From: an uncultured Chloroflexia bacterium
GTDB taxonomy: Bacteria > Chloroflexota > Limnocylindria > Limnocylindrales > CSP1-4
Length of the DNA: 64,000 bases
Assembly (NCBI GenBank): GCA_963833225.1
Contig: CAWHXD010000006.1
Location: 256,001 to 320,000, forward strand
Direction of reading: 5' to 3'
This document shows positions 1 to 64,000 of the stretch, in pieces. The notes under the pieces were generated by a model that saw nothing but the letters and a program-made list of their open reading frames with translations, ran no database searches and had not been told where the DNA came from. A program made the position numbers and the translations under genes. Positions within the stretch are counted from its first letter, which is position 1. Each line of letters begins with the position of its first letter.

Positions 1-1500
1 GATCGACGAGATCGGGACGGAGCTGGAGGCCCATGCCGCCCGGACGATCGCCGAGCGGGGCGTCCAGCTGATCGGCACCGCGCATGGCAACAATCTCGAC
101 AACCTCATGCTCAACCCGACGCTCTCCGATCTCATCGGTGGCATCCAGAGCGTGACCCTGGGCGACGAGGAGGCCCGACGCCGTCGCTCGCAGAAGAGCG
201 TCCTGGAGCGGAAGGCCCCCCCGACCTTCGACGTGATCGTGGAGATCCAGGACCGGGAGCGGGTGCTGGTCCACAGCGATGTCGCCCAGACAGTGGACGC
301 CATGCTGCTCGGCGAACCCGTGGCGCCCGAGCTGCGCTGGCGCGACGAGGAAGGGGTGCATCGCTCCCAGTCGCGCCCCAAGCCGTCCGCTCGCGCGGTG
401 GGCGTGGCTGGGGGCGGCGACCGCTTCAGCGGGCTCACGGGAGCGGGTTCCGGCGCCTGGGGACGCGAGCCCGGCTGGCGTGGCGCATCGACGAACCGGA
501 CGGGTGGCTATGCGGGCGAGGACCGCCTGCCGCCGCGAACCCCGTTTCGTCCTGGGCAATCGGGTGGCTGGCGGGCTCCGGGCGCGGGGCGACTTCCGAG
601 CGCGGCTCCGAGCGGAGTGCGCGCAGCCCGGAGGGCGACCGACCGGCGCCACTGAGCGTGCTGCCCGGCGAGCGGTTCGCCGTTCAGCCCGGGGGCGCGT
701 TCGTCGCGGGTGACATCGCCGATCGCGGCCCGGTCGAGCGAGCGGAGGCTGTTGCGGCCGCCGCGGCCGAGGTCAGGGCCCGCGACGCCCGCGAGCTCGC
801 CCGCCAGCAGGCGTGGCGAGCCGAGGCGGCCCGGGCGCTCAACGCGCTGCACGAGGACGAGGGCACCCGCCCTGTCAATGCCGAGGCGCTCGCTGCGGCG
901 GAGGAGGAGCGGATCGCCCGCATGGTCCCGGGCGAGACGGGCTCAGGCGAGCTCACCACCGACCAGGGTCCCGACGACGACGGGGCGCCGTTTGGCGAAG
1001 GGTCGCTCACGGTGGACGGCGGGACCCTGCCGACGCTGCGGATCTTTCCCCACGGGATCAGCCGCAAGCGCCTGGAGCAGGCAATCCGCGACGTCGGGCT
1101 GCCGGTGATCGTCGCCCGCGAGCCGGACGAGGCCGACGTGGCGATGACGCTGCGCTCCGAGTATCGCCAGAAGCCGCCCGCGATCCGCGAGGCGGAGGAC
1201 CGGGGTCTTCCCGTATACGTGCTCAAGGCCAACACGATCGCGCAGATGCAGGCGTCGCTGGCGTCGGTGTTCGCGCTCGAGGTTGACCCGCGCGAGGCCG
1301 CTCTCCACGAGACGGAGCAGGCGATCGGCCTGGTGATCAAGCAGCAGGAGCCCGTGGAGCTGGCGCCCCAGAACGCCTACATCCGGCGGCTCCAGCACCA
1401 GATGGCGGAGCGCGCGAACCTGGTCTCGCGGTCGCGGGGACGCGAGCCGTACCGCCGGGTGCGCCTGTACCCGGACGCGGCGCGGCCAGCCTGGCGGTAG
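1..1500 (+). CDS. Ycf45/SpoIIIAA-like AAA ATPase with C-terminal R3H domain (5' partial; split by an apparent frameshift at about 570-655)
   Basis: Frame 2 from the window edge reads [29 protein letters not shown]...[25 protein letters not shown]...ERKAPPTFD (Walker B and Ycf45-type motifs). Frame 1 ORF 658-1500 ends in R3H motif [32 protein letters not shown]. Confidence 0.75.
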
Positions 1501-1570
1501 CGGGCTCGGGCGCGGACCTGACCTCGGCGCCCGGCTCGGGCTCCGCCGGACCTCGGTATCGCGCTCCGCT

Positions 1571-1720
1571 CGGGCGCCGGACGCCCCAACAGTTGCGGCG
1601 CGCGCCGTAACGGGCGCCGGGCGCCCTGTTCGTTGCGCTGCCAGGGGTTGACGCGTGACGGGCCGGGCGCTGGACGCCCGCTCCGTCCGATGACGCGCCC
1701 GTAGAGGCGCCTGACGCCCG
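1571..1720. repeat. 150-bp dispersed palindromic intergenic element, copy A
   Basis: Four GGGCGCCGGACGCCC-like units at 1572, 1612, 1665 and 1705. Aligns without gaps to 16679-16828 (102/150 identical by hand count). Confidence 0.7.
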
Positions 1721-1786
1721 GCGCCGCAACGCCCGGCCCTGACGCGGCACGTGCCAAGTCTCGGGGAGCCGCCCTACACTCGAGGC

Positions 1787-2365
1787 ATGTCCGCCCTCGA
1801 CGACGCGCCGTTCGTCCACGCCGATGATCGCGAGACCTGGCGCGCGTGGCTCGAAGCGCACCATGCCACGGTTCGAAGAGCGTGGCTGGTGATGTGGAGG
1901 CCGAGGTCGGGTCGGCAGGGTCTCGACTATGAGGCCGCGATCGAGGAGGCCCTGTGCTTCGGCTGGGTGGACAGCACGGCGGGCGCATACGACGAGGAGC
2001 GCGGCAAGCTCTACTTTGCGCAGCGCAAGCCGCACAGCGGTTGGGCCGCGTCCAACAAGGCACGGGTGGACCGGCTGATCGCGGGCGGGCGGATGGCGCC
2101 GGCTGGGCTGGCGGCCATCGAGCGCGCCAAGGCGAACGGCTGGTGGGAGATCCTGGACTCGTCCGAGCGGCTCGAGGTACCGGCGGATCTTGCCGCGGCG
2201 CTGGCGGCGACCCCACCTGCGGAGGCCAACTTCGGGGCCTTCGCGCCCTCTGCGCGGAAGCAGTTGCTCGGGTGGGTGGCCATTGCGCGGCGACCGGAGA
2301 CGCGGGCGAGCCGGATCACCAGGATCGCCGAGGCGGCCGCCCGCAACGCGCGCGCGCTCGGCTGA
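1787..2365 (+). CDS. YdeI/OmpD-associated family protein
   Basis: WRAWLEAHH, EEALCFGWVDS, R..SGW...NKARV..LI..GRM..AGL and ARRPETRASRI motifs. TACACT lies 6 nt before ATG 1787. Confidence 0.85.
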   Translation: MSALDDAPFVHADDRETWRAWLEAHHATVRRAWLVMWRPRSGRQGLDYEAAIEEALCFGWVDSTAGAYDEERGKLYFAQRKPHSGWAASNKARVDRLIAGGRMAPAGLAAIERAKANGWWEILDSSERLEVPADLAAALAATPPAEANFGAFAPSARKQLLGWVAIARRPETRASRITRIAEAAARNARALG

Positions 2366-2433
2366 GCGGGTGCTCCGTGCTCACGCGTTCGCCCTAGAGT
2401 GATCGGGACCTGCCCGCGCACGAGGAGATCCCA

Positions 2434-2795
2434 GTGGCCCTGCAGGTGATCGAGATCGTCATCGACTGCTCCTCCCACGACCTCGTGGTGGACTTCTGGC
2501 TCGCGGCGCTGGACGGCTACCAGCGCACCGACGTCAACGAGCAGTACGTGGCGATCAACCCGGACCAGCCGGCCATCGGGCGCCCATCGATCCTGTTCCA
2601 GAAGGTGCCGGAGCCCAAGGCGGTCAAGAATCGCGTGCACCTGGACCTGCGCGGGGAGTCGATGCGCGACGATGTACAGCGACTCGCGGACCTCGGTGCG
2701 ACGGTGATCGCGGAGCGCTCGCTGGGCGAGCCATCCGGTGGACCGTCCTGGCGGATCCGGAGGGCAACGAGTTCTGCGTGTCCGGAGCGCGCTGA
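2434..2795 (+). CDS. VOC/glyoxalase-like protein (frameshift near 2730)
   Basis: IVIDC...FW...FQKVPEPKAVKNRVHLDL, then continues in another frame as IRWTVLADPEGNEFCV to TGA 2793-2795. Confidence 0.8.
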
Positions 2796-2892
2796 GCTCC
2801 GGATCGCCGCATCCGCGCCAACCGCGGACTCGGCCCTGCGGACCCGGCCCGGCGGTCGTGAGCTCGCCCGCGGTGCCCGGGCCTGCCCGCGA

Positions 2893-3555
2893 TCAGAGCG
2901 CCCGGACGATCGTCTCCAGGCGGGCCGTGAACGCTCGCGCGTCCTCGTCCGGAAGCGCGCGGATCGGTGCGCCGATGCGGACCTCGACGGGATGGCGACG
3001 TGGCCGCCGCCCGCCCTTGGGCAGGACCTGGCGGATGCCGACGATCCGGATGGGCAGGACCTGGCGACCGGTGTGGCGCGCGAGGAGCCCGATTCCCGGC
3101 TGGAACGGGTTGATGTCACCCGTCATCGTGCGGGTGCCCTCGGGGAACATCACCACGTGCCAGCCCGCAGCGAGCAGGCCCTCTGCCGCCGCGATCGAGT
3201 CGGCGCCGCGGCCCGTCCGGTTGAAGGCGAACGCCCCGAGCCACGCGGCCACGAACCAGCGCGTCCGTTTGGTGGTGAAGTAGTCGGCTGCTGCTGCGGC
3301 GGTCATCCGGCGGCGGTGGCCGGGACCCAGCGCCAGCCGGATCGCGGAGAAGTCGAAATGGCTCGCGTGCGTCGGCGCGATGAGCGACGGACCCTCGAGC
3401 GCAGCCAGGTGCTCGTGGCCGACCACCCGAGGACCCACGAGGAACCAGCCGATGATCGGCCCGAAGAGCCGGGCCGTGACCTCCCGCAGCACGATCGCAG
3501 GTATCGAGAACTGCCGGCCGGTGGGCGGCGTGACCCGGCGGGCACGCTTGATCAT
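2893..3555 (-). CDS. Lysophospholipid (1-acyl-sn-glycerol-3-phosphate) acyltransferase family
   Basis: HASHFD (HxxxxD) and FPEGTRT motifs. ATG 3555 overlaps the upstream stop (ATGA). Confidence 0.85.
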   Translation of the reverse strand: MIKRARRVTPPTGRQFSIPAIVLREVTARLFGPIIGWFLVGPRVVGHEHLAALEGPSLIAPTHASHFDFSAIRLALGPGHRRRMTAAAAADYFTTKRTRWFVAAWLGAFAFNRTGRGADSIAAAEGLLAAGWHVVMFPEGTRTMTGDINPFQPGIGLLARHTGRQVLPIRIVGIRQVLPKGGRRPRRHPVEVRIGAPIRALPDEDARAFTARLETIVRAL

Positions 3556-4997
3556 CGCCGCTGGCTGGACCCGCCGCGCCGGAGCACCTCGCGGGCGGCC
3601 AGCCGGCCGCTCATGCCGTGCACCCCACCGCCAGGCGGCGTGGATGAAGAGCACAGGAACAGCGACGGGTTGGGAGTCGTGTACGGGTTCCAGCGCGGAA
3701 CCGGCCGGAACAGCAGCTGGCGCCAGTCGCCGATGCCGCCGTTGATGTCACCACCCACGTAGTTGGCGTCATAGGCCTCCATCCCGATCGCATCCTTCGT
3801 GGCGCGAGCCAGGACCAGATCGCCGAACCCTGGGGCGAACCGCTCGAGCTGGGCTTCGATCGCGGCCGTCATGTCGACCGTCGAGCCGTTCGGAACGTGG
3901 CAGTACGCCCAGGCGACATGCTTGCCCTGGGGCGCGCGCGACGGGTCCGCGATCGTGGGCTGGACGAGGAGGACGAACGGCCGATCGGTGATCCGCCCCC
4001 GTCCGACGGCGTCCTCGGATGCCGCGATCTCTCGGTACGTGCCTCCCAGGTGGACGGTGCCAGCGCGGGCAGTCCCGGGGTCTCGCCAGGGGATCGGCCC
4101 GTCGAGCGCCCAATCGATCTTGAACACGCCGGGGCCATAGCGGAAGCCCTCCAGCTGGCGCCGATATCCCGATGGCAGCCGGCCCGCGGCGATGTCAAGC
4201 ACCTGCCTCGGGGTCAGGTCAAGGAGCACGGCGCGCGACGGCGGCAGATCGCCCAGCGCCGTCACGCGGTGGCCGGTGACCACCTCCACGCCCAGCGACC
4301 GGGCCTCGGCCTCGAGCGCTGCCGCGATCGCCCCGCTCCCGCCGCGGGCCACGGGCCAGCCGACGGCATGCGCGAGCATGCCGAGCACGAGCCCGAACGA
4401 GGCGCTGAGCGGCTGGCCAAGCCGGAGCATCGAGTGTGCCGCCAACCCCGCGAACAGCGCACGAGCGGCGGGCTCACGGAAGGCAAGCCGCACGAGCGCC
4501 GTCGCGGGCAGCACGGCCGGCAGTCCAAACCGGGCCATGAGCAACGGGTGCCGCGGCGGCCGCACCACCGGGCCGAGGATCGCCGGGACCAGCCGTTCCC
4601 ACTCGCGCACCAGGGGGCCGAACAGCCGACGCCACGGATCCGCATCCCGGCCCAGGGCCCCCGCGAGGTCGGTGAGGTCACGCTCAAGCACGATGCTCCG
4701 GTCGGGAGCCAGGGCGTGGGCGACCGGAGCGTCCGGCTGCACCCATTCCAGGCCGTGCCGGGCAAGGTCAACCGACGCGAGGAACGGGGACGCGATTCCC
4801 AGCGGGTGAACGGAGGCGCACGGGTCATGGATGAACCCCGGGAGGGTCAGCTCGGCGGACCGGGAGCCACCGCCCACGCGGTCGGCAGCCTCGTAGATCC
4901 TGACCGTCCGACCGGCGCGAGCGAGTTCGATCGCGGCGGCCAGCCCGTTCGGTCCGGCACCGACGACGAGGGCGTCAAGGGCGCTGGCTCAATTCAT
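3552..4997 (-). CDS. Phytoene desaturase-like NAD(P)/FAD-dependent oxidoreductase (start region defective: ATG-AAT-TGA)
   Basis: Frame is open upstream of the ORF-track start: LDALVVGAGPNGLAAAIELARAG...YEAADRVGGG. C-terminal LCSSSTPPGGGVHGMSG. Confidence 0.8.
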
Positions 4998-5031
4998 GGC
5001 CCGAGGCTAGCGCGTGGACGGATCCGCCGCC

Positions 5032-5790
5032 TCAACTTCCCGTTGCACGGCCACCCGCTGCCCGCCGCCGGATCCAGCGCACCGGCGCCGTGATGGTGCC
5101 TAGCGCGGTGGACACGAGGATGCTGCCTCGGACGTTGCGCACGTAGCGCCACTGGCGCCGCTTGTCGACGCAGACCTTGATGGCGGTGACGCTGGGCTCG
5201 GCGACCCCAACCGATCGAGCGAGATTCTCCAGCGTCCGCTCCCAGAACTTGTCGTTCTGGCGGTTCGCGCCGAACACGTAGCTCAGCTCGACAAACGGGT
5301 CGCTGGCCCGTTCGAGCGCCTGGACTTGGGCAACCGTGGTGTCTCCATCCGTGTGCGAGGAGAACGTGATCCAGGCCGAGAACATGTGGCCCTCGGGCGT
5401 CATGAACGTGAACGACTCGGAATCCGCGTAGATGACCATCACGCCCGTCGACATGGTGAGCGGGGCGCCGGGCACCGCCTGGACCTCGAGCAGCGCAACC
5501 TCTCCGGGGCTGATGCCCGACAGGGGGGCGTAGAACGTGGCGCCCTTGGGCCAGAAGGTCGGGAAGTTGGCCTTCCAGTGGGCGACGAGCTCCTGGGGCG
5601 TCAGTTCGCAGCCCTCCAGGCGGACGGAGAAGGTCTTCTGCCACATCTGGCCGAAGCCCTGGACGGGCCCGGTGACGCGCTTGCCGGTGACCCGGTCGGT
5701 ACCGGCACCGCGGGCGGTGGTGCTGAGCTTGTCGACGGGACGGGCCCACGACTCCTGGTCGCGGGGCGCGCGGGGATCGGGGGTGGTCAT
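5032..5790 (-). CDS. Conserved hypothetical protein, possibly DUF1990/START-like fold; last gene of the partner-switching operon
   Basis: Clean coding composition and SD AAGGAG. Segment SFTFMTPEGHMFSAWITFS resembles the DUF1990 T-x-x-G-H motif (weak, by eye). Confidence 0.65.
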   Translation of the reverse strand: MTTPDPRAPRDQESWARPVDKLSTTARGAGTDRVTGKRVTGPVQGFGQMWQKTFSVRLEGCELTPQELVAHWKANFPTFWPKGATFYAPLSGISPGEVALLEVQAVPGAPLTMSTGVMVIYADSESFTFMTPEGHMFSAWITFSSHTDGDTTVAQVQALERASDPFVELSYVFGANRQNDKFWERTLENLARSVGVAEPSVTAIKVCVDKRRQWRYVRNVRGSILVSTALGTITAPVRWIRRRAAGGRATGS

Positions 5791-5847
5791 GGGGGTATCT
5801 CCTTGCTCGGGGCGAAGCGGCGCGCGGGTCTCGCCCGCCGCGACGGG

Positions 5848-6186
5848 TCAGCGGGCGGCAGCCAGCGCGGCGGTCTCGTCGTCGTGGATCGCGATCGCCT
5901 CGTCGAGGCGGGTCAGCTCGAGGATCTGCTTGTAGTGGTCAGACAGTCCGACGGCGAGCAGCTTCTGACCGGCGCGCTGGGCCCGGACGAGGAGCGTCAC
6001 CAGGAGGCCGATCCCGCCCGAGTTCATGTACTCGAGCTGGCCGAAGTCGAGGACGATCGAACGGGCGTCGCCGGCCTCTGCGTAGGCCGCCATGATCGGC
6101 GGCTCGCTGCCGCCCGTGATCTCGCCGTGGATTCGGAGGATCGCGGTCGACCCATCGCGGGTCACGTCGACGGTTGTGTCGGTCAT
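5848..6186 (-). CDS. STAS-domain anti-anti-sigma factor (RsbV/SpoIIAA-like) 2
   Basis: IVLDFGQLEYMNSGGIGLLV...ILELTRLD; phosphorylatable Ser present. Confidence 0.9.
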   Translation of the reverse strand: MTDTTVDVTRDGSTAILRIHGEITGGSEPPIMAAYAEAGDARSIVLDFGQLEYMNSGGIGLLVTLLVRAQRAGQKLLAVGLSDHYKQILELTRLDEAIAIHDDETAALAAAR

Positions 6187-6545
6187 CGTGCTGCCTCCTC
6201 TGGGACGCTGGATGCCGACGCGCCGTCGGCGATCGTGAGGTAGTCGGACAGGCGCGTGATCCGGAAGATCTCGCGGTAGTGGTCGGACAGACCGAGCGCG
6301 ATCACGTCACGGTGGTCGCGGCGGGCCTCCGCCAGGAGCCGGACGATGAGCGCGATGCCCGTCGAGTTGATGTAGTCCACGTCGCCGAAGTCGAGGATGA
6401 CGCGTGTCGCGCCGGTGCCGGCGGCCTGGGCGTATGCCGCGGCGAGGGCCTCGTCCGCGGCGATGTCCACGTCTCCCCGCATCTCCAGACGGGCCTCGCC
6501 GGGGGTCGTGGCAACAACCTCGACCGTCAACCGCTCCTTGCTCAT
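6183..6545 (-). CDS. STAS-domain anti-anti-sigma factor 1
   Basis: GDVDI...VILDFGDVDYINSTGIALIV...IFRITRL. SD AAAGGAGG before ATG 6545; ATGA overlap with the next gene. Confidence 0.9.
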   Translation of the reverse strand: MSKERLTVEVVATTPGEARLEMRGDVDIAADEALAAAYAQAAGTGATRVILDFGDVDYINSTGIALIVRLLAEARRDHRDVIALGLSDHYREIFRITRLSDYLTIADGASASSVPEEAAR

Positions 6546-6561
6546 GACGACCTCCTTTGGG

Positions 6562-8220
6562 TCAGCGCCCATCACGGGCGACGGTGAGCGTCACGGTCTG
6601 CATGCCGTCCGCGGCGTGCACGTCCATGCCGTCCACCATGTGGCGGATCAGGAACAAGCCCCAGCCGCGCGGCTTCTGACGGCCCTCAAGCTTCGCGTCG
6701 AGGTCGGGCATCTCGGCGTCGGGGACTGGTCCGGACAGCGCCCGGTCGGTCACGCGGACGCGGATCGTCTCGTGGTCCGCGTCCACGCGGACGTCAACGG
6801 GCACCTCTGGATTGCCCTGGGACCCGTACTCGATGGCATTCATCACGGTCTCGGCGACCGCGGTCTTGAGGCGCTCGAGGCGCGCCGGCCCGAGGTGGAG
6901 CGGCTCGACGGCCGCGGCCACCCGCTGCATGGCGGCGCGCTCGTTGCCGATGGCGCCTTCGATGGTGAAGGCGAGCAGCGGCTTGGCGTGGTCGACCCCC
7001 TCCGACGCGGCAGCGACCGGCTCCTGGTCACGGGTCACCGGGACCTCGGGACGGTTCTCAGCCCAGGCGTCAGAGGTGCCGATCGAGCGGCGCAGGGTCA
7101 CCAGCGTGATGTCGTCCTCCTGCTCCATGCCGGGTCCCGTGAAGGCGTGGAGCTCCTCGAGCAGGCGGTCGAGCAGCGCGCTTCCGGCGTCGTCAGTCGC
7201 CATTGCCTCGCGCAGGCGCGGGAAGCCGTACATCTCGCGGCCCGGTCCGTGCTGTTCCACGAGGCCGTCCGAGTAGAGCAGCATCGCCTCGCCCTGGCCG
7301 ACGAAGCCCTCCGTCTCCTCGTACGCGATGCCCGGCATGAGGCCGAGCGGGAGGCCGGTCGCCCGCAGCTCGATCACCCCGTCTGTCGTGCGCACGTACG
7401 GGAGGTTGTGACCGGCATTCGCGAACACGAAGCGGCCGGTCGCCGGTTCCAGGACGCCGTACAGGCAGGTCACGAACATGCGGGCGGGCATCTCCGGGGC
7501 AAGCAGTTCGTTCGCGCGGGCGAGGACCTTGCCGGGCTCGACGAGCCGTGGCGCCTCGGCCCGGAGGATCGAGTGTGTGCGGGCCATGACGAGGGCCGCC
7601 GGGACGCCCTTGTCGGTGACGTCGCCGACGACGACACCGATGCGGCCCTCGCCAAGGTCGATGAAGTCGTAGAAGTCGCCACCGACCACGCGTGCTGGTC
7701 CGTAGTAGGCGGCGATCTGCCACTCGGGCAGGTTTGGCAGCTCGTGCGGGAGGAACTGCTGCTGGATCAGCTGCGCGACCTTGAGCTCCTGCTCGAAGCG
7801 TTCGCGCTCGGCGGCCTCGGCGGCCTGCTCGCGAACCAGCTGGGCGACGCGGATGGCGGGCGCGGCCTGCGCGGCGAGCGTTGCCAGGAGCCGGCGGTCG
7901 TCCGAGGAGTAATCCTGCTCGGACAGGCGGGGACCGAGATTGAGCGTGCCGATCAGCTCGCCCTGGGTGACGAGCGGCACCACGAGCGCCACGCCGGCCT
8001 CGCGCAGCTCCGTCAGGGCCGTCGATGCCAGCTCGAGACGGGACAGGTCGACCGGCCCGGGCGCCGACTGGAGGTACGCGAACAGCGGATCCGTCTCCGG
8101 GATCTCGATCGCCACACCTGGCTGCTCGGCGGGCGCGGCGGGCATCGTGAGGGCGATGTCGGTCGCGTCCGGGGCGGGCCGGCGGCGGAAGCGGCGGAAG
8201 GGGCGGGTCAGAGCGGTCAT
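6562..8220 (-). CDS. SpoIIE/RsbU-type PP2C phosphatase with N-terminal partial GAF domain and C-terminal RsbW-like HATPase (Ser kinase) domain
   Basis: VGGDFYDF, GDVTDKGVPAALVMA, NAGHNLP, LYSDGLVE and EDDITLV (PP2C). AETVMNAIEYG...GWGLFLIRHMVD (HATPase_c_2). N-terminal LVVPLVTQGELIGTLNLG...DRRLLATLA (GAF C-half). Confidence 0.9.
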   Translation of the reverse strand: MTALTRPFRRFRRRPAPDATDIALTMPAAPAEQPGVAIEIPETDPLFAYLQSAPGPVDLSRLELASTALTELREAGVALVVPLVTQGELIGTLNLGPRLSEQDYSSDDRRLLATLAAQAAPAIRVAQLVREQAAEAAERERFEQELKVAQLIQQQFLPHELPNLPEWQIAAYYGPARVVGGDFYDFIDLGEGRIGVVVGDVTDKGVPAALVMARTHSILRAEAPRLVEPGKVLARANELLAPEMPARMFVTCLYGVLEPATGRFVFANAGHNLPYVRTTDGVIELRATGLPLGLMPGIAYEETEGFVGQGEAMLLYSDGLVEQHGPGREMYGFPRLREAMATDDAGSALLDRLLEELHAFTGPGMEQEDDITLVTLRRSIGTSDAWAENRPEVPVTRDQEPVAAASEGVDHAKPLLAFTIEGAIGNERAAMQRVAAAVEPLHLGPARLERLKTAVAETVMNAIEYGSQGNPEVPVDVRVDADHETIRVRVTDRALSGPVPDAEMPDLDAKLEGRQKPRGWGLFLIRHMVDGMDVHAADGMQTVTLTVARDGR

Positions 8221-8289
8221 CGGCGCCATCCTCGTGGTTGAGCGTTCGCGCATCGTTACGAAGTTGGTCCTGGTTGGCTGATCGTTGCG
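8221..8289 (-). promoter_or_regulatory. Putative SARP-type activated leaderless promoter of the phosphatase/STAS operon
   Basis: Minus strand reads CGCAACG-N22-CGTAACG-N6-GAACG-N9-GAGGAT-N7-ATGACCG. Same layout at 13698-13767. Confidence 0.6.
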
Positions 8290-9446
8290 TTACGCAGCCA
8301 GACCGACACTCCGGCAGGGCGGACGGCCTCGTCGGCCGAGGCGGCCAGCGTGCCGCGCAGGGTCACGAGGTCCAGCTCGTCGCGGAGGCGCTCGGCGAAA
8401 TCGTCGATCGTCTGCTGCGCGTCGACGCGGCTCCGGTCGAAGCGCCGGTCGACGGCCGCCTGGACGCGCCGCCGGAGGGGCTGGAACAGGGCGAACGCGG
8501 CGAGCGTTGAGGCCGCCACCGCCAGGGTTCCCCCCTGTGTGACACCCGACAGCAGCGCCTGCAGCGCGACCACCAGGCCACCGAACACGACGGCCAGGAG
8601 CGCGGTGACCGCGACGTACGAGACGGACCGGCTGACGATCCGGTCGATGTCGTACAGGTGGTAGCGACGGATCGCGACCCCGATGGCAGCTGGGATCATG
8701 GGGTACGCGATCACGGCCGGGAGCCACATCCAGGTGCCGTTGGCATCAACAAGGAAGATCATGGTGAACGCGAAGACCACGGCCGACAGGGTCGCCGCGA
8801 GCGCGGCGAGCAGCCACTTGTACTGGGCCCGCGCGGTGCCCCGGGCCCGGCGGAATCGGACGACGAGGGCTCCGATCGCGACCGCGAGGGCCGCGAGAAC
8901 GCCGATGTAGACGAGGTTGTCCAGCATCGGCCAGCCGGGCCAGTCGGGCATGACCGCGAGCGGCAGGAGAACCCGCGCCGTCGACCCGTCGGTGAAGGTG
9001 ACCTGCCAACTCGGCGCGAACGCCAGAACGGCGCTGAAGCCGAGCGGGATGGCCACCGCGATCCGCCCCGCCACGCCGACCCGCCCCGCCGAGAACCGCC
9101 CGGTCGGGAACAGCGTCGCGAGCGCGACGAACAGGCCGAAAAAGAGGCTCGCGCTCCACGCGCTCAACCAGGCGTAGAAGGTGACTCCCGCGTCAGCGTG
9201 GCCGTCGACAACCTGGGACGCGGAGCCCGGGAGCGTGTTCCCGAGCGCGGAGAAGGCGAAGGCGATGCCCAGCAGGAGCCAGCCGACCACCTCTCGTGGC
9301 CGCCGCCAGAGCAGGACCAGGCCCACGGCGGCGAACGAGCCGACGATCAGCCAGCCAGACCAGTCCTGATGGGCCCAGGCCGAGGGCGCGAGGACGAGCA
9401 CTGCGAGGATGCAATACGGGATGACCCGCCATCGTTCGAGCTTCAT
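8256..9446 (-). CDS. Multi-pass membrane sensor-like protein, cassette 4 (ends in GAF N-half; no output domain)
   Basis: Many hydrophobic helices. Shared C-terminal block RYHLYDIDRIVSR...LAVAASTL..FALFQPLRRRVQAAVDRRFDR...ERLRDELDL...VRPAGVSVWLR. Confidence 0.85.
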   Translation of the reverse strand: MKLERWRVIPYCILAVLVLAPSAWAHQDWSGWLIVGSFAAVGLVLLWRRPREVVGWLLLGIAFAFSALGNTLPGSASQVVDGHADAGVTFYAWLSAWSASLFFGLFVALATLFPTGRFSAGRVGVAGRIAVAIPLGFSAVLAFAPSWQVTFTDGSTARVLLPLAVMPDWPGWPMLDNLVYIGVLAALAVAIGALVVRFRRARGTARAQYKWLLAALAATLSAVVFAFTMIFLVDANGTWMWLPAVIAYPMIPAAIGVAIRRYHLYDIDRIVSRSVSYVAVTALLAVVFGGLVVALQALLSGVTQGGTLAVAASTLAAFALFQPLRRRVQAAVDRRFDRSRVDAQQTIDDFAERLRDELDLVTLRGTLAASADEAVRPAGVSVWLRNATISQPGPTS

Positions 9447-10696
9447 GCCGTGCCTCCCCGGGTTGGCCGGATCCAGACGCCGGCTCCGCTCGGTCCGAGC
9501 GCCCGTGCGACCGTGTCAACGGCGCCGGCTTGGATCTCGTCGAGGTCGGTGACACCCCGGAGGTGCTCCGCGTACGCCTCGACGGTCCGCGCGGCGTCGT
9601 AGCGACGGCGGTTGAACCGCTGGTCGACGGCCGCCTGGATGCGTCGTCGAACGGGCTGGAAGACGGCCGCGGCCCCCAGGGTTGAGGCCGCGACGGCCAG
9701 GCTGCTCTCGCTGGCCAGCGGGGCGAGCAACGCCTGGAGGGCGACGATGAGTCCGGCGAACAGCGCCGCGATCAGACCGGTGGTGAGGGCCCACGAGATG
9801 GTCCGGCTGATGATCCGGTCGATCTCGTACAGGCGATAGCGGAGCACGGCGATCCCGATCGCGATCGGGACGCACGGGATGGCGACGATCGGGCCGATCC
9901 AGGCCAGGCCCGACTCGCTCGCGCCCGGGACGAGCGCGCTGACGACGAACCCCGCCAGCACGCCGGCGATGACGAGGCCGAGCGCCGCCGAGATCCAGCG
10001 GAGCTGCTGGCGCTCGAGGCCGGTGGTCCGGCGATAGCGGACGAAGAGCGAAGCGACCGAGCCGGCGAGGAGGACGACGAACGGGAGGACCGCCGTATCC
10101 GGCGTGACCAGTTGCCACACTGGCAGCTGGGGGAGGACCGCCAACGGGTTGCGCACACCCACGCTGGTCGACGCCCCGTTCAAGCTGACGGGAATCTTCG
10201 GCATGAACATGGCCGTCACTGCAACGGCGAGGCAGAGCCCGAGGGCAAGCCGGGCGACGATCCCCCACCGGCCGGTGGGCGGGCGCCCGGACGGAAAGAC
10301 CATCGACAGCACCGCCAGCAGGAAGAACAGCATGAGCCCGGACTGCGCCTGCACGACGGCAATGCCGGCGGCGGTCGGGCTCACGCTGCCGTCGTCGAAC
10401 TGCGCCGCGGTCGCAGGGACCGTCGACAGGATCAGCACGAAGCCCCAGCTCAGCGCGACCAGGATCCAGCCGATCGAGGTGCCCGGGCGCCGGACGGCGA
10501 GGAGCGTCCCCACGCCCGCGTAGGGCACGAACCAGATCAGGCCGATCCCACTCGGCGCGGCGGCGATCGCCCCGAGACCGAACAGGGCAACCAGCAGGAC
10601 ACGCGCGGGCGGCCCCAGCGGCGCTACGGCTTCGATGGCGCCTGCCGCGCTCGCCGGTCCCGGGACGACACGCCAGCGGCGCGCGGCCCCGGTCAC
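9443..10696 (-). CDS. Multi-pass membrane sensor-like protein, cassette 3
   Basis: Same conserved C-terminus (RYRLYEIDRIISR...EHLRGVTDL...LGPSGAGVWIR). GTG 10696 is in frame and overlaps a TGA. Confidence 0.8.
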   Translation of the reverse strand: MTGAARRWRVVPGPASAAGAIEAVAPLGPPARVLLVALFGLGAIAAAPSGIGLIWFVPYAGVGTLLAVRRPGTSIGWILVALSWGFVLILSTVPATAAQFDDGSVSPTAAGIAVVQAQSGLMLFFLLAVLSMVFPSGRPPTGRWGIVARLALGLCLAVAVTAMFMPKIPVSLNGASTSVGVRNPLAVLPQLPVWQLVTPDTAVLPFVVLLAGSVASLFVRYRRTTGLERQQLRWISAALGLVIAGVLAGFVVSALVPGASESGLAWIGPIVAIPCVPIAIGIAVLRYRLYEIDRIISRTISWALTTGLIAALFAGLIVALQALLAPLASESSLAVAASTLGAAAVFQPVRRRIQAAVDQRFNRRRYDAARTVEAYAEHLRGVTDLDEIQAGAVDTVARALGPSGAGVWIRPTRGGTA

Positions 10697-10776
10697 GACC
10701 GGTCCCCTCGAACCAATGCGAGGCTGAAGCCGATTGAGCGTGAGCTGGGCGGTATCGGCGGACGTGACGCCATCAT
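10693..10776 (-). CDS. 27-aa bridging ORF (MMASRPPIPPSSRSIGFSLALVRGDRS) between cassettes 2 and 3
   Basis: Its ATG overlaps the stop of 10773-11999 and its TGA overlaps GTG 10696. No recognisable domain. Confidence 0.35.
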   Translation of the reverse strand: MMASRPPIPPSSRSIGFSLALVRGDRS

Positions 10777-11999
10777 CGCGTGGTTCCTTGCTGGCGGGTC
10801 CAGACGGCCACCGACCGGGGCTGCATCGAGCGCCCGACCACCGTCTCGAGGTGTGCGTTGAGGGTGTCGAGGGCCGTATCGTCGCGCAGCCCGGCGGCGA
10901 ACCCGTCGAGGACGCGCTGGGCATCGATGTGCGCCCGATTGAACCTGCGGTCGACCGCTGTCTGGACGCGCCGACGCAATGGCTGGAACAGGGTGAAGGC
11001 GACCAGCGTCGCCGCGGCGACCGAGACCGTGCTCTGGCCGGTCAGCGGGCTCAACAGCTCCTGCAGCCCGACGACGGTCACGGCGAACATGACCGCGAGC
11101 ATGGCGCTGATGATCAGATAGCTGATGCTGCGGCTGACAATCCGGTCGATATCCCACAGCCGGTAGCGGAGGACCGCGACACCGGCCGAGATCGGGATGC
11201 CCAGGATGGCTGCGGTGACCACGATCTCGGTGAGCTTGGCGGCGCCCGGTGGCATGGCGCCGAGCTTGGCCAACGGGATGACCCAGAACACGAGACCACA
11301 GACCGCGACGCTGAACGCGAGCCACTTGAGCTGCTGACGGCTCTCCCCGGTGGCGCGGCGGAACCGGAGCGCGAGGGCGCTCGCGCCGATGAAGATGGCG
11401 ACGATGAGCGGCAGGTAGGCGATCCATCGCAGCTCGGGCCGGATCGCGATCTCGATGGCGAACGGATTGGACAGGTAGGAGGCGTTGTCGAGGGGCCCCG
11501 GCAGCACGGCGGCACCCAGTGCCGCGAGCGCCACCACACCGACATCGAGCCGAACGATCGGGCGCCAACGCGAGCTCAGCAGGCGTCCATCCGGGAACAC
11601 GAGCGGCAGGAACACGGTCACGAGCGCGATGGCCGGGATCCAGATCCAGCCGGCAAGCCAGGCTGCGACGTCTCCTCCCGCATGGGCGCCCGGCTCGGCG
11701 ATGAGGGCCAGTGCCGCGTACTGATCACACGCGCCCTCGACAGCCGACAGGATCGCGGCGGCCAGGAACAGCCACCCGATCGGATTCCCACGGACGCGGA
11801 CCACCACGATGGCTCCGATCGCCACGCAGGTGCCCGCGATCACGATCGGAAATCCGCGGACCGACCAGGTGCCCGGGACCTCCACCGACCAGGTCGCCGC
11901 GAGCAGGCCGATGCCAATGGTGCACAGCATGCCCGTGAACACGATGCTGGCTGCAGCGGCCAGCCTGGGCAGGAAGGAGCGCACCGCAATCGGGTTCAC
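10773..11999 (-). CDS. Multi-pass membrane sensor-like protein, cassette 2
   Basis: GNPIGWLFL, LVFPDGRLLSSRWR, ESRQQLKWLA, RYRLWDIDRIVSR...GLRDDTAL...MQPRSVAVWTR. GTGA overlap at 11996-11999. Confidence 0.85.
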   Translation of the reverse strand: MNPIAVRSFLPRLAAAASIVFTGMLCTIGIGLLAATWSVEVPGTWSVRGFPIVIAGTCVAIGAIVVVRVRGNPIGWLFLAAAILSAVEGACDQYAALALIAEPGAHAGGDVAAWLAGWIWIPAIALVTVFLPLVFPDGRLLSSRWRPIVRLDVGVVALAALGAAVLPGPLDNASYLSNPFAIEIAIRPELRWIAYLPLIVAIFIGASALALRFRRATGESRQQLKWLAFSVAVCGLVFWVIPLAKLGAMPPGAAKLTEIVVTAAILGIPISAGVAVLRYRLWDIDRIVSRSISYLIISAMLAVMFAVTVVGLQELLSPLTGQSTVSVAAATLVAFTLFQPLRRRVQTAVDRRFNRAHIDAQRVLDGFAAGLRDDTALDTLNAHLETVVGRSMQPRSVAVWTRQQGTTR

Positions 12000-12301
12000 G
12001 GCGTTCCCCGTCGGGCTCGAAGCCACAGCGCGACACCCGAGGGCTCGATCACCTGTCCGACCGTCGCAGCGGTGTTCTGTGATTCGGCGACCAGATCGAC
12101 GACGGTCTCGAAGAACAGCACAAACGCAACGAGCAGCCAGCCGACGATCTCTCGGGGTCGCGGACAGGTGAGGAACAGGCCGACTCCAGCGAACGACCCG
12201 GTGACCAAGACGTCACTGACTTCGACGCTTGACAACAGCGCGGGCGCGACGATGAGCACCGCGATCGCCGGGTAGGGCACCGCCCGCACCGCGACCCTCA
12301 T
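11996..12301 (-). CDS. Internally shortened paralogous cassette (101 aa; N-terminal TM helices joined in frame to the terminal VIEPSGVALWLR strand)
   Basis: VPYPAIAVL...GSFAGVGLFL..PRPREIVGWLL matches the N-terminus of 8256-9446; the end matches the family C-terminus. Coupled on both sides. Confidence 0.6.
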   Translation of the reverse strand: MRVAVRAVPYPAIAVLIVAPALLSSVEVSDVLVTGSFAGVGLFLTCPRPREIVGWLLVAFVLFFETVVDLVAESQNTAATVGQVIEPSGVALWLRARRGTP

Positions 12302-13533
12302 CCCTCCGCCGCCGGGCGCACCCAGACCGCAACCGATCCCGGGTGGAGAGCCTCGTGCACCGTGGTTGCGATGTCAGCCTCCACCGAGGCGAGATCCACC
12401 CGGTCGCGCAGCCGCTCGCCGAACGCGGTCACCACACGCTCCCCGTCGTACCGGGCCCGGTCGAACCGCCTGTCCACCGCTCGCTGGACCCGCCGGCGCA
12501 GCGGGGCGAAGAGCGCGAACGCCACCAGCGTGGAGGCCGCCACCGCGAGCGTCTGCCCCTGCGTGAACCCGGCGAGGACCCCCTGGAGCCCGACGACGAG
12601 CCCGGCGAACACCGCGACGAGCAGGCCCGTCACCAGTGCCCAGCCGATCGTGCGGCTGATGATCCGGTCGATCTCGTACAGCCGGTACCGGAGGATCGCG
12701 GCGCCGATCGCCATCGGAAACAGGGTCCACGAGATCCCGACGGCCAGGTCACCGACCTCCGAGTAGCCGTTCGGTCCGGCCTCCGCACCGTAGGTGACCA
12801 TGGCTGCCGTGACAAGCGAGGCGGCTGCGGCGACCCACTTGAGCTGCGCCCGCTCGAGTGCTCCGGAACGCCGCCAGCGTCCGACGAGCGACAGCGCGGC
12901 GAGCCCGATGCACAGCACGGTCAGCCCATAGACGCCCTCCCAGATCGCCCAGAGCGGAGTCGGTGGCGGCGCCAGCGGATTCTCCAGCCACGTGTAGTAC
13001 GGGAAGGCGCCGGGCCGCAGGGCCGCCCCGCAGAACACCAGCGTGGCGAAGAGCGCAGTCGATCCAACCAGCCACCGCCACCGTGGTGAGGGCAGGTGCC
13101 CGTCGGGGAACACCAGGAACAGCAGTGCGATGGCGAGGAAGAGCGGACCGTCCATGAGGCTGATCAAGAGCGCCGCCAGGGCGATGCCGGGCATGGGTTC
13201 GGGGTGGCGGATGTACGCGTCGAGGACGACGTACCCTGCGAGCGGGAACCCGATGGCGAGCACGAGCGGCCCGACGACGTTGCCGGGCCGGCGGACCGCG
13301 ATCAGCCACCCGACGACGAGGAACGTGATCGTCGCGACGAGGAAGACGAGACCGAGGACTGTTGGCGTCGTGTCGTCCAGCAGCCGGGCCAACGTCGCAA
13401 TCGAGGCCACGAGGACGGTCAGGCCGACGATCAAGGCCTGCAGCTGGCGGGCGACGTGGCGCTTGGGCGGAGCCTGACCCGCCTGTGACCTGAAGTCCGC
13501 TCCCGAACCCCGTGCCACGGCACGCTCGCTCAT
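12298..13533 (-). CDS. Multi-pass membrane sensor-like protein, cassette 1
   Basis: RRPGNVVG, LVFPDGHLPSPRWR, ERAQLKWVA, RYRLYEIDRIISR...GERLRDRVDL...LHPGSVAVWVR. ATG 13533 with GGGGAG upstream. Confidence 0.85.
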   Translation of the reverse strand: MSERAVARGSGADFRSQAGQAPPKRHVARQLQALIVGLTVLVASIATLARLLDDTTPTVLGLVFLVATITFLVVGWLIAVRRPGNVVGPLVLAIGFPLAGYVVLDAYIRHPEPMPGIALAALLISLMDGPLFLAIALLFLVFPDGHLPSPRWRWLVGSTALFATLVFCGAALRPGAFPYYTWLENPLAPPPTPLWAIWEGVYGLTVLCIGLAALSLVGRWRRSGALERAQLKWVAAAASLVTAAMVTYGAEAGPNGYSEVGDLAVGISWTLFPMAIGAAILRYRLYEIDRIISRTIGWALVTGLLVAVFAGLVVGLQGVLAGFTQGQTLAVAASTLVAFALFAPLRRRVQRAVDRRFDRARYDGERVVTAFGERLRDRVDLASVEADIATTVHEALHPGSVAVWVRPAAEG

Positions 13534-13697
13534 GTCGTCTCCCCGGACCCGCGACACAGCCACACGCCGATCCTGGTCGGCAGCACCGCCGCTTCGACCG
13601 TCGCCCGAGCATCGCGGCCGATGGTCGGCAGATCCACCTCGCCACGGAGGCGTTCGCCCGGGAAGAGCAGCGCCAGTGCGATGCGGGACGCGGTCAT
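13530..13697 (-). CDS. 55-aa microprotein consisting almost solely of the cassette C-terminal (GAF N-half) module
   Basis: Hand translation MTASRIALALLFPGERLRGEVDLPTIGRDARATVEAAVLPTRIGVWLCRGSGETT*. Matches GERLRDRVDLASVEADIATTVHEALHPGSVAVWVR. ATGA overlap with 13533. Confidence 0.7.
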   Translation of the reverse strand: MTASRIALALLFPGERLRGEVDLPTIGRDARATVEAAVLPTRIGVWLCRGSGETT

Positions 13698-13767
13698 GGC
13701 ACCCGATGGTGAGGGCGGGTCGTTCCCAAAACGTTACGGGATTCGGCGCCGAAGTTGTACCGTTGCG
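13698..13767 (-). promoter_or_regulatory. Putative SARP-type operator/promoter for the cassette array, overlapping the -10 of the divergent regulator
   Basis: Minus strand reads CGCAACG-N22-CGTAACG-N6-GAACG-N9-CACCAT-N8-ATGACCG. TACCGT at 13758-13763 on the + strand lies 8 nt before regulator ATG 13772. Confidence 0.6.
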
Positions 13768-13771
13768 CGAC

Positions 13772-16603
13772 ATGTCACTTGACATCCGCGTTCTCGGCCC
13801 CCTCGAGGTCCACGTGGACGGCGAGCCGATCCGCGTGGACACGCGGAAGGCCCAGGCGATCGTCGCCGTGCTCGCGGTTGAACGGCGTCCCTATGCGCGC
13901 GATGAGCTGGCGGCACTGTTCTGGCCCGAGTCGGGCGACGAGTCGGCACGGAACGCGCTGCGACGGACCCTGTCCGTGCTTCGCGCGGCGCTCGGCGGAC
14001 GGTGGCTGCGCGTCGATCGTGCGACGGTGGCGCTCGCCGATCACGGTGACGGCGTGTGGCTGGACCTGGCCGTGCTCGAGGGAGCGGCGGAAGCGGGCGG
14101 GCATTCCGCGCTCACCGACGCGGCGGCGCTTGCCCGGGGGCCCTTTCTCGCCGGCTTCTCACTCCGCGACAGCCCGGATTTCGATGACTGGCACGCGACC
14201 CGGGCGGTTACCGTTGAACGGCGGATCGTGGACGTCCTCGAGCGGCTTGTCTCAGCAGCGGAGTCCGCCGGCGACACCGCGGCCGCCATCACGGCGGCTA
14301 CCCGGCTCGTGGAGCTGAACCCGCTCGACGAGCCGGCGCGCCGACGCCTCATGACCGCTCTTGCCCGCAGCGGTGACCGGGCCGCGGCGATCCGCCAATA
14401 CCGTGCGACCGTCGCGATGCTCGAGCGCGAGCTCGGCGTGAGCCCGCTCGCCGAGACCACGGCGGCCTACGAGGCGATCCGTGACGAACGGCTCGGTCCC
14501 GTCGTGACCGCTGCGGCGGCAGTTGCTGCCACGGGCCCAGAGCCGCCACCGGCTGCGGCCGCGTCACCGCCCCGGCTGCCATTGACGGGTCGCCGCCTGG
14601 AGTTTAAATCACTCCGCGCTGCGCGCCGCTCATCGTCGCCGGACGGGCGAGTCGCCGTCCTCACCGGCGAGGCCGGGATCGGCAAGTCCCGCCTCGCGGA
14701 GGCGCTTCTCGCGGAGGCGGTCGCCGACGAAGGTGTGGTGCTCACCGCACGCGCCTTCCCGGCCGAGGGATCGATCGCCTACGCCCCAATCGTGGAGCTG
14801 CTCCGTTCGGGCTTCGCCCACCAGGATGCGGCTCGCCGCCTGGCCGATGTCCCACCGGGGATCCTCGCAGAGGTGGGGCGGCTCGTGCCCATGCCCGATC
14901 ACGTGACCGCGGGCACCGCGACGGCGGGATCTCCCAATTCACCCGCGGCGCGCGCCCGGCTGCTCGATGCCGTTGCCACGGTCCTCGCCGCGATCGTCCA
15001 CGCCCCCGCTCCGGGCATCGTCGCCGTCGAGGACCTGCAATGGGCGGACAGTGCGTCGAGGGAGGCGATCCTGTACCTGGCCCGGCGGCTGGCCGGGCGA
15101 CCGATGCTCCTCCTCGTCACGTGGCGACCCGAGGACCTGGAGGCCGCCGCCACGACGTTTGCGGATTCCCTCGAGAGCCTTCCGGGCGTGACGTCGATTC
15201 GGCTGGAGCGGCTGGATGACGTTGTCGTCGGTGCGCTCGTCGAGTCAGCGGTCGCCGCGGGCCTGCCACGCTGGGACGCGGCGGCGCTGGCCGCGGAGTC
15301 GGAGGGGCTTCCGCTGTACGTCGTCGAAGCGCTCATGGCGGGTCCCGGAGCGGTTGGGCACAATCCCCCGCGAGGCGTTCGTGCGCTCCTGCACGAGCGT
15401 CTGTCGACCGCTTCCGGGACCGCGAGCCAGGTTCTCGCCGCGGCGGCGGTGATCGGACGCTCGTTCGACTTCGGGACCGTCCGGGCAGCCAGCGGTCGCG
15501 CCGAGGACGAGACCGTCACCGCGCTCGAGGAGCTTGTCCAGCGGGGGATCGTCCGCGAGCTCGCCGGAACCGGCGAGCCGGCGTTCGACTTCGCCCACGC
15601 GCGGCTGCGTGACGCCGCGTACGAGGCCATCGGGACGGCACGGCGCCGGCTGCTCCACCGGCGAGTGGCCGATGCGCTGGGCGCCGATGCGGCCGGTCGC
15701 GACAACCCGGGCCGCCTCGCCAAGATCGCAGGTCATGAGCGGGCCGCAGGTCGCGACGCGGCCGCCGCGGAGGCATACCGGGAGGCAGGACGCGGATCGC
15801 GGCGGGTCTACGCGAACCGGGAGGCGCTGGCGCATCTCGAGATGGCCCTCGCCCTCGGGCACCCGGACGTCGCGGGACTGCAGGTGGCGATCGGCGAGAC
15901 GCGGACCGCGCTCGGCAACTACGCGGGAGCGATTGCGGCATTCGAAGCGGCCGCGGGTCTCGTGTCGGACGCGGCCCTGCCGGAGATCGAGCTGCGACTG
16001 GGCCAGGTCCACGCGCGACGCGGCGATGTGGCAACCGCCGCGAGCCACCTGGATGCGGCGCTGGAGGGCGCCGACGACCGGCTTCGGCCAGCCGTGCTGG
16101 TGGAGCAGGGCGCAGTCGCATTCAGGGCGGACGAGCTGGACGCGGCCGTCTCGTTCGCGAGCACTGCCCTGGGTGCCATCACCGGCACGGAGGACGCGAG
16201 GACGACGGGTGCCGCCAGTCGTCTCCTGGGCCTCGTGGCCCTCCGGCGCGGAGACCTCGACGCGGCGCGGGAGGCCCTTCGGTCGGCCGTCGCTGCGGCG
16301 GACCAGAGCGCGGAACCCAGCGCATCGATCGCAGCCCGCAACGGGCTCGCGCTCGTGGAGGCTGCCGCGGGCCACCGGGACGCGGCGATCACCTTGCTCG
16401 AGGAGGCCCTGGCCGAGTGCCGGCGGACGGGCGAGACGCACCTCGAGGCGGCGGTCGAGAACAACCTCGCCGACCAGCTGCACGCCGTCGGCCGCACGGA
16501 GGAGGCGATGGATCACCTCAAACGTGCCGTGGCCCTGTTCGCCGAGGTCGGCGGGCGGCCGGGCGAGCTTGAGCCCGAGATCTGGAAGCTTGTCTCCTGG
16601 TAG
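13772..16603 (+). CDS. SARP/AfsR-like transcriptional regulator: wHTH + BTAD + AAA/STAND NTPase + TPR repeats
   Basis: IRVLGPLEV...RDELAALFWPE...ARNALRRTL; BTAD GPFLAGF...PLDEPARRRLM; Walker A GEAGIGKS; Walker B VEDLQWAD; FDFAHARLRDAAY; helical repeats. Confidence 0.9.
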   Translation: MSLDIRVLGPLEVHVDGEPIRVDTRKAQAIVAVLAVERRPYARDELAALFWPESGDESARNALRRTLSVLRAALGGRWLRVDRATVALADHGDGVWLDLAVLEGAAEAGGHSALTDAAALARGPFLAGFSLRDSPDFDDWHATRAVTVERRIVDVLERLVSAAESAGDTAAAITAATRLVELNPLDEPARRRLMTALARSGDRAAAIRQYRATVAMLERELGVSPLAETTAAYEAIRDERLGPVVTAAAAVAATGPEPPPAAAASPPRLPLTGRRLEFKSLRAARRSSSPDGRVAVLTGEAGIGKSRLAEALLAEAVADEGVVLTARAFPAEGSIAYAPIVELLRSGFAHQDAARRLADVPPGILAEVGRLVPMPDHVTAGTATAGSPNSPAARARLLDAVATVLAAIVHAPAPGIVAVEDLQWADSASREAILYLARRLAGRPMLLLVTWRPEDLEAAATTFADSLESLPGVTSIRLERLDDVVVGALVESAVAAGLPRWDAAALAAESEGLPLYVVEALMAGPGAVGHNPPRGVRALLHERLSTASGTASQVLAAAAVIGRSFDFGTVRAASGRAEDETVTALEELVQRGIVRELAGTGEPAFDFAHARLRDAAYEAIGTARRRLLHRRVADALGADAAGRDNPGRLAKIAGHERAAGRDAAAAEAYREAGRGSRRVYANREALAHLEMALALGHPDVAGLQVAIGETRTALGNYAGAIAAFEAAAGLVSDAALPEIELRLGQVHARRGDVATAASHLDAALEGADDRLRPAVLVEQGAVAFRADELDAAVSFASTALGAITGTEDARTTGAASRLLGLVALRRGDLDAAREALRSAVAAADQSAEPSASIAARNGLALVEAAAGHRDAAITLLEEALAECRRTGETHLEAAVENNLADQLHAVGRTEEAMDHLKRAVALFAEVGGRPGELEPEIWKLVSW

Positions 16604-16678
16604 GGGCGGGCGATCGGGTGGATGAGACCCGCCCAACGACTCGCGGACCCCCGACATTCTTCGGGCGCGGTTCCTGCC

Positions 16679-16828
16679 CGGGCGCGGGGCGCCCCAACGG
16701 ATCGGTGGCGTGAGGATCCGGGCGCCGGCGGTGGGGTCGGTTGCGCGAGCTGGGGCTCTGGTGTGACAGGCGCCACGCCGGGCGCCCGATCCGTCCCCCG
16801 ATGCGCCCTTTGGGGCGCCGGGCGCCCG
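16679..16828. repeat. 150-bp dispersed palindromic intergenic element, copy B
   Basis: Terminal inverted repeats CGGGCGCGGGGCGCCCC / GGGGCGCCGGGCGCCCG. Colinear with 1571-1720. Confidence 0.7.
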
Positions 16829-16850
16829 AAGCGGGAACGAGCCGGCGCCT

Positions 16851-17144
16851 TCAGGATTGGTCGCGGACCACCGTCAGCCCCCGCGCATGCGCCAGGCCCA
16901 GCACCCAGCCCGCCGCCCCCATCGCGGGGTCGCTCTCGAGCTCCGGGGCCTCGTCACCGTCATCCGCCCGACCCGTGCCGCCGAGCAGGCGCAGCGTCCC
17001 GCCATCGGCGGCCAGGCGATCAAGGATCCGCTCCAGGTCTTCGGCCCCCACGGCGACGAAGCGCTGGCCGACGTCGACCGAAACGGAGCCATCCTCCTCC
17101 GCGTAGACCGTCAGGTCCGCCTCGAGCCGATCGGAGATCCCCAT
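16851..17144 (-). CDS. Hypothetical protein (97 aa)
   Basis: Acidic, globular-looking ORF directly downstream of pmbA on the same strand. Confidence 0.5.
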   Translation of the reverse strand: MGISDRLEADLTVYAEEDGSVSVDVGQRFVAVGAEDLERILDRLAADGGTLRLLGGTGRADDGDEAPELESDPAMGAAGWVLGLAHARGLTVVRDQS

Positions 17145-17157
17145 CGCCGGCGCCGCC

Positions 17158-18528
17158 CTACTCGGCGGCCGTCGCGCCGGTGAACGTGAACGAGGACAGG
17201 CGCAGCGACGGCACGACGGACGCGCCCATCATCCCCCGGATGCACCGGCGTTCCCGGCTGACGGCCTCGACGTTCGACAGGGCGTCCAGGTAGGACATCG
17301 TGAACCGGAGGTTCCGGACGGGGCCGACGACCCGGCCACCCTCGACCAGGAACGTCCCGTCACGCGTCATCCCGGTGATGACCACCCGCTTGGAGTGGAC
17401 CGGGTTGGTGTAGTGGAACCGGGTGACGAGCAACCCGCGATCCAGGCCTCCGAGCAGCTCCTCCATCGACGCCTCGCCGGCCGCCATCACCATATTGGTG
17501 GGGAACGGGCCCCACGGATTCGGTGCCGGCAGGCCATGCCCGGTCGAAGCGCGTCCGGCCCGGGCGGCGGTCTGGGCGTCGAAGGCGAGGTCGCGGCAGA
17601 CACCGGCGTCGAGCAGTGTCAGCCGCTGCTTGGGCACGCCCTCGGCGTCGAAGCCCATCGGCAGCCCGGCCGGATCGGCCCCGTCGTCGAACAGGCTCAC
17701 CAGGGGCGAGGCGACACGACGGCCGGCCTCCCAGAACGAGCGGTCCTCCTGCACGGCGAGGGCGGAGAAGCCCAGGTACCCGAGCATGTCCGCCAGGTCC
17801 ACCACCGCGTAGTGGTGGAGCACCACCGGGTATTCGCCCGGGGCGAGGTCCACGGGGTTGACCGAGGCACGGGCGCGATCGGCCGCCTCGTGTCCCACGG
17901 CGTGGGCGTCGATGGTGGTGGCATCGACGGCATTCTGCTCCGCGTAGCCGGTCCCGCTGTCGGGGCCCATGGTCACGGTCAGCAGCTGCGAGCTGCTCCG
18001 ACGCTCGGCAACCCGGATGCCGGTGGAGCTGGCGACGGCGACGGCCTCGCTGTCGGTCGAGAACGAGCCGAACGCCGTGACCCCCGCCTCATCGGCAGCC
18101 GAGATCACGGCTCGAGCCCCCTCGGCGCGGAGCTCAGGGCTGGCCTCCGCGGTGCCGATCGACCAGGCGTCGGTGAGGGCCTCCACGGGGGCCGCTGCCG
18201 GGAGCCCCGGCCAGTCCTCCAGCTCCGCCACGTTGGCGGTGATCGCGGCAGCCCGCTCCACGAGGGCGCGGATTCCCTCGGCGTCCGCCCGACCGCTGCT
18301 CGCGACCCCAACGCGCCGTCCGGTGACGAAGCGCAGGTTGACCAGGACCTCGCTGCTGGCCACGTTCTGGTGGATCTCGCTGTTCGCGAAGCGGGTCAGG
18401 GCGGACTCGCCGGCGACGACGAACACCTCTGCCTCGCCTGCGCCGGCCGTCTCAGCTCTCGAGAGGACGTTCTCGGCGAGGTGCAGCGCTGCCTCCGGAT
18501 CTGCCGCAACACCGTGCCCGCCGCTCAC
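17158..18528 (-). CDS. pmbA: TldE/PmbA family protein
   Basis: TRFANSEIHQNV, FDAEGVP, STGHG and TGMTRDG motifs; no HExxxH. GTG overlaps the tldD stop. Confidence 0.85.
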   Translation of the reverse strand: MSGGHGVAADPEAALHLAENVLSRAETAGAGEAEVFVVAGESALTRFANSEIHQNVASSEVLVNLRFVTGRRVGVASSGRADAEGIRALVERAAAITANVAELEDWPGLPAAAPVEALTDAWSIGTAEASPELRAEGARAVISAADEAGVTAFGSFSTDSEAVAVASSTGIRVAERRSSSQLLTVTMGPDSGTGYAEQNAVDATTIDAHAVGHEAADRARASVNPVDLAPGEYPVVLHHYAVVDLADMLGYLGFSALAVQEDRSFWEAGRRVASPLVSLFDDGADPAGLPMGFDAEGVPKQRLTLLDAGVCRDLAFDAQTAARAGRASTGHGLPAPNPWGPFPTNMVMAAGEASMEELLGGLDRGLLVTRFHYTNPVHSKRVVITGMTRDGTFLVEGGRVVGPVRNLRFTMSYLDALSNVEAVSRERRCIRGMMGASVVPSLRLSSFTFTGATAAE

Positions 18529-19967
18529 GACGCCACCCCGACCCGGACGTTCCGGAACCTGGCCCCGGACACGCCGTGGCCCACATGCCCCTCCTGGCCG
18601 GGTTCGCCCTTGCCGCAGTTCGGCGTCCCCCACATCGACCACGACGAGGCATCTCCGACGGCGTCCATCGACCGCCACAGCTCGTACGTGATGCCGGTGT
18701 AGGTCGCGTTCCGGTACAGGCGGCCCACCTTGCCACCCTTGACCTCACGGCAGACCTCGGTGGAGAACTGGAAGTTGAGACGCCGGTCGTCGATGGACCA
18801 GGAGCGGTTGGTCTCGAGCAGGAGGCCGTCGTCCGTGTCCGCGATGATCTGGTCGAAGCTCATCCCGGGCTTGGGCAGCAGGTTCACGTTGGTCATCCGG
18901 ATCAGCGGGATCCGGTTCCAGCCGTCCGCGCGCATCGCCCCGCCGCTCTCGCGACCGATGCGGGGAGCCGTCTCGCGCGAGCTGAGGTAGCCCGTGAAGA
19001 TCCCGTCCTTGACGAGATGGACCCGCTGCGCCGCGACCCCCTCGTCGTCCCAGCCAAAGGTGCCGAGCCCGCCGGGGACCGTGGCATCGGCGACGATGTC
19101 GCACAGGTCGGAGCCGTAGCGGAAGTGGCCCAGCATGTCCGGCAGGAGGAAGCTGGTGCCGGCGTACGAGGCCTCGGTCCCGAACGCGCGATCCAGCTCG
19201 GTGGGGTGACCGCAGCTCTCGTGCACCTGCATGTAGAGCTGTGACGGATGCAGGAGGATCGTGCGCATGCCCGCAGGCAGCGGCGGCGCGGACAGGAGCT
19301 CCACGGCCTCCGACGCGATCCGTTCGGCGGTGCCCGCCAGGTCCATCGCCCGCACGTACTCGTAGCCGGCCGACGCCCACCCGCCGCCGTTGTCGGGATA
19401 GCTGCGACGCTGGTGCTCGTCGCCCTCGACGGCGTTGGCCTCGACGCCGGACCCGACATGCGTGATCACCTGCTCGGTGTAGCTGCCGTCGCTGGCCGCA
19501 AACGTCTTCCACTCACGCTGCGCCCCGTAGACGCTCTCGGTCCACGCGATCCCCTTGACCGCGTTCATCGCCCGATCGGCGGCGAGGAGGTCGTCGATCT
19601 TGCGGTCGAGGGGAACGGCGAACGGATCCTCGCCGACGGGGCTTTCGAACCGGCCATGGGCAGGAGGCCGGCCGTCGAGCACCACCGGGTTGCGGATCGT
19701 CGTCGCGCTGGCCCTTGCGATCCGGACCGCATCCGCCGCGACTCGATCCGCCTCGGCGGTCGTCAGCACGTGGCTGGCGGCGAACCCCCACGCGCCACCC
19801 ACGAGCACCCGGACCCCAAACCCCTCGCTCTCCCCGCTGGACACGCCCTCCACGCGGGTCGTCTTGATGGTGATGGATTCCTCGAGGCGTCGGACCACGC
19901 GCACATCGGCATACGTCGCGCCCAGCGCGGTGGCCGTGTCGAGGGCACGGCTCGTCAGATCACGCAT
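18525..19967 (-). CDS. tldD: TldD family metalloprotease
   Basis: HESCGHPTELD (HExxGH), WDDEGV, RMTNVNL and CGKG motifs. Start is 19967 or 20027. Confidence 0.9.
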   Translation of the reverse strand: MRDLTSRALDTATALGATYADVRVVRRLEESITIKTTRVEGVSSGESEGFGVRVLVGGAWGFAASHVLTTAEADRVAADAVRIARASATTIRNPVVLDGRPPAHGRFESPVGEDPFAVPLDRKIDDLLAADRAMNAVKGIAWTESVYGAQREWKTFAASDGSYTEQVITHVGSGVEANAVEGDEHQRRSYPDNGGGWASAGYEYVRAMDLAGTAERIASEAVELLSAPPLPAGMRTILLHPSQLYMQVHESCGHPTELDRAFGTEASYAGTSFLLPDMLGHFRYGSDLCDIVADATVPGGLGTFGWDDEGVAAQRVHLVKDGIFTGYLSSRETAPRIGRESGGAMRADGWNRIPLIRMTNVNLLPKPGMSFDQIIADTDDGLLLETNRSWSIDDRRLNFQFSTEVCREVKGGKVGRLYRNATYTGITYELWRSMDAVGDASSWSMWGTPNCGKGEPGQEGHVGHGVSGARFRNVRVGVAS

Positions 19968-20197
19968 TGCCGTCGAGGGTATCGCGGTCGACGGCTCGTT
20001 GTCGTTGGGGGACGTTCGGCCCCCCATCGGCCCCCCATCGGCCCTGTAGGGGAGGGACAGGTGGACGTGAGACTCGGCAGATCCGACGACCTCCTGGCGC
20101 GCGCGGCAAGAGCGATTGTGAGCGCCGCACGGGCCGCCGGGCGCACTGGGCGCGGCCACGCGGGGCGCGCCGACGCGACGGGTGGAGGAGAGACACG

Positions 20198-21418
20198 ATG
20201 GGCGACGCCGTCGGGCTCGGAACGAGCCCCTACCTCGAACCTGGCTCGACACCGCCGCCGGGCGAGGACCCCGGAGCGGGCTGGCTGATGACCGCGCTGG
20301 CAAGTCGCGGGGTGAGCCGCCGCCGGTTCCTGGGGTTCGCTTCGGCCATGACGGCGCTGCTGGCGCTGCCGCAGGCGATGGCGCCGCAGATCGTCAAGGC
20401 GCTCGAGGATCCCAAGCGCAAGCCAGTCGTGGTCTGGCTGGAGTTCCAGGACTGTGCCGGCAACAGCGAATCGATGCTCCGCAGCAGCCACCCGACCGTG
20501 GCTGACGTCGTGCTCGACGTGGTCTCCTGGGAGTACCACGAGACCATCATGGCGGGCGCCGGCCACCAGGCGGAGGCGGTGCTGGAGCGCGTCAGGACAG
20601 GTTCGGATCCCTACGTGCTGATCGTCGAGGGGTCCATCCCCACGGCGGACGGTGGCGTCTACTGCACCATCGGCGGCAAGACCGCGGTCCAGCACCTGCA
20701 GGAGATGGCCGCCAACGCCGCGCTCGTCGTGGCCGTCGGCGCCTGCGCCTGGGACGGCGGGTTCCCACGTCTTGGGCCCACGGGGGCCGTCGGCGTCGGG
20801 GACATCATCGGCAACAAGCCGCTGGTCAATCTCGGCGGCTGTCCGCACAACCCGGCCAACACCGCTGCGACGCTCGTCCACTACCTGACGTTCGGCAAGG
20901 CACCCGCTCTCGACAGCTACAACCGTCCGCTCTTCGCGTACGGCCACCTGATCCACGACCAGTGTGAGCGCCGCGCGCACTTCGACGCCGGTCGGTTCGT
21001 CGAGGCGTGGGGTGACGCTGGGCACCGCGAGGGCTGGTGCCTGTACAAGATGGGCTGCAAGGGCCCGCAGGCGACCTTCAACTGCCCGATCGTTCGCTGG
21101 AATGACAGCACCAACTGGCCGATCGGCGCCGGGCATGGCTGCATCGCCTGTGCGTCTCCCAGGTTCTGGGAGCGGATGAGCCCGTTCTACGACCGGCTGC
21201 CGGACGTCAAGATGTTCAGCGTCGACGTCGACGCGCAGACGATCGGCCTGGGAGCGGTGGGGTTCGTGGCCGTCGGCACGGCGATCCACGCGGGCGGCGT
21301 CGTCGCCCGGCGCGCGAGAGAGCGCAGAAAGCGCGCGATGGTGGCGGCGGATGGCACCGTTGTGCCCGGCCCGGCGTCCGAGCCCGCTTCGTCGGCCGAC
21401 GCCGACGAGCAGAACTAG
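20198..21418 (+). CDS. Group 1 [NiFe]-hydrogenase small subunit (Tat signal, C-terminal anchor)
   Basis: SRRRFLG Tat motif; WLEFQDCAGNSES, GCP, HDQCER, CLYKMGCKGP and GHGCIAC; hydrophobic C-terminus; SD GGAGGAG. Confidence 0.95.
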   Translation: MGDAVGLGTSPYLEPGSTPPPGEDPGAGWLMTALASRGVSRRRFLGFASAMTALLALPQAMAPQIVKALEDPKRKPVVVWLEFQDCAGNSESMLRSSHPTVADVVLDVVSWEYHETIMAGAGHQAEAVLERVRTGSDPYVLIVEGSIPTADGGVYCTIGGKTAVQHLQEMAANAALVVAVGACAWDGGFPRLGPTGAVGVGDIIGNKPLVNLGGCPHNPANTAATLVHYLTFGKAPALDSYNRPLFAYGHLIHDQCERRAHFDAGRFVEAWGDAGHREGWCLYKMGCKGPQATFNCPIVRWNDSTNWPIGAGHGCIACASPRFWERMSPFYDRLPDVKMFSVDVDAQTIGLGAVGFVAVGTAIHAGGVVARRARERRKRAMVAADGTVVPGPASEPASSADADEQN

Positions 21419-21427
21419 GAGCGGACG

Positions 21428-23140
21428 ATGGTTGACCGAATCGTCATCGATCCCGTCACGCGGATCGAGGGTCATCTCCGGATCGAAGCCCAGGTCGAGA
21501 ACGGCAAGGTCGCCGCGGCCTACTCGTCCGGAACCATGTTCCGCGGCATGGAGCTCATCCTCAAGGGCCGCGACCCGCGCGAGGCGTGGATCTGGGCCCA
21601 GCGGATCTGCGGCGTCTGCACCACCGTGCACGCGCACGCTTCGGTGTACGCAGTGGAGGACGCGCTGGGCATCGAGATCCCGCCCAACGCGCGCCTGATC
21701 CGCAACCTGATCGCCGGCGCCCAGCACATCCAGGACCACGTCATCCACTTCTATCACCTGCACGCGCTCGACTGGGTCGACGTGACGGGTGCCCTCGTGG
21801 CGGATCCGGCCAAGACCTCCGAGCTCGCCCAGTCCATCTCGGACTGGGACAAGAGCTCGACCGACTACTTCGCCGCCGTCCAGGCCCGGGTCAAGAAGCT
21901 CGTGGACTCAGGCCAGCTCAGCCTGTTCGCCAGCGGCTACTGGGGCCACCCGGCCTACCGGCTGCCGCCCGAGGCCAACCTCATGGCGGTCGCGCACTAC
22001 CTCGAGGCGCTCGAGTGGCAGCGCGACGTCATCCGCGTCCATGCCGTCCTGGGCGGCAAGAACCCGCATCCGCAGACGTACCTCGTCGGCGGGATGGCCT
22101 CAGCCGTGGACGGCAGCTCGCCCAACGTCGTCAACTGGGAGCGGGTCGGCTTCATCCAGGAGCGCATCAAGACGATGCGCGCCTTCGTGGAGAAGGTCTA
22201 CGTCCCGGACGTCAAGGCCGTCGCCGCCTTCTACCCGGAGTGGTGGGGCCTTGGGGCCGGGCACAAGAACTACCTCTCGTACGGCGGCCTGCAGGACGGT
22301 GCCCGCGCCGACGAGGCGCTGTTCGGGTTCAACCGCGGGATCATCGTCGGGGGCGACATCTCCAAGGTCGTCCCGCTGGACCAGCAGAAGATCACCGAGG
22401 CCATCGCCCACAGCTACTACGAGTACGGGGCCGGCGACCAGGCCGCGCTTCACCCGTGGTCGGGCGAGACCAACCCGAAGTACACGGGTCCGACGCCGCC
22501 CTACGAGCAGCTCGACGTCGAGGCCAAGTACAGCTGGCTCAAGTCGCCGCGCTACGACGGCATGCCGATGGAGGTCGGCCCGCTGTCGCGGATGCTGGTC
22601 GCCTATGCCTCCGGCAACAAGCGGGTCCAGGACCTGGTCAACGGCGCGCTCACGGAGCTCAACCTCCAGCCGGCCGCGCTGTTCTCCACCCTGGGCAGGG
22701 TCGCGGCCCGGGCGCTGGAGTCGGTGTACCTGCTGGACCTCATGGACACCTGGATCGGCCAGCTCGCCGCGAACATGGAGTCCGGAGATCTCCGGATCCA
22801 CGAGGGCGCGAAGTGGGATCCCTCCACCTGGCCTGCCGAGACCGAGGGTTGGGGCTTCCACGAGGCGCCGCGCGGTGCCCTGGGGCACTGGGTGAAGATC
22901 AAGGACCGCAAGATCGAGAACTACCAGGCCGTCGTCCCGTCGACCTGGAATGCCGGTCCGCGTGACCAGCAGGGCCAGCCGGGTCCGTACGAGGCGTCGC
23001 TCGAGGGCACGCCGGTCGCGGACCCGGAGAAGCCGCTCGAGCTCCTCCGCACGATCCACTCGTTCGACCCGTGCCTCGCGTGCGCGGTCCACGTCGTGGA
23101 TGCAACCGGTCGGGAGCGGGTGCGCGTGGAGGTGCGGTGA
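21428..23140 (+). CDS. Group 1 [NiFe]-hydrogenase large subunit
   Basis: DPVTRIEGH, L1 RICGVCTTVH, L2 FDPCLACAVH plus cleavable C-terminal tail. Confidence 0.97.
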   Translation: MVDRIVIDPVTRIEGHLRIEAQVENGKVAAAYSSGTMFRGMELILKGRDPREAWIWAQRICGVCTTVHAHASVYAVEDALGIEIPPNARLIRNLIAGAQHIQDHVIHFYHLHALDWVDVTGALVADPAKTSELAQSISDWDKSSTDYFAAVQARVKKLVDSGQLSLFASGYWGHPAYRLPPEANLMAVAHYLEALEWQRDVIRVHAVLGGKNPHPQTYLVGGMASAVDGSSPNVVNWERVGFIQERIKTMRAFVEKVYVPDVKAVAAFYPEWWGLGAGHKNYLSYGGLQDGARADEALFGFNRGIIVGGDISKVVPLDQQKITEAIAHSYYEYGAGDQAALHPWSGETNPKYTGPTPPYEQLDVEAKYSWLKSPRYDGMPMEVGPLSRMLVAYASGNKRVQDLVNGALTELNLQPAALFSTLGRVAARALESVYLLDLMDTWIGQLAANMESGDLRIHEGAKWDPSTWPAETEGWGFHEAPRGALGHWVKIKDRKIENYQAVVPSTWNAGPRDQQGQPGPYEASLEGTPVADPEKPLELLRTIHSFDPCLACAVHVVDATGRERVRVEVR

Positions 23141-23934
23141 TGGCCGCCACCCCGATCATCAAGCCGGCCGCCGAGCAGGAGGACGACACCGTCCTCGGCT
23201 GCAGCCCGATCTACGTCTGGGAGGTCCCGGTCCGCGTGACCCACTGGGCGATCGTCACCTCGATCGTCGCGCTTGGGCTCACCGGCCTGTACATGCACGG
23301 GCCGTTCATCGTGCCCAGCCAGCCCGTTGAGGCGTCCGCGGTGATGGCCTCGGTCCGCTTCTGGCACGAGATGTTCGCGATCGTGTTCACGATCTCGATC
23401 GCGGTTCGCTTCTACTGGGGGTTCGTGGGCAACAGCTTCGCGAGCTGGCGCCAGATCATCCCGCACCGCCGGGATCAGCTCTACTGGCTGGGCCAGATGG
23501 CGAAGTACTACTCGTTCCGTCGCCGGCACCCGGCGCCGTACGCGGGCCACAACCATCTGGCGGGCCTGGCCTACACGGTCGTCTCGATCGGCCTGTTCGC
23601 CCAGGTCCTGTCTGGCCTGCTGCTGTTCGGCTGGATCATGCAGTCCGGTCCGATCCACACCTTCTTCGGGTGGGGCAACGCCTTCCCGCTCGGTGGCATC
23701 CAGGGCGTCCGGACCCTCCACTACATCCTGACCTTCCTGTTTGCCGCCTTCGCGATGCATCACGTCTACTCCGCGATCCTCGTGGATATCGAGGAGAAGA
23801 CGGGCGTGATGTCATCGATCTTCTCGGGGTACAAGAACATCCGGCCCAGCTCGTCCCTCGAGGCCCTGGGCCTCGTGGGCGACTCGCCGGAGGAGCGTGC
23901 TCGCAGCGAGTTCTGGGAGAACGAGGATGCATGA
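23140..23934 (+). CDS. Ni/Fe-hydrogenase b-type cytochrome subunit
   Basis: YVWEVPVRVTHW, RFWHE, GHNHLA and RTLHY...HHVY heme-ligating His residues. Confidence 0.92.
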   Translation: MAATPIIKPAAEQEDDTVLGCSPIYVWEVPVRVTHWAIVTSIVALGLTGLYMHGPFIVPSQPVEASAVMASVRFWHEMFAIVFTISIAVRFYWGFVGNSFASWRQIIPHRRDQLYWLGQMAKYYSFRRRHPAPYAGHNHLAGLAYTVVSIGLFAQVLSGLLLFGWIMQSGPIHTFFGWGNAFPLGGIQGVRTLHYILTFLFAAFAMHHVYSAILVDIEEKTGVMSSIFSGYKNIRPSSSLEALGLVGDSPEERARSEFWENEDA

Positions 23935-24301
23935 AGCGGGCCTGCTGGCCGCCGCGGTCGCTGAGGCGCTCGCGGCGGCCGCACCCGCCGACACGAAATC
24001 GATGGGCCCCGGCTCCACCGGGGCCCATCGTTCGATGATCCTCGAGGTCCGGGTCCACGACCCGATCCACGTCGCGCCAGAGTCCGCACGCCTCCACGCG
24101 GAGCTGGCCCTTCGTGCCCGGGGGCTGGTGGACGTCGAGATCCTGGTCACCGCCGACCCGGTCACCTGCGTCCTGTGTGACGTCGAGAACACGGTGATCG
24201 CGTCCCACCCGTTCTGCGCCGAGTGCGGCTGGCCGCTGCCCGACCAGGGCGGTCATGCCGTCGAGGCGGTCGTGCGCTGGGCCGGTGAGGTCCCTGCTTG
24301 A
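23927..24301 (+). CDS. HypA/HybF-like nickel chaperone
   Basis: N-terminal MHE plus CVLC...CAEC zinc motifs, within the hydrogenase operon. Confidence 0.75.
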   Translation: MHEAGLLAAAVAEALAAAAPADTKSMGPGSTGAHRSMILEVRVHDPIHVAPESARLHAELALRARGLVDVEILVTADPVTCVLCDVENTVIASHPFCAECGWPLPDQGGHAVEAVVRWAGEVPA

Positions 24302-24786
24302 GCTCGTATGTCGTCCTCGGGCTGGGCAACCGGCTCGAGACGGACGAGGCGCTGGGCGCGCTGGTCATCGAGGAGCTGCAGCGGGACCCGGAGCACCTCG
24401 CGGGGCTGCCCGACCCGGCCGCGGTGGGGTTGATCGACGGCGGCACCGTGGGTCTTGCGTTGCTGCCCTACCTGATGAGCCTCGACGGGCTGGTGGTCGT
24501 CGACGCCATCACCGCGAAGACCGAGCCCGGCACGCTGATCGACCTCGACGGCGCGTCGCTCATCGCGCACGAGCAGGTGATGAGCGTCCACGACCTTGGC
24601 GCGGGCGAGCTGCTCGGGGCGCTGCACGTGCTGGAGGCGTGGCCGCGGCGCGTGCGGGTGATCGGGCTGGAGCCCAAGGCGATCGAGCTCGGCCTGGAGT
24701 TGAGCGAACCGGTGGCGGCCGGGGTGCCCGGATTGCTCAAGGCGATCACCGGCCACCTCGAAGCGTGGCAGCGCGCGGACGGGTAG
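24298..24786 (+). CDS. Hydrogenase maturation endopeptidase (HyaD/HybD family)
   Basis: VLGLGNRLETDEALG, IDGGT, VVVDAI and SVHD motifs. Confidence 0.9.
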   Translation: MSSYVVLGLGNRLETDEALGALVIEELQRDPEHLAGLPDPAAVGLIDGGTVGLALLPYLMSLDGLVVVDAITAKTEPGTLIDLDGASLIAHEQVMSVHDLGAGELLGALHVLEAWPRRVRVIGLEPKAIELGLELSEPVAAGVPGLLKAITGHLEAWQRADG

Positions 24787-24838
24787 CCTCGGCCGGGTAG
24801 CCTCGGCCGGCGGCGGCTGATCGCCTACACTCGCCCAC

Positions 24839-25528
24839 GTGGCTGCCCCCGTTCCGCGCCCGCATCCGGGCCTGTTCATCACCCTCGAGGGGCCCGACGG
24901 CTCGGGCAAGTCGAGCCTGATGCCGCGTCTGGCGGCAGTCCTGGCGGCTGGCGGCTGCGAGGTCGTCACCACCCGCGAGCCGGGGTCCACGCCGCTCGGC
25001 GATCAGATGCGGCGGCTGGTCCTGGACACCGACCCTCCGATCGACCGGGGTGGCCGTGCCGATGCGCTCCTGTTCGCCGCCTCCCGGGCGCAGCATGTGG
25101 AGGAGGTCATCCGGCCGGCGATCGCTCGTGGGGCGATCGTCATCTGCGACCGGTACGCGGACTCCTCGCTCGCCTACCAGGGCGCGGGCTCCGGCGTGCC
25201 GATGGGCGAGCTCCGTCAGGTCCAGCGTTTCGCGACGGGCGGACTTGCGCCGGATCTGACCGTCCTGCTCGATCTGCCGGTCGAGGTGGGGCTGCGGCGC
25301 AAGTCGGCCGAGATCACGAGGTTCGAGGCGTTCCAGGACGTCGCCTACCACGAGCGGGTGCGGGCGGCGTTCCTGGGGTTCGCCGCCGATGAGCCGGGGC
25401 GCTACGCGGTGGTGGACGCGAACGCGCCCGCTGAGCAGGTGCTGGCGAGTGCGCTGGCGGCTGTGACCCGGGTGGCCCACCGACTGCCGTGTCTTGCCGC
25501 CGTCCTGCCCCCGGTCGCCCGCGTCTGA
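24839..25528 (+). CDS. tmk: Thymidylate (dTMP) kinase
   Basis: FITLEGPDGSGKS, TREPG, ICDRYADSSLAYQG. Confidence 0.95.
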   Translation: MAAPVPRPHPGLFITLEGPDGSGKSSLMPRLAAVLAAGGCEVVTTREPGSTPLGDQMRRLVLDTDPPIDRGGRADALLFAASRAQHVEEVIRPAIARGAIVICDRYADSSLAYQGAGSGVPMGELRQVQRFATGGLAPDLTVLLDLPVEVGLRRKSAEITRFEAFQDVAYHERVRAAFLGFAADEPGRYAVVDANAPAEQVLASALAAVTRVAHRLPCLAAVLPPVARV

Positions 25529-25579
25529 AGCGAACCCTAGGTCGCCTGGGGAGAGTCAGGCGCGCCGGACCGCGGTCCG

Positions 25580-26599
25580 TCAGCCCGCAGACGCCTCGAC
25601 GATCGACGCCCGGTCGGCGGCCCCGCCCAGTGCCGTGCGCGCCGTTGCCAGGAGCGACTCGGCGTCGGCCCCGTCCTGCGGGAAGCGGGCAATCCCGGCC
25701 GACACGGAGATGGAGTGATCGCCGACCGCGTCGAGCTTGGCGATCCCGTCCATGACTCGCCTGGCGACCGTCACTCCGGCTGACCCCGGAGCGACCAGCA
25801 CGAACTCGTCGCCACCGGTGCGGGCAATCGTATCCACGAGGCGGACACTCTCGGCGAGCACCGTCGCGACCTGGCGCAGGACGTGGTCCCCGGCCAGTGA
25901 CCCGGAGGCCAGGTTGAGCTCGCGGAACGCGTCAACGTCGAACAGCGCGACCGACACCTCGGTGTTCTGCCGTTGCGCCCTCGCGACCTCGAGGTCGAGG
26001 ACCCGGGTCAGGGTGCGCGCATTGGCCAGGCCCGTGAGCGGATCGGTGAGCGCCACCCGCTCCAGCCACTCGACCCGCTCATCGGCCATGGACGACGTCC
26101 GGAAGGTGGCCACGGCCGCCGCGGCGAGGTCCGCGACCGCGACCAGGAGCGCCTCCTGGTCGGTGTCGATCTCGTGCTCGCCTTCCCACCCGAAGGTGAG
26201 GACGCCGACGCACGCCTCGACGCTGCCGCTGGCGGCCACGACGAGCGGCAGGTCCGCGCCGGTCATGGTCGATCCGCCGGCCGTCTGGCCGACGCGTCCC
26301 ACGGACCCCGAGCGGTCCAGGGCCGCGTGGTGGATCGGATGTTCAGGGTTGGTCGCCACCTCCGCCTCGAAAGCCTCGACGGCATCGTCGGCGATCCCGA
26401 GCGTCAGCAGCAGCTCGAGGGCGTTGCGATCCGGATCCTGCGCGAAGACCGCCGCCATGGTCGCCCCCGTCGCGGCTGCGCCCGCCTCGACGATGACGGC
26501 AAGTGCCGTGTCCAGGTCCTGGGCACGCGCGAGCGCGGCCGCACCGGCTGCCAGCACGCCCAGCGTGCCGCTGCCGGCGCCGACCTTGGTGTCCGCCAC
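25580..26599 (-). CDS. GAF + GGDEF domain protein (diguanylate cyclase-like)
   Basis: ALTDPLTGLAN, RLVD (I-site) five residues before GGDEF, SVSAGIA; N-terminal GAF-like region. Confidence 0.85.
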   Translation of the reverse strand: MADTKVGAGSGTLGVLAAGAAALARAQDLDTALAVIVEAGAAATGATMAAVFAQDPDRNALELLLTLGIADDAVEAFEAEVATNPEHPIHHAALDRSGSVGRVGQTAGGSTMTGADLPLVVAASGSVEACVGVLTFGWEGEHEIDTDQEALLVAVADLAAAAVATFRTSSMADERVEWLERVALTDPLTGLANARTLTRVLDLEVARAQRQNTEVSVALFDVDAFRELNLASGSLAGDHVLRQVATVLAESVRLVDTIARTGGDEFVLVAPGSAGVTVARRVMDGIAKLDAVGDHSISVSAGIARFPQDGADAESLLATARTALGGAADRASIVEASAG

Positions 26600-26760
26600 G
26601 AGTCCCTCCGCGATCTTGGGATGGCAGGCCCGTCCAGACCTCCAGACGACGTTGGACCATGAGCCCCAAGCGACTTCGCATGCTACACCGCCCCTGCGGA
26701 CGGAGCGCCACCTGTGCGTGGACCGCGCCCCGGACGCGGCCGTGGGCTATGCTCCGCGAC

Positions 26761-27090
26761 GTGAAGCTCGTCGTAGCCATCGTGCACAACGAAGACGCGG
26801 GTGCGCTCGTCGACGCGCTGCTGGAGCGCGACTTCCGGGCCACGCGTCTCCATTCCTCGGGTGGGTTCCTCAAGCAGTCCAACGCCACGGTCATGCTGGG
26901 CGTGGAGGACGACGAGGTCGTCGAGGTGATGGGGATCGTCCGCGAGAGCTGCCACTCCAGGACCCAGATCGTGAACCCCATGCCCCCGATCATGGAGCCC
27001 GGCGAGTTCTTCATGCCCTATCCCCTCGAGGTCGAGGTGGGCGGGGCAACCGTGTTCGTGGTCCCCGTGGAGCGCTTCGAACGGCTGTGA
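26761..27090 (+). CDS. darA: PII-like cyclic-di-AMP receptor (DarA/PstA/YaaQ family)
   Basis: KLVVAIVHNEDA...ATRLHSSGGFLKQSNAT...VEVGGATVFVVPVERF. Confidence 0.9.
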   Translation: MKLVVAIVHNEDAGALVDALLERDFRATRLHSSGGFLKQSNATVMLGVEDDEVVEVMGIVRESCHSRTQIVNPMPPIMEPGEFFMPYPLEVEVGGATVFVVPVERFERL

Positions 27091-28025
27091 TCAACCGGTT
27101 GCTCCGGCGGGCGCTGCTGTGGGCTGCGCGCAACCCGTGGCTCGGCGAACGCCTGCCGAGCCTCCCGTTCATGCGCCGGGCCGTCCACCGCTTCATGCCC
27201 GGCGAGGAGATCGCGGACGCGCTTGCCGCCGCCGGCGACCTGCAGCAGCGGGGCATCGGCACCCTCTACACCAAGCTGGGCGAGGCGATCACGGAGCCGT
27301 CCGGCGCCCAGGCCGTCGCCGACCACTACGTCGAGCTCCTCGCCCGGATCAGCGACGCGGGGATCGACGGCGAGATCAGCGTGAAGCCCACCCAGCTGGG
27401 CCTCGATATCGACGAGGACCTGTGCCTCGGCCACCTGCGCGCGCTGGCCGCGGCCGCCGAGGCCCGGGGCTCATTCCTGTGGATCGACATGGAGGACAGC
27501 GGCTACGTCGACCGGACGCTCGATCTCTACCAGCGGCTCCGGGCATCGCATGCGAACACCGGGATCTGCCTCCAGGCATACCTCCGGCGGACGGCGAAGG
27601 ACGTCGAGCGGCTGCTGCCCATCGCCCCGGCCGTGCGCCTCGTCAAGGGCGCCTATGAGGAGCCGAGGGCGATCGCGTTCAAGTCCCGCAGGGAGATCGA
27701 CGCCAACTTCCTGGGGCTGTCGGTCACCATGCTCCGCGAACGCCGCAACCGGCCCGGCATGCGCGTCGGGCTGGGCACGCACGACGTGGAGCTGATCGAG
27801 CAGATCGCCGCCCATGCGTCGGCCGCCGGGATCTCGAAGGGCGACTTCGAGGTCCAGATGCTGTTCGGGATCCGGGCCCGGGAGCAGCACCGGCTCGCCG
27901 GCTCCGGGTACCGGGTCCAGACGCTGATCGCCTATGGGGCCGCGTGGTACCGCTGGTACATGCGCCGGCTCGCCGAGCGGCCCGCGAACGTCCTGTTCGC
28001 GATGCGCCAGCTGCTGCCCTGGTAG
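27087..28025 (+). CDS. Monofunctional proline dehydrogenase
   Basis: ISVKPTQLG, IDMEDS, LQAYL, RLVKGAY, GTHD, QMLFGI and YMRRLAERPAN. Confidence 0.92.
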   Translation: MINRLLRRALLWAARNPWLGERLPSLPFMRRAVHRFMPGEEIADALAAAGDLQQRGIGTLYTKLGEAITEPSGAQAVADHYVELLARISDAGIDGEISVKPTQLGLDIDEDLCLGHLRALAAAAEARGSFLWIDMEDSGYVDRTLDLYQRLRASHANTGICLQAYLRRTAKDVERLLPIAPAVRLVKGAYEEPRAIAFKSRREIDANFLGLSVTMLRERRNRPGMRVGLGTHDVELIEQIAAHASAAGISKGDFEVQMLFGIRAREQHRLAGSGYRVQTLIAYGAAWYRWYMRRLAERPANVLFAMRQLLPW

Positions 28026-28603
28026 GTGTCCACCCGGATCGAGGGTCTCGAGCCGCTGGCGCCGGACGTCGTCCTCGCCTGGCGTGGGATCGACGACGGG
28101 GCCTTCATCTCCGTCCGGCGCGAGGTGCGTCGGCGGTCTGGGGCCGGCTCATCGGAGCGTCTCGCGGCGCAGCTGGCCGCGGTCGCCGGGGCCTTGGGCG
28201 CGCTCATCGAAGCGCTGCCGGCACCGGCCTTTGCGTTGCCCGGCGGCGAGGAGGATTGGAACGTGGCCCAGGCCGTCGGCCACACGGCCGACTCGCGGGC
28301 CGGGCTCGCGATGGCAGGCGCGCTCGCTGCCACGAGTCGCTGGCCGTCCGACGCGCCCGAGGTGGCCCCGGGCATCCCGGGCCCGCGGGTGCCACCCGTG
28401 ACCAGCTGCTGCGCAGGATCGCGGCCAGCCAGCGGGTTGTGGCCCGGGCCGCGCGGTCGATCGCCGGTCACGAGCTGGATCCGTGTCCGCTGGTCCACCC
28501 GCTGGTGGGGCGCCTCCGCTGCGGCGAGTGGCTCCTGTTCGCCGGCGTCCACGACCTGATGCACCTCGACCAGTTGGAGCGACTGGAGGCGACCCTGCGA
28601 TGA
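28026..28603 (+). CDS. DinB-like metal-binding four-helix protein (frameshift near 28385)
   Basis: WNVAQAVGH; continues in another frame as HPLVGRLRCGEWLLFAGVHDLMHLDQL. Confidence 0.75.
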
Positions 28604-29139
28604 GCCTGCGCCCCGACCTCATCGAGTGCTGGGTGTTCCGGGTCGCGCCGCCGGCCTCACCCGAGGATCGCCGTAGCGATGCGGAGCGCCTCGAGATCCT
28701 CCTCATCCGGCGGGCCGCCCATCGCATCTTTCCCGGCCTGTGGCAGTGCGTCACCGGCGGCGTGGAACCGGGCGAGGCGGTGCCCGCGGCGGCGATGCGC
28801 GAGGTGCTCGAGGAGACGGGCCTCGGCCCGGCCGAGATCGAGGCGTTCTACGACCTGGACCAGGTCGCCCCGTTCTACGACGAGGGTGCCGACGCGGTGG
28901 TCGTGTCGGCGATCTTCGCGGCGCGCATCCGCCCCGCCGCGGAGGCCAGGGCGTCATGGGAGCACGATGGCCTGCGCTGGGTTCCGGCCACCGACGCACC
29001 CCGCCTCGCCATCTGGCCGTCGTACGTGGAGTCGGTGCGGCGCGTGCGGGAGCAGCTCCTGGACCCCGTCTTCGAGCCGTGGTTCCGGCTGGACGAGCAG
29101 GGCGGGCGGATCGCGCGCCGGCCGATCGTCGATCAGTAG
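28600..29139 (+). CDS. Nudix hydrolase (NudB-like)
   Basis: WQCVTGGVEPGEAVPAAAMREVLEETG Nudix box; EHDGLRW. Confidence 0.9.
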   Translation: MSLRPDLIECWVFRVAPPASPEDRRSDAERLEILLIRRAAHRIFPGLWQCVTGGVEPGEAVPAAAMREVLEETGLGPAEIEAFYDLDQVAPFYDEGADAVVVSAIFAARIRPAAEARASWEHDGLRWVPATDAPRLAIWPSYVESVRRVREQLLDPVFEPWFRLDEQGGRIARRPIVDQ

Positions 29140-29975
29140 CGCTCGGGCACGAACGTCTGCTCTTCCATCGGCGGGCGGACGTAGCCCCGGTCTGGCTCGC
29201 GCGGTGGCAGGACGATGGGCTCCGGCGTCAGGTCCTCGTACGGGATGAGCGACAGCAGGTGGCCGATCACGTTGAGGCGGGCTCGCCGCTTGTCGTCCCC
29301 CTGCACCACGTGCCACGGCGCCTGCTTGATGTCCGTATGGCGAAACATCTCGTCCTTGGCGACGGAGTAGTCGACCCAGCGGGTCCGGCTCATGAGGTCC
29401 ATCGGCGACAGCTTCCAGCGCTTCGTCGGGTTCTCGATCCGGGCCTGGAACCGGCGCTCCTGCTCCGCGTCGCTGACGCTGAACCAGTACTTCACGAGGA
29501 TGATCCCCGACCGCACGAGCATCCGCTCGAACTCCGGGCACGATCGGTAGAACTCCTCGACCTCGGCGGGCGTCGCGAAGCCCATGACCCGTTCGACACC
29601 GGCCCGGTTGTACCAGCTGCGATCGAGCAGCACCATCTCGCCGGCCGCGGGGAGGTGGGCGGCATACCGCTGGAAGTACCACTGCGTTCGCTCGCGCTCC
29701 GTCGGGGCGGGCAGCGCCACCACCCGGGCGATGCGCGGATTGAGGCCGAGGGTGATGGTCTTGATCGCGCCACCCTTCCCGGCGGCGTCGCGACCCTCGA
29801 AGATGACCACGACCTTGAGCCCGCGAGCGCGTACCCACTCCTGGAGCTTCGACAGCTCGATCTGCAGCTTCGCCAGCTCCGCCAGGTACACCTTGTTGCT
29901 GAGCTTGCCGGGCGTGGCCACGGACTTGCCAGTACCAGCGCTGTCGCCGGCGAGCTTGCCCTTGTCCTTGCTCAT
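29133..29975 (-). CDS. ppk2: Polyphosphate kinase 2
   Basis: FEGRDAAGKGG, DRSWYNRAGVERVMGF, WKLSPMD. Confidence 0.95.
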   Translation of the reverse strand: MSKDKGKLAGDSAGTGKSVATPGKLSNKVYLAELAKLQIELSKLQEWVRARGLKVVVIFEGRDAAGKGGAIKTITLGLNPRIARVVALPAPTERERTQWYFQRYAAHLPAAGEMVLLDRSWYNRAGVERVMGFATPAEVEEFYRSCPEFERMLVRSGIILVKYWFSVSDAEQERRFQARIENPTKRWKLSPMDLMSRTRWVDYSVAKDEMFRHTDIKQAPWHVVQGDDKRRARLNVIGHLLSLIPYEDLTPEPIVLPPREPDRGYVRPPMEEQTFVPERY

Positions 29976-30114
29976 GCTGGGCACCTCGCTCCTTGGCGTC
30001 GTGTGCGAGACCGATCCTCACCCGGCGCGCATGACCAGTATGGCCCTGTCGTCCACGCGGGTAGACTGTCCGGCACCACCCGGAGGAACGACGATTGCGC
30101 GAGAGGACGACGGC

Positions 30115-31281
30115 ATGACCGAGACGCTGGCGAACCGGCGGGTCTTCCGCTCCAAGGTGGACTCGATCCGCCCGACGTACGGCTTCGAGGACGTCTCGCT
30201 CGCGCCCGGCACGGACACGGTGGATCCGGCCGACGTCGTCCTGGCACAGGAGTTCTGCGGCCTGTCCCTCGAGATCCCCGTGCTCGCCGCCGCGATGGAC
30301 GCCGTCGCCGACGTTCGCCTCTCCGGCGAGCTCGGCCGGCTGGGCGGGATCTCGTTCCTCAACCTCGAGGGCGTCCAGTTCCGCTATGAGGATCCGACCG
30401 AGGTCCTCGACCGGATCATCGCTGCCCCCGACGACCGGGTCCAGGACGTCCTCGCCGAGGCGTACCGGGCGCCTATCCGGGAAGGGCTGATCGCGCGCCG
30501 CATCACGGAGCTGCACGCCGCAGGGTCGATGGTCGCGTTCTCGGCAACCCCGGGCGTGGCCCGGACGTACGGTGGTGCCTGCGCGGACCATGGAGCGGAC
30601 CTGTTCCTCGTCCAGTCACAGGTCTCGTCCGCCCGACACCTCGCGACCGGCTATGAGCCGCTGGCGCTGGAGGAGTTCACGCGGTCCATGCCGATCCCCG
30701 TTGCCGTTGGCAACACGACCAACGCCGAGGCCGCATTCCTGCTTATGGAGCAGGGCGCGGCCGCGATCTTCGTGGGTGTCGGACCGGGCGCCGCCTGCAC
30801 GACGCGGGAGGTGCTGGGCATCGGGATCCCGCAGGTCACCGCGATCGCCGACGTCACGGCGGCTCGGGATGCGTACCTCGCTGAGACGGGGCGGTACGTG
30901 CCGGTCGTCGCGGACGGCGGGATGAAGCGCGGCGGCGACATCGCCAAGGCGATCGCCGCGGGCGCGGACGTGGTGATGCTGGGGTCGCCCCTGGCGCGCG
31001 CCGCTGAGGCCCCCGGCCGCGGGACCAACTGGGGCATGGCGGCGCCGTCGCCCGTCCTGCCGCGCGGGACGCGGATCAAGGTCGGGACGGTCGGGACGCT
31101 GGACCAGATCCTCAACGGGCCGTCGCACGTCACGGACGGCACCCAGAACCTGATGGGCGCGCTGCGCCAGTCGATGGCCGCCCTGGGCGCCCGGACCATC
31201 GCCGACATGCACGACGTGGAGATCGTCTACGCGCCCTCGGTTGTCACCGAGGGCAAGTCCTGGCAGCTGCGCGGGAAGTAG
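30115..31281 (+). CDS. GuaB3-type IMP dehydrogenase-related protein
   Basis: YGFEDVSLAPG, LNLEG, VGVGPGAACTTREVLGIG and ADGG motifs; no CBS pair. Confidence 0.88.
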   Translation: MTETLANRRVFRSKVDSIRPTYGFEDVSLAPGTDTVDPADVVLAQEFCGLSLEIPVLAAAMDAVADVRLSGELGRLGGISFLNLEGVQFRYEDPTEVLDRIIAAPDDRVQDVLAEAYRAPIREGLIARRITELHAAGSMVAFSATPGVARTYGGACADHGADLFLVQSQVSSARHLATGYEPLALEEFTRSMPIPVAVGNTTNAEAAFLLMEQGAAAIFVGVGPGAACTTREVLGIGIPQVTAIADVTAARDAYLAETGRYVPVVADGGMKRGGDIAKAIAAGADVVMLGSPLARAAEAPGRGTNWGMAAPSPVLPRGTRIKVGTVGTLDQILNGPSHVTDGTQNLMGALRQSMAALGARTIADMHDVEIVYAPSVVTEGKSWQLRGK

Positions 31282-31372
31282 CGCCGGCCTGATCCTGCCT
31301 CGCCCGCGGGTCGAGACGCCATCCCCCGGCGCCACATCGGAACGTGGCTGTGCGAGCGTACGGAGACGCCAG

Positions 31373-31560
31373 ATGAGTGACGGGAGCCGCATCGCGGGGA
31401 TCTTCATGGTGGCCGGGCCGCTGGTGGGGGCGATTTGCCTGATGAACCCGCAGTTCTGGCGGGTCTGGATCGTTGGACGCGAAGAGCACCTCGCCCTGGT
31501 CGCGACGCATCGCCGGAGCTGGACCATGGCGAACGTCGGGTTCGGGATTGCGGCATCGCG
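31373..31560 (+). pseudogene. N-terminal fragment of a membrane protein, abruptly joined to the hydrolase remnant
   Basis: MSDGSRIAGIFMVAGPLVGAICLMNPQFWRVW...SWTMANVGFGIAA after a GGAG SD; protein-like character is then lost. Confidence 0.35.
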
Positions 31561-33122
31561 TCCGCTGATGCTACACGTCGTACGACCCGGCGTCGATCCC
31601 CCGCGGGTTCGACATCGTGTTCATCGACCAGCGCGGCGTCGGTGACTCGCACCCCATCACCTGTCCGACCGCCAGGCGGTCTACTACGGCAGTCAGGCGG
31701 ATCCCGCCGATCCGGCGCAGGCGCAGGCGGCCAGTGACGCCGCGCGGACGTATGTGGAAGCTGCCTTGCCGAGGCGGGCGCAGACCCCGCCGACCTTCCC
31801 TTCTACTCGACTCGTCAGGCCGTCGAGGATCTCGAGGCGATCCGCGCGTACCTGGGCGTCGAGAAGCTCCAACTGTACGGCGAGAGCTACGGGACGCAGT
31901 ACGTCCAAGTGTACGCTGCTGACTAGCCGCATGGACTCCTCAATCTCGACGGGCTCGCTGGATATCGCGGCGTCGTTCACCCGGGCGCTGCACGTTGCGA
32001 GGCGGTGGTCGACGCCATGGCCGGAACGCCTCGGGCTGCCGCCCGGGACTCACCGGAGCCGGACCACCCCGGTGCTCGCGGGCCTCGGACCGGTGGCGGC
32101 GCGGCCGCACGTCGATGCCCAAGGGCGACGGAGATGGGCGCTCGTCGCGGGCGATCGTCGAGACGGCCGGGCGGGTTACAGTACGCGCCGTCGGATCGGT
32201 CCCGCCGCTGCGCTCATTGGCGCGGCGTCCGATGGCAGCTCGTCCGGTTGCCCGGGTCGCTCGCGCCGATCGGGGTTGACCCGAATACGCTCAAGGCCAT
32301 TCCGGACCCCACCTGGTCGGACGCCATGTACTACGCCGTCGAATGCCAGGACTACGTCTACCAGGGCGACAAGGCGACCGACGCCGAGCGCTGGCCGGCT
32401 TCCTCGCCGCTGCCGCGCCGCGGACGCGGAGTCCCGGTTCGGTACCTCTACACTCCGACATGCCGTGCCTGTACTGGCCCGATCGCCCGGCCAAGGACCT
32501 GCGCCCGGCCCCGATCGTGGGGGCGCCGTACACCACGATCGTGATGGTGGCCACAACCGACCCCATCACTCCCGTCGCGAATGCCATCCGGCTTGCGAAC
32601 CGGCTGCGGAACGGGCACGTGATCATCCAGGACGGCGGGCCGCACGTGATCTTCGGGTGGGGTCTCTCGTGCCCGGACAAGCGCGTGGCCCGCTACATGG
32701 TCAAGGGCGAGCGGCTTCCCGGAGTCCTTGTCTGCAAGGGATATGTGATCGACGACTACGTGCCCATCGCGAGGGATGCCGAAGCGGACTATGCGGATGG
32801 CTCGGACTTCATGGAGGTGCTGGTTGCGCAGATCCTGAACAGCGATGACTACGTGTACGAGCTGGATCAGGATCCGATCCGCGTCGGCTGCGACTTCGGC
32901 GGGGTGCTGGTCTACACCCCGAGCGCGCGAGGGACCACGCTGGAGCTCGACGGCTGCCAGATGACCGATGGCGTGCCCGTGACCGGGAGGGGCTCGATCA
33001 ACGACAGCTCGGGCACGGTCAAGCTGGGCGTCACGCTCCCCGGCGGTGAGCTGCGCACGGGGGGACGGAGCCGGCGAGGCGAGGGTCACGGGGTGTTCCG
33101 CGACAAACCGGTCGGGCCGTAG
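31560..33122 (+). pseudogene. TAP-like alpha/beta hydrolase, heavily frameshifted (decayed gene or low-quality sequence)
   Basis: Fragments in several frames: FDIVFIDQRGVGDS, STRQAVEDLEAIRAYLGVEKLQLYGESYGT, AMYYAVECQD, TDPITP and GGPHV. Confidence 0.7.
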
Positions 33123-33323
33123 GGGCCGCCTGGCTGGCACGCGCCGCCCACCGGATCCGAGGCTCCAGGCAAGGTCGGTACGCACGCACTCCGCCCGGTA
33201 GACTTCCCGAAACCGACACCATCGCGAGGGAGGGGCCATTGGCCGAGCCGGAGGAGCAGGAAGAACCGCTTCGGGGGCCGCCGCCCGGCGGGTGGATCGG
33301 TCACGGACCTGGGACGTGGATCG

Positions 33324-35054
33324 GTGCCGGACCCGCGCCGCGGCAAGACCGTCCATGGTGATGCCGCCAACGCCGGCCATCGCGTCCTCGCCCCAGATGA
33401 CGCCGAGGTCGAGGCCTACCTCGAGGTCGCGCTCGATGCCCCCGCGCCGGATCGCGCTCCGACCGATCCACCCGTCGCCGCGGTCGTGCCCGAGCCCGGG
33501 GTGGTGGCGGTCCTGGACTTCGGCTCGCAGTTCGCCCAGCTCATCGCAAGGCGGGTCCGCGAGCTCAACGTCTACTCGGAGCTGCTTCCCCACGACACCC
33601 CGCTCGCGGAGCTGGAGCGCCGCGGGGTTCGCGCGATCATCCTCTCGGGCGGCCCCAACTCCGTCTACGACGAGGGGGCACCGCGGCCCGATTCCTCCAT
33701 CTGGAGCGGCCGTCTCCCGGTGCTGGGGATCTGTTACGGCGCCCAGCTGATGGCGATCGAGCTCGGCGGCGACGTGCTGCCGGCGTCGAAGCGCGAATAC
33801 GGGCCGGCCACGGTCCAGATCACCCGCGACGATGGGTTGTTCGCCGGCATCGACCGCGACCAGCCGGTCTGGATGAGCCACGGCGACTCCATCACGCGGA
33901 TGCCGGAAGGATTCAGCGCCACGGCGCAGACGGAGTCCACGCCCTACGCGGGACTCGCGGCTCCCGAGCGGAACCTGTACGGGATCCAGTTCCACCCAGA
34001 GGTGGCGCACACGCCGCGCGGCAAGGAGATCCTTCGCAACTTCGTGACCGGGATCGCGCACATCGCGCCCGCCTGGACATCGGCCAACTTCATCGAGACC
34101 ACCGTCGTCGAGATCCGGGAGCGTGTGGCGCGGCGCGCACGCGAGACCGGCACCGACGGCAAGGTGATCTGTGCGCTCTCGGGCGGCGTGGACTCGGCGG
34201 TGGCCGCGGCGCTGGTCCATCGGGCCGTCGGCGACCGGCTGACCTGCATCTACGTGGACCACGGCCTGATGCGCAAGAAGGAATCCGAGCTGCTGCGAGT
34301 GACGTTCGAGGCCAACCTCGGCATGAACCTGGTGATGGTTGACGCGCGCGAGCGGTTCCTTGCCCGCCTCGCCGGCGTGACGGACCCGGAGCAGAAGCGC
34401 CGGATCATCGGCGACGAGTTCATCCGCGTGTTCGAGGAGGAGGCGGCCCGGATCGGGCAGATCGACTTCCTCACCCAGGGGACGCTCTACCCGGACGTGA
34501 TCGAGTCGACCACCCCGGAGACCAAGACCGCCCAGAAGATCAAGACCCACCACAACGTGGGGGGGCTGCCCGCGGATCTTCGCTTCCAGCTGATCGAGCC
34601 GCTGCGCTACCTGTTCAAGGATGAGGTCAGACTCGTTGGAGCCGCGCTCGGCCTGCCCGAGGCGATGGTCCAGCGGCAGCCGTTCCCGGGACCCGGCCTG
34701 GCGATCAGGATCCTCGGCGAGGTCACGGCCGAGCGCCTCGACACGCTCCGCGATGCGGACTGGATCGTGATCGACGAGATCAAGGCCGCGGGGCTGTACC
34801 GGAGCGTCTGGCAGTCGTTCGCGATCCTGACGCCAGTCCGCTCGGTCGGCGTCATGGGCGATGGGCGCACGTACGCGAACGTGGTCGCGATCCGGGCGGT
34901 CACCTCGGAGGACGGGATGACCGCGGACTGGGCGAAGCTGCCGTACGACGTGCTGGGCAAGATCTCGTCCCGCATCGTCAACGAGGTCCCGGGAGTCAAC
35001 CGCGTCGTCTACGACATCAGCAGCAAGCCGCCCGCGACCATCGAATGGGAGTAG
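33324..35054 (+). CDS. guaA: GMP synthase (glutamine-hydrolysing), with N-terminal extension; start uncertain
   Basis: [47 protein letters not shown] and KPPATIEWE. Confidence 0.97.
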
Positions 35055-35112
35055 GGGTCCATAGCCCAATCGGGGGAGTTGGCAACCCGGGTCAGGGGTC
35101 CACAATGTGCAC

Positions 35113-35673
35113 ATGGCCGATCCGATGAGCGGTCCCAGCACCCGGTGCCCGTGGTGCTCGGCCGAGCTGCCCGACGCGGGTGTCCCGCAATGCCCCTCGT
35201 GTGGCGCGATGCTGATCTCCGCGCCGGATTCCCCGGGTGACATCAAGGGCGTGACCACCCTGGACACGGAGGCGATCCTCCGGGCCCGCTCCGAGCTGTC
35301 GCGGCCCCGCAGCAGCCGGTTGCTCTCGTTCATCACCGGAGAACCCGCCCAGGCGAACGCCAAGATCGATCCCCAGTCGCTGGCTCGCCCGGACGTCGCC
35401 GTTCGACGCGAGATGCTCCGGCTCCAGATCGAGGCTGAGAAGGCGGACCTCGAGGCGGAATCCATCGCGCTCAAGGCCGACGAGCTTGCCCGCCGGGGGA
35501 TCGACCTCGCCGCGCTCGGCGCTCCTCCCCCGGCAACCGGGAACGACGCAGCCCCGGAGGGTGAGGCCGCGCTTGATCCCCAGGTGGCCACGGAAGGCGA
35601 CGCGGCCGACGCGGGCGAGTGGCCGCCGGAGCTCGATCCGGCCGCTCCGCCGGAGCCCCCGTCCCAGGGCTGA
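35113..35673 (+). CDS. Hypothetical protein with N-terminal zinc ribbon and coiled coil
   Basis: CPWC...CPSCG; EMLRLQIEAEKADLEAE; acidic Pro-rich tail. Confidence 0.7.
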   Translation: MADPMSGPSTRCPWCSAELPDAGVPQCPSCGAMLISAPDSPGDIKGVTTLDTEAILRARSELSRPRSSRLLSFITGEPAQANAKIDPQSLARPDVAVRREMLRLQIEAEKADLEAESIALKADELARRGIDLAALGAPPPATGNDAAPEGEAALDPQVATEGDAADAGEWPPELDPAAPPEPPSQG

Positions 35674-35759
35674 CGCCCGCCCCACGCCTTCCCGTCGCAC
35701 CCCCGCCACCGGCGCCCCACGCCCGGCGTCGCCCGATGGGCCCGGTATGCTCCGTGGCG

Positions 35760-36218
35760 ATGCCCGAACGACTCTCGCACCCCGGCCCCTCCTTCATCAG
35801 GGAGCAGGAGGTCCGCGTCGGGGATCGCCGGCTCAGCGCCGGGATGACCAGGCCCGTCGACGGACCCGACGACTGGTGGCTGGCCGTCCTGTGGGTTGTC
35901 GATGACGAGGGCGTCGTCAGCTTCCGCGAGGTGGGTCCCACCGCCGGCCCTCCACCCGAGCCGCCGCTGGCCCACCTCGGACCGTCGTTCGCCGGGTCGT
36001 TGTCCGGGCTGATCCGCGAGGAGGACGGCCGCCTGGCGATCCGCCTGGTTCCGCTTGCCCCGCCCGAGGACGACTCACGGCCGTGGCGCTGCCCGCTGGC
36101 GATCCGGGCGGCGTTTCGCTGGGAGCCGGCGCTTGCCCAGACGATGCGCCCCAACCAGCTGGCCGAGCGCGTGCTGACCGGTTTCGGCCGGGCGGTGGAG
36201 GGTCTCCAGCACCGCTGA
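35760..36218 (+). CDS. Hypothetical protein
   Basis: TATGCT 8 nt before ATG 35760; globular composition (DWWLAVLWVVDDEGVVSF). Confidence 0.65.
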   Translation: MPERLSHPGPSFIREQEVRVGDRRLSAGMTRPVDGPDDWWLAVLWVVDDEGVVSFREVGPTAGPPPEPPLAHLGPSFAGSLSGLIREEDGRLAIRLVPLAPPEDDSRPWRCPLAIRAAFRWEPALAQTMRPNQLAERVLTGFGRAVEGLQHR

Positions 36219-36291
36219 TGGGACGGTCGTCCCCGTCGTGCGCGACGTCCAGCCCGCGCCAGTTGCTCCAGTCTCCCCTAGACTCGTCGCG

Positions 36292-39200
36292 ATGGGTGAC
36301 CTGTTCGACGAGTTCATGCGGGATCTGGAGCGCCGCCGCGCCGAGGCTGAGGGCGGCTCCCCTCCCCACGATCCGGATGCCGACGGCGACGCCACGGACG
36401 GCACCGCGGCCGACGACGGCATCGAGGCACACGGTGATTCCACGCCCGAGGCGGACGACGCCAACGACGAGCCCGCCCACGACGAGCCCACGCCGATCCG
36501 ACGCCGGCGGTCAGGCAGCCGCGAGCGATCAGCCGGCGCCACTCCGAGACACGCCGCCGGATCAGGCGCCCCGCCGCGTCGGCCCGCCAGGAAGCCGGCC
36601 GGCGGCCCTAACGATGGCGGTGACCTGACGCTGGGCGGGATCCTGCGCCGAGTTGGCATCGGCGCGATCCTGGTCGTGGTCGCGCTGGTCGTGTTCCTGG
36701 CCGGCATCGGCATCGAGCTGTGGACCGACGCGATCTGGTACCAGAGCGTCGGCTTCGACTCGGTGTTCTGGACGCGGCTTGGTGTCCAGGTGGCACTGTT
36801 CGCCGCCGCCCTCGCGGTCTCGCTCGTGGTCCTCCTGTTCAACTTGTGGCTGGCCGGCCGGTTCGCGCCGCCACCCAACCCCGAACGACCCGGCCGCATG
36901 CGCGAGGTCGCCCAGCGCATCGGCGATGCCCAGCGGCAGGCCGAGCGAGCTGCCCGGATGGGAGCCGGTCCCACGGGTCGCGGACCCGCCGGCGGCTTTC
37001 CGGGCCGTGGCGCCGACGTCCCCGGCACGTTCGACATGGACGACATCCCCGACCTGGTGCCGATCGCGCGCTGGGCCATCGCCGTGGTCGCGGTGTTCAT
37101 CGCGCTCGGGATCGCCGGCAGCGTGTCGGGCGCCTGGACCACGCTCCTGCTGTGGATCAACCGCGTCCCATTCGATCCCAGCCAGACCGTGGCGGACCCG
37201 ATCTTCAATCGTGACGTCAGCTTCTTCCTGTTCGACCTGCCGACCTTCCGCTGGGCGCAGTCACTGTTCAACGGGCTGCTCCTGGCGTCGCTGCTCGTCG
37301 CCGGCGCCCGCTACCTCGCGCAGGCAACACAGGGCGGCGAGGTGTTCATCACCCGGGTCCGCGTTCACCTCGCGGTCCTTGGCGGCCTGTACCTGCTCTC
37401 GGTCGCCCTCGGCTACCAGCTCGACAAGTACGAGCTCGTGTACAGCACCGCGGGGTCGACGGTTGGCGTCGGCTTCACCGACTTCAATGCCCGGTTCCTG
37501 GCCTACGACGTTCTCACCTTCCTGTCCGGCATCGCCGGCGCGCTCCTGATCGCGGGCGCGTTCACGCGCTGGATGTGGCCGCTGGGCGCCATCGTGATCA
37601 TCTGGTTCAGCGCGAGCATCGTCCTCGGCCGCCTGTACCCCGAGGCGATCCAGCGCCTGACCGTGGATCCCAACGAGTTCGCCCAGGAGGAGCGGTTCAT
37701 CGCGAACAACATCGGGATGACCCGGCTCGCCTATGGTCTCGACAAGTGGGAGACAAAGTCGTATGCGGGGACGGCGCCCCTCACACGCGCGGCCGTCGAG
37801 GCCGAGGCCGACACCTTCACCAACGCCAGGTTGTGGGACTACCGGCCGCTGGGCACCACCCTCGACCAGCTCCAGACCGTGCGCCAGTACTACGACTTCG
37901 TTGACGTGGACACGGACCGCTACATCGTGGACGGGGACCTGCGCCAGGTCATGCTTTCCGGCCGCGAGCTCGCGATCGAGAAGAACCCGCAGGCGTCGAG
38001 CTGGGTCAACCAGCGGATCATCTATACCCACGGCATCGGCGTCGCCATGGTGCCGGTCAACGAGGTGACCCAGGAGGGCCAGCCAAGGCTCTGGATCCGG
38101 GACCTTCCGCCCGTGTCGTCGCCCGGTGTGCCCGAGATCACCCAGCCCCGGCTCTACTTCGGCGAGGCCGACGACCACTACGTCGTCACCGGTGCCCGCC
38201 AGCCGGAGTTCGACATCCCGGGCAACGGCACGACCGAGGATCTCACCTACTCCTGGACCGGCACGACGGGCATCAAGCTGGACTCCACCCTGACCCGGCT
38301 CCTGTTCTCGCTCCGCTTCCGGGACTTCGACCTGATGATCAGCGACCAGGTCACCGCCGACAGCCAGCTCCTGTTCCACCGAACGCTGCGCGACCGAGTG
38401 ACCCGGATCGCGCCATTCCTGCGGTTTGACAAGGACCCGTACCTCACCGTCGACCGAGGTCGCCTGGTCTACATCCAGGACGCGTACACGATCAGCGATT
38501 CCTTCCCGCAGTCCACGTGGTTCAACGCCGGCGACCTGGCGCCCGAATCGGGCCTGGCCGGCGAGTCGTTCAACTACGTGCGCAACAGCGTCAAGATCAC
38601 GATGGACGCCTACGACGGCACCATGACCTTCTACGTGGCCGACGAGGCCGATCCCCTGATCCGCGCCTGGCAGGGCGTGTTCCCGGACCTGTTCCATCCG
38701 CTGTCCGAGATGTCCTCGGACCTGCGTGACCACCTGCGCGTGCCCGAGGAGCTGTTCAACGTCCAGACGCGGATGTACGGGCAGTACCACGTCACCCAGC
38801 CGCTGACGTTCTTCAACAACACCGACCGCTGGACGGTCCCGCAGCCGCAGTCGAACACCCAGTCGCTGCCGCCCGAGGCGTACTACGTCGTGATGCGCAT
38901 GCCGGGTGAGCCCAAGGCCGAGTTCCTGCTCCTGCAGCCGATGATCGCCCAGAACCGCCCCAACATGATCGCGTGGGTGGCCGCCCGGAACGATCCGGCC
39001 AACTACGGGACGGTCCGCGCCTATCGCTTCCCGTCTGACACGACCATCTTCGGGCCCGCCCAGATCGAGTCCCGGATCGACGCCGACCCGGTGATCAGCT
39101 CCCAGGTGACGCTCTGGGACCAGGCCGGTTCGGACGTGATCCGGGGCAACCTGATCGTCGTGCCGGTCGGCGAGTCGCTGCTGTACCTGCAGCCGGTCTA

Positions 39201-39588
39201 CCTCCAGTCGTCCTCGGCGGCGTTCCCGGAGTTCCAGAAGATCGTGGTCGCCAGCCCCACGACCATCGTGTGGGGTGACACGCTCGGCGAGGCGCTCAAC
39301 GAGCTGCTGACCCAGCAGGGGCAAGGGCCCACGCCCACGCCAGAACCCACACCCACTCCGGGGCCCAACGCCACGCCCAGGCCGTCGGTCTCGCCGGGTC
39401 CGGGCGACCAGCTGCCGAGTGACGTCAACGGCCTGATTGCCTACGCCAGCGCGCACTACGACCTGGCGCAGGCCGCGCTGCGGAGTGGCGATCTCGCGAC
39501 GTACGCCGACGAGATGAACAAGGTGGGGTCGGCGATCAGCCGGCTTACCGAGCTCACCGGCTCCCCGGTCCCGACCACCGCGCCGTGA
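36292..39588 (+). CDS. UPF0182 family membrane protein
   Basis: WTDAIWYQSVGFDSVF, DPIFNRDVSFFLFDLP, RLWDYRP, YTHGIG, NYVRNSVK and RGNLIVVP; Pro/Thr linker near the C-terminus. Confidence 0.93.
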   Translation: MGDLFDEFMRDLERRRAEAEGGSPPHDPDADGDATDGTAADDGIEAHGDSTPEADDANDEPAHDEPTPIRRRRSGSRERSAGATPRHAAGSGAPPRRPARKPAGGPNDGGDLTLGGILRRVGIGAILVVVALVVFLAGIGIELWTDAIWYQSVGFDSVFWTRLGVQVALFAAALAVSLVVLLFNLWLAGRFAPPPNPERPGRMREVAQRIGDAQRQAERAARMGAGPTGRGPAGGFPGRGADVPGTFDMDDIPDLVPIARWAIAVVAVFIALGIAGSVSGAWTTLLLWINRVPFDPSQTVADPIFNRDVSFFLFDLPTFRWAQSLFNGLLLASLLVAGARYLAQATQGGEVFITRVRVHLAVLGGLYLLSVALGYQLDKYELVYSTAGSTVGVGFTDFNARFLAYDVLTFLSGIAGALLIAGAFTRWMWPLGAIVIIWFSASIVLGRLYPEAIQRLTVDPNEFAQEERFIANNIGMTRLAYGLDKWETKSYAGTAPLTRAAVEAEADTFTNARLWDYRPLGTTLDQLQTVRQYYDFVDVDTDRYIVDGDLRQVMLSGRELAIEKNPQASSWVNQRIIYTHGIGVAMVPVNEVTQEGQPRLWIRDLPPVSSPGVPEITQPRLYFGEADDHYVVTGARQPEFDIPGNGTTEDLTYSWTGTTGIKLDSTLTRLLFSLRFRDFDLMISDQVTADSQLLFHRTLRDRVTRIAPFLRFDKDPYLTVDRGRLVYIQDAYTISDSFPQSTWFNAGDLAPESGLAGESFNYVRNSVKITMDAYDGTMTFYVADEADPLIRAWQGVFPDLFHPLSEMSSDLRDHLRVPEELFNVQTRMYGQYHVTQPLTFFNNTDRWTVPQPQSNTQSLPPEAYYVVMRMPGEPKAEFLLLQPMIAQNRPNMIAWVAARNDPANYGTVRAYRFPSDTTIFGPAQIESRIDADPVISSQVTLWDQAGSDVIRGNLIVVPVGESLLYLQPVYLQSSSAAFPEFQKIVVASPTTIVWGDTLGEALNELLTQQGQGPTPTPEPTPTPGPNATPRPSVSPGPGDQLPSDVNGLIAYASAHYDLAQAALRSGDLATYADEMNKVGSAISRLTELTGSPVPTTAP

Positions 39589-40583
39589 CCGCCGTCCCCG
39601 CTGCCGGGGGCTCGTTGGTACGGAAGCCGCCGAGCCGGCTCGGCTGGGGGACGGTCGCCACCGGGGCAATCGCCGTCACGCTGCTCCGCCCCGCATCCTG
39701 GGGGCTGGGTCTGCTCGGCTTCCTCGCCGGGGGCGGGATCCTGCTGGTTGCCTGGCCGATCCTCGTCCTGCCGACGCCGCCGGGCCTCCAGAACCTGCTC
39801 GCCGGGCCAATCAGCTCGCTGGTGTTCGGCACGCTGTCCCCGTCGCTCGTGGTCCTGGCCATCGGTGGGTTGGTCGGATCGGTGGCCGTGGTCGTCGCGG
39901 CGACGCTCCTGGGCGCCTGGGCCGAACGCCAGGGGATCGCGCTCGTGCTCGAGGCCGCCGCGGATGACGGGCTGAAGCTGCCGCCAACAGCGCCCGACGG
40001 GGCTCCGGGCACCGGGCGCGTTGCGCTGGTCCGACTGCTCGCGCTGGTGCCGGTCATGGTCGCCGCGGGCCTCGCCTGGGGACCTGTCTATGGCGCGACC
40101 TACCATGAGCTGGTCCTCCCCCGCGACCTCGTGACACCGCTTCCGCTTCGCGTGCTTGCCCAGGTGCCGTGGCCGGTGCTGGGGGTGGCGATCACCTGGC
40201 TCCTTGCCGATGCTGCCGCCGCGATCGGGGTGCGCCGCCTGGTGCTTGACCGCCGTCCGGTGCTCGCCGCATGGCTGCTGGGCTGGGCGGACCTGGTGCG
40301 CCGGCCCCATCGGGTGATCGCGACCGCGCTGCTCGGCGTTGGCGTGCTGGTCGCCCTGCTGGGACCGTCGATGGCTGCCGCCGCCATCGGATGGGGGCGC
40401 GTCCGCGACATCCTCGAGGCGGGAGGCGACCCAGTCACCGTGGTCGGCGCGACGCTGGTCTGGGTGGCCATCTGGCTGGGCGGCCTGGTGCTCGCGGGCG
40501 TCGGCGCCGCCGTCCGGGCCGCGGCCTGGACGCTGGAGGTCCCGGCGCAGACCGTGCCCCCGCAGGAGTCGTCACCCGCCTGA
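39585..40583 (+). CDS. Hypothetical multi-pass membrane protein
   Basis: Hydrophobic ORF; GTGA overlap with the UPF0182 stop. Confidence 0.7.
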   Translation: MTAVPAAGGSLVRKPPSRLGWGTVATGAIAVTLLRPASWGLGLLGFLAGGGILLVAWPILVLPTPPGLQNLLAGPISSLVFGTLSPSLVVLAIGGLVGSVAVVVAATLLGAWAERQGIALVLEAAADDGLKLPPTAPDGAPGTGRVALVRLLALVPVMVAAGLAWGPVYGATYHELVLPRDLVTPLPLRVLAQVPWPVLGVAITWLLADAAAAIGVRRLVLDRRPVLAAWLLGWADLVRRPHRVIATALLGVGVLVALLGPSMAAAAIGWGRVRDILEAGGDPVTVVGATLVWVAIWLGGLVLAGVGAAVRAAAWTLEVPAQTVPPQESSPA

Positions 40584-40693
40584 CGCTCCGAGCGTCACGT
40601 GCTCGGCCCGGTCGGGCCGCGCACCCCTGTTACACTGCCGCTCGCTGCGCGCCGGCGGGCGCGCTCCTGCCCACGGAGGCGACACTTCAGCTC

Positions 40694-41353
40694 ATGCCCG
40701 ACGAGATTCTCCAGGCGATCGGCGACACGATCGGCGGCTTCTTTGGAAACCCGGTCGTCCAGCTCACGATCCAGGCCCTCATGGTCTATGTCGCCATCCT
40801 GTGGCTTGCCGCCGCGTATTGGGCCTTCCGCGACATGCAGCTGCGGAGCGAGAACCCTGTTCTGCCGTACCTCGCCGCCGCGCTGATCGTGCTGTTCACC
40901 CCCGTCCTGTTCGCCTTTGGGGTGATCGTGTACCGGATCATCCGGCCGCAGGAGAAGATCGGCGAGGTCTACGAGCGGAACTTGGCCGAAGAGGCGCTCC
41001 TGGCCGAGGTCGAGCAGATCAAGACCTGCCCGGGTTGCCACCGCCGGATCAGCGACGACTGGATCATCTGCCCCACCTGCCGCACCCGCCTCAACCGCGT
41101 GTGTGCGAACTGCGGGCGGCTGGTCGGCCTCGACTGGTCGCTGTGCGCATGGTGCGGGAAGGACTTCGAGCGGGGTGACATCGCGGCCTACGAGCCGATT
41201 GCCAGCGGCCTCGGGGACCTCGACCGGATCACCGCCCCGGCTGCCCGGACGGCCCGCCCGCGAGCCCGCACCGGAGCGGCGCGGCAGGCGCCGCCGGCGC
41301 CACAGCCTGCGCCCGGCGGGGCGAGCGCGTCCGAGCCAGTCGCCGAATCTTGA
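40694..41353 (+). CDS. Membrane-anchored double zinc ribbon protein
   Basis: Two TM helices followed by CPGC, CPTC, CANC and CAWC. Confidence 0.85.
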   Translation: MPDEILQAIGDTIGGFFGNPVVQLTIQALMVYVAILWLAAAYWAFRDMQLRSENPVLPYLAAALIVLFTPVLFAFGVIVYRIIRPQEKIGEVYERNLAEEALLAEVEQIKTCPGCHRRISDDWIICPTCRTRLNRVCANCGRLVGLDWSLCAWCGKDFERGDIAAYEPIASGLGDLDRITAPAARTARPRARTGAARQAPPAPQPAPGGASASEPVAES

Positions 41354-42384
41354 CCGGGGGCCCCGGCGGGGGCGAACGTCCGCCCATCGATCCCGACCGG
41401 GGCGCACGCTCCGCGGATGCTGCTCCGCCCGGTGGGCCTCCGCGACCCCCGGGCGTCTTCAGCCTCGAGGGTCGTGCCGTTCCCGCGGTCTACGTCGTGG
41501 GCTGGATCGGGACCCATTCTCGGTGGCGGCATCCTGTTCGTGTCGTTCGCGGCCACGTCGCTCGGTCGCGGCCCCATGGCTGTTCCTCGCCGGGCTGGTC
41601 TTCCTCGCGATCGGGGTCGTGTCCGCGACCGGCTCCCAGGCAATCGAGCGCGGCCGCCGCGCTCGACCTCGCCTACCGGGGTCCATCTCCCGTCCTCGCG
41701 TTCCTCGTCGTCGTGGTGCTCACGCTCCTCGTCCTGATCGTGATCCTGGCGCCGCTGTCGACCCTGGGGCTGGATGCCACATCGCCGCTCGCCACGACGC
41801 TCAACCTTGCGCTCACCACCGCGCTCTACATCGGTGTCATCCGCCTGCTGGTGGTTGGACCAGGCTCGCTCTCGTGGGGTGAGATGGGCGTCGTGCGACC
41901 GAGCATGGGCGCCGTCCGTGACCTGGCCGCTGGAGCGCTGCTCGCGGTCCCGGTGCTCGTTGTCACCTTGGCCCTCGGGGCGATCCTGTCCCGATTCCTG
42001 GAGCCGTCACCGAGCCCGCTCCCAGGGGCCGGCAATGCCGCCGGCCTCATCGCCAACCTGCTGTCCGCAGCCATCCTGGCGCCGATCGGCGAGGAGCTGT
42101 TCTTCCGCGGCTTCGCCACCACGGCCTGGGCGCGGGCGGCCGGTCCCGCGGCCGCGATCCTGCGAGGCGCCGTGTTCTTCGCCCTCGCTCACGTGGTCAC
42201 CGTGGTCGACGCGTCCTTTGGCACCGGCGCTCAGCGGGCGCTGTTCTCGTTCCTCGCCCTGATGCCGGTGGGTCTTGCGTTGGGCTGGCTCTACCTGGGA
42301 CGGCGCTCGCTGTACGCCGCCATCGGGCTGCACGCGGCGTTCAACGCGATCCAGGTGCTGCTCCTGGCCATCGGCACGTCCTGA
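41350..42384 (+). CDS. CPBP/CAAX-family intramembrane glutamic protease (compensating frameshifts at about 41520-41660)
   Basis: APIGEELFFRG, FALAH and LHAAFN. TM segments GGGILFVSFAA and PWLFLAGLVFL lie in alternate frames. Confidence 0.85.
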   Translation: MTGGPGGGERPPIDPDRGARSADAAPPGGPPRPPGVFSLEGRAVPAVYVVGWIGTHSRWRHPVRVVRGHVARSRPHGCSSPGWSSSRSGSCPRPAPRQSSAAAALDLAYRGPSPVLAFLVVVVLTLLVLIVILAPLSTLGLDATSPLATTLNLALTTALYIGVIRLLVVGPGSLSWGEMGVVRPSMGAVRDLAAGALLAVPVLVVTLALGAILSRFLEPSPSPLPGAGNAAGLIANLLSAAILAPIGEELFFRGFATTAWARAAGPAAAILRGAVFFALAHVVTVVDASFGTGAQRALFSFLALMPVGLALGWLYLGRRSLYAAIGLHAAFNAIQVLLLAIGTS

Positions 42385-42573
42385 GGCCCTTGTCCACAAA
42401 GCCCTCGCCAAGACGCGGATGAGCGGCCGGTAAGGGGCGGCCCCTAGCCTTCGTCGTGTTCCCGGGTCCGGACGGCGGGGGAAATCGGCGGGCTCCCGTC
42501 GTCCGGGCCCCGGGGACGCCTCTCCCGCGGGCGCGCAGCGGGCGGCCCGCCGGCCAGTCGGAAGGGCAGGTGG

Positions 42574-43350
42574 GTGATGGCGATCGGCAATGGCCTCGTC
42601 GATGACGCTCCGGAGCACCGCCGGGCGTCACGCTCCGTGCGCGACCTGCCCGCCGCCGAGCGGCCCCGCGAGCGGCTCGCCCTGCGCGGGCCTGCGGGGC
42701 TCTCGGCGGCGGAGCTCATCGCGGTGGTCTGGGGCACTGGCAGCGCCGGACGGAGCGCCCTGGACCTCGCGGGGGAGGCGATCGCCCGTCACGCCGGTGT
42801 TGGGGCGCTGGCCCGGGCGACCGACGTGGAGCTGGCCGCGATCCCGGGCGTCGGCGTGGCCAAGGCCGCGCAGCTTGCCGCCGCCTTCGAGCTTGGCCGG
42901 CGGTCCGTGGCGGACTGGCCGGCCGGGAGCTGGACGATCCGGTCGCCGGGGGACGTGGCCGGCCGGATGCTGCTGGAGATGGGCCGCCTCGAGCGCGAGG
43001 AGCTGTGGGTGCTGGCGCTCAACGCCAAGAACGTGGTCCAGCGGGTGTCGCACGTGTACGCGGGCAACGTCAGCGCAAGCCTCGTCCGGGTCGGCGAGCT
43101 GTTCCGGGATGCGGTCAGGCTCGACGCGAGCGGGTTGATCCTGGTCCACAACCACCCGTCTGGCGACCCGACGCCCTCCCCGGACGACCTCCATCTCACG
43201 GCCGAGGCGATCGCCGCCGGGAGGCTGCTGGACGTGGATGTCCTGGACCACGTGGTGATCGGCCACGACATCTGGATCTCGCTCCGGGACCGCGGCGTGA
43301 CGTTCGATCGGCCGGGAAGCGGCCGGCGCGGAAGCGATCGGGCGGCGTGA
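42574..43350 (+). CDS. radC: RadC/JAB-domain protein (full length, with HhH)
   Basis: ERPRERL...LS..ELIA, IPGVGVAKA, HNHPSGDPTPSPDD and LDHVVIG. Confidence 0.93.
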   Translation: MMAIGNGLVDDAPEHRRASRSVRDLPAAERPRERLALRGPAGLSAAELIAVVWGTGSAGRSALDLAGEAIARHAGVGALARATDVELAAIPGVGVAKAAQLAAAFELGRRSVADWPAGSWTIRSPGDVAGRMLLEMGRLEREELWVLALNAKNVVQRVSHVYAGNVSASLVRVGELFRDAVRLDASGLILVHNHPSGDPTPSPDDLHLTAEAIAAGRLLDVDVLDHVVIGHDIWISLRDRGVTFDRPGSGRRGSDRAA

Positions 43351-43463
43351 GCCCCGTGCCACCCACATCGCCCGGGGGCCCCTGGCGGGGTTGCGGCGGA
43401 ACCACGCACCAACGCGGACGACCGACCATCATCCTGGTCACAGCGTGCGTCGTGGAGGACTGG

Positions 43464-44054
43464 ATGGATCGACTGCTCGATCGCGGCGACTCGGTGCTGG
43501 TGGTGATCGACGCCCAGCCCGGGTTCTTCCAGGCGTCCTCCACCCGGGCCGACATCGACAGCGAGGCGATCGTCGCCCGGATCGCGTGGCTCGCCGGCGT
43601 CGCGGCCGCGCTCGGGATCCCTGTCGTCATCACCGAGGAGGACCCGGACCATAACGGGCCGACGGCTGCCGACGTGCTGGAGCGGATCCCGCGGGACACG
43701 CCGGCCCCGTTTCGCAAGTCGGTCTTCGGGTTGGCCGATGCGCCGGAGATCCTGCGCGCCATCGAGGTCACCGGTCGGCGCACGGTGGTCCTGGTGGGCT
43801 TCGAGACTGACGTGTGCGTGACGCAGTCCGCGCTCGGGCTGCTCGATCGTGGGTTCCGGGTCGCGGTCGTGGTCGATGCCACGGGCTCGCCGGGGAAGAT
43901 GCATCGCCATGGCCTGCGCCGGATGCGGGATACGGGCGTCACCCTGGCGCACGCGAAGGGCATCTACTACGAGTGGGTCCGTACGCTCGCCGCGGCGCGG
44001 GCGTTCGAGGACCAGCACCCGCAGCTGGCCGACCCGCCGGGGTTCTCCCTGTAG
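43464..44054 (+). CDS. Isochorismatase-family hydrolase
   Basis: LVVIDAQ, K..F and GFETDVCVTQS; SD GGAGG. Confidence 0.88.
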   Translation: MDRLLDRGDSVLVVIDAQPGFFQASSTRADIDSEAIVARIAWLAGVAAALGIPVVITEEDPDHNGPTAADVLERIPRDTPAPFRKSVFGLADAPEILRAIEVTGRRTVVLVGFETDVCVTQSALGLLDRGFRVAVVVDATGSPGKMHRHGLRRMRDTGVTLAHAKGIYYEWVRTLAAARAFEDQHPQLADPPGFSL

Positions 44055-44150
44055 GCGGCCGCGTGGGTGCGCCCAGCGCACGACCGGACCCGACCACGCG
44101 GCAGGTGACCGATACTCGGCTCCTTCGCGGCACTCGTACAGGGGACGGTC

Positions 44151-45317
44151 ATGAGCGACACCGCCGACGTCATCATCATCGGCGCGGGCGTTCAGGGTGC
44201 CAGCCTCGCGTTCCACCTCGCATCGCGCGGCGCGCGGATTGTGGTGCTCGAGCGGACGACGGTGGCCGCCGGCGCCACCGGCCGGTCGAGTGGCCTGGTC
44301 CGGATCTACTACGACCTGCTCGCGGAGGCGAGGCTGGCGTGGGAGAGCTATGGCTGGTTTGCCGACTGGGATGCGCGGGTCGGCGGCGAGTGCGGGTTCA
44401 CGCGGACCGGCTTCGTGTGGATCGAGCCCGCGACGCGGGCGGAGCGGGTGCGTGCCAACTCGGCCTCGCACCGGGCGATGGGTGTTGATTCGTCGGTCCT
44501 CGACGCCGACGCGATCCGCAGTCTGTTCCCGGGGCTCGAGATCGGCGACGAGGTCGCAGCGTATGAACCCGGCTCCGGGTACGCGGACCCGTTCATGACG
44601 GCGGCCGGGTTCCTCGCCGCGGCGAAGCAGCGCGGTGCCCGGCTCGTCCCGGGAGCTGGGGTGACCGCGATCCGGACGGCGGGTGGACGGGTCGAAGGCG
44701 TCGACACTCGCCGGGGCAGCGTCGATGCGCCGGTCATCGTCAATGCCGCCGGGGGCTGGGCCGGCCGGGTGGCGGCGCTTGCCGGGCTGGACATTCCGAT
44801 CACCGTCTGGCGCCACGACACCGGATACCTGGGCGTGCCGGCCACGGTGACCCGGCCGATCCCGGTGATCATCGACCTCGCCAACTCGATGTACCTGCGG
44901 CCGGAGGGCGCGGACATGATCCTCGTTGGGCTCGAGGACGACAACCAGATGGGCGGTTCGCCGGACCGCGACACCGGCGACGCGAAGCCGGACTTCCGGG
45001 ACCGCGCGGCGGAGCGCGTGATCCAGCGGATCCCGGGGCTCATCGACGGCACGTTCCGTGCCACGCACAGCGGACAGGACGGCCTGACGCCCGACCAGCG
45101 CCCAATGCTCGGGGCGATGGGGCCCGACGGATTCTTCCTGGATTGCGGGCATAGCGGGATGGGGTTCAAGACGGCGCCGGCGATCGGTCTCGCGATGGCC
45201 GAGCTGATCCTCGACGGCGCACCCGCGAGCGTGGACATTGCGCCATTCGCGCCGAGCCGGTTTGCCGAAGGCCGGCACCTCGTGGGCGAGCACGGCGAAG
45301 AGAAGATCTGGCGCTAG
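44151..45317 (+). CDS. FAD-dependent oxidoreductase (DAO/sarcosine oxidase beta-like)
   Basis: IIGAGVQG, GATGRSSG, TPDQRP and GHSGMGFKTAPAIG. Confidence 0.9.
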   Translation: MSDTADVIIIGAGVQGASLAFHLASRGARIVVLERTTVAAGATGRSSGLVRIYYDLLAEARLAWESYGWFADWDARVGGECGFTRTGFVWIEPATRAERVRANSASHRAMGVDSSVLDADAIRSLFPGLEIGDEVAAYEPGSGYADPFMTAAGFLAAAKQRGARLVPGAGVTAIRTAGGRVEGVDTRRGSVDAPVIVNAAGGWAGRVAALAGLDIPITVWRHDTGYLGVPATVTRPIPVIIDLANSMYLRPEGADMILVGLEDDNQMGGSPDRDTGDAKPDFRDRAAERVIQRIPGLIDGTFRATHSGQDGLTPDQRPMLGAMGPDGFFLDCGHSGMGFKTAPAIGLAMAELILDGAPASVDIAPFAPSRFAEGRHLVGEHGEEKIWR

Positions 45318-45574
45318 GGCGATCCCGGCAGCGACGGCGGCGCTCGCCCTGGCTGCGATGGTCCCCGGGTTCGGGCGGGCCGCGACGCCAGCTCAGGATC
45401 GAGCTCCGGGTCTGGTCTCGGATGCGGAGCCCGGGACGGGTGCCGCTATACTGCTCGCGCCCGCCCGCAGACCGTCGCGCGCGGCCCATCGACCCGCTCT
45501 CCCCGCGGCTATCGCCGCTCTCCCGCCGGGCCTCCGCCGGTCCGCCCAGTCAGCAAGGAAACGGCTCCCTCCTC

Positions 45575-46633
45575 ATGTTCGACCGACTCCTCGGCCTCTT
45601 CTCCCGCGACATCGGGATCGACCTCGGCACGGCGAACACCCTCGTCCACGTGCGCGACCGGGGAATCGTGATCTCCGAGCCGTCGGTCGTCGCCATCGAT
45701 GCCAGGACCAAGCGCGTCCTGGCGATCGGCGCCGAGGCCAAGCGGATGGTGGGCCGGACGCCGGCCTCGATCATCGCGGTCCGACCCCTGCGTGACGGCG
45801 TGATCAGCGACTTTGACGTCACCGAGCAGATGATCAAGTACTTCGTGAACAAGGTGCACGACCGGGTGGGCCTGATCCCGCGGCCCCGGATGCTGTTGGG
45901 CATCCCGTCAGGCGTCACCGAGGTCGAGAAGCGCGCTGTTCGCGATGCGGCCCTCAACGCGGGCGCTCGCTGGGCCCGGCTGATCGAGGAACCCATGGCG
46001 GCGGCGATCGGCGCCGGGTTGCCGGTGAGCGAGCCGTCGGGGTCGCTGATCGTGGACATCGGCGGCGGGACGACGGAGGTGGCCGTCCTGTCGCTGGGCG
46101 GGATCGTGGTCAGCCGGTCGATCAGGATCGGTGGCGACGAGATGGACGTCGATATCGTCAACTACGCGCGGCGTGAGTACAACCTGTTCCTGGGCGAGCG
46201 CACGGCCGAGGACATCAAGATCGCGATCGGGTCCGCCTATCCCGGTGAGTGGGACAGCCAGCGCGTGACCCTTCGCGGTCGGGACCTGCTCACCGGCCTG
46301 CCCCGCTCGGTGGAGGTGGGCGCGGACCAGATCCGCGAGGCGATCGAGGTGTCCGTGAGCCAGATCGTGGACACCATCAAGGACACGATCGAGGAGACGC
46401 CGCCCGAGCTCGTGGCCGACATCATGGACCAGGGCGTGGTGCTCGCCGGCGGCGGGGCGCTGCTTGCGGGGCTGGACCGGCGCGTGGCAGAGGCCACCCA
46501 GATGCCGGTCCACGTCGCCGACGACCCGCTGACGTGCGTGGCCCGCGGCACCGGCGTCGTGCTCCAGCAGCTCACCAACACCAACATGGAGCGTGTGCTC
46601 GTCGCGGACACCTACAGCCGCCCGCCGCGCTAG
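45575..46633 (+). CDS. mreB: Rod shape-determining protein MreB
   Basis: DIGIDLGTANT, EPSVVA, PLRDGVI, EPMAAAIG, DIGGGTTE and AGGGALL. Confidence 0.97.
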   Translation: MFDRLLGLFSRDIGIDLGTANTLVHVRDRGIVISEPSVVAIDARTKRVLAIGAEAKRMVGRTPASIIAVRPLRDGVISDFDVTEQMIKYFVNKVHDRVGLIPRPRMLLGIPSGVTEVEKRAVRDAALNAGARWARLIEEPMAAAIGAGLPVSEPSGSLIVDIGGGTTEVAVLSLGGIVVSRSIRIGGDEMDVDIVNYARREYNLFLGERTAEDIKIAIGSAYPGEWDSQRVTLRGRDLLTGLPRSVEVGADQIREAIEVSVSQIVDTIKDTIEETPPELVADIMDQGVVLAGGGALLAGLDRRVAEATQMPVHVADDPLTCVARGTGVVLQQLTNTNMERVLVADTYSRPPR

Positions 46634-46684
46634 GAGCAGCTTCCTGGGGTCCGGCCGCCGGAGCCCGGATGCGGAGCCCGAGCC

Positions 46685-47644
46685 ATGACCCCCAACGTCG
46701 CCAGCAAGCAGAACCGCCGCCGCGGCATCGTGTTCACGGTGCTGATCGCGATCACGCTGCTGCTCATGGCCTTCTCCGGGAACCCCTACCTCCGCGAGGC
46801 CCAGCGCGGCTTCCAGTTCGCGCTCACGCCGTTCCAGGAAGCGCTCGCCTCGTTCGCCGATGGCGTCGCGGGGGTCGCCACGGCGATCACCGAGATCGAT
46901 CAGCTCCGGACGGACAACACGGGCCTGCGCGAGGAGAACGAGCGGCTCGCGAACGAGAACGCCCGGCTCCGCGCCCTCAAGCAGGAGAACGACGCGCTCA
47001 CCGCGCTCCTCCAGCTCCAGGGCGGCTTCGACCACCAGACGGTGGCTGCCAGGGTGATCGGGCGCGAGACGCTCGACACGCGACGGGTCGTGACCCTGGA
47101 CAAGGGCACCGACGACGGGCTCGCGATGGGCGACGTGGTGGTCGTCCAGGGCAGCGCGCTGGCCGGCAAGATCACCGACATCGGGCCGACGTTCGCCAAG
47201 GTCACGCTGATCAGCGATTCGACCTCGACCGTCGTGGGCAAGCTGCTCAACTCGGGCGAGACCGGCGACATCGTGGGGCAGGCGGGCGGCGTCCTGATCA
47301 TGCGCAACGTCGACTCCGGGGTCGAGGTCGGGATCGACGAGGAGGTGTTCACCGCGGGCCTGGAGCTTGCGGGTGGCATCCGGTCGCCGTATCCGCCGGG
47401 ACTCATCATCGGCTCCGTGGTGGACGTGGAGCGCGACGTCAACGACGTCGTCCAGACGGCCTTCCTGGCTCCAGCCGCCAATCTCGACTCGTTCGAGCTG
47501 GCGCTGGTCATCACCGACTACGAGGGCGGACTGCCGCCGATCGACGAGCAGGCTGTCCCGTGCGGCGAAGGGGGCACCGTGCCCGATGGCGAGGTTCCCT
47601 GCTACACGCCGCTGCCGACGCCCAAGGCGACCCCGAAGCCCTGA
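46685..47644 (+). CDS. mreC: Rod shape-determining protein MreC
   Basis: N-terminal TM, coiled coil (LREENERL), ARVIGR, LDKGTDDG and YPPGLIIGSV. Confidence 0.93.
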   Translation: MTPNVASKQNRRRGIVFTVLIAITLLLMAFSGNPYLREAQRGFQFALTPFQEALASFADGVAGVATAITEIDQLRTDNTGLREENERLANENARLRALKQENDALTALLQLQGGFDHQTVAARVIGRETLDTRRVVTLDKGTDDGLAMGDVVVVQGSALAGKITDIGPTFAKVTLISDSTSTVVGKLLNSGETGDIVGQAGGVLIMRNVDSGVEVGIDEEVFTAGLELAGGIRSPYPPGLIIGSVVDVERDVNDVVQTAFLAPAANLDSFELALVITDYEGGLPPIDEQAVPCGEGGTVPDGEVPCYTPLPTPKATPKP

Positions 47645-47662
47645 CCGGCACGCCGGCGAGCG

Positions 47663-48238
47663 TTGAGCGTGGACCCGGTCGTTGCGCTGGTCGGCCTGTA
47701 CCGGGTCGCCGGGTCGCTGCTGGTCCTGCGCTGGCCGTTCTGGGGCGGGGTCGCGGCCGTCGTGTGCGACCTGTTCGACCTGCTGCTGTTCGATGTCGCC
47801 GTCCAATACGGCGGCTGGGCGGGCTTCACCGGCTACCAGGCGTTCGACAAGTGGGCGGACCAGGTCTATCTCGGGGCGTTCCTCGTGGTGGCGCTGCGGG
47901 TGTTCCCGCGCGGTCCCCGGCTGGTGGCGGCCGGGCTGTGGGCGTTCCGGCTCCTGGGGTTCGTCGCGTTCGAGGCTGGGCTGGCGCCGAGGGAGGCCCT
48001 GTTCCTGGTGCCGAACGTATTCGAGTTCTGGTTCCTCGCCGTCGCGTTCACGATGCGCTACCGGCCGGCGTTCGCGTGGACTCCCGCCCGCATGCTGCTC
48101 GTCCTGTCGATCCTCCTCGCCGCCAAGCTGGTGCAGGAGTGGGCGCTGCACGTGGGGCGGTTGTTTGACTCGATGACCTTTCTGGGTGCGATCGGCGCGA
48201 TCTGGGAGACGCTCACCCTGCCGTTCCGGGGTCGATGA
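47663..48238 (+). CDS. Hypothetical membrane protein in the mreD position
   Basis: Hydrophobic; DLFD...YQAFDKWAD and PNVFEFWF motifs; no clear MreD signature. Confidence 0.7.
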   Translation: MSVDPVVALVGLYRVAGSLLVLRWPFWGGVAAVVCDLFDLLLFDVAVQYGGWAGFTGYQAFDKWADQVYLGAFLVVALRVFPRGPRLVAAGLWAFRLLGFVAFEAGLAPREALFLVPNVFEFWFLAVAFTMRYRPAFAWTPARMLLVLSILLAAKLVQEWALHVGRLFDSMTFLGAIGAIWETLTLPFRGR

Positions 48239-48244
48239 GCGGCG

Positions 48245-49294
48245 TCAGCGCGGGGCCGGGGCGCCGCCGTCCGTCGGCTCGTAGCCCCAGCGCGCGGCGA
48301 GGTCCTCGGCCAGGCGGAGGTAGTGGGCCTCGAACGCCACCCGCTCGTCCTCGGGCACGTCCGTCCGCCAGCGCCCGATGTGGGCGCCCCCGGCGGCCGC
48401 CTGCTGGTCGAAGAACGTGCGGATCGCGGGGTGGTCGTCCAGGCCGGCGAACGCGAGCAGGTCCGTGTACCGGGTCTCGCGGTCGGTCGCCAGCAGCGAT
48501 TCCATGCGCACCGTGTGGATCCGTTCGCAAGGGGCCGACGCGACGGCCGTGTACGCCCTGTCGAGCCGCATCGCCCACCAGTCGAGGGCCGTATCCAGGT
48601 CGTCCGGACCCCAGTCCAGCGGCGTCACCGAGCAGGCGACGTCGCGACCATCACGGATGCTGTGGATCAGTCGGGCGTCACCGAGGATGCCCAGCAGCTC
48701 AGGCGCCACGTTGACCACGCGAGGGGTCATCTCGACCCAGCCCCCCGCACCGGCGGCGATGGCGACCGGGTCGAGCAGGCGGTGGACGAACCGCTCGGCG
48801 GCGGCCACGCGGTCCGTCCGGAGGCCGGAGCTGAGCTCGCGCAGCGCTGCCCGGAGCGTCGGCCGGTCGATGATGGTCTTGAGCCCGATGTCTGCTCCGC
48901 GATCCCACCACCGCCCGAACAGTCGTTCCTCGAACTGCATCACCGTGGCCCGCCCGGCCACGACGTCGCACAGGCCGCCCGTGTCGGACAGGAACCAGCA
49001 TTCGAACGGGATCATGTGGTAGGCGGGGTGGGCGCCGAGGAGCTGGCCTGTGATCGTGGTGCCGCTGCGACCGGTCCCGCCCACCAGCAGCGGCGGCAGC
49101 GAGGTGGCTGGCCCCGTCCATGCGGGCAGCGAGGGCGGGCGGCCCGGCGGAAGCGCGAGGCGAAGCTCCCACAGGCGCCGCCGGAATCGTCGCCGACGGC
49201 GTGCCAGGCTCCTGGGCAGTCTCACCGGATCAGGCTGGGGGGTGGGGTCATGAGAAGCGGCGGATCGCGCCGCGGGGCGCCGGGCTCGTTGCAT
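48245..49294 (-). CDS. Sulfotransferase family protein
   Basis: 5'-PSB GGTGRSGTT, 3'-PB IRDGRDVACS, and IGRWR. Confidence 0.88.
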   Translation of the reverse strand: MQRARRPAARSAASHDPTPQPDPVRLPRSLARRRRRFRRRLWELRLALPPGRPPSLPAWTGPATSLPPLLVGGTGRSGTTITGQLLGAHPAYHMIPFECWFLSDTGGLCDVVAGRATVMQFEERLFGRWWDRGADIGLKTIIDRPTLRAALRELSSGLRTDRVAAAERFVHRLLDPVAIAAGAGGWVEMTPRVVNVAPELLGILGDARLIHSIRDGRDVACSVTPLDWGPDDLDTALDWWAMRLDRAYTAVASAPCERIHTVRMESLLATDRETRYTDLLAFAGLDDHPAIRTFFDQQAAAGGAHIGRWRTDVPEDERVAFEAHYLRLAEDLAARWGYEPTDGGAPAPR

Positions 49295-49350
49295 CGGATC
49301 GGGATGGTAGCAGGCCGTCGACCGTGCGGCCCCCTGCTACGCTGTCGCCG

Positions 49351-50112
49351 ATGAAGGGGCTCGTCCTGGCCGGCGGTACCGCGACCCGGCTGTTCCCGCT
49401 CACGGCCGTGACCAACAAGCACCTGCTGCCGATCTACGACCGGCCGATGGTCTACTACCCGCTTCACACGCTGGCGAGCATGGGGATCCGGGAGGTCATG
49501 ATCATCGTCGGCGGCAAGAGCGTCGGCGACATCGTGGAGCTCCTGGGCGACGGCCGGCACTTCGGCCTGGAGCTCACCTATCGCTATCAGCGTGGCGCCC
49601 TGGGGATCGCCCATGCGATCGGCCTGGCGCGCGACTTCATCGGCGACGAGTCGTTCTGCGTGGTCCTTGGCGACAACATCCTGCGTGGCGACGCCCTCGC
49701 CGAGACCGCGCGGACGTTCGAGACGGGCGCGTATGGCGCGGGCACGCTGCTGTACCGGGTGCCGGACCCGGAGCGGTTCGGGGTCGCGGAGCTGGACGCG
49801 GAGGGCAGAGTCGTCGGCTTCGAGGAGAAGCCTGCCGAGCCGAAGAGCGACCTGATCCCGATCGGCGTGTACTTCCTCCGGCCCGATGCCTTCGACGTCA
49901 TCGCCTCGCTGGCGCCGTCCGAGCGCGGCGAGCTCGAGATCACCGACGTCCTCAATCACTACGTCCCCGGCGGCGGCCTGTTCGCGCCGGTCTACGAGGG
50001 CCACTGGGCAGACGCCGGCACGGTCCCCAGCCTACTGCGGGCGGCCGAGCTCGCCGAGGCGGACGACCACGCCGGTCGCCTCGCGCCACCGGTGGAGCGC
50101 CCACACGAATGA
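49351..50112 (+). CDS. rmlA: Glucose-1-phosphate thymidylyltransferase (short RmlA type)
   Basis: MKGLVLAGGTATRLFPLT..NKHLLPIYDRPM, LGDN, EKP, SERGELEITD and WADAGT. Confidence 0.9.
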   Translation: MKGLVLAGGTATRLFPLTAVTNKHLLPIYDRPMVYYPLHTLASMGIREVMIIVGGKSVGDIVELLGDGRHFGLELTYRYQRGALGIAHAIGLARDFIGDESFCVVLGDNILRGDALAETARTFETGAYGAGTLLYRVPDPERFGVAELDAEGRVVGFEEKPAEPKSDLIPIGVYFLRPDAFDVIASLAPSERGELEITDVLNHYVPGGGLFAPVYEGHWADAGTVPSLLRAAELAEADDHAGRLAPPVERPHE

Positions 50113-51206
50113 CCGATCCGTCCGGACCCGCGACGCACCTGCTCGTCACGGGCGGCGCCGGGTTCATCGGCTCGGAGCTGGTCCGCCAGGTGATGGCGCG
50201 CCGGGACGGGACGCGCGTGACCGTTCTCGACGCCCTGACCTACGCCGGCAATCGCGCGAACCTGGCCACGGTCGAGGCCGACGAGGAGCAGGCGGGGCGG
50301 TTCGCCTTCGTCCACGGAGACATCGCGGACCCGGAGGTCGTGGGTTCGCTGGTCGAGCGCGCCGATGCCGTCATCAACGCCGCCGCCGAGACCCACGTCG
50401 ACCGCTCGATCCTCGACCCGGAGGCCTTCCTGCGCACGGGCGTGATCGGCGTCCACGTCCTGCTCGAGGCCGTGCGGCGCGAGACGGAACGAGCGCGAGC
50501 GGGGGGCCGCCCGGCGGTCCCGCGCTTCCTGCAGGTCAGCACGGACGAGGTCTATGGCGACGTCCCGGACGGCACGAGCGTCGAGTCGGACCCGCTGGCC
50601 CCGCGCAGCCCGTACGCGGCGGCCAAGGCCGCGGGTGAGCTGCTGGTCCGGGCCTATGGCGTCACCTACGACCTGGACACCGTCATCACCCGTGGCTCCA
50701 ACACGTATGGCCCGCATCAGCACCCCGAGAAGCTGGTCCCGCTGTTCACCACCAACGCCATGGCAGGCGAGCCGCTGCCGATGTACGGCGATGGGATGCA
50801 GGTCCGCGACTGGCTCCACGTGGCCGACCACGCGGCCGGGATCGCCTTCGTGCTGCAGCACGGCCGGTCAGGCGAGGCCTACAACGTCGTCGGCGGGCAC
50901 CTGCTGACCAACCGGGACGTGATCGGCGCCATCCTCGCGGCCACCGGCCGCGACTGGTCGCTGGTCCGGACCGTCCCGGATCGCCCCGGTCATGACCGTC
51001 GCTACGCCATGGACGGCGCCAAGCTCGCCGCGCTCGGCTGGCACCCAACGCGCACCTTCGAACAGGGGCTGCCGGAGACCGTCGCGTGGTATCGCGACCA
51101 CCGCTCGTGGGTGGAGAGCGCCCGCAGCGGTGACTGGGACGGCTACTACCGGCGCCAGTATGCGGGGCGTCTGGCCGCGGGTCGCACCGTGGACCGGACC
51201 TCCTGA
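50109..51206 (+). CDS. rmlB: dTDP-glucose 4,6-dehydratase
   Basis: TGGAGFIG, DALTYAG, AAETHVDRSI, STDEVYG, YAAAK and DRPGHDRRY. Confidence 0.95.
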   Translation: MTDPSGPATHLLVTGGAGFIGSELVRQVMARRDGTRVTVLDALTYAGNRANLATVEADEEQAGRFAFVHGDIADPEVVGSLVERADAVINAAAETHVDRSILDPEAFLRTGVIGVHVLLEAVRRETERARAGGRPAVPRFLQVSTDEVYGDVPDGTSVESDPLAPRSPYAAAKAAGELLVRAYGVTYDLDTVITRGSNTYGPHQHPEKLVPLFTTNAMAGEPLPMYGDGMQVRDWLHVADHAAGIAFVLQHGRSGEAYNVVGGHLLTNRDVIGAILAATGRDWSLVRTVPDRPGHDRRYAMDGAKLAALGWHPTRTFEQGLPETVAWYRDHRSWVESARSGDWDGYYRRQYAGRLAAGRTVDRTS

Positions 51207-51210
51207 AGAG

Positions 51211-52137
51211 ATGCGCGTCACCGTTACCGGCGCACGGGGCCGTCTCGGCCGGGCGCTGATCACCGCCCTCGAGGACGCGCCGTTCACCGGCCCATTCGGC
51301 CCGATCGCGTGGTCGCGGCCGGACCTGGATCTCGACACCCTCACCCCGGGCTCCGTGGCCGCGCTGATCGCCAGGGACCGGCCGGAGCTGGTCCTCCACA
51401 CCGCGGCCTGGACCGACGTCGACGGCTGCGCCGGTGACCCTGCGCTCGCCACCCGCCGCAACACGGTCGCCGCGGCCGTGATCGCCGAGGCGTGCGCCGA
51501 TCGTGGCGTCGCGTTCGCCCACGTCTCGACCAACGAGGTGTTCGACGGCACCCGGACCGACGGGCGTGGCTATCGTCCGGACGCCGAGCGCCACGCCGTC
51601 AATCCCTACGGCGCGAGCAAGCTGGCCGCCGAGCTCCGGATCGAGACGCTGGCCGCTTCACGCCCCGGGGTCGGGTTCGCGATCATCCGGACGGCCTGGC
51701 TCCACGGTCCGCCCGGCAACGACTTCCCGGCCAGGATCTGCGCGGCGGCGCTCCGCGCACGGGCGGCCGACGAGGCCCTGCGCGTGGTCTCGGACGAGAT
51801 CGGCACACCGACGTACGCCCCCGACGTGGCCGATGCCGTCGCGGAGCTGATCGCCGAGGACGCCCTCGTGGGCACGGGTCGCGCGCCGGCCGTCCACCAC
51901 CTGGTCAACGGCGGTCGCGCGTCGCGCGCCGACTGGGCCCGCGAGGTGCTGCGGGTGACGGGCCTGGAGGTCGAGGTGGTGAACGTGCCGGCGAGCACCT
52001 GGCGGCGCGCCTCCACGCCACCCGCATGGGCCGTCCTGGAGCCCACGGCCCTCCCGTCTGGGGAGCCGATGCGTGACTGGCGCGAGGCCGTTGCCCACGC
52101 CGCTCCAGCGCTCGTGCACGGCCTCCCCGGCGCCTGA
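51211..52137 (+). CDS. rmlD: dTDP-4-dehydrorhamnose reductase-like protein
   Basis: TGARGRLG, AAWTDVDGC, STNEVFDG, YGASK and DEIGTPTY. Confidence 0.88.
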   Translation: MRVTVTGARGRLGRALITALEDAPFTGPFGPIAWSRPDLDLDTLTPGSVAALIARDRPELVLHTAAWTDVDGCAGDPALATRRNTVAAAVIAEACADRGVAFAHVSTNEVFDGTRTDGRGYRPDAERHAVNPYGASKLAAELRIETLAASRPGVGFAIIRTAWLHGPPGNDFPARICAAALRARAADEALRVVSDEIGTPTYAPDVADAVAELIAEDALVGTGRAPAVHHLVNGGRASRADWAREVLRVTGLEVEVVNVPASTWRRASTPPAWAVLEPTALPSGEPMRDWREAVAHAAPALVHGLPGA

Positions 52138-52312
52138 CCCCACCGTTCCCGACCACACCCGTCCGGGCCGCACCCGGGCCGGGTCGAAAGGGCCACGCCG
52201 ACCCTGACCTTCCCCTGATAGCAGCCGGGTGCGCACGCGACGATGCTGGACCCAACGTCACCCAACGCTGGGCGAAGACCCGCCCGGCGGCCCTGGAGGA
52301 GCTCAAGGTCCC

Positions 52313-54607
52313 GTGCGCAAGATCCTCGTCGCCCTCGCCGTCGCGCTCCTCGCGGGTCTGGGCGCCTTCGCACCCGCGGGGGTTCCGGTCGCCCATGCCG
52401 CATCGGGCGTCAAGGTGGCGATCATCGTGGGCGCCACCCACTCCACCACGCCGCGCTATCGCGATGATGCCAACGAGATCTACGCGGAAGCCATCAAGTA
52501 CACCGACAACGTGGTCAAGGTCTACAGCCCCAAGGCGACGGCCTCCAAGGTCAAGGCCGCCGTCAGCGGCGCGTCGATCGTCGTCTATCTCGGTCACGGC
52601 AACGGCTGGCCCAGCCCGTACACCTACGACCCGAAGTACACGACCAAGGATGGCTTCGGGCTCAACGCGGACCTCAACGGCGACGGCAAGACGACGGACT
52701 ACGAGAACAAGTACTACGGCGAGCCGTGGATCCGCGATCTCAACTTCGCCCCCAACGCCGTCGTCCTCCTGTTCCATCTCTGCTACGCGTCCGGCAACTC
52801 GGAACCCGACCGTGCCGACCCGTCCCTGTCCACGGCCAAGAAGCGGGTGGACAACTACGCGGCGGCCTTCCTCCAGGCGGGTGCCCGAGCCGTCATCGCC
52901 TCGGGTCACAGCCAGGACCCGTACTACATCCGGGGCCTGTTCACCACGCGCCAGACCATCGAGGAGTACTGGCGGGCCTCGCCCGACGCCAACGGCCACT
53001 TCGCCGAATACCCGTCTGAGCGCAACCCGGGCCTCACGTTCCAGATGGACCCCGATCGGCCCGGCAGCTACTACCGCTCGATCGCGGGGAAGATGTCGCT
53101 GCGCACGCAGGATGTGACCGGCGCCCCGTACGCCGACACCTCGCGTGACCCGGACACGATGGTCGTCCCCGGGAACGCCAACCCCGCGTTCGACGGAGCG
53201 CCGGTCTACGGATCGGTGGACGCGGCGGTCGCAGGCAGCGAGGCCGTGACCACCCTGGCGGTCGGTGCGCGGGTGCGTGTGGTGGCGCGTGAGTCGGCGA
53301 CCAGCGCCGCGGACGGATCCCCGATCTACCAGGTCACCGCCGGCCCGGCCGAGGGCTGGATGACCGGCTCCTCCCTGGTCCCGCGTGACAGTGCCGCGCC
53401 CCAGGTATGGGAGGTCGATGACGGCACGGGCGCGTTCTCGCCTGACGGCGACGGCTCCGGTGATTCCCTGCACCTGGCCATCCGCCTGTCGGAGACGGCC
53501 TCGTGGACGGTGCGGATCCTGGCCGATGGCGGTGCCGAGCTGCGCCGCGCCGACGGTCTCTCGGACGAGGCGGCCCTGACCTGGGCGCCGGCCCCGGGAA
53601 GCGTCGCCGAGGGCACCTACCGGTGGACCCTCGAGGCGACCGACGGCTGGGGCAACGGCCCGCTTCTCGACGAGGGAACCGTCACGGTTGACCTCACGAG
53701 CCCGGACGCGGTCGTGGCCGAGGCCGAGGACGTCGTCCCGGTGTTCTCGCCCAACGGCGACGGCACGGGTGACAGCGTCGGTTTCACCGTCGGCGCCAAC
53801 GAGCCCGGGACCGTTGTCGCGACCGTTCGCAACCAGGCGAACGAGATCGTGGATCGCCTGTCGGCGTCGCTCGGCTCCTCGGCGGCGGCGATCGCCTGGG
53901 ACGGCCGCGACGACCACGGCGCCTATGTGCCCGATGGCGAGTACCGGGTCGCGTTCGTTGCCATGGATCGGGCCGGCAACGAGAGCGCGGCGCAGGTCCG
54001 CACCGTGGCCGTCTATGCGGCGCTCGGCAACGTGGCCACCTCGAAGTCAGCCTTCTACCCGCAGGACGGCGATTCACTTGGGCGGAGGGTCAGCCTCTCC
54101 TTCCGCCTCCGAGATGCCGCGCTGGTCGGGTGGACGATCCAGGACGACGACGGTGCGGTCGTGCGCACGGTCAAGGCCGACGAAGCGCTCGACGCCGGGA
54201 CCTATGCCTTCACCTGGGACGGTCGGAACGACGAGGGCTCGTTCGTCCCGCGCGGCACCTACCGCAGCGTCGTTACGGCCACCGATGGCACGTACGGCTC
54301 CGTCCAGCACGCAACCGTCGTTGCCGACGCCTTCAAGATCGCGGTCAGCGATGCGACCCCGGCTCGCCGCCAGAAGCTGAAGGTGACGGTCACCAGCGCC
54401 GAGCCCCTCGGCCAGCTGCCGAGGCTGCGCATCTACCAGCCCGGTGTGAAGGCCTGGAACGTGACGATGAAGAAGGTCAGCGGCAAGGTGTACCGGGTCA
54501 CGGTCACGCTCAAGGGCGGCGACGCCGGAACGCTGCGCCTGCGCGTCACTGCCCGTGACAAGGACGGATCCAGGCAGCGGTCCAACCGCTACCTTCCGAT
54601 CCACTGA
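52313..54607 (+). CDS. Secreted protein: putative clan CD-like catalytic domain, SH3-like domain, three FlgD-Ig repeats and a basic C-terminal beta domain
   Basis: Signal peptide (RKILVALAVALLAGL...AHA); YLGHG...LCYAS; FSPDGDG, FSPNGDG and FYPQDGD repeats with WDGR...G.Y. Confidence 0.8.
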   Translation: MRKILVALAVALLAGLGAFAPAGVPVAHAASGVKVAIIVGATHSTTPRYRDDANEIYAEAIKYTDNVVKVYSPKATASKVKAAVSGASIVVYLGHGNGWPSPYTYDPKYTTKDGFGLNADLNGDGKTTDYENKYYGEPWIRDLNFAPNAVVLLFHLCYASGNSEPDRADPSLSTAKKRVDNYAAAFLQAGARAVIASGHSQDPYYIRGLFTTRQTIEEYWRASPDANGHFAEYPSERNPGLTFQMDPDRPGSYYRSIAGKMSLRTQDVTGAPYADTSRDPDTMVVPGNANPAFDGAPVYGSVDAAVAGSEAVTTLAVGARVRVVARESATSAADGSPIYQVTAGPAEGWMTGSSLVPRDSAAPQVWEVDDGTGAFSPDGDGSGDSLHLAIRLSETASWTVRILADGGAELRRADGLSDEAALTWAPAPGSVAEGTYRWTLEATDGWGNGPLLDEGTVTVDLTSPDAVVAEAEDVVPVFSPNGDGTGDSVGFTVGANEPGTVVATVRNQANEIVDRLSASLGSSAAAIAWDGRDDHGAYVPDGEYRVAFVAMDRAGNESAAQVRTVAVYAALGNVATSKSAFYPQDGDSLGRRVSLSFRLRDAALVGWTIQDDDGAVVRTVKADEALDAGTYAFTWDGRNDEGSFVPRGTYRSVVTATDGTYGSVQHATVVADAFKIAVSDATPARRQKLKVTVTSAEPLGQLPRLRIYQPGVKAWNVTMKKVSGKVYRVTVTLKGGDAGTLRLRVTARDKDGSRQRSNRYLPIH

Positions 54608-54844
54608 CGCACCCGGACCGGACGCGCCGACCCGGCGCGCTCGACCGCCCGACGACCGCACCAGAGCCCTCTCAACTCCACCGTACTGGGCCGTGCCCGG
54701 ACCTTCGGGCACTGGCCCGCTCGCGCACAAGCGCCTAGGATGACGCTCCTGCTGCCGCCGGTTCGCTCCGCTGATCGAAGCCCGGTGGCATGCCTCGTGA
54801 CCAGCGCCCAGGCGACGGCTCGAGGTGGCATACGAGGAGCACCG

Positions 54845-57800
54845 TTGCCCGGATCGCCCATCGCGCACCGCCGCGCCGCCCCGCTTGCCGTCGCGGCGCT
54901 CGCCGCCTCGTTGCTGGCCGGTCTGCTGCCGCTCACGGCGGCCGCCTCTGGACCTGACCCGGAGGCCGGCCCGGTTGCGCAGCCGTCGATCGCCTACCTC
55001 GAGGCCATGGCCCACGAGCAGGACCAGATCGAGTTCGATCCGGGCAGCCTCGTCACCGTCCCGTTCACGCCCCGCGTCGACGACCGCTGGCCAGTCGACG
55101 GCCGTCGCCCGGTCGCCCTGCCCGCGGGCCGGATGACCGGTCGCGAGATGGTGTCCGCCCCCAATCCGGTGCCCTGGGCGGCGATTGGCCCGCGCGGCCG
55201 GGCGGGGGATCCCGTTCCACAGCCCGGGGCCGCGGCCCACGACGCTCCCGTTGATCGTGCCGCGGGTGACCCGGCGGTCGCGGCGCAGGGTGCCGTGTTC
55301 GTCAACCCTGCCGAAGCCCCGCTCGGATCTCGCGGCCGCGTCCGGGCTGCGCCGCCAGGTGTTCGGGTTCCTGCCGTACTGGGAGCTCTCCGGGGCACAG
55401 TCGAGCCTGAACTACGACGTGCTCTCGACCATCGCGTACTTCTCCGTGGGTGCCAACGCCCGGGGTGACCTCCGCAAGCGGAGCAACGACGGCTCGACCA
55501 CCACCGGGCTGGGGCGGCTGGACGAGCTCGTCCATGACCCGCGTGATTGACGAGGCGCACCGGCACGGGACGCGGGTCGTGCTCACGATCTCCGTGTTCG
55601 CCTGGACCTCCAGCCAGGCCGACGTCCAGCGCTCGATCCTGGGCAGCGCGACGGCCCGCCGGAACCTCGCCCGCCAGGCCGCCGCCGCCGTCCGGGACCG
55701 CGGCGCCGACGGCATCAACCTCGACTTCGAGCCGCTCGCCTCAGGCTACGCCGACGAGTTCGTGGCCTTCCTCCGGACCCTGCGCGCCGAGCTCAACAAG
55801 GTCCGCAAGGGGTATCAGCTCACGTACGACACGACCGGCTTCATCGGCAACTACCCGCTGGAGGACTCCGTCGGATCGGGCGCCGCCGACGCCATCTTCG
55901 TGATGGGCTATGACTACCGGACGGCCGGCTCGTCGAGCGCGGGCTCCATCGACCCGCTCAGCGGGCCGCGGTACGACCTTACCGACACCGTCCGTGCCTA
56001 CACCGCCCGGGTCCCGTCGTCGCGGCTGATCCTCGGTCTCCCCTGGTACGGGCGAGCCTGGTCCACCACCACCGAGTGACGTCCGCTCGAAGACCCGGAC
56101 GGGGGCCAAGTACGGCTACAGCACGGCCGTCACCTACGAGAACCTGCCGGGCCTGATCGCCGACTACGGTCGTCGATGGGATCCGGTCGAGCAGAGCCCG
56201 TACGTCGCGTACCGCCGGGAGAACTGCACCAGCACCAACGGCTGCGTGACCAGCTGGCGCCAGGTCTACTACGACGACAAGGCCTCGCTCAAGGCGCGCC
56301 TCTCGATGGTCAACGACTACGGGCTGCGGGGTGCCGGCATGTGGGCGCTCGGGTACGACGGCGGGCACAGCGAGCTCTACCGGGCGTTTGCCGAGTCCTT
56401 CCTCGTCGACAAGTCCGCGCCGCAGGCGGGGATCCGGATCCTTGCCAGGACGCAGCGTGACGAGGGGTTCGTGGTCAGCTGGGCCGCGACCGACACCAGC
56501 CGCATCGTCTCCTACGACGTGCAGGTGTCGAGAAACGGCGGGGGATGGGTGAGCTGGCTGACGGGCACCAGGGCGACCTCCGATGTCTGGCTGGGCGCGT
56601 CCGGCGACGGCTATGCGTTCCGGGTTCGTGCCCGCGACAGCAAGGGCAACACGGGCAGCTGGAACGTGTCCTCCACCTGGGACGGCGCGCCGGCCCTGGC
56701 TAGGGGTGGGTTTGGGCGCGTCACGCTCGACGGCCTCTCGTACCGGACCGGCCCGGACACCTCGGCTGGACGGCTGGGCAGGCTCGACGCCGGCACGATC
56801 GTCGCCATCACCCGCGGTCCCGTGACCTCCGATGGGTACACCTGGTACGAGGTCACCACCCCGATCCGGGAGTGGAGCCCCGTCACCTTCGTCGAGCGCG
56901 GCGTGTGGATCGCCGTGGCCTCTTCCAGGGACACGTTCGTCGCCCCCTACCGCGCCCCCAACAGCACCACCGTGGACGCGGGCCTCGCCGGCCTCGACTT
57001 CGGGACCGGGCCAACGGCCCTGGGCACCGCGCCCGACGCTCTCGCACGACGCGTCTTCTCCCCGAATGGCGATGGCTCGGGAGACACGATCCGGCTGCGC
57101 TGGACGAGCTCGACCGCGATGGATGCCCTGGTCGTGAACGTGATGCGGCCCGGTGGGAAGCAGGTCGGATCGGTCAAGGTGCCGGTCACCGGCGCCGGCG
57201 CGCGCGCCTGGGAATGGGACGGCCGCGTGGGCGGCTCGCGCGTGGCAGATGGCCGCTACGTCCTCCAACTGGCCGGGCGGGTGGGTAGCCGGACGTACAC
57301 CGCCCCGTCAATCCGCCCGACCACCGCCGTCCAGGTCGTGCGCTACGCGGTGACGGTGGACACGGTTGCGCCCGTCCTGACCTCGAAGTCCGTGTCGACC
57401 AGGCTCATCTCGCCCAACGGCGACGGGACGCTCGATTCGACGAAGCTGACCCTGGCGGCGACCGGCGCCACGCGCTGGACCGCGCGCGTCACCGACGCGG
57501 CCGGCAGGACAGTCCGGTCGAGATCCGGCGCGGGCGGCAGCGCGCGGCTGACCTGGAAGGGCACCGACAACGCTGGCGCGCTGCTCCCCGACGGGCGCTA
57601 CACCGCGACCCTGGCCGCGTGGGACGATGCCGGCAATGCCGCGACGAGGTCCTGGACCATCACCCTGGACACGACGGGGCCCCGGATCAGCGCCGGTCGT
57701 CTCCCTGCCGGTCTTCTCGCCCAACGGCGACGGCGTGTCGGACCGCTCGCTCCTCGGCTGGACGGCCGACGAGCCCGGCAGCGGCACGGTCCGGCTGAAG

Positions 57801-58571
57801 AAGGGCTCCACGGTGGTCCGCACCTGGCACGTGTCGGCGGCGACGTCGTGGTCGGTCGCCTGGGATGGCCGCCGCGCCGACGGCTCCCGCGTTCCCGATG
57901 GGCGATATACCGTCCGCGTGCGGCTGCTGGACGCGGCCGGCAACAAGCGCACGGCCAAGACGACCGTGATCGTCGATCGAACCGCCTCGTCGCTGCGCTG
58001 GTCGTCGGACTTCTACCCGCAGGACGGCGATGCGTTGCGCCCGACGGCGAAGCTTGGCTGGCGCCTGACCCGCGACGCGACCATGACCCTGCGCCTGTAC
58101 GACGAGCGGGGTGCGCTCGTCCGGACCGTGTGGACCGATCGAGCGAAGAAGGCCGGGACGCGCGGCTGGACGTGGAACGGGCGTTTGGCGGATGGGACCT
58201 TCGTCCCGCAGGGCCGCTACACGGCACGGCTCACCGTGACCTCGTCGCTCGCGACGCAGGACCTGACCCAGACCGTCCTCGTCGCTGGGTTCCTGGTCGC
58301 GCCCTCGGCCTCGAAGGTCTACCCGGGCCAGACGCTCACCATTCGCGCAGCGTCCGTTGAACCGCTCGACGGCCGGCCCGTGGTCACCTTCAAGCAGCCC
58401 GGGCTGGCAGCGGTCCGGGTCACCGCCACCCGGCTCGCCAACGGCACCTATCGCGCCGTGTTCACCGTCAGGTCGGGCTCGACCGGGGACGCGAAGGTGA
58501 AGGTGAGCGCGACGGACAGTGGCAGTGGGTACAACACGACGCTGATCACGGTGCGAGTCGGCGCGCGCTGA
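54845..58571 (+). CDS. Secreted GH18 glycoside hydrolase with FN3-like, SH3-like and FlgD-Ig repeats (about 4 frameshifts, at roughly 55320, 55505, 56075 and 57690)
   Basis: SD GAGGAG + TTG and a signal peptide; VFGFLPYW, DGINLDFEP, MGYDY, LGLPWYG and GAGMWALGYD; FSPNGDG repeats across consecutive ORF pieces. Confidence 0.8.
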
Positions 58572-58629
58572 CCGCCGTACGCCGATCACGCCCGACGGCA
58601 CTCCACCGTCCTCGTACACTGGTCCCGAG

Positions 58630-59456
58630 ATGCGCGAGCCCGTCGATCCCCAGGACGCCCGGGACCCGGCCGCCGCCGCGACCGCGGCCGCACGGTCGTC
58701 GGCCGGCGTGCCCCCCTGGGTGCCGGCGCCTGGGTCATCCTGCCGACGTACGACGAGCGCGAGAACCTTGAGGGGATCTCGGCCGCCATCCTCGAAGCGC
58801 TTCCGGGAGCCACCCTGCTGGTCGTCGACGACGCGTCGCCCGACGGCACCGGCGAGATCGCCGAAGCGCTCGCGGCCGCCGACCCGCGGGTCATGGTCCA
58901 TCACCGGCCCGGCAAGCAGGGCCTGGGCCGGGCGTACCTCGACGGCTTCGGCGTCGCGCTTGGCGCCGGCGCGGCCGCCGTGATCCAGATGGATGCCGAC
59001 TGGTCGCACGACCCGGCGGCCCTGCCCGCACTCCTTGAGCCCGTCACGGCGGGCCGTGCGGATCTCGTCATCGGCTCTCGCTACGTTGCCGGCGGTGGGG
59101 TCGAGGACTGGGGCATCATGCGCCGGTTCATCTCACGCGGCGGCTCGACGTTCGCCCGGATCGTGCTCGGGCTCGGCCCGCGCGACCTGACCGGCGGGTT
59201 CAAGGCCTGGCGGGCGGCGACGCTGGCCACGGTCCCGTTCGACGGAGTGCGGGCGGGCGGGTACGTGTTCCAGATCGAGATGACCTACCGGGCGTCGCGT
59301 CTGGGGGCGCGTGTGGCGGAGGTGCCGATCACGTTCCGGGATCGCCGGCTCGGCCAGTCCAAGATGAGCCGGCGGATCATTGTCGAGGCGCTGTTCGTGG
59401 TGCTCCGCCTGCGCCTGGACGAGCTGCGCGGCCGCGGACCCGCCCGGCCGGCATGA
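58630..59456 (+). CDS. Polyprenol-monophosphomannose synthase-like GT2 (frameshift in the 5' part)
   Basis: The frame of the 58893 ORF extends upstream as WVILPTYDERENL...VVDDASPDGTG; also GLGRAY, QMDADWSH, GSRY and DLTGGFK. Confidence 0.85.
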
Positions 59457-60778
59457 CGGCGGATCGCGCGGTGGCCGGTGATGCCGGGCAGGGCGCGATG
59501 GCCCGTGATGCCAGTCCCGCCGTCTGGAGGCCGGGGGCCGCCGCCGATCAGCGAGAGGCGGCACGCGGAGTGCGCATCGTCCTCGACGCCCGGCCGCTGC
59601 AGGATCCCGAGCGCGCCCCGCTGACCGCGATCTACCTGGGCGAGCTGCTGACCGCGCTGGACGCCGATCCGGTCCCCGGTGAGTCCTACGCGTTCCTGAT
59701 CTCCGTGGACCGTGATGACCCCACCGAGCGCCTCGCGAATCTCGAGGTCATCGGCCGCCGCCTCCTGCCACCCACGCGTCTGCTCCGGTCCGGGTCGTTG
59801 ACCGTGGACCCGCTGCTCCTGCGGGGTGCATCGGCGGGTGCCGGCTGGCGGGCGGAGCGTGGGGGCGCCGCCGGGAGCGTCTACCACGCCGCCGCGGGGG
59901 GCCTGCCGATCGCGTCCCGGATCCCGGTGGTCGCGGCATTGCTGGACCTGGCGCCGTGGGCCATGCCAGATGCCTTCCAGCGCGGCGCGGCGGCCCGGTT
60001 CGGCCAACGGCTCCGCGCCCGGATCCTCAAGGATGCGGCGGCCGTGCTGGTCCCGGGCGCCGCCGCGGCCACGGACGCCCGCAGGCTGCTCCACCTCCGC
60101 CGCAGCCGGCTGCGCGTGGTGCCGCTTGCCCCGCGATCGGCGTTCCGGCCCCAGGCCCGAGCCGACTCGCTCGGCGAGCGCACGCGGCTGGGTCTCGGGG
60201 CCCGCTACGCCGTCTACACGGGCCGGTACGACGCCCGCCAGGACCTGCCAACGCTCCTCGACGCTCTCGCCCGGCTCGCTGCTGCCCCCGCCCCCGACGG
60301 CGTCCCCGCGGGCGCCTGGCCGCCGAGGGTGTGCCTCGTCGGTGCTTCACCCGACGACCGGGCCGCGCTGTCGCGAGCTGCCGGGCGGGCCGGCGCGGCC
60401 GAGCTCATCGTCTACGCCCCCGCGCTCCCCGATGAACGGCTGGCCGCGTTGGTCGCCGGAGCCCGCGTCGCGCTGCTCCCCGTCCACTCCGATTCGGCCG
60501 GCCTGGCGGCCCTCGAGGCGCTCGCCGTCGGGGTGCCCGTCATCGCGAGCGCGGTCGGGACGTTGCCCGAGATCGTCGGCTCGGCCGGCATCCTCGTCGA
60601 ACCCGGCGACCCGGGGCGCCTGGCGACCGCGATCGCAGCTGCGTGGGGGGAGGCGGATCCGTATCCGGGTCTCGTGATCGCCGCCGGCGAAGGCGCCGGC
60701 GGCCGCACTTGGGCGAACGTGGCGCGCGAGACCCGCGCCGTGTGGGCGGAGGTGGCCCGGACGGCCCCGCTCCTGTAG
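59453..60778 (+). CDS. GT4 (GT-B) glycosyltransferase, divergent
   Basis: VLDARPLQ, YTGRYDARQDL, SAGLAALEALAVGVPVIAS..G.LPEIVG. Confidence 0.8.
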   Translation: MTADRAVAGDAGQGAMARDASPAVWRPGAAADQREAARGVRIVLDARPLQDPERAPLTAIYLGELLTALDADPVPGESYAFLISVDRDDPTERLANLEVIGRRLLPPTRLLRSGSLTVDPLLLRGASAGAGWRAERGGAAGSVYHAAAGGLPIASRIPVVAALLDLAPWAMPDAFQRGAAARFGQRLRARILKDAAAVLVPGAAAATDARRLLHLRRSRLRVVPLAPRSAFRPQARADSLGERTRLGLGARYAVYTGRYDARQDLPTLLDALARLAAAPAPDGVPAGAWPPRVCLVGASPDDRAALSRAAGRAGAAELIVYAPALPDERLAALVAGARVALLPVHSDSAGLAALEALAVGVPVIASAVGTLPEIVGSAGILVEPGDPGRLATAIAAAWGEADPYPGLVIAAGEGAGGRTWANVARETRAVWAEVARTAPLL

Positions 60779-60886
60779 CGGGCAACCACTCCTGTAGCGG
60801 GCGGTTGCCGCTGGCGGGCGGTCTGCCCGTCCGGCAAGGATCTGGGCGCCCGACGACCCCCCCGCCGCCCGGCAACCCGGGAGCGA

Positions 60887-63004
60887 CTACCGCGGCTCGT
60901 CCCCGATCGGCAGGGCCGGACCGAGCCAGCCGGCGAGCGCGGAGGCGAACGGGCCCGCCATGTGGTGGTAGTCGCGGAACACCAGGAACTTGCCGATCAC
61001 CGCGGGACACGGACTCGAGGGACAGACCCAGGAGGTCGGGTCCACGAAATCGGCCTGGCCCAGCTCGGCCACCTCGCGCTCAAGCTCGGTCCACCCTGCG
61101 TCGACTGCCCTGTCGAACGGCGTCGCGCACTCGAGCACGTCGTCCTCGTGCGCCGACACGCAGCTCGGCAGGTCGAACGCCGATTGAGGCGTGTCGCCGA
61201 GGACGACGACGTGGTCCGCGATGGGCGCGAGGCGAGCGAGCGTCCGGGCCATGCCGGCGCGCCAGCGATCGATCCGGTCGGTTCCGGTCGCCGGTGCCGA
61301 CCCGTCGGCGTTTGCCGCCTTGAACCCCCGGTAGCCCGCCACGATCACCATGGCCGGTCGCTCCTGTGCGATCCGCTGGAACGCGGCTTCCCGCCACGAG
61401 GCACATTCGACGTACTCGCGGTTGAGGGCCTTGTCCCACATGGCCATGTCGGCCGGCTGGCAGCCGACCTTCCCCAGCATCACGAGCTTCCACGAATGGT
61501 CCGTTGCCAGGCGCTCGACGGCAGGGAACCATGCCAGCCCGTGGCTGTCCCCCAGCAGGACGACGGTCGTTGGTGACTGCTCGTCGCCGTAGACGCAGGG
61601 GGCCACCACGGTCTCGGCGCGATCAGCCTCACATCCATCCGTGTAGGGCCGCGGCACGCTCCTCCGGGCGACATCGAGGGCGGGTCGCAGCCCGGGCGGC
61701 AGCGGACCTGCCTGCGTGGCCGGCCGTCCCGGCGCCGCGGCGAGGATCTGGTTGAGCTCCGCCTCATCGTCCGCAAGCGAGGTGATCGCGCCGCTTCCGT
61801 GGAGCGCGATCGTCGTCTGGGCACCCACGCCCAGCGACACCGTCGCCACGACGAGCGACAACGCCCCCGCCATCGCGAGGTTTCGCCGCGGCACCGTGCC
61901 GATCCCGCGTCCGTGGCGGATGGGATCCTCGACCCAGCGCTGGGTGACGGCCGCGAGGCCGATCGCGACCAGGACGAGGGCCCCTCGGGCCCACCAGGGA
62001 AGCCGCGTGTCGAGGGCGAACGCGGGCAGGATCAGCAGTGGCCAGTGCCAGAGATACAGCGAGTACGAGATCCGACCGAGGAAGCGCGGGATCGCCATCG
62101 AGAGCCAGCGTCCGGGAGCCAGGGCGGTCTGCCTGAAGCCGCCCGCGATCACCAGGGCGCTCCCGATGGTCGGCAGGAGAGCGGCGACGCCCGGGAATGG
62201 CGTCTCGGTGCCCAGGATGACGCCCGAGATGGCAACCATGGCGAGGCCAGCCCACGCGGCGATCGCGGCGGGTAGCTCGGGGATCCGGCGGAGCCGCGCC
62301 GCGCTGATCGCGAGACAGGCGCCCAGCCCAAGCTCCCAGGCCCGGGTGGGCAGGGAGAAGAATGCCCACGGCTCGTTGGCATGGGTGAGCCAGATCGAGA
62401 GCGCGAGCGAGACCACGGTGATGCCCACCGCGACGATCCCGATGCGCCGGTCGAAGTTGCCTCGAACCCTCGCGACCAGGAGGACGATCGCGGGCCAGAA
62501 CACATAGAACTGCTCTTCGACGCTCAGCGACCAGAAGTGGAGGATCGGCGACGGAGCCAGGTCCGACTGGAGATAGTCCGTCGCCTGGAAGGCGAAGCGC
62601 AGGTTGGACACGTAGAGCGCGGCGGACGCGGCATCCCCTGCCACATCCGGCACGCTCAGCGCCGGCATCACGAGCACCGCGGCAATGAGCGTGGCCAGGA
62701 GCACGAGGGCCGCCGCGGGCAGCAGACGCCGCGCGCGCCGCGCATAGAAGGCCGGCAACGAGATGCGACCGGTGCGCCGGACCTCGCGCAACAGGAGCCC
62801 GGTGATCAGGAACCCAGACAGGACGAAGAACACGTCCACGCCGACGTAGCCGCCAGCAAACCCGGGAACGGACGCGTGGTAGAGAAGGACGAGGACGACC
62901 GCGACAGCGCGAAGGCCCTCAAGATCCGGGCGGAAGCCTTCGGTCGGATCTCCGGGGCGAGGGCTCGTTTCGGTCAAGAAGGCGCTGGCCTCCAGCTTCG
63001 ACAT
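60887..63004 (-). CDS. Acyltransferase-3 + SGNH O-acetyltransferase (OatA/OafA-like)
   Basis: RPDLEGLRAVAV, GVDVFFVLSGFLIT, HFWSLSVEEQFY, SYSLYLWHWP, GDSH and DYHH. Confidence 0.93.
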   Translation of the reverse strand: MSKLEASAFLTETSPRPGDPTEGFRPDLEGLRAVAVVLVLLYHASVPGFAGGYVGVDVFFVLSGFLITGLLLREVRRTGRISLPAFYARRARRLLPAAALVLLATLIAAVLVMPALSVPDVAGDAASAALYVSNLRFAFQATDYLQSDLAPSPILHFWSLSVEEQFYVFWPAIVLLVARVRGNFDRRIGIVAVGITVVSLALSIWLTHANEPWAFFSLPTRAWELGLGACLAISAARLRRIPELPAAIAAWAGLAMVAISGVILGTETPFPGVAALLPTIGSALVIAGGFRQTALAPGRWLSMAIPRFLGRISYSLYLWHWPLLILPAFALDTRLPWWARGALVLVAIGLAAVTQRWVEDPIRHGRGIGTVPRRNLAMAGALSLVVATVSLGVGAQTTIALHGSGAITSLADDEAELNQILAAAPGRPATQAGPLPPGLRPALDVARRSVPRPYTDGCEADRAETVVAPCVYGDEQSPTTVVLLGDSHGLAWFPAVERLATDHSWKLVMLGKVGCQPADMAMWDKALNREYVECASWREAAFQRIAQERPAMVIVAGYRGFKAANADGSAPATGTDRIDRWRAGMARTLARLAPIADHVVVLGDTPQSAFDLPSCVSAHEDDVLECATPFDRAVDAGWTELEREVAELGQADFVDPTSWVCPSSPCPAVIGKFLVFRDYHHMAGPFASALAGWLGPALPIGDEPR

Positions 63005-63073
63005 CCGGCCTCGCGCCGGAGGGCACCCCGGCCTCGAGTATATGTCGGCTCCGGATCTGGCCCCCCCAGCCCC

Positions 63074-64000
63074 CTAGGCGACCGGGACCTTGCCGTCCTT
63101 GACGGTGATCACCGTGGACTTGATGACAACCTGGATGAAGGTCTGCCCGATCGTGAGCGTGACCTGCTTGCCGTCGGGTCCGAAGAAGCGCGTCGGCGAG
63201 TCGAAGCTCTTCTTCTTCCAGGTGCCCTTGATGGTGATGCCGTTGGTCGCGATCCAGGCCGGCCCGGTCCCCGTGATGTGCCCGTCGAGGCGATGCTTCT
63301 TGTCGCCGATCGGGACGAACGCGACCTTCATGATGACCACGTTCTTGGGCGCGATCCGGGTCTTGGGCTTCGTCCCGACGTCATACTGCTTGCCCTCGAC
63401 CGAGACCGAGCGCCTGTAGGTGTTGGTGGCCCGGTCGTACTTGTAGGTGATCTTGTTCCAGGTGTACGGGACCTTGATGGTCCCGCCCTCGGGTCGCAGC
63501 TCGAGGGGCGCGTCCGGGGCGAAGTTCCACACCGGCTTCTGGTCCTTCACCGGCTTGGCGCCGACGGATTTCGGGATCTTCTTGACGTTCTTCTGGTCGC
63601 TGTAGAGGTTGTGCGGCGCCGTCCGGAACTTCACCCGGTACAGGAAGCGGCTCCAGTCCGCGTTGTACACGGCCTGGCCATGACCCTGCGCGCGCAGGAA
63701 CGCGATCGCCTGTGGCGAGCCGCCCGCGTGCACGTACACCGACGTCCACTCTGACGCCCATCCGACGTAGTACAGCCGCGAGCTTCGCACCGGTCCGAGC
63801 CGGGTCGGGAACGTCGTCTGGAACAGGGCCATGTAGCGCGGGATGCCACCCTCCGCGGGGGCGTGCCACACGACATCGGCCTGGGACAGGCCCATCTGCG
63901 GCCGGGCCGCCCACAGGTCGTCGATCATGACCGCGATGACGGGACGGCTCGCCACCTTCTCCGTGACCGGTGCGCCGGTGAGCGGCGCGGGAACCAGGAC
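63074..64000 (-). CDS. DUF3048 (YerB-like) secreted/lipoprotein, 5' end outside the window
   Basis: PLTG, AVMIDD...ARPQ.GLSQADVV...EGGIPR, GPVRSSR.YY and APHNLY. Confidence 0.85.
   Translation of the reverse strand, partial: VLVPAPLTGAPVTEKVASRPVIAVMIDDLWAARPQMGLSQADVVWHAPAEGGIPRYMALFQTTFPTRLGPVRSSRLYYVGWASEWTSVYVHAGGSPQAIAFLRAQGHGQAVYNADWSRFLYRVKFRTAPHNLYSDQKNVKKIPKSVGAKPVKDQKPVWNFAPDAPLELRPEGGTIKVPYTWNKITYKYDRATNTYRRSVSVEGKQYDVGTKPKTRIAPKNVVIMKVAFVPIGDKKHRLDGHITGTGPAWIATNGITIKGTWKKKSFDSPTRFFGPDGKQVTLTIGQTFIQVVIKSTVITVKDGKVPVA

What the first reader, a model, noticed from the sequence alone, without database searches (positions are those of the whole stretch)
6562..13697. Candidate split-GAF signalling system: many interchangeable membrane receptors, one shared phosphatase/kinase
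Seen: four full-length multi-pass paralogues (8256-9446, 9443-10696, 10773-11999, 12298-13533) have divergent N-terminal TM regions. They share a C-terminus ending in two helices and one strand (e.g. ERLRDELDL..L...L...A...VRPAGVSVWLR) and carry no kinase, cyclase or phosphatase domain. The next gene starts with IPETDPLFAYLQ...LVVPLVTQGELIGTLNLG...DRRLLATLAAQAA before its PP2C and RsbW-like domains. Established: helix-helix-strand is how GAF domains begin, and 'VPL..G.LIG.L.L...D..LL..LA' is how they end; PP2C, HATPase and STAS form Rsb/SpoIIA partner switches. Inference: the GAF domain is genetically split and is rebuilt in trans, so any cassette could dock onto one enzyme and tune STAS phosphorylation. 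The last receptor and the enzyme are in different frames and the enzyme has its own promoter-like motif, so a single sequencing indel is unlikely to explain the split.
Basis: partly seen in the sequence, partly recalled or inferred. Interest (0 to 1): 0.9.

Follow-up and report, generated by a model that had tools for sequence, protein, structure and literature searches.

The report
GAF domain split between receptors and enzyme
A row of membrane proteins each ends in the first helix and strand of a GAF sensor domain, and the next gene, a phosphatase/kinase-like enzyme, starts with the rest of that domain, so many receptors may plug into one enzyme.

Summary
On the minus strand lie four full-length multi-pass paralogues and a fifth, internally deleted copy. 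They are followed by a GAF(partial)-PP2C-HATPase_c_2 enzyme and two STAS genes.

Pfam GAF profiles match the enzyme only from position 40-49 onward. In a natural in-frame fusion (L059) the same profiles run from position 1, starting in the helix homologous to the receptor tail. AlphaFold2 gives that fused stretch a complete GAF: pLDDT 89.9, and 146 PDB matches at E<=0.001. The enzyme's N-terminus alone gives a partial one, with 0 such matches.

In 71 of 80 related loci, receptors (one to about ten) lie upstream of the enzyme on the same strand. All 10 enzyme-bearing genomes of 61 sampled carry 3-23 receptor matches.

Docking in trans is not shown. The complex prediction gave only weak support: 0.59 against 0.00 for the best control. 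Tail-bearing receptors also occur in three genomes where no such enzyme was found.

Verdict: the genetic split is real, ancient and conserved. Reassembly in trans is the best explanation, at about 55%. My searches found no description of it in print.

The parts
12298..13533 (-). Receptor 4: multi-pass membrane protein (411 aa) ending in the GAF alpha1-beta1 tail (...SVAVWVRPAAEG)
11996..12301 (-). Fifth, internally deleted receptor copy (101 aa): the N-terminal ~65 residues are joined in frame to the alpha1-beta1 tail (VDLVAES...GVALWLR)
10773..12026 (-). Receptor 3 (417 aa from GTG at 12026; alternative start at 11999)
9443..10696 (-). Receptor 2 (417 aa); its end overlaps the start of receptor 1 by 4 nt
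8256..9446 (-). Receptor 1 (396 aa), next to the enzyme; stop TAA at 8256-8258
8292..8375 (-). Receptor 1 residues 358-385 (LDLVTLRGTLAASADEAVRPAGVSVWLR). They are homologous to the stretch that Pfam GAF profile positions 1 to ~35 cover in fused relatives: GAF helix alpha1 plus strand beta1
8243..8260 (-). Conserved non-coding motif CGTAACGATGCGCGAACG. It overlaps the receptor stop codon and lies 40 nt before the likely enzyme start. The 9-mer CGTAACGAT occurs once in the 3.89-Mb genome
6562..8253 (-). Enzyme ORF (563 aa from the first ATG). The likely start is ATG at 8220 (MTALTRPFRR...), with GAGGA at 8229-8233
7852..8124 (-). Enzyme residues 44-134: the C-terminal two thirds of a GAF domain (Pfam profile positions ~42-133)
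7087..7650 (-). PP2C/SpoIIE phosphatase domain (residues 202-389)
6583..6939 (-). HATPase_c_2 (RsbW/SpoIIAB-like) domain, residues 439-557; the G1 stretch reads TDRALSG
6183..6575 (-). STAS protein 1 (130 aa, anti-sigma-factor-antagonist family)
5848..6186 (-). STAS protein 2 (112 aa)
5032..5790 (-). 252-aa protein with no family. A relative lies downstream of the enzyme on the same strand in nearly all of the 76 (of 80) related loci that have one
13775..16603 (+). Divergently transcribed BTAD-AAA_16-TPR regulator (the ORF is open from 13532). A relative lies on the opposite strand upstream of the array in 64 of 80 related loci

Best explanation
This is a conserved signalling operon of Chloroflexota (Limnocylindria-like) and Actinomycetota in which one GAF sensor domain is encoded in two pieces.

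Each ~400-aa multi-pass membrane protein carries three things: a divergent membrane-embedded sensor part, a conserved cytoplasmic helix, and the first helix and first strand of a GAF domain. It then stops. The soluble enzyme starts with a short basic motif (MTxLTRPxRRLxGR) and a ~25-35-residue Ala/Pro-rich linker that models as disordered. After that come the remaining two thirds of the GAF domain, a long linker helix, a PP2C phosphatase and an RsbW-like ATPase domain.

Shown: the gene order, the exact complementarity of the two pieces, the existence of fused relatives, and the conservation of the arrangement.

Inferred:
- The receptor tail inserts its strand and helix into the enzyme's incomplete GAF in the cytoplasm.
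- This brings the enzyme to the membrane and sets the conformation of the linker helix, and so the balance of phosphatase and kinase or binding activity toward the two STAS proteins.
- The four or five receptors here, plus one orphan copy elsewhere in the genome, compete for or share the single enzyme. Several inputs would then converge on one partner-switching output.
For: 1. Complementary break. The enzyme matches Pfam GAF, GAF_2 and GAF_3 only over profile positions 40-49 to the end. In the natural in-frame fusion L059, GAF_3 covers profile 1-127 of 129 and GAF covers 1-132 of 133. Both start at the helix 'DLDELSSSLAG...VSVWLR', which is homologous to the receptor tail. Other fused proteins give profile starts of 1, 2, 3 and 7.

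2. Position of the break. Receptor tails align to L059-region positions 1-63/67, and split enzymes from 65-75 on. The break therefore falls in the loop after strand E58-62, the least confident stretch of the domain core in the fused model.

3. Structure models. The enzyme N-terminus alone has residues 1-34 below pLDDT 50 and only two long strands. Foldseek against the PDB returned mostly GAF-containing chains, none at E<=0.001. The fused stretch gives pLDDT 89.9 and pTM 0.80, with the VSVWL segment as a strand, and 146 PDB matches at E<=0.001, best 7e-7.

4. Fusion and split both occur. Of the best 150 of 14750 cluster representatives: 48 are contiguous fusions, 16 have both parts around a 25-57-aa insert, 72 have the C-terminal half only starting near the protein's N-terminus, 13 have the C-terminal half only starting further in, and 1 is other.

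5. Synteny. In 71 of 80 loci a receptor C-terminus lies upstream of the enzyme on the same strand, and in 67 of these it is within 600 nt.

6. Co-occurrence. The enzyme was found in 10 of 61 genomes of the class. All 10 have 3-23 receptor matches, while no enzyme-negative genome has more than 2. The window's own genome has one such enzyme and five full receptors.

7. Selection on the tail. Of 289 receptor C-termini, 265 stop 0-10 residues after the end of the model. W is invariant, and R and P are nearly invariant, in 127 tails, although the sensor parts are only ~27% identical.

8. Complex prediction (ESMFold2): weak support. The score was 0.59 (runs 0.57, 0.59, 0.64) against 0.00 for the best of 3 controls. 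The runs agree in at least 67% of contacts, and the partner's pLDDT is at least 56. The mark was reached by 58 of 80 solved complexes and 2 of 110 mismatched pairs. At 0.60 or under it was reached by only 7 of the 80 solved complexes and by both mismatches that passed. GAF domains are solved, so the pass may reflect likeness to known folds.
Against: - No interface was reported, and the complex score is in the weak band.
- The tail alone has no Pfam GAF hit even at E<=10. Its assignment rests on homology to fused proteins.
- AlphaFold2 models the enzyme's half domain with high local confidence (pLDDT 86-94 over residues ~41-150) without the tail.
- Tail-bearing receptors occur in three genomes of 91-92% completeness (G019, G028, G037) where no orthologous split enzyme was found even at E<=0.001. 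One of them sits beside a permease gene in mid-contig.
- One receptor in the window's own genome lies between 2-oxoacid dehydrogenase genes, far from the enzyme.
- Nine of 80 enzyme loci had no receptor upstream. Six of those had none anywhere in the fetched DNA, and some of those loci are short.
- Paralogues of one locus are not clearly more alike in the tail than paralogues of different, closely related loci: 0.37 against 0.34.
- No output target, sigma factor or other, was identified.
Confidence: 0.55

Rival explanations
1. The link is functional but there is no domain reassembly. The receptors and the enzyme work in one pathway and one operon. The tail is kept for a job of its own, such as receptor oligomerisation or gating. 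The enzyme's truncated GAF works by itself as a dimerisation or linker module. Contact, if any, goes through the enzyme's conserved N-terminal basic motif rather than through a rebuilt GAF.
For: Tail-bearing receptors exist without a detectable split enzyme in 3 genomes, and as an orphan copy in the window's own genome. The enzyme half models confidently alone. The enzyme carries a conserved N-terminal motif, MTxLTRPxRRLxGR, that is absent from the short-linker fusion L059. The complex score is only weak. No locus-specific covariation of tails was seen.
Against: This does not explain why the break falls exactly in one loop of one domain with no overlap or gap. It does not explain why fused forms with a short loop are common. 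It also leaves open why a terminal amphipathic helix plus hydrophobic strand with an invariant W is kept in 127 of 127 tails.
Confidence: 0.27
2. The fused protein is made after all. Recoding (frameshift, stop read-through) or recombination between the conserved 3' ends joins one receptor to the enzyme, and the upstream copies serve as a reservoir of alternative sensor cassettes.
For: Arrays hold partial and internally deleted copies, which shows recombination among paralogues. A few relatives carry receptor and enzyme in one frame with the enzyme's N-terminal motif retained, as in P0130 and the 16 two-stretch representatives. In six loci (L006, L041, L048, L060, L061, L080) the two genes share a frame and are separated by 30 nt or less from the stop codon.
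Against: The frame relation between the last receptor and the enzyme is 0, 1 or 2 across loci, and the gap runs from -16 to over 1000 nt, so no single recoding event fits. In the window a stop in the enzyme frame lies 11 codons before its ATG, and I saw no slippery heptamer by eye in the ~30 nt between. Every receptor is a complete ORF with its own start. The enzyme has its own conserved ribosome-binding site and start in 62 loci. Some of the long fusions come from visibly frameshifted assemblies, such as P0125 and P0132.
Confidence: 0.08
3. The tails are decaying relics of an old gene fission and duplication, and the upstream receptors are unrelated in function to the enzyme.
For: The receptors have no recognised catalytic or signalling domain. 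Copy number varies widely, from 1 to about 10 per locus and up to 23 matches per genome.
Against: The paralogues are old (sensor identity ~27%), yet 265 of 289 stop within 10 residues of the same point and keep the same conserved tail residues. Synteny holds across two phyla. Multi-copy arrays were seen only in enzyme-bearing genomes.
Confidence: 0.05

Closest known systems
Fused multi-pass-membrane GAF-PP2C(-HATPase_c_2) proteins, e.g. P0139, which a source names 'SpoIIE family protein phosphatase [Chloroflexota bacterium]', P0138, P0140 and the L059 gene
   Same: They share the membrane module (RYRLxDID motif), the same cytoplasmic helix, and GAF, PP2C and often HATPase_c_2 in the same order. 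They are homologous along the whole length.
   Different: They are a single polypeptide with a short loop after strand beta1. They have no MTxLTRPxRR start motif and one sensor per enzyme. Here the chain is cut in that loop, and the sensor part is multiplied in tandem.
Mycobacterium tuberculosis Rv1364c (PDB 3KE6): PAS-PP2C-anti-sigma kinase-STAS multidomain regulator
   Same: It is the best solved-structure match of the enzyme (E 1.1e-14 over residues 172-392). It also combines a PP2C phosphatase and an RsbW-like domain in one chain acting on a STAS partner. The architecture is as described in PMC12143880 (passages read).
   Different: Rv1364c has a whole PAS sensor and a fused STAS domain. 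Here the sensor is a GAF with its first third missing, the STAS proteins are two separate genes, and membrane receptors precede the enzyme.
Bacillus subtilis stressosome with four RsbR paralogues feeding RsbT/RsbU (PMC9765535 and PMC11821858; search listing and start of abstracts only)
   Same: Several paralogous sensors with variable N-terminal parts and a conserved C-terminal docking part converge on one partner-switching output.
   Different: RsbR proteins are soluble and dock through whole STAS domains in a large complex. No RsbR, RsbS or RsbT is evident in the operon here. Docking would be by completing a domain, not by domain-domain contact.
GAF-PP2C general-stress phosphatases such as C. 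difficile RsbZ, with regulation through a coiled-coil linker (PMC12143880, passages read)
   Same: A GAF sensor is joined to the PPM phosphatase by a long helical linker. The window's enzyme models with a helix over residues 106-156 of the construct that starts at M12.
   Different: Those GAF domains are complete and in cis.
Split pleckstrin-homology domains of eukaryotes (PLC-gamma, PMC2573054; yeast Fps1 channel with Rgc2, PMC3861672; search listing and abstract starts only)
   Same: A small alpha/beta domain is encoded in two separate pieces. In the yeast case, according to the abstract, the pieces lie in a membrane protein and its regulator.
   Different: A different fold, in eukaryotes, with no arrays of interchangeable partners. 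The relation is one of principle only.

Membership tests
GAF domain (Pfam PF01590, PF13185, PF13492) | Profile match above the curated threshold | tested here: met
   Enzyme: GAF_3 36.7 bits (cut-off 27), GAF_2 33.9 (28.6), GAF 31.8 (22.4).
GAF domain (Pfam PF01590, PF13185, PF13492) | The whole profile is covered within one polypeptide | tested here: not met
   The enzyme covers only profile positions 40-49 to the end. The receptor tail alone gives no GAF hit at E<=10. The fused relative L059 covers 1-127 of 129 and 1-132 of 133.
GAF domain (Pfam PF01590, PF13185, PF13492) | Complete GAF fold in a structure model | tested here: not met
   The enzyme N-terminus alone gives 0 PDB matches at E<=0.001, with TM-scores by target of 0.12-0.44. 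The fused relative gives 146 matches at E<=0.001, with TM-score by target up to 0.65 on single GAF domains. No model of the two window proteins together was returned with coordinates.
PPM/PP2C phosphatase, SpoIIE family (PF07228) | Full-length profile match; conserved acidic metal-binding motifs | tested here: met
   165.7 bits over profile 2-191 of 192, and PDB relatives Rv1364c, SpoIIE and RssB. The stretches GGDFYDF, GDVTDKG, YSDGL and EQEDDIT are visible in the translation. That these are the metal-binding motifs is recalled, not tested.
RsbW/SpoIIAB-type anti-sigma serine kinase (PF13581 HATPase_c_2) | Profile match above threshold | tested here: met
   73.2 bits (cut-off 27.4), profile 9-126 of 127. 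SpoIIAB structures match at E ~6e-4.
RsbW/SpoIIAB-type anti-sigma serine kinase (PF13581 HATPase_c_2) | Canonical ATP-binding boxes (N box, G1 DxGxG, G2) | tested here: inconclusive
   The N-box-like ETVMNAIEYG and G2-like PRGWGLFLI are conserved. The G1 stretch is VTDRALSGPV in 30 of 73 aligned sequences, including the window, and more distant relatives read IVDNGGGRDI or IADAGLGGAV. The box definitions are recalled.
Partner-switching module (PP2C + anti-sigma kinase + STAS antagonist) | STAS antagonist genes beside the enzyme, with the phosphorylatable serine | tested here: met
   Two STAS genes: PF01740 at 43 and 49.5 bits, TIGR00377 at 55.3 and 57.6 bits (cut-off 53.45). STAS relatives were found in 77 of 80 loci, mostly just after or overlapping the end of the enzyme. 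The stretches INSTGI and MNSGGI are visible. That this is the phospho-site is recalled.
Partner-switching module (PP2C + anti-sigma kinase + STAS antagonist) | An identified output, a sigma factor or other target held by the kinase or the STAS protein | not tested
   No sigma-factor gene was looked for. The conserved neighbours are a 252-aa protein with no family and a CrtO-like oxidoreductase.
HisKA_7TM (PF16927), N-terminal 7TM region of histidine kinases | Profile match | tested here: not met
   No Pfam hit for any of the four receptors at E<=0.1. One longer homologue (P0073) carries a precomputed PF16927 hit. The nearest named Atlas cluster scores 0.84, which is a lead only.

The most novel reading that the evidence does not exclude
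This is a natural 'plug and socket' way of coupling receptors to an effector. Arrays of up to about ten membrane receptors per locus (23 matches in one genome) each carry only the first helix and strand of a GAF domain. They compete to complete the GAF of a single cytosolic phosphatase/kinase. The sensor domain therefore exists only as a receptor-enzyme complex, and the cell can add, lose or swap inputs by duplicating a cassette. The internally deleted 101-aa copy, which keeps the tail in frame, could act as a receptor-less plug, that is, a decoy or a constitutive input.
Probability: 0.45. Interest if true: 0.85.

Novelty: new variant of a known kind. Interest (0 to 1): 0.72.

Why it matters
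If the halves reassemble, this would be a widespread bacterial case of a small-molecule or signal-sensing domain built across two polypeptides. It is found in two phyla, with at least 2657 relatives of the receptor at E<=0.001 in the database searched (this count includes longer fused or tandem gene calls).

It would explain how many membrane inputs can share one partner-switching output without a stressosome. It would offer a natural template for split-domain biosensors. It would give function to a large family of unannotated membrane proteins ('hypothetical protein' in the sources that name them).

It is directly testable with two short recombinant fragments.

If the halves do not reassemble, the conserved truncation of both partners at the same loop still needs an explanation.

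Tried and rejected
Programmed frameshift or read-through as the general route to a fused protein. Rejected because frame relation and spacing between the last receptor and the enzyme vary among the 71 loci, and because of the stop in the enzyme frame upstream of its ATG.

RNA element at the conserved motif. Rfam gave 0 matches at E<=1 in window 8100-8400. RNAalifold on 63 aligned upstream regions gave no structure, energy 0.0.

Regulon promoter. The 9-mer CGTAACGAT occurs once in the 3.89-Mb genome, so it does not mark a set of genes.

Sigma-70 promoter. The consensus scan found 0 sites in 5700-13900.

Co-adaptation of tails to their own enzyme. Over all loci, same-locus paralogue pairs are more alike in the tail (0.46 against 0.36). 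Among 31 closely related loci the difference almost vanishes (0.37 against 0.34). I treat the first result as phylogenetic and the test as inconclusive.

Pfam on the isolated tail. No GAF hit at E<=10.

One search was a translation in the wrong frame, corrected.

The long ORFs P0125 and P0132 were not used as evidence of fusion because they contain visibly frameshifted stretches.

Rows left out. For the enzyme N-terminus alignment, 62 of 80 loci were kept: those with a single clean match starting at query residue 20 or earlier and an M near the expected start. For the tail alignment, 123 of 245 distinct tails were used, taking every second one, plus the four of the window. For the fused alignment, the 48 contiguous representatives plus P0138 and P0139 were used.

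Literature. 'split GAF' had 0 occurrences. The combination of 'GAF domain' with 'gene fission', 'split domain', 'strand complementation' or 'trans complementation' gave nothing relevant in the listing. HisKA_7TM/PF16927 gave two census papers on archaeal kinases, seen in the listing only. Supplements were not consulted.

Full report
WHAT IS THERE. The region is 69-72% G+C. All relevant genes lie on the minus strand. In order of transcription they are:
- receptor 4 (12298-13533);
- a 101-aa ORF (11996-12301);
- receptor 3 (10773-12026);
- receptor 2 (9443-10696);
- receptor 1 (8256-9446);
- the enzyme (6562-8253);
- two STAS genes (6183-6575 and 5848-6186);
- a 252-aa gene with no family (5032-5790);
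- a CrtO-like oxidoreductase (3552-4877).

A BTAD-AAA_16-TPR regulator is transcribed divergently from about 13775. Several neighbouring genes overlap by 4-14 nt or are separated by 2 nt, as in a translationally coupled operon.

THE RECEPTORS. The four full-length proteins are 37-39% identical to the first. They are far more alike in the last ~150 residues than in the N-terminal part. All end 3-11 residues after V/A-W-x-R. None has a Pfam or NCBIfam family. A crude hydropathy scan gives 9-10 hydrophobic peaks, and the last 66-98 residues hold 12-13 K+R, which by the positive-inside rule puts the tail in the cytoplasm.

The 101-aa ORF is a fifth copy with an in-frame internal deletion. Its residues 6-67 match receptor 1 residues 7-68 (45% identity). 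Its residues 68-95 match receptor 1 residues 358-385, the tail.

The window's genome holds one more full receptor on another contig, between 2-oxoacid dehydrogenase genes, and one distant relative.

THE ENZYME. Pfam finds SpoIIE/PP2C (residues 202-389, 165.7 bits), HATPase_c_2 (439-557, 73.2 bits) and three GAF families. The GAF alignments start only at profile positions 42-49. For the construct starting at M12 they start at 40-43. The best solved relative is M. tuberculosis Rv1364c, and the C-terminal domain matches the SpoIIAB anti-sigma factor.

Across 62 related loci the enzyme begins with a conserved MTxLTRPxRRLxGR. An Ala/Pro-rich linker of about 25-35 residues follows, and then V-x-(I/V)-D-I-x-E-x-D-P-L. 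The codons just before that M read H-E-D because they contain GAGGA. I therefore take ATG at 8220 as the likely start.

IS THE GAF REALLY SPLIT? I tested this in three ways.

First, natural fusions. A search restricted to longer proteins found proteins that carry the receptor's membrane part and tail, followed without interruption by GAF, PP2C and sometimes HATPase_c_2. It also found histidine kinases with the same N-terminal module. In those proteins the Pfam GAF profile is covered from position 1, 2, 3 or 7.

One of the 80 fetched loci, L059, is an in-frame fusion with a short loop (...VSVWLRDQTKVGAEALADIAPNDP...) and without the MTxLTRP motif. On it, GAF_3 covers profile 1-127 of 129 and GAF covers 1-132 of 133. 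Both begin at 'DLDELSSSLAG', the counterpart of the receptor's last helix.

Second, the break point. Tails align to positions 1-63/67 of the L059 stretch, and split enzymes from 65-75 on. The cut is thus in the loop after the first strand.

Third, models. The enzyme N-terminus alone (63-row alignment) has a disordered first 34 residues, two short helices, one beta hairpin and a long helix. Foldseek against the PDB returns mostly GAF-containing chains, none at E<=0.001. The fused L059 stretch (51-row alignment) gives mean pLDDT 89.9 and pTM 0.80. Its elements are a long helix, helix 38-53, strand 58-62 (the VSVWL segment), then the same elements as the enzyme half. It has 146 PDB matches at E<=0.001, and TM-scores by target up to 0.65 on single GAF domains.

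So the tail is the first helix and strand of a GAF, and the enzyme holds the rest.

HOW GENERAL IS IT? The receptor has at least 2657 relatives at E<=0.001 among 8000 scored candidates. The best 120 are mostly 375-420 aa, and the longer ones I read are tandem copies called as one gene.

The L059 stretch has 14750 matches among 1.84 billion cluster representatives. Of the best 150:
- 48 are contiguous fusions;
- 16 hold both parts around a 25-57-aa insert;
- 72 hold only the C-terminal half, starting near the protein's N-terminus;
- 13 hold only that half, starting further in;
- 1 is other.

The 80 loci fetched with the enzyme come from Chloroflexota (Limnocylindria/Limnocylindrales labels) and Actinomycetota MAGs. 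In 71 of 80, at least one receptor C-terminus lies upstream on the same strand, and in 67 of these it is within 600 nt. Arrays run from one to about ten copies and include partial copies. Of the other nine loci, three have receptors downstream and six have none in the fetched DNA.

Of 289 receptor C-termini, 265 stop 0-10 residues after the end of the model. STAS relatives were found in 77 loci, the 252-aa protein in 76, the oxidoreductase in 64 and the BTAD regulator in 64 of 80.

In 61 genomes of the class, the enzyme was found in 10 (8 of 26 genera). All 10 have 3-23 receptor matches. Fourteen enzyme-negative genomes have 1-2 matches. In nine of those the match ends at model position 359-401, that is, before or inside the alpha1-beta1 tail (model positions 382-409).

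I examined seven loci from five of the remaining genomes. Four loci in three genomes (G019, G028, G037; 91-92% complete) do carry the tail, and no orthologous enzyme was found in those genomes at E<=0.001. In G028 and G037 the receptors lie at contig ends. In G019 one lies in mid-contig next to a permease gene.

DOES IT REASSEMBLE IN TRANS? This is the step that is not shown.

For it:
- the exact complementarity of the two pieces;
- the frequent fusion ('Rosetta stone' logic);
- the strict conservation of a terminal amphipathic helix and hydrophobic strand in old paralogues. W is invariant in 127 of 127 tails, while sensor identity is about 27% against 36-46% in the tail and 56-63% in the preceding helix;
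- the restriction of multi-copy arrays to enzyme-bearing genomes;
- the complex prediction of enzyme residues 1-165 with the last 72 residues of receptor 1.

That prediction gave 'weak support'. The score was 0.59 (runs 0.57, 0.59, 0.64) against 0.00 for the best of three controls. The runs agree in at least 67% of contacts, and the partner's pLDDT is at least 56. The mark was reached by 58 of 80 solved complexes and 2 of 110 mismatched pairs. At 0.60 or under it was reached by only 7 of the 80 and by both mismatches that passed. No interface was returned. Since GAF structures are solved, the pass may partly be likeness to known folds.

Against it:
- the orphan tails named above;
- the confident model of the half domain alone;
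- the absence of locus-specific covariation among closely related loci.

LIKELY MECHANISM. In the fused relatives the path is membrane sensor, cytoplasmic helix, GAF, long linker helix, PP2C. [quoted passage not shown]

I infer the following. In the split system the receptor tail completes the enzyme's GAF at the membrane. The receptor's state is passed through the rebuilt domain to the linker helix. This sets the balance of dephosphorylation against phosphorylation, or binding, of the two STAS proteins.

With one enzyme and five or six tail-bearing proteins in this genome, the receptors would share or compete for it. The enzyme's conserved basic N-terminal motif, absent from the short-linker fusion, may help docking or membrane contact. 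That point is speculation.

Whether the HATPase_c_2 domain is an active kinase is open. Its G1 stretch reads TDRALSG in this clade, where more distant relatives read DNGGG or DAGLGG. The box definition is recalled.

COMPARISON AND NOVELTY. The parts are known families: GAF, PPM/SpoIIE, RsbW-like and STAS. The fused architecture exists in databases.

What is different is the cut inside the GAF domain, the multiplication of the receptor half in tandem, and the single enzyme half with its own conserved start signals.

The stressosome is the nearest analogue in logic: several paralogous sensors and one output. Split PH domains are the nearest in principle. For both I saw only search listings and the start of abstracts.

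My full-text searches found no 'split GAF' and nothing relevant on fission of GAF domains. Papers outside the library, and supplements, were not seen.

I file this as a new variant of a known kind.

VERDICT. Reassembly in trans is the best explanation at about 0.55. Interest is 0.72.

Noticed in passing
window 8243-8260 (minus strand); same position in L001-L079: An 18-nt motif, CGTAACGAT-n-TCCG-n-ACG, lies 39-51 nt before the enzyme's ATG. Its core CGTAACG is there in 62 of 62 loci examined, across two phyla. It is read in all three frames relative to the upstream receptor, so it is not a coding constraint. The 9-mer is unique in the 3.89-Mb genome. No RNA structure and no Rfam match were found. 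In several loci a weaker copy (CGTGACGAT / CGTAACG...) lies about 31-35 nt upstream, in the window at 8283-8294. It may be a promoter or operator for the enzyme gene.
   Followed up: partly
window 11996-12301 (minus strand): A 101-aa ORF is an in-frame internal deletion of a receptor. About 65 N-terminal residues are joined directly to the alpha1-beta1 tail. It could be a remnant, or a small tail-only protein.
   Followed up: partly
window 6721-6750 (enzyme residues 502-511): The G1 stretch of the HATPase_c_2 domain reads VTDRALSGPV in 30 of 73 aligned relatives, including the window. More distant relatives read IVDNGGGRDI or IADAGLGGAV. ATP binding in this clade may be altered.
   Followed up: partly
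window 13775-16603 (plus strand): A BTAD-AAA_16-TPR (AfsR/SARP-like) regulator is transcribed divergently from the receptor array. A relative lies on the opposite strand upstream of the array in 64 of 80 related loci.
   Followed up: partly
window 5032-5790 and 3552-4877 (minus strand): A 252-aa protein with no Pfam or NCBIfam family and a CrtO-like oxidoreductase (E 8e-21 to the C-terminal part of the CrtO model, far below its cut-off) follow the STAS genes. Relatives were found in 76 and 64 of 80 loci. They are possible outputs or co-regulated genes.
   Followed up: partly
G000 contig C17, 347428-348591 (locus L084 7282-8661): An orphan full-length receptor with the tail sits between a fused E3-E1 2-oxoacid dehydrogenase gene and an E2 gene, far from the only split enzyme of the genome.
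   Followed up: partly
The genome search handle G055: One genome of the class (82% complete) has 23 receptor matches spread over at least ten contigs, next to a single enzyme match. This is the largest expansion seen.
   Followed up: no

Follow-up and report, generated by a model that had tools for sequence, protein, structure and literature searches.

Is the short open reading frame that leads an array of sensor genes a regulator in its own right, or the remainder of a longer gene? The question is raised by a locus of an uncultured Chloroflexia bacterium, where a micro-ORF of 55 codons precedes several paralogous membrane-sensor genes, here called cassettes. The window, i.e. the whole stretch of DNA that was analysed, is 64,000 nucleotides long. 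In the initial annotation the micro-ORF was described as a hidden microprotein that is only a docking half-domain and that might act as a sensor-less competitor or a constitutive activator of the phosphatase; an in-frame deletion remnant was named as the alternative. We compared the locus with its counterparts in related genomes and with single-chain homologues of its products, and found the alternative to be the better reading, since in relatives full-length genes begin at the same ATG.

The micro-ORF opens a tightly packed minus-strand operon, in which it is followed by cassette 1, orf101, cassettes 2–4, the phosphatase gene and two STAS genes (Table 1). The cassettes matched no Pfam family and are ~40% identical to one another in protein. 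The true start of the phosphatase is likely Met12 (ATG 8220). Among the genes of the operon, none was recognised as coding for a sigma factor.

Table 1. Coordinates of the features discussed, numbered by position in the window and ordered from the regulator gene towards the end of the operon.
Feature	Positions	Strand	Basis or remark
Divergent BTAD / AAA_16 / TPR (SARP/AfsR-like) regulator gene	13772..16603	+	Pfam; adjoins the array in relatives too
First conserved intergenic motif, CGCAACGGTAC in the window, CGTAACGGTAC in relatives	13757..13767	-	Adjoins the regulator start codon
Leader motif CGTAACG-N6-GAACG, 40 nt 5′ of the micro-ORF ATG	13721..13738	-	Aligned intergenic regions
Micro-ORF, 55 aa, ATG 13697 to TGA 13530	13530..13697	-	ORF list and translation
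Codons 1–5 (MTASR), conserved array-head start, orthologous to the first-cassette start of relatives	13683..13697	-	Alignment with relatives
Codons 6–13 (IALALLFP), junction segment of uncertain origin	13659..13682	-	Pairwise comparison; by eye against type-A N-termini
Codons 14–49 (GERLRGEVDL...VWLCR), tail, equivalent to GAF helix 1 and strand 1	13551..13658	-	Homology and single-chain mapping
Last six codons and stop, with the Shine-Dalgarno-like GGGGAG of cassette 1 (13539–13544) and the ATGA overlap (13530–13533)	13530..13550	-	Sequence
Cassette 1, 411-aa multi-pass membrane sensor paralogue ending in the tail	12298..13533	-	HMM, alignment
orf101, 101 aa, second in-frame remnant (cassette N-terminal membrane piece fused to a tail)	11996..12301	-	
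Cassettes 2, 3 and 4	8256..12026	-	Alignment, HMM
Second copy of the leader motif CGTAACG-N6-GAACG, 39–40 nt 5′ of phosphatase ATG 8220	8243..8260	-	
Phosphatase, 563 aa: N-terminally incomplete GAF, SpoIIE-type PP2C, HATPase_c_2 kinase-like domain	6562..8253	-	Pfam
Two STAS-domain (anti-sigma-antagonist-like) genes	5848..6575	-	Pfam

Translation of the micro-ORF gives exactly the protein first reported. This protein is not hidden, as had been supposed: the identical 55-aa sequence is present in a public protein collection under NCBI/ENA, and the micro-ORF has thus been predicted as a gene before. Thirteen codons 5′ of its ATG stands an in-frame TAA, with no alternative start in between. At the other end, the stop codon and the start of cassette 1 share the four nucleotides ATGA (13533..13530), which is the coupling junction originally noted. 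The GC3 value of the micro-ORF is 0.84, versus 0.78–0.90 in four cassette tails. By our estimate, a frame of 55 codons stays open by chance with a probability of about 0.4 at 70% G+C, and the open frame alone is therefore weak evidence for any selection. The RNA fold of 13480–13740 is less stable than that of shuffled sequences (z-score +1.46), with no sign of a structured leader, and an Rfam scan of 13300–14000 (E-value up to 1) gave 0 matches.

The micro-ORF had also been placed as the first gene after a predicted promoter. It is indeed the first ORF past the divergent regulator gene, across a gap of 74 nt. The promoter itself was not recovered, as a scan of 13400–13900 for sigma-70 promoter and terminator consensus sequences returned 0 sites. 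What is conserved in the intergenic regions of relatives is CGTAACGGTAC, CGTAACG-N6-GAACG and, directly 5′ of the ATG, CATCCGGTGCC. In 21 of 31 relatives, exactly 40 nt separate the leader motif CGTAACG-N6-GAACG from the ATG; this motif is possibly a promoter or a regulator site. Because the phosphatase gene has its own copy of the leader motif, polarity may matter for the cassettes only.

The claimed homology between the micro-ORF and the cassette tails is beyond chance. BLASTP aligned the tail of the micro-ORF with that of cassette 1 (15/34 identical residues, E-value 3e–7) and with that of cassette 4 (E-value 6e–6), and a full-cassette HMM matched residues 14–49 at profile positions 369–404 (i-E-value 1.4e–6). 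The pattern characteristic of tails in the cassette family, ERLR-x-EVDL ... P ... VW(L/I)R, is present. Judged by the same HMM and by alignment, the micro-ORF lacks the multi-pass membrane region of the cassettes (~300 residues); the RYRLY-x-IDR motif and the RRRVQ-x2-VDRRF linker are likewise absent from its 55 residues. The micro-ORF has no Pfam match, and a complete GAF domain (PF01590, PF13185, PF13492) was not recognised in it.

What the tails correspond to can be read from database proteins in which a cassette-like membrane region, a complete GAF domain and a PP2C or histidine-kinase output follow one another on a single chain. In one of these, P0072, the Pfam GAF domain spans residues 440–580 and the stretch equivalent to the tail lies at 438–468. 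The alignment of cassette 4 with P0072 ends at residue 450, and that of the phosphatase begins at residue 465 (35% identity over 384 residues). The GAF matches of the phosphatase itself start only at profile positions 42–49, so that the first ~40 positions are missing, while by homology the micro-ORF covers about GAF profile positions 2–28. In the AlphaFold model of the phosphatase, residues 1–44 are disordered and are followed by a partial fold without helix 1 and strand 1; the best Foldseek matches of this model are all GAF domains, though weak (E-value 4e–3 or weaker). The mapping onto P0072 and the missing GAF start of the phosphatase together indicate that the cassette tails encode helix 1 and strand 1 of a GAF domain. 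The domain thus appears split, its pieces being contiguous and non-overlapping in the single-chain homologues. These adjacent GAF parts support the view that the tail begins a domain which the phosphatase completes. "Half-domain" is therefore a fair label, and the tail may dock with the phosphatase. Co-folding of phosphatase residues 1–150 (11-row alignment) with the micro-ORF (50-row alignment), run without controls, gave a score of 0.28 (mark, 0.32) and speaks neither way on binding. In the part of the literature open to full-text search, no paper contained the phrase "split GAF domain" and nothing dealt with this system.

The locus is conserved in the genus, with the same regulator, array, phosphatase and two STAS genes and a further ORF. 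Loci of 36 relatives were analysed; the start orthologous to that of the micro-ORF was placed in 31 of them and by hand in 2 more, and could not be placed in G084, G047 and G075. These relatives, one genome per species, are mutually related, and several of the assemblies contain many frameshifts. Of the 33 relatives, 16 have a full-length cassette, or what appears to be one, behind the orthologous start, 4 have a frameshifted cassette (G017, G058, G064 and G072) and 13 a short ORF of 8–107 aa. In several such assemblies the frameshifts may be sequencing errors. The three nearest relatives by the regulator gene are G062 (83% identity in nucleotides), G071 (87% in amino acids) and G058 (79% in nucleotides); the first two are among the 16 with a full-length head, and the head cassette of G058 is frameshifted. 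No orthologue of the 55-aa stub was found among the 33 congeners with a placed start, and the same short form was seen in no other species. Full-length genes in relatives and the want of this short form elsewhere are two of the three outcomes by which the initial annotation would have had its inference refuted. The comparison thus lends no support to a competitor or a constitutive activator without a sensor.

The remainder of the array is also variable. Relatives carry from 2 to at least 8 cassettes per array, together with other remnants and gaps. Cassette orthologues are 50–57% identical, while the phosphatase is 70–90% identical; its homologues in Actinomycetota are 55–58% identical to it. 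Judged from these sequences, the cassette array is a birth-and-death system in flux.

The head stubs of relatives are unlike one another in length and sequence. The tail of the window stub is nearer to many full-cassette tails (best 21/38) than to any other stub (9/21, G020). Among the other head stubs, the tail is recognisable by a tail HMM in G048 (45.7 bits) and G020 (25.1 bits); the stub of G019 has only the last ~13 residues of a tail, closest to the tail of orf101 in the window and not to that of the window stub, and the head stubs of G085, G023, G015 and G070 have no tail that the HMM recognises. Overall, tail-bearing mini-ORFs occur at the array heads of G020, G048, G019 and G061 and inside the arrays of G009, G085 and G001. 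A tail of the orf101 type is kept in four species, and 29 nt of it are identical between the window and G009, synonymous sites included; such retention could mean that tails are selected in their own right. The two ends of the head stubs are more uniform. All open at the conserved start, and in 9 of the 12 examined (G063 was left out) the stop codon runs into the start codon of the following ORF, as ATGA, GTGA or TGATG. The ORF after a head stub is a cassette, except in G061, where a second short ORF lies between.

Several candidate relationships of the stub were considered and rejected. The head stub of G020 (54 aa, before a gene of the cassette 1 type) is not an orthologue: its DNA matches at 90/168 positions with gaps, and the protein likeness is confined to the tail end. 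The stub tail could not be assigned to a cassette type, as its best match is G006.3 (21/38) and the type-A tails of the nearest relatives share only 11–19 identical residues with it. No DNA similarity between the stub tail and the first cassette of G062 was detectable. Finally, 622 proteins shorter than 226 aa match residues 330–411 of cassette 1, but these look like cut or frameshifted genes and not like a microprotein family: in the 8 that were inspected the first residues already belong to the last membrane helix, and of the 120 listed from the 622 matches many are on contigs of ~1 kb.

Comparison of the DNA places the seam of the stub close to its start. The first codons of array heads read MTAS(R/P) across relatives, and the DNA similarity of the window to them is lost at some point from 13672 to 13685, i.e. 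12–25 nt inside the micro-ORF. Contigs from two sequencing runs cease to match the window at 13682 and 13684. The full-cassette HMM has no match in codons 6–13; these may go back to the N-terminus or to the LxFPxG region of the lost cassette, or the resemblance may be due to chance. The initial annotation had related LALLFPG of the micro-ORF to the LxFPxG motif inside the paralogues. This likeness is weak and is neither supported nor excluded: in one pairwise comparison, residues 6–17 and the LxFPxG region of cassette 4 agree at 7/12 positions, which is not significant (E-value 0.072). The conserved MTASR start explains the N-terminus better.

The tail HMM also gives a measure of constraint. 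The 78 full-cassette tails score 60.3 on average (sd 5.8, minimum 44.4). The stub tail scores 43.1, below all 78, and the other head stubs range from 45.7 down to –0.7; the scores of the full tails are inflated, since the HMM was trained on them, and the first three profile positions have no counterpart in the stub. The stub tails form a graded decay series. Four tail residues are near-invariant. One of them, the Arg after WL, present in at least 90% of 50 aligned tails, is replaced by Cys in the stub, and the others (R18, P40 and W46) are kept. Their retention and the coding-like GC3 fit a recent deletion and continuing constraint alike. The lowered tail score and the Arg-to-Cys replacement point to relaxed constraint, short of proof.

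The stub is also narrowly distributed. The protein database contains a sole relative of the 55-aa protein, a 54/55 variant (A3V) encoded on a 1919-bp contig from another source, and no relative came up when metagenome contigs and species-representative genomes were scanned. A 151-nt contig of another run is identical to 13514–13664. A further contig is 97.4% identical to the window over 13682–14298, stops matching after codon 5 and ends 11 nt later. This single contig end hints that the sequence past MTASR varies even among close strains.

We consider it fairly probable that the 55-codon ORF is an in-frame, non-polar deletion stub of the leading sensor cassette, whose frame is kept open by its non-polarity. 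Deletions that remove one or more leading cassettes would repeatedly create new junctions right behind the conserved start, and in the window the junction would have fallen in frame within a tail, giving an ORF of 55 codons. Such a stub would retain the upstream motif, the ATG and MTASR, then a short junction, and then the last ~42 codons of a cassette. These last codons would comprise the tail with GAF helix 1 and strand 1 and also the ribosome-binding site and ATGA overlap used by cassette 1. We place the deletion end points by inference, as the ancestral sequence is absent for break-point mapping. Because it has inherited the ancestral start, the stub is probably still translated. An in-frame stub would then let ribosomes reach the ATGA, and cassette 1 and the later genes would be expressed without polarity. 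Non-polarity would be the reason why the open frame persists, and the peptide would have no selected job. The micro-ORF has the features expected of a coupled leader, namely a start within a conserved region and a stop codon that shares nucleotides with the following start codon; cassette 1 has its own ribosome-binding site and need not depend on the coupling. On the whole, the micro-ORF appears better described as an evolutionary relic than as a dedicated regulator.

One could also suppose that the stub is a recent relic of a purely neutral kind, with a frame that is open only because it is young and with translation and peptide irrelevant. The absence of a stub orthologue outside its lineage agrees with this, as do the divergence of the 97.4%-identical contig after codon 5, a hint that close strains differ in arrangement, the commonness of open frames at the G+C content of the window and the ribosome-binding site that cassette 1 has to itself. 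However, the overlaps that end 9 of the 12 head stubs exceed the 1/3 expected for a random frame, a post hoc count on related genomes in which in-frame fusions to the next gene are uncountable. Moreover, a tail score under all 78 full tails argues against a very young age. We regard a purely neutral origin as unlikely.

It is more doubtful still that the ORF is a functional microprotein, in which a free GAF helix 1 and strand 1 would dock onto the incomplete GAF domain of the phosphatase and either compete with the sensors or complete the domain constitutively. The split-GAF architecture does offer a free tail an obvious target, since the tail and the phosphatase N-terminus are adjacent in one GAF domain of the single-chain homologues and the phosphatase lacks the corresponding profile positions and, in its model, both structural elements. 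In addition, mini-ORFs with a tail are found repeatedly in the genus, both at array heads and further in, and the ORF in the window is the first past a conserved leader, keeps most of the conserved tail residues and is intact in a second assembly with one amino-acid change. Against these points, none of the 33 congeners has a conserved orthologue and about half of them have a full sensor in its place; the stub sequences are unalike and graded in their decay, and a near-invariant Arg has given way to Cys. A wider version of the same idea holds that the phosphatase folds or is activated only when a GAF helix and strand of a sensor are inserted in trans, and that tail-only stubs, the 55-aa ORF included, are natural fragment-complementation peptides, which complete or block the domain in the absence of a sensor and so set the basal output of partner switching. 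We think that such a split-domain device has only a slim chance of being the explanation.

An assembly artefact, in which tandem paralogues collapsed and the array head was joined to a later tail, is conceivable for a metagenome assembly that is 86% complete and in 20 contigs, given that tandem paralogues are prone to collapse, but it is very improbable, because paralogues with ~40% identity are too divergent for collapse, a separately assembled contig of another source encodes the ORF at 54/55 and the 151-nt contig of another run matches without a difference.

The in-frame deletion stub and its operon can be set beside several known systems. The single-chain sensor/GAF/SpoIIE phosphatases and sensor/GAF/HisKA_3 kinases (P0072, P0064, P0029 and others) contain homologues of both parts: the cassettes correspond to their sensor, linker and GAF start, and the phosphatase of the operon to the remaining GAF and PP2C of such proteins. 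In contrast to them, the chain is here cut inside the GAF domain; several tandem genes encode the sensor half and a single gene the output half. The micro-ORF is without a sensor and retains no more than the ~36 residues of the GAF start.

In Bacillus, the RsbR paralogues act with RsbT and RsbU, and several paralogous sensors thus serve one PP2C phosphatase by partner switching. The operon studied here resembles this Rsb module in combining paralogous inputs, one PP2C, STAS proteins and a HATPase_c_2 kinase-like domain. It differs in that its inputs are membrane proteins without STAS domains, that their link to the phosphatase would be the shared split GAF domain, and that it has no identified sigma factor gene.

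MicroProteins, as described in the plant literature, are small single-domain derivatives that titrate the partners of their relatives; they are conserved and have a demonstrated dominant-negative activity. The stub is similar in being a short derivative of a multi-domain protein that carries only a putative interaction piece. Unlike microProteins, it lacks orthologues beyond its own lineage. Operons are also known to contain in-frame (non-polar) deletion alleles, and upstream ORFs coupled by translation to the next gene. The stub shares with them a start and a frame kept up to the 4-nt overlap, an arrangement that recurs in the stubs of relatives (9/12), but it arose naturally in a tandem array of paralogues.

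In this light, the stub is of an ordinary kind, the remnant of a non-polar deletion, and the signalling operon around it is unusual and possibly novel. By itself it is an ordinary by-product of the turnover of a tandem array, and recognising it as such guards against over-reading it as a designed regulator. In a family of uncultured Chloroflexota (Chloroflexia / Ca. Limnocylindrales), 2 to at least 8 fast-evolving sensor genes end within a GAF domain, and a single, highly conserved PP2C/kinase protein, accompanied by two STAS partners, carries what is left of that domain. Should the halves come together in trans, the operon would amount to a natural, multiplexed split-domain sensor, of which the stubs would be informative natural mutants. 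In turn, the recurrent in-frame stubs illustrate how operon polarity may shape the survival of gene remnants.

The array head, where the 55-codon micro-ORF lies, and the phosphatase gene (GAF-PP2C-kinase) behind the cassettes share a leader motif. We found that the 64-kb window has exactly two copies of CGTAACG-N6-GAACG with ATGACCGC (protein MTA...) about 40 nt further on, one in front of the array head and one in front of Met12 in the phosphatase ORF. An alignment of the two 66-nt leaders gives 44/72, a score reached by 0/2000 shuffles, and the phosphatase-side motif is kept in 15/15 genomes compared. Because of this motif pair, the leader alignment and the conservation of the phosphatase copy, the array head appears to duplicate the leader and start of the phosphatase itself. 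The motif itself may be a shared promoter or a site for a regulator. A further CGTAACG lies within the tail of cassette 4, the last of the tandem membrane sensor paralogues, where it codes for Arg-Asn-Ala of WLRNAT. WLRNVS or WVRNVS stands at the equivalent place in the last cassettes of several relatives, which suggests that the motif may be embedded in coding sequence closely upstream of the phosphatase leader.

Comparison with homologues also bears on two annotated starts. The annotated phosphatase start is probably too far upstream: in 11 orthologues, invariant residues start at Met12 (MTA.TRPFRR), and a GAGGA ribosome-binding-like site precedes this codon. Similarly, cassette 3 is listed as a 493-aa ORF whose real start probably lies much later than the ATG given. 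The cassette HMM first matches about 330 nt downstream of this codon, and the added N-terminal stretch overlaps with the final part of cassette 2.

Coordinates of the features discussed here
Feature	Position	Strand	Start codon
Leader motif copy, array head	13721-13738	minus	ATG at 13697
Leader motif copy, Met12 of phosphatase ORF	8243-8260	minus	ATG at 8220
Further CGTAACG, cassette 4 tail	8288-8294	minus	
Phosphatase, region from annotated start to Met12	8218-8253	minus	ATG 8253
Cassette 3, region at listed start	10595-10924	minus	ATG 10924
orf101	11996-12301	minus	
End of match to contigs of two public runs	13682-13684		
Split GAF architecture	6562-13533	minus	

A second in-frame remnant, orf101 (a 101-aa ORF), fuses a membrane N-terminus to a cassette tail. 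Its tail (…ATVGQVIEPSGVALWLR..GTP) is retained directly before a cassette-2-type gene in three relatives (loci L048, L052 and L054): a 115-aa ORF in G009, the 46-aa head ORF in G019 and a 53-aa ORF in G061 hold it. Over this tail, the window and G009 share a 29-nt identical run, synonymous sites included, and this identity suggests nucleotide-level constraint or gene conversion. At the array head, the match of contigs from two public runs to the window ends right behind codon 4-5 of the micro-ORF; across the intergenic region and the beginning of the regulator gene these contigs are 97.4% and 87% identical to the window. This point may be a recurrent rearrangement junction, or these may be mere contig ends.

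The array as a whole has a split GAF architecture: every cassette breaks off behind helix 1 and strand 1 of the GAF domain, whose remainder is carried by the single phosphatase. In single-chain homologues, the cassette-side and phosphatase-side parts lie within one protein. Homologues of the phosphatase are also present in metagenome-assembled genomes of Actinomycetota (54-59% identity, loci L122-L148). Across species, the relatives' arrays (L049-L068) range from 2 to at least 8 cassettes and include frameshifted copies and gaps of 0.7-0.95 kb without recognisable cassettes; tail-only pieces occur as well (G009.2, G085.3 and one in G001). Despite this variation in the cassettes, the phosphatase, both STAS genes after it and the next ORF are conserved.
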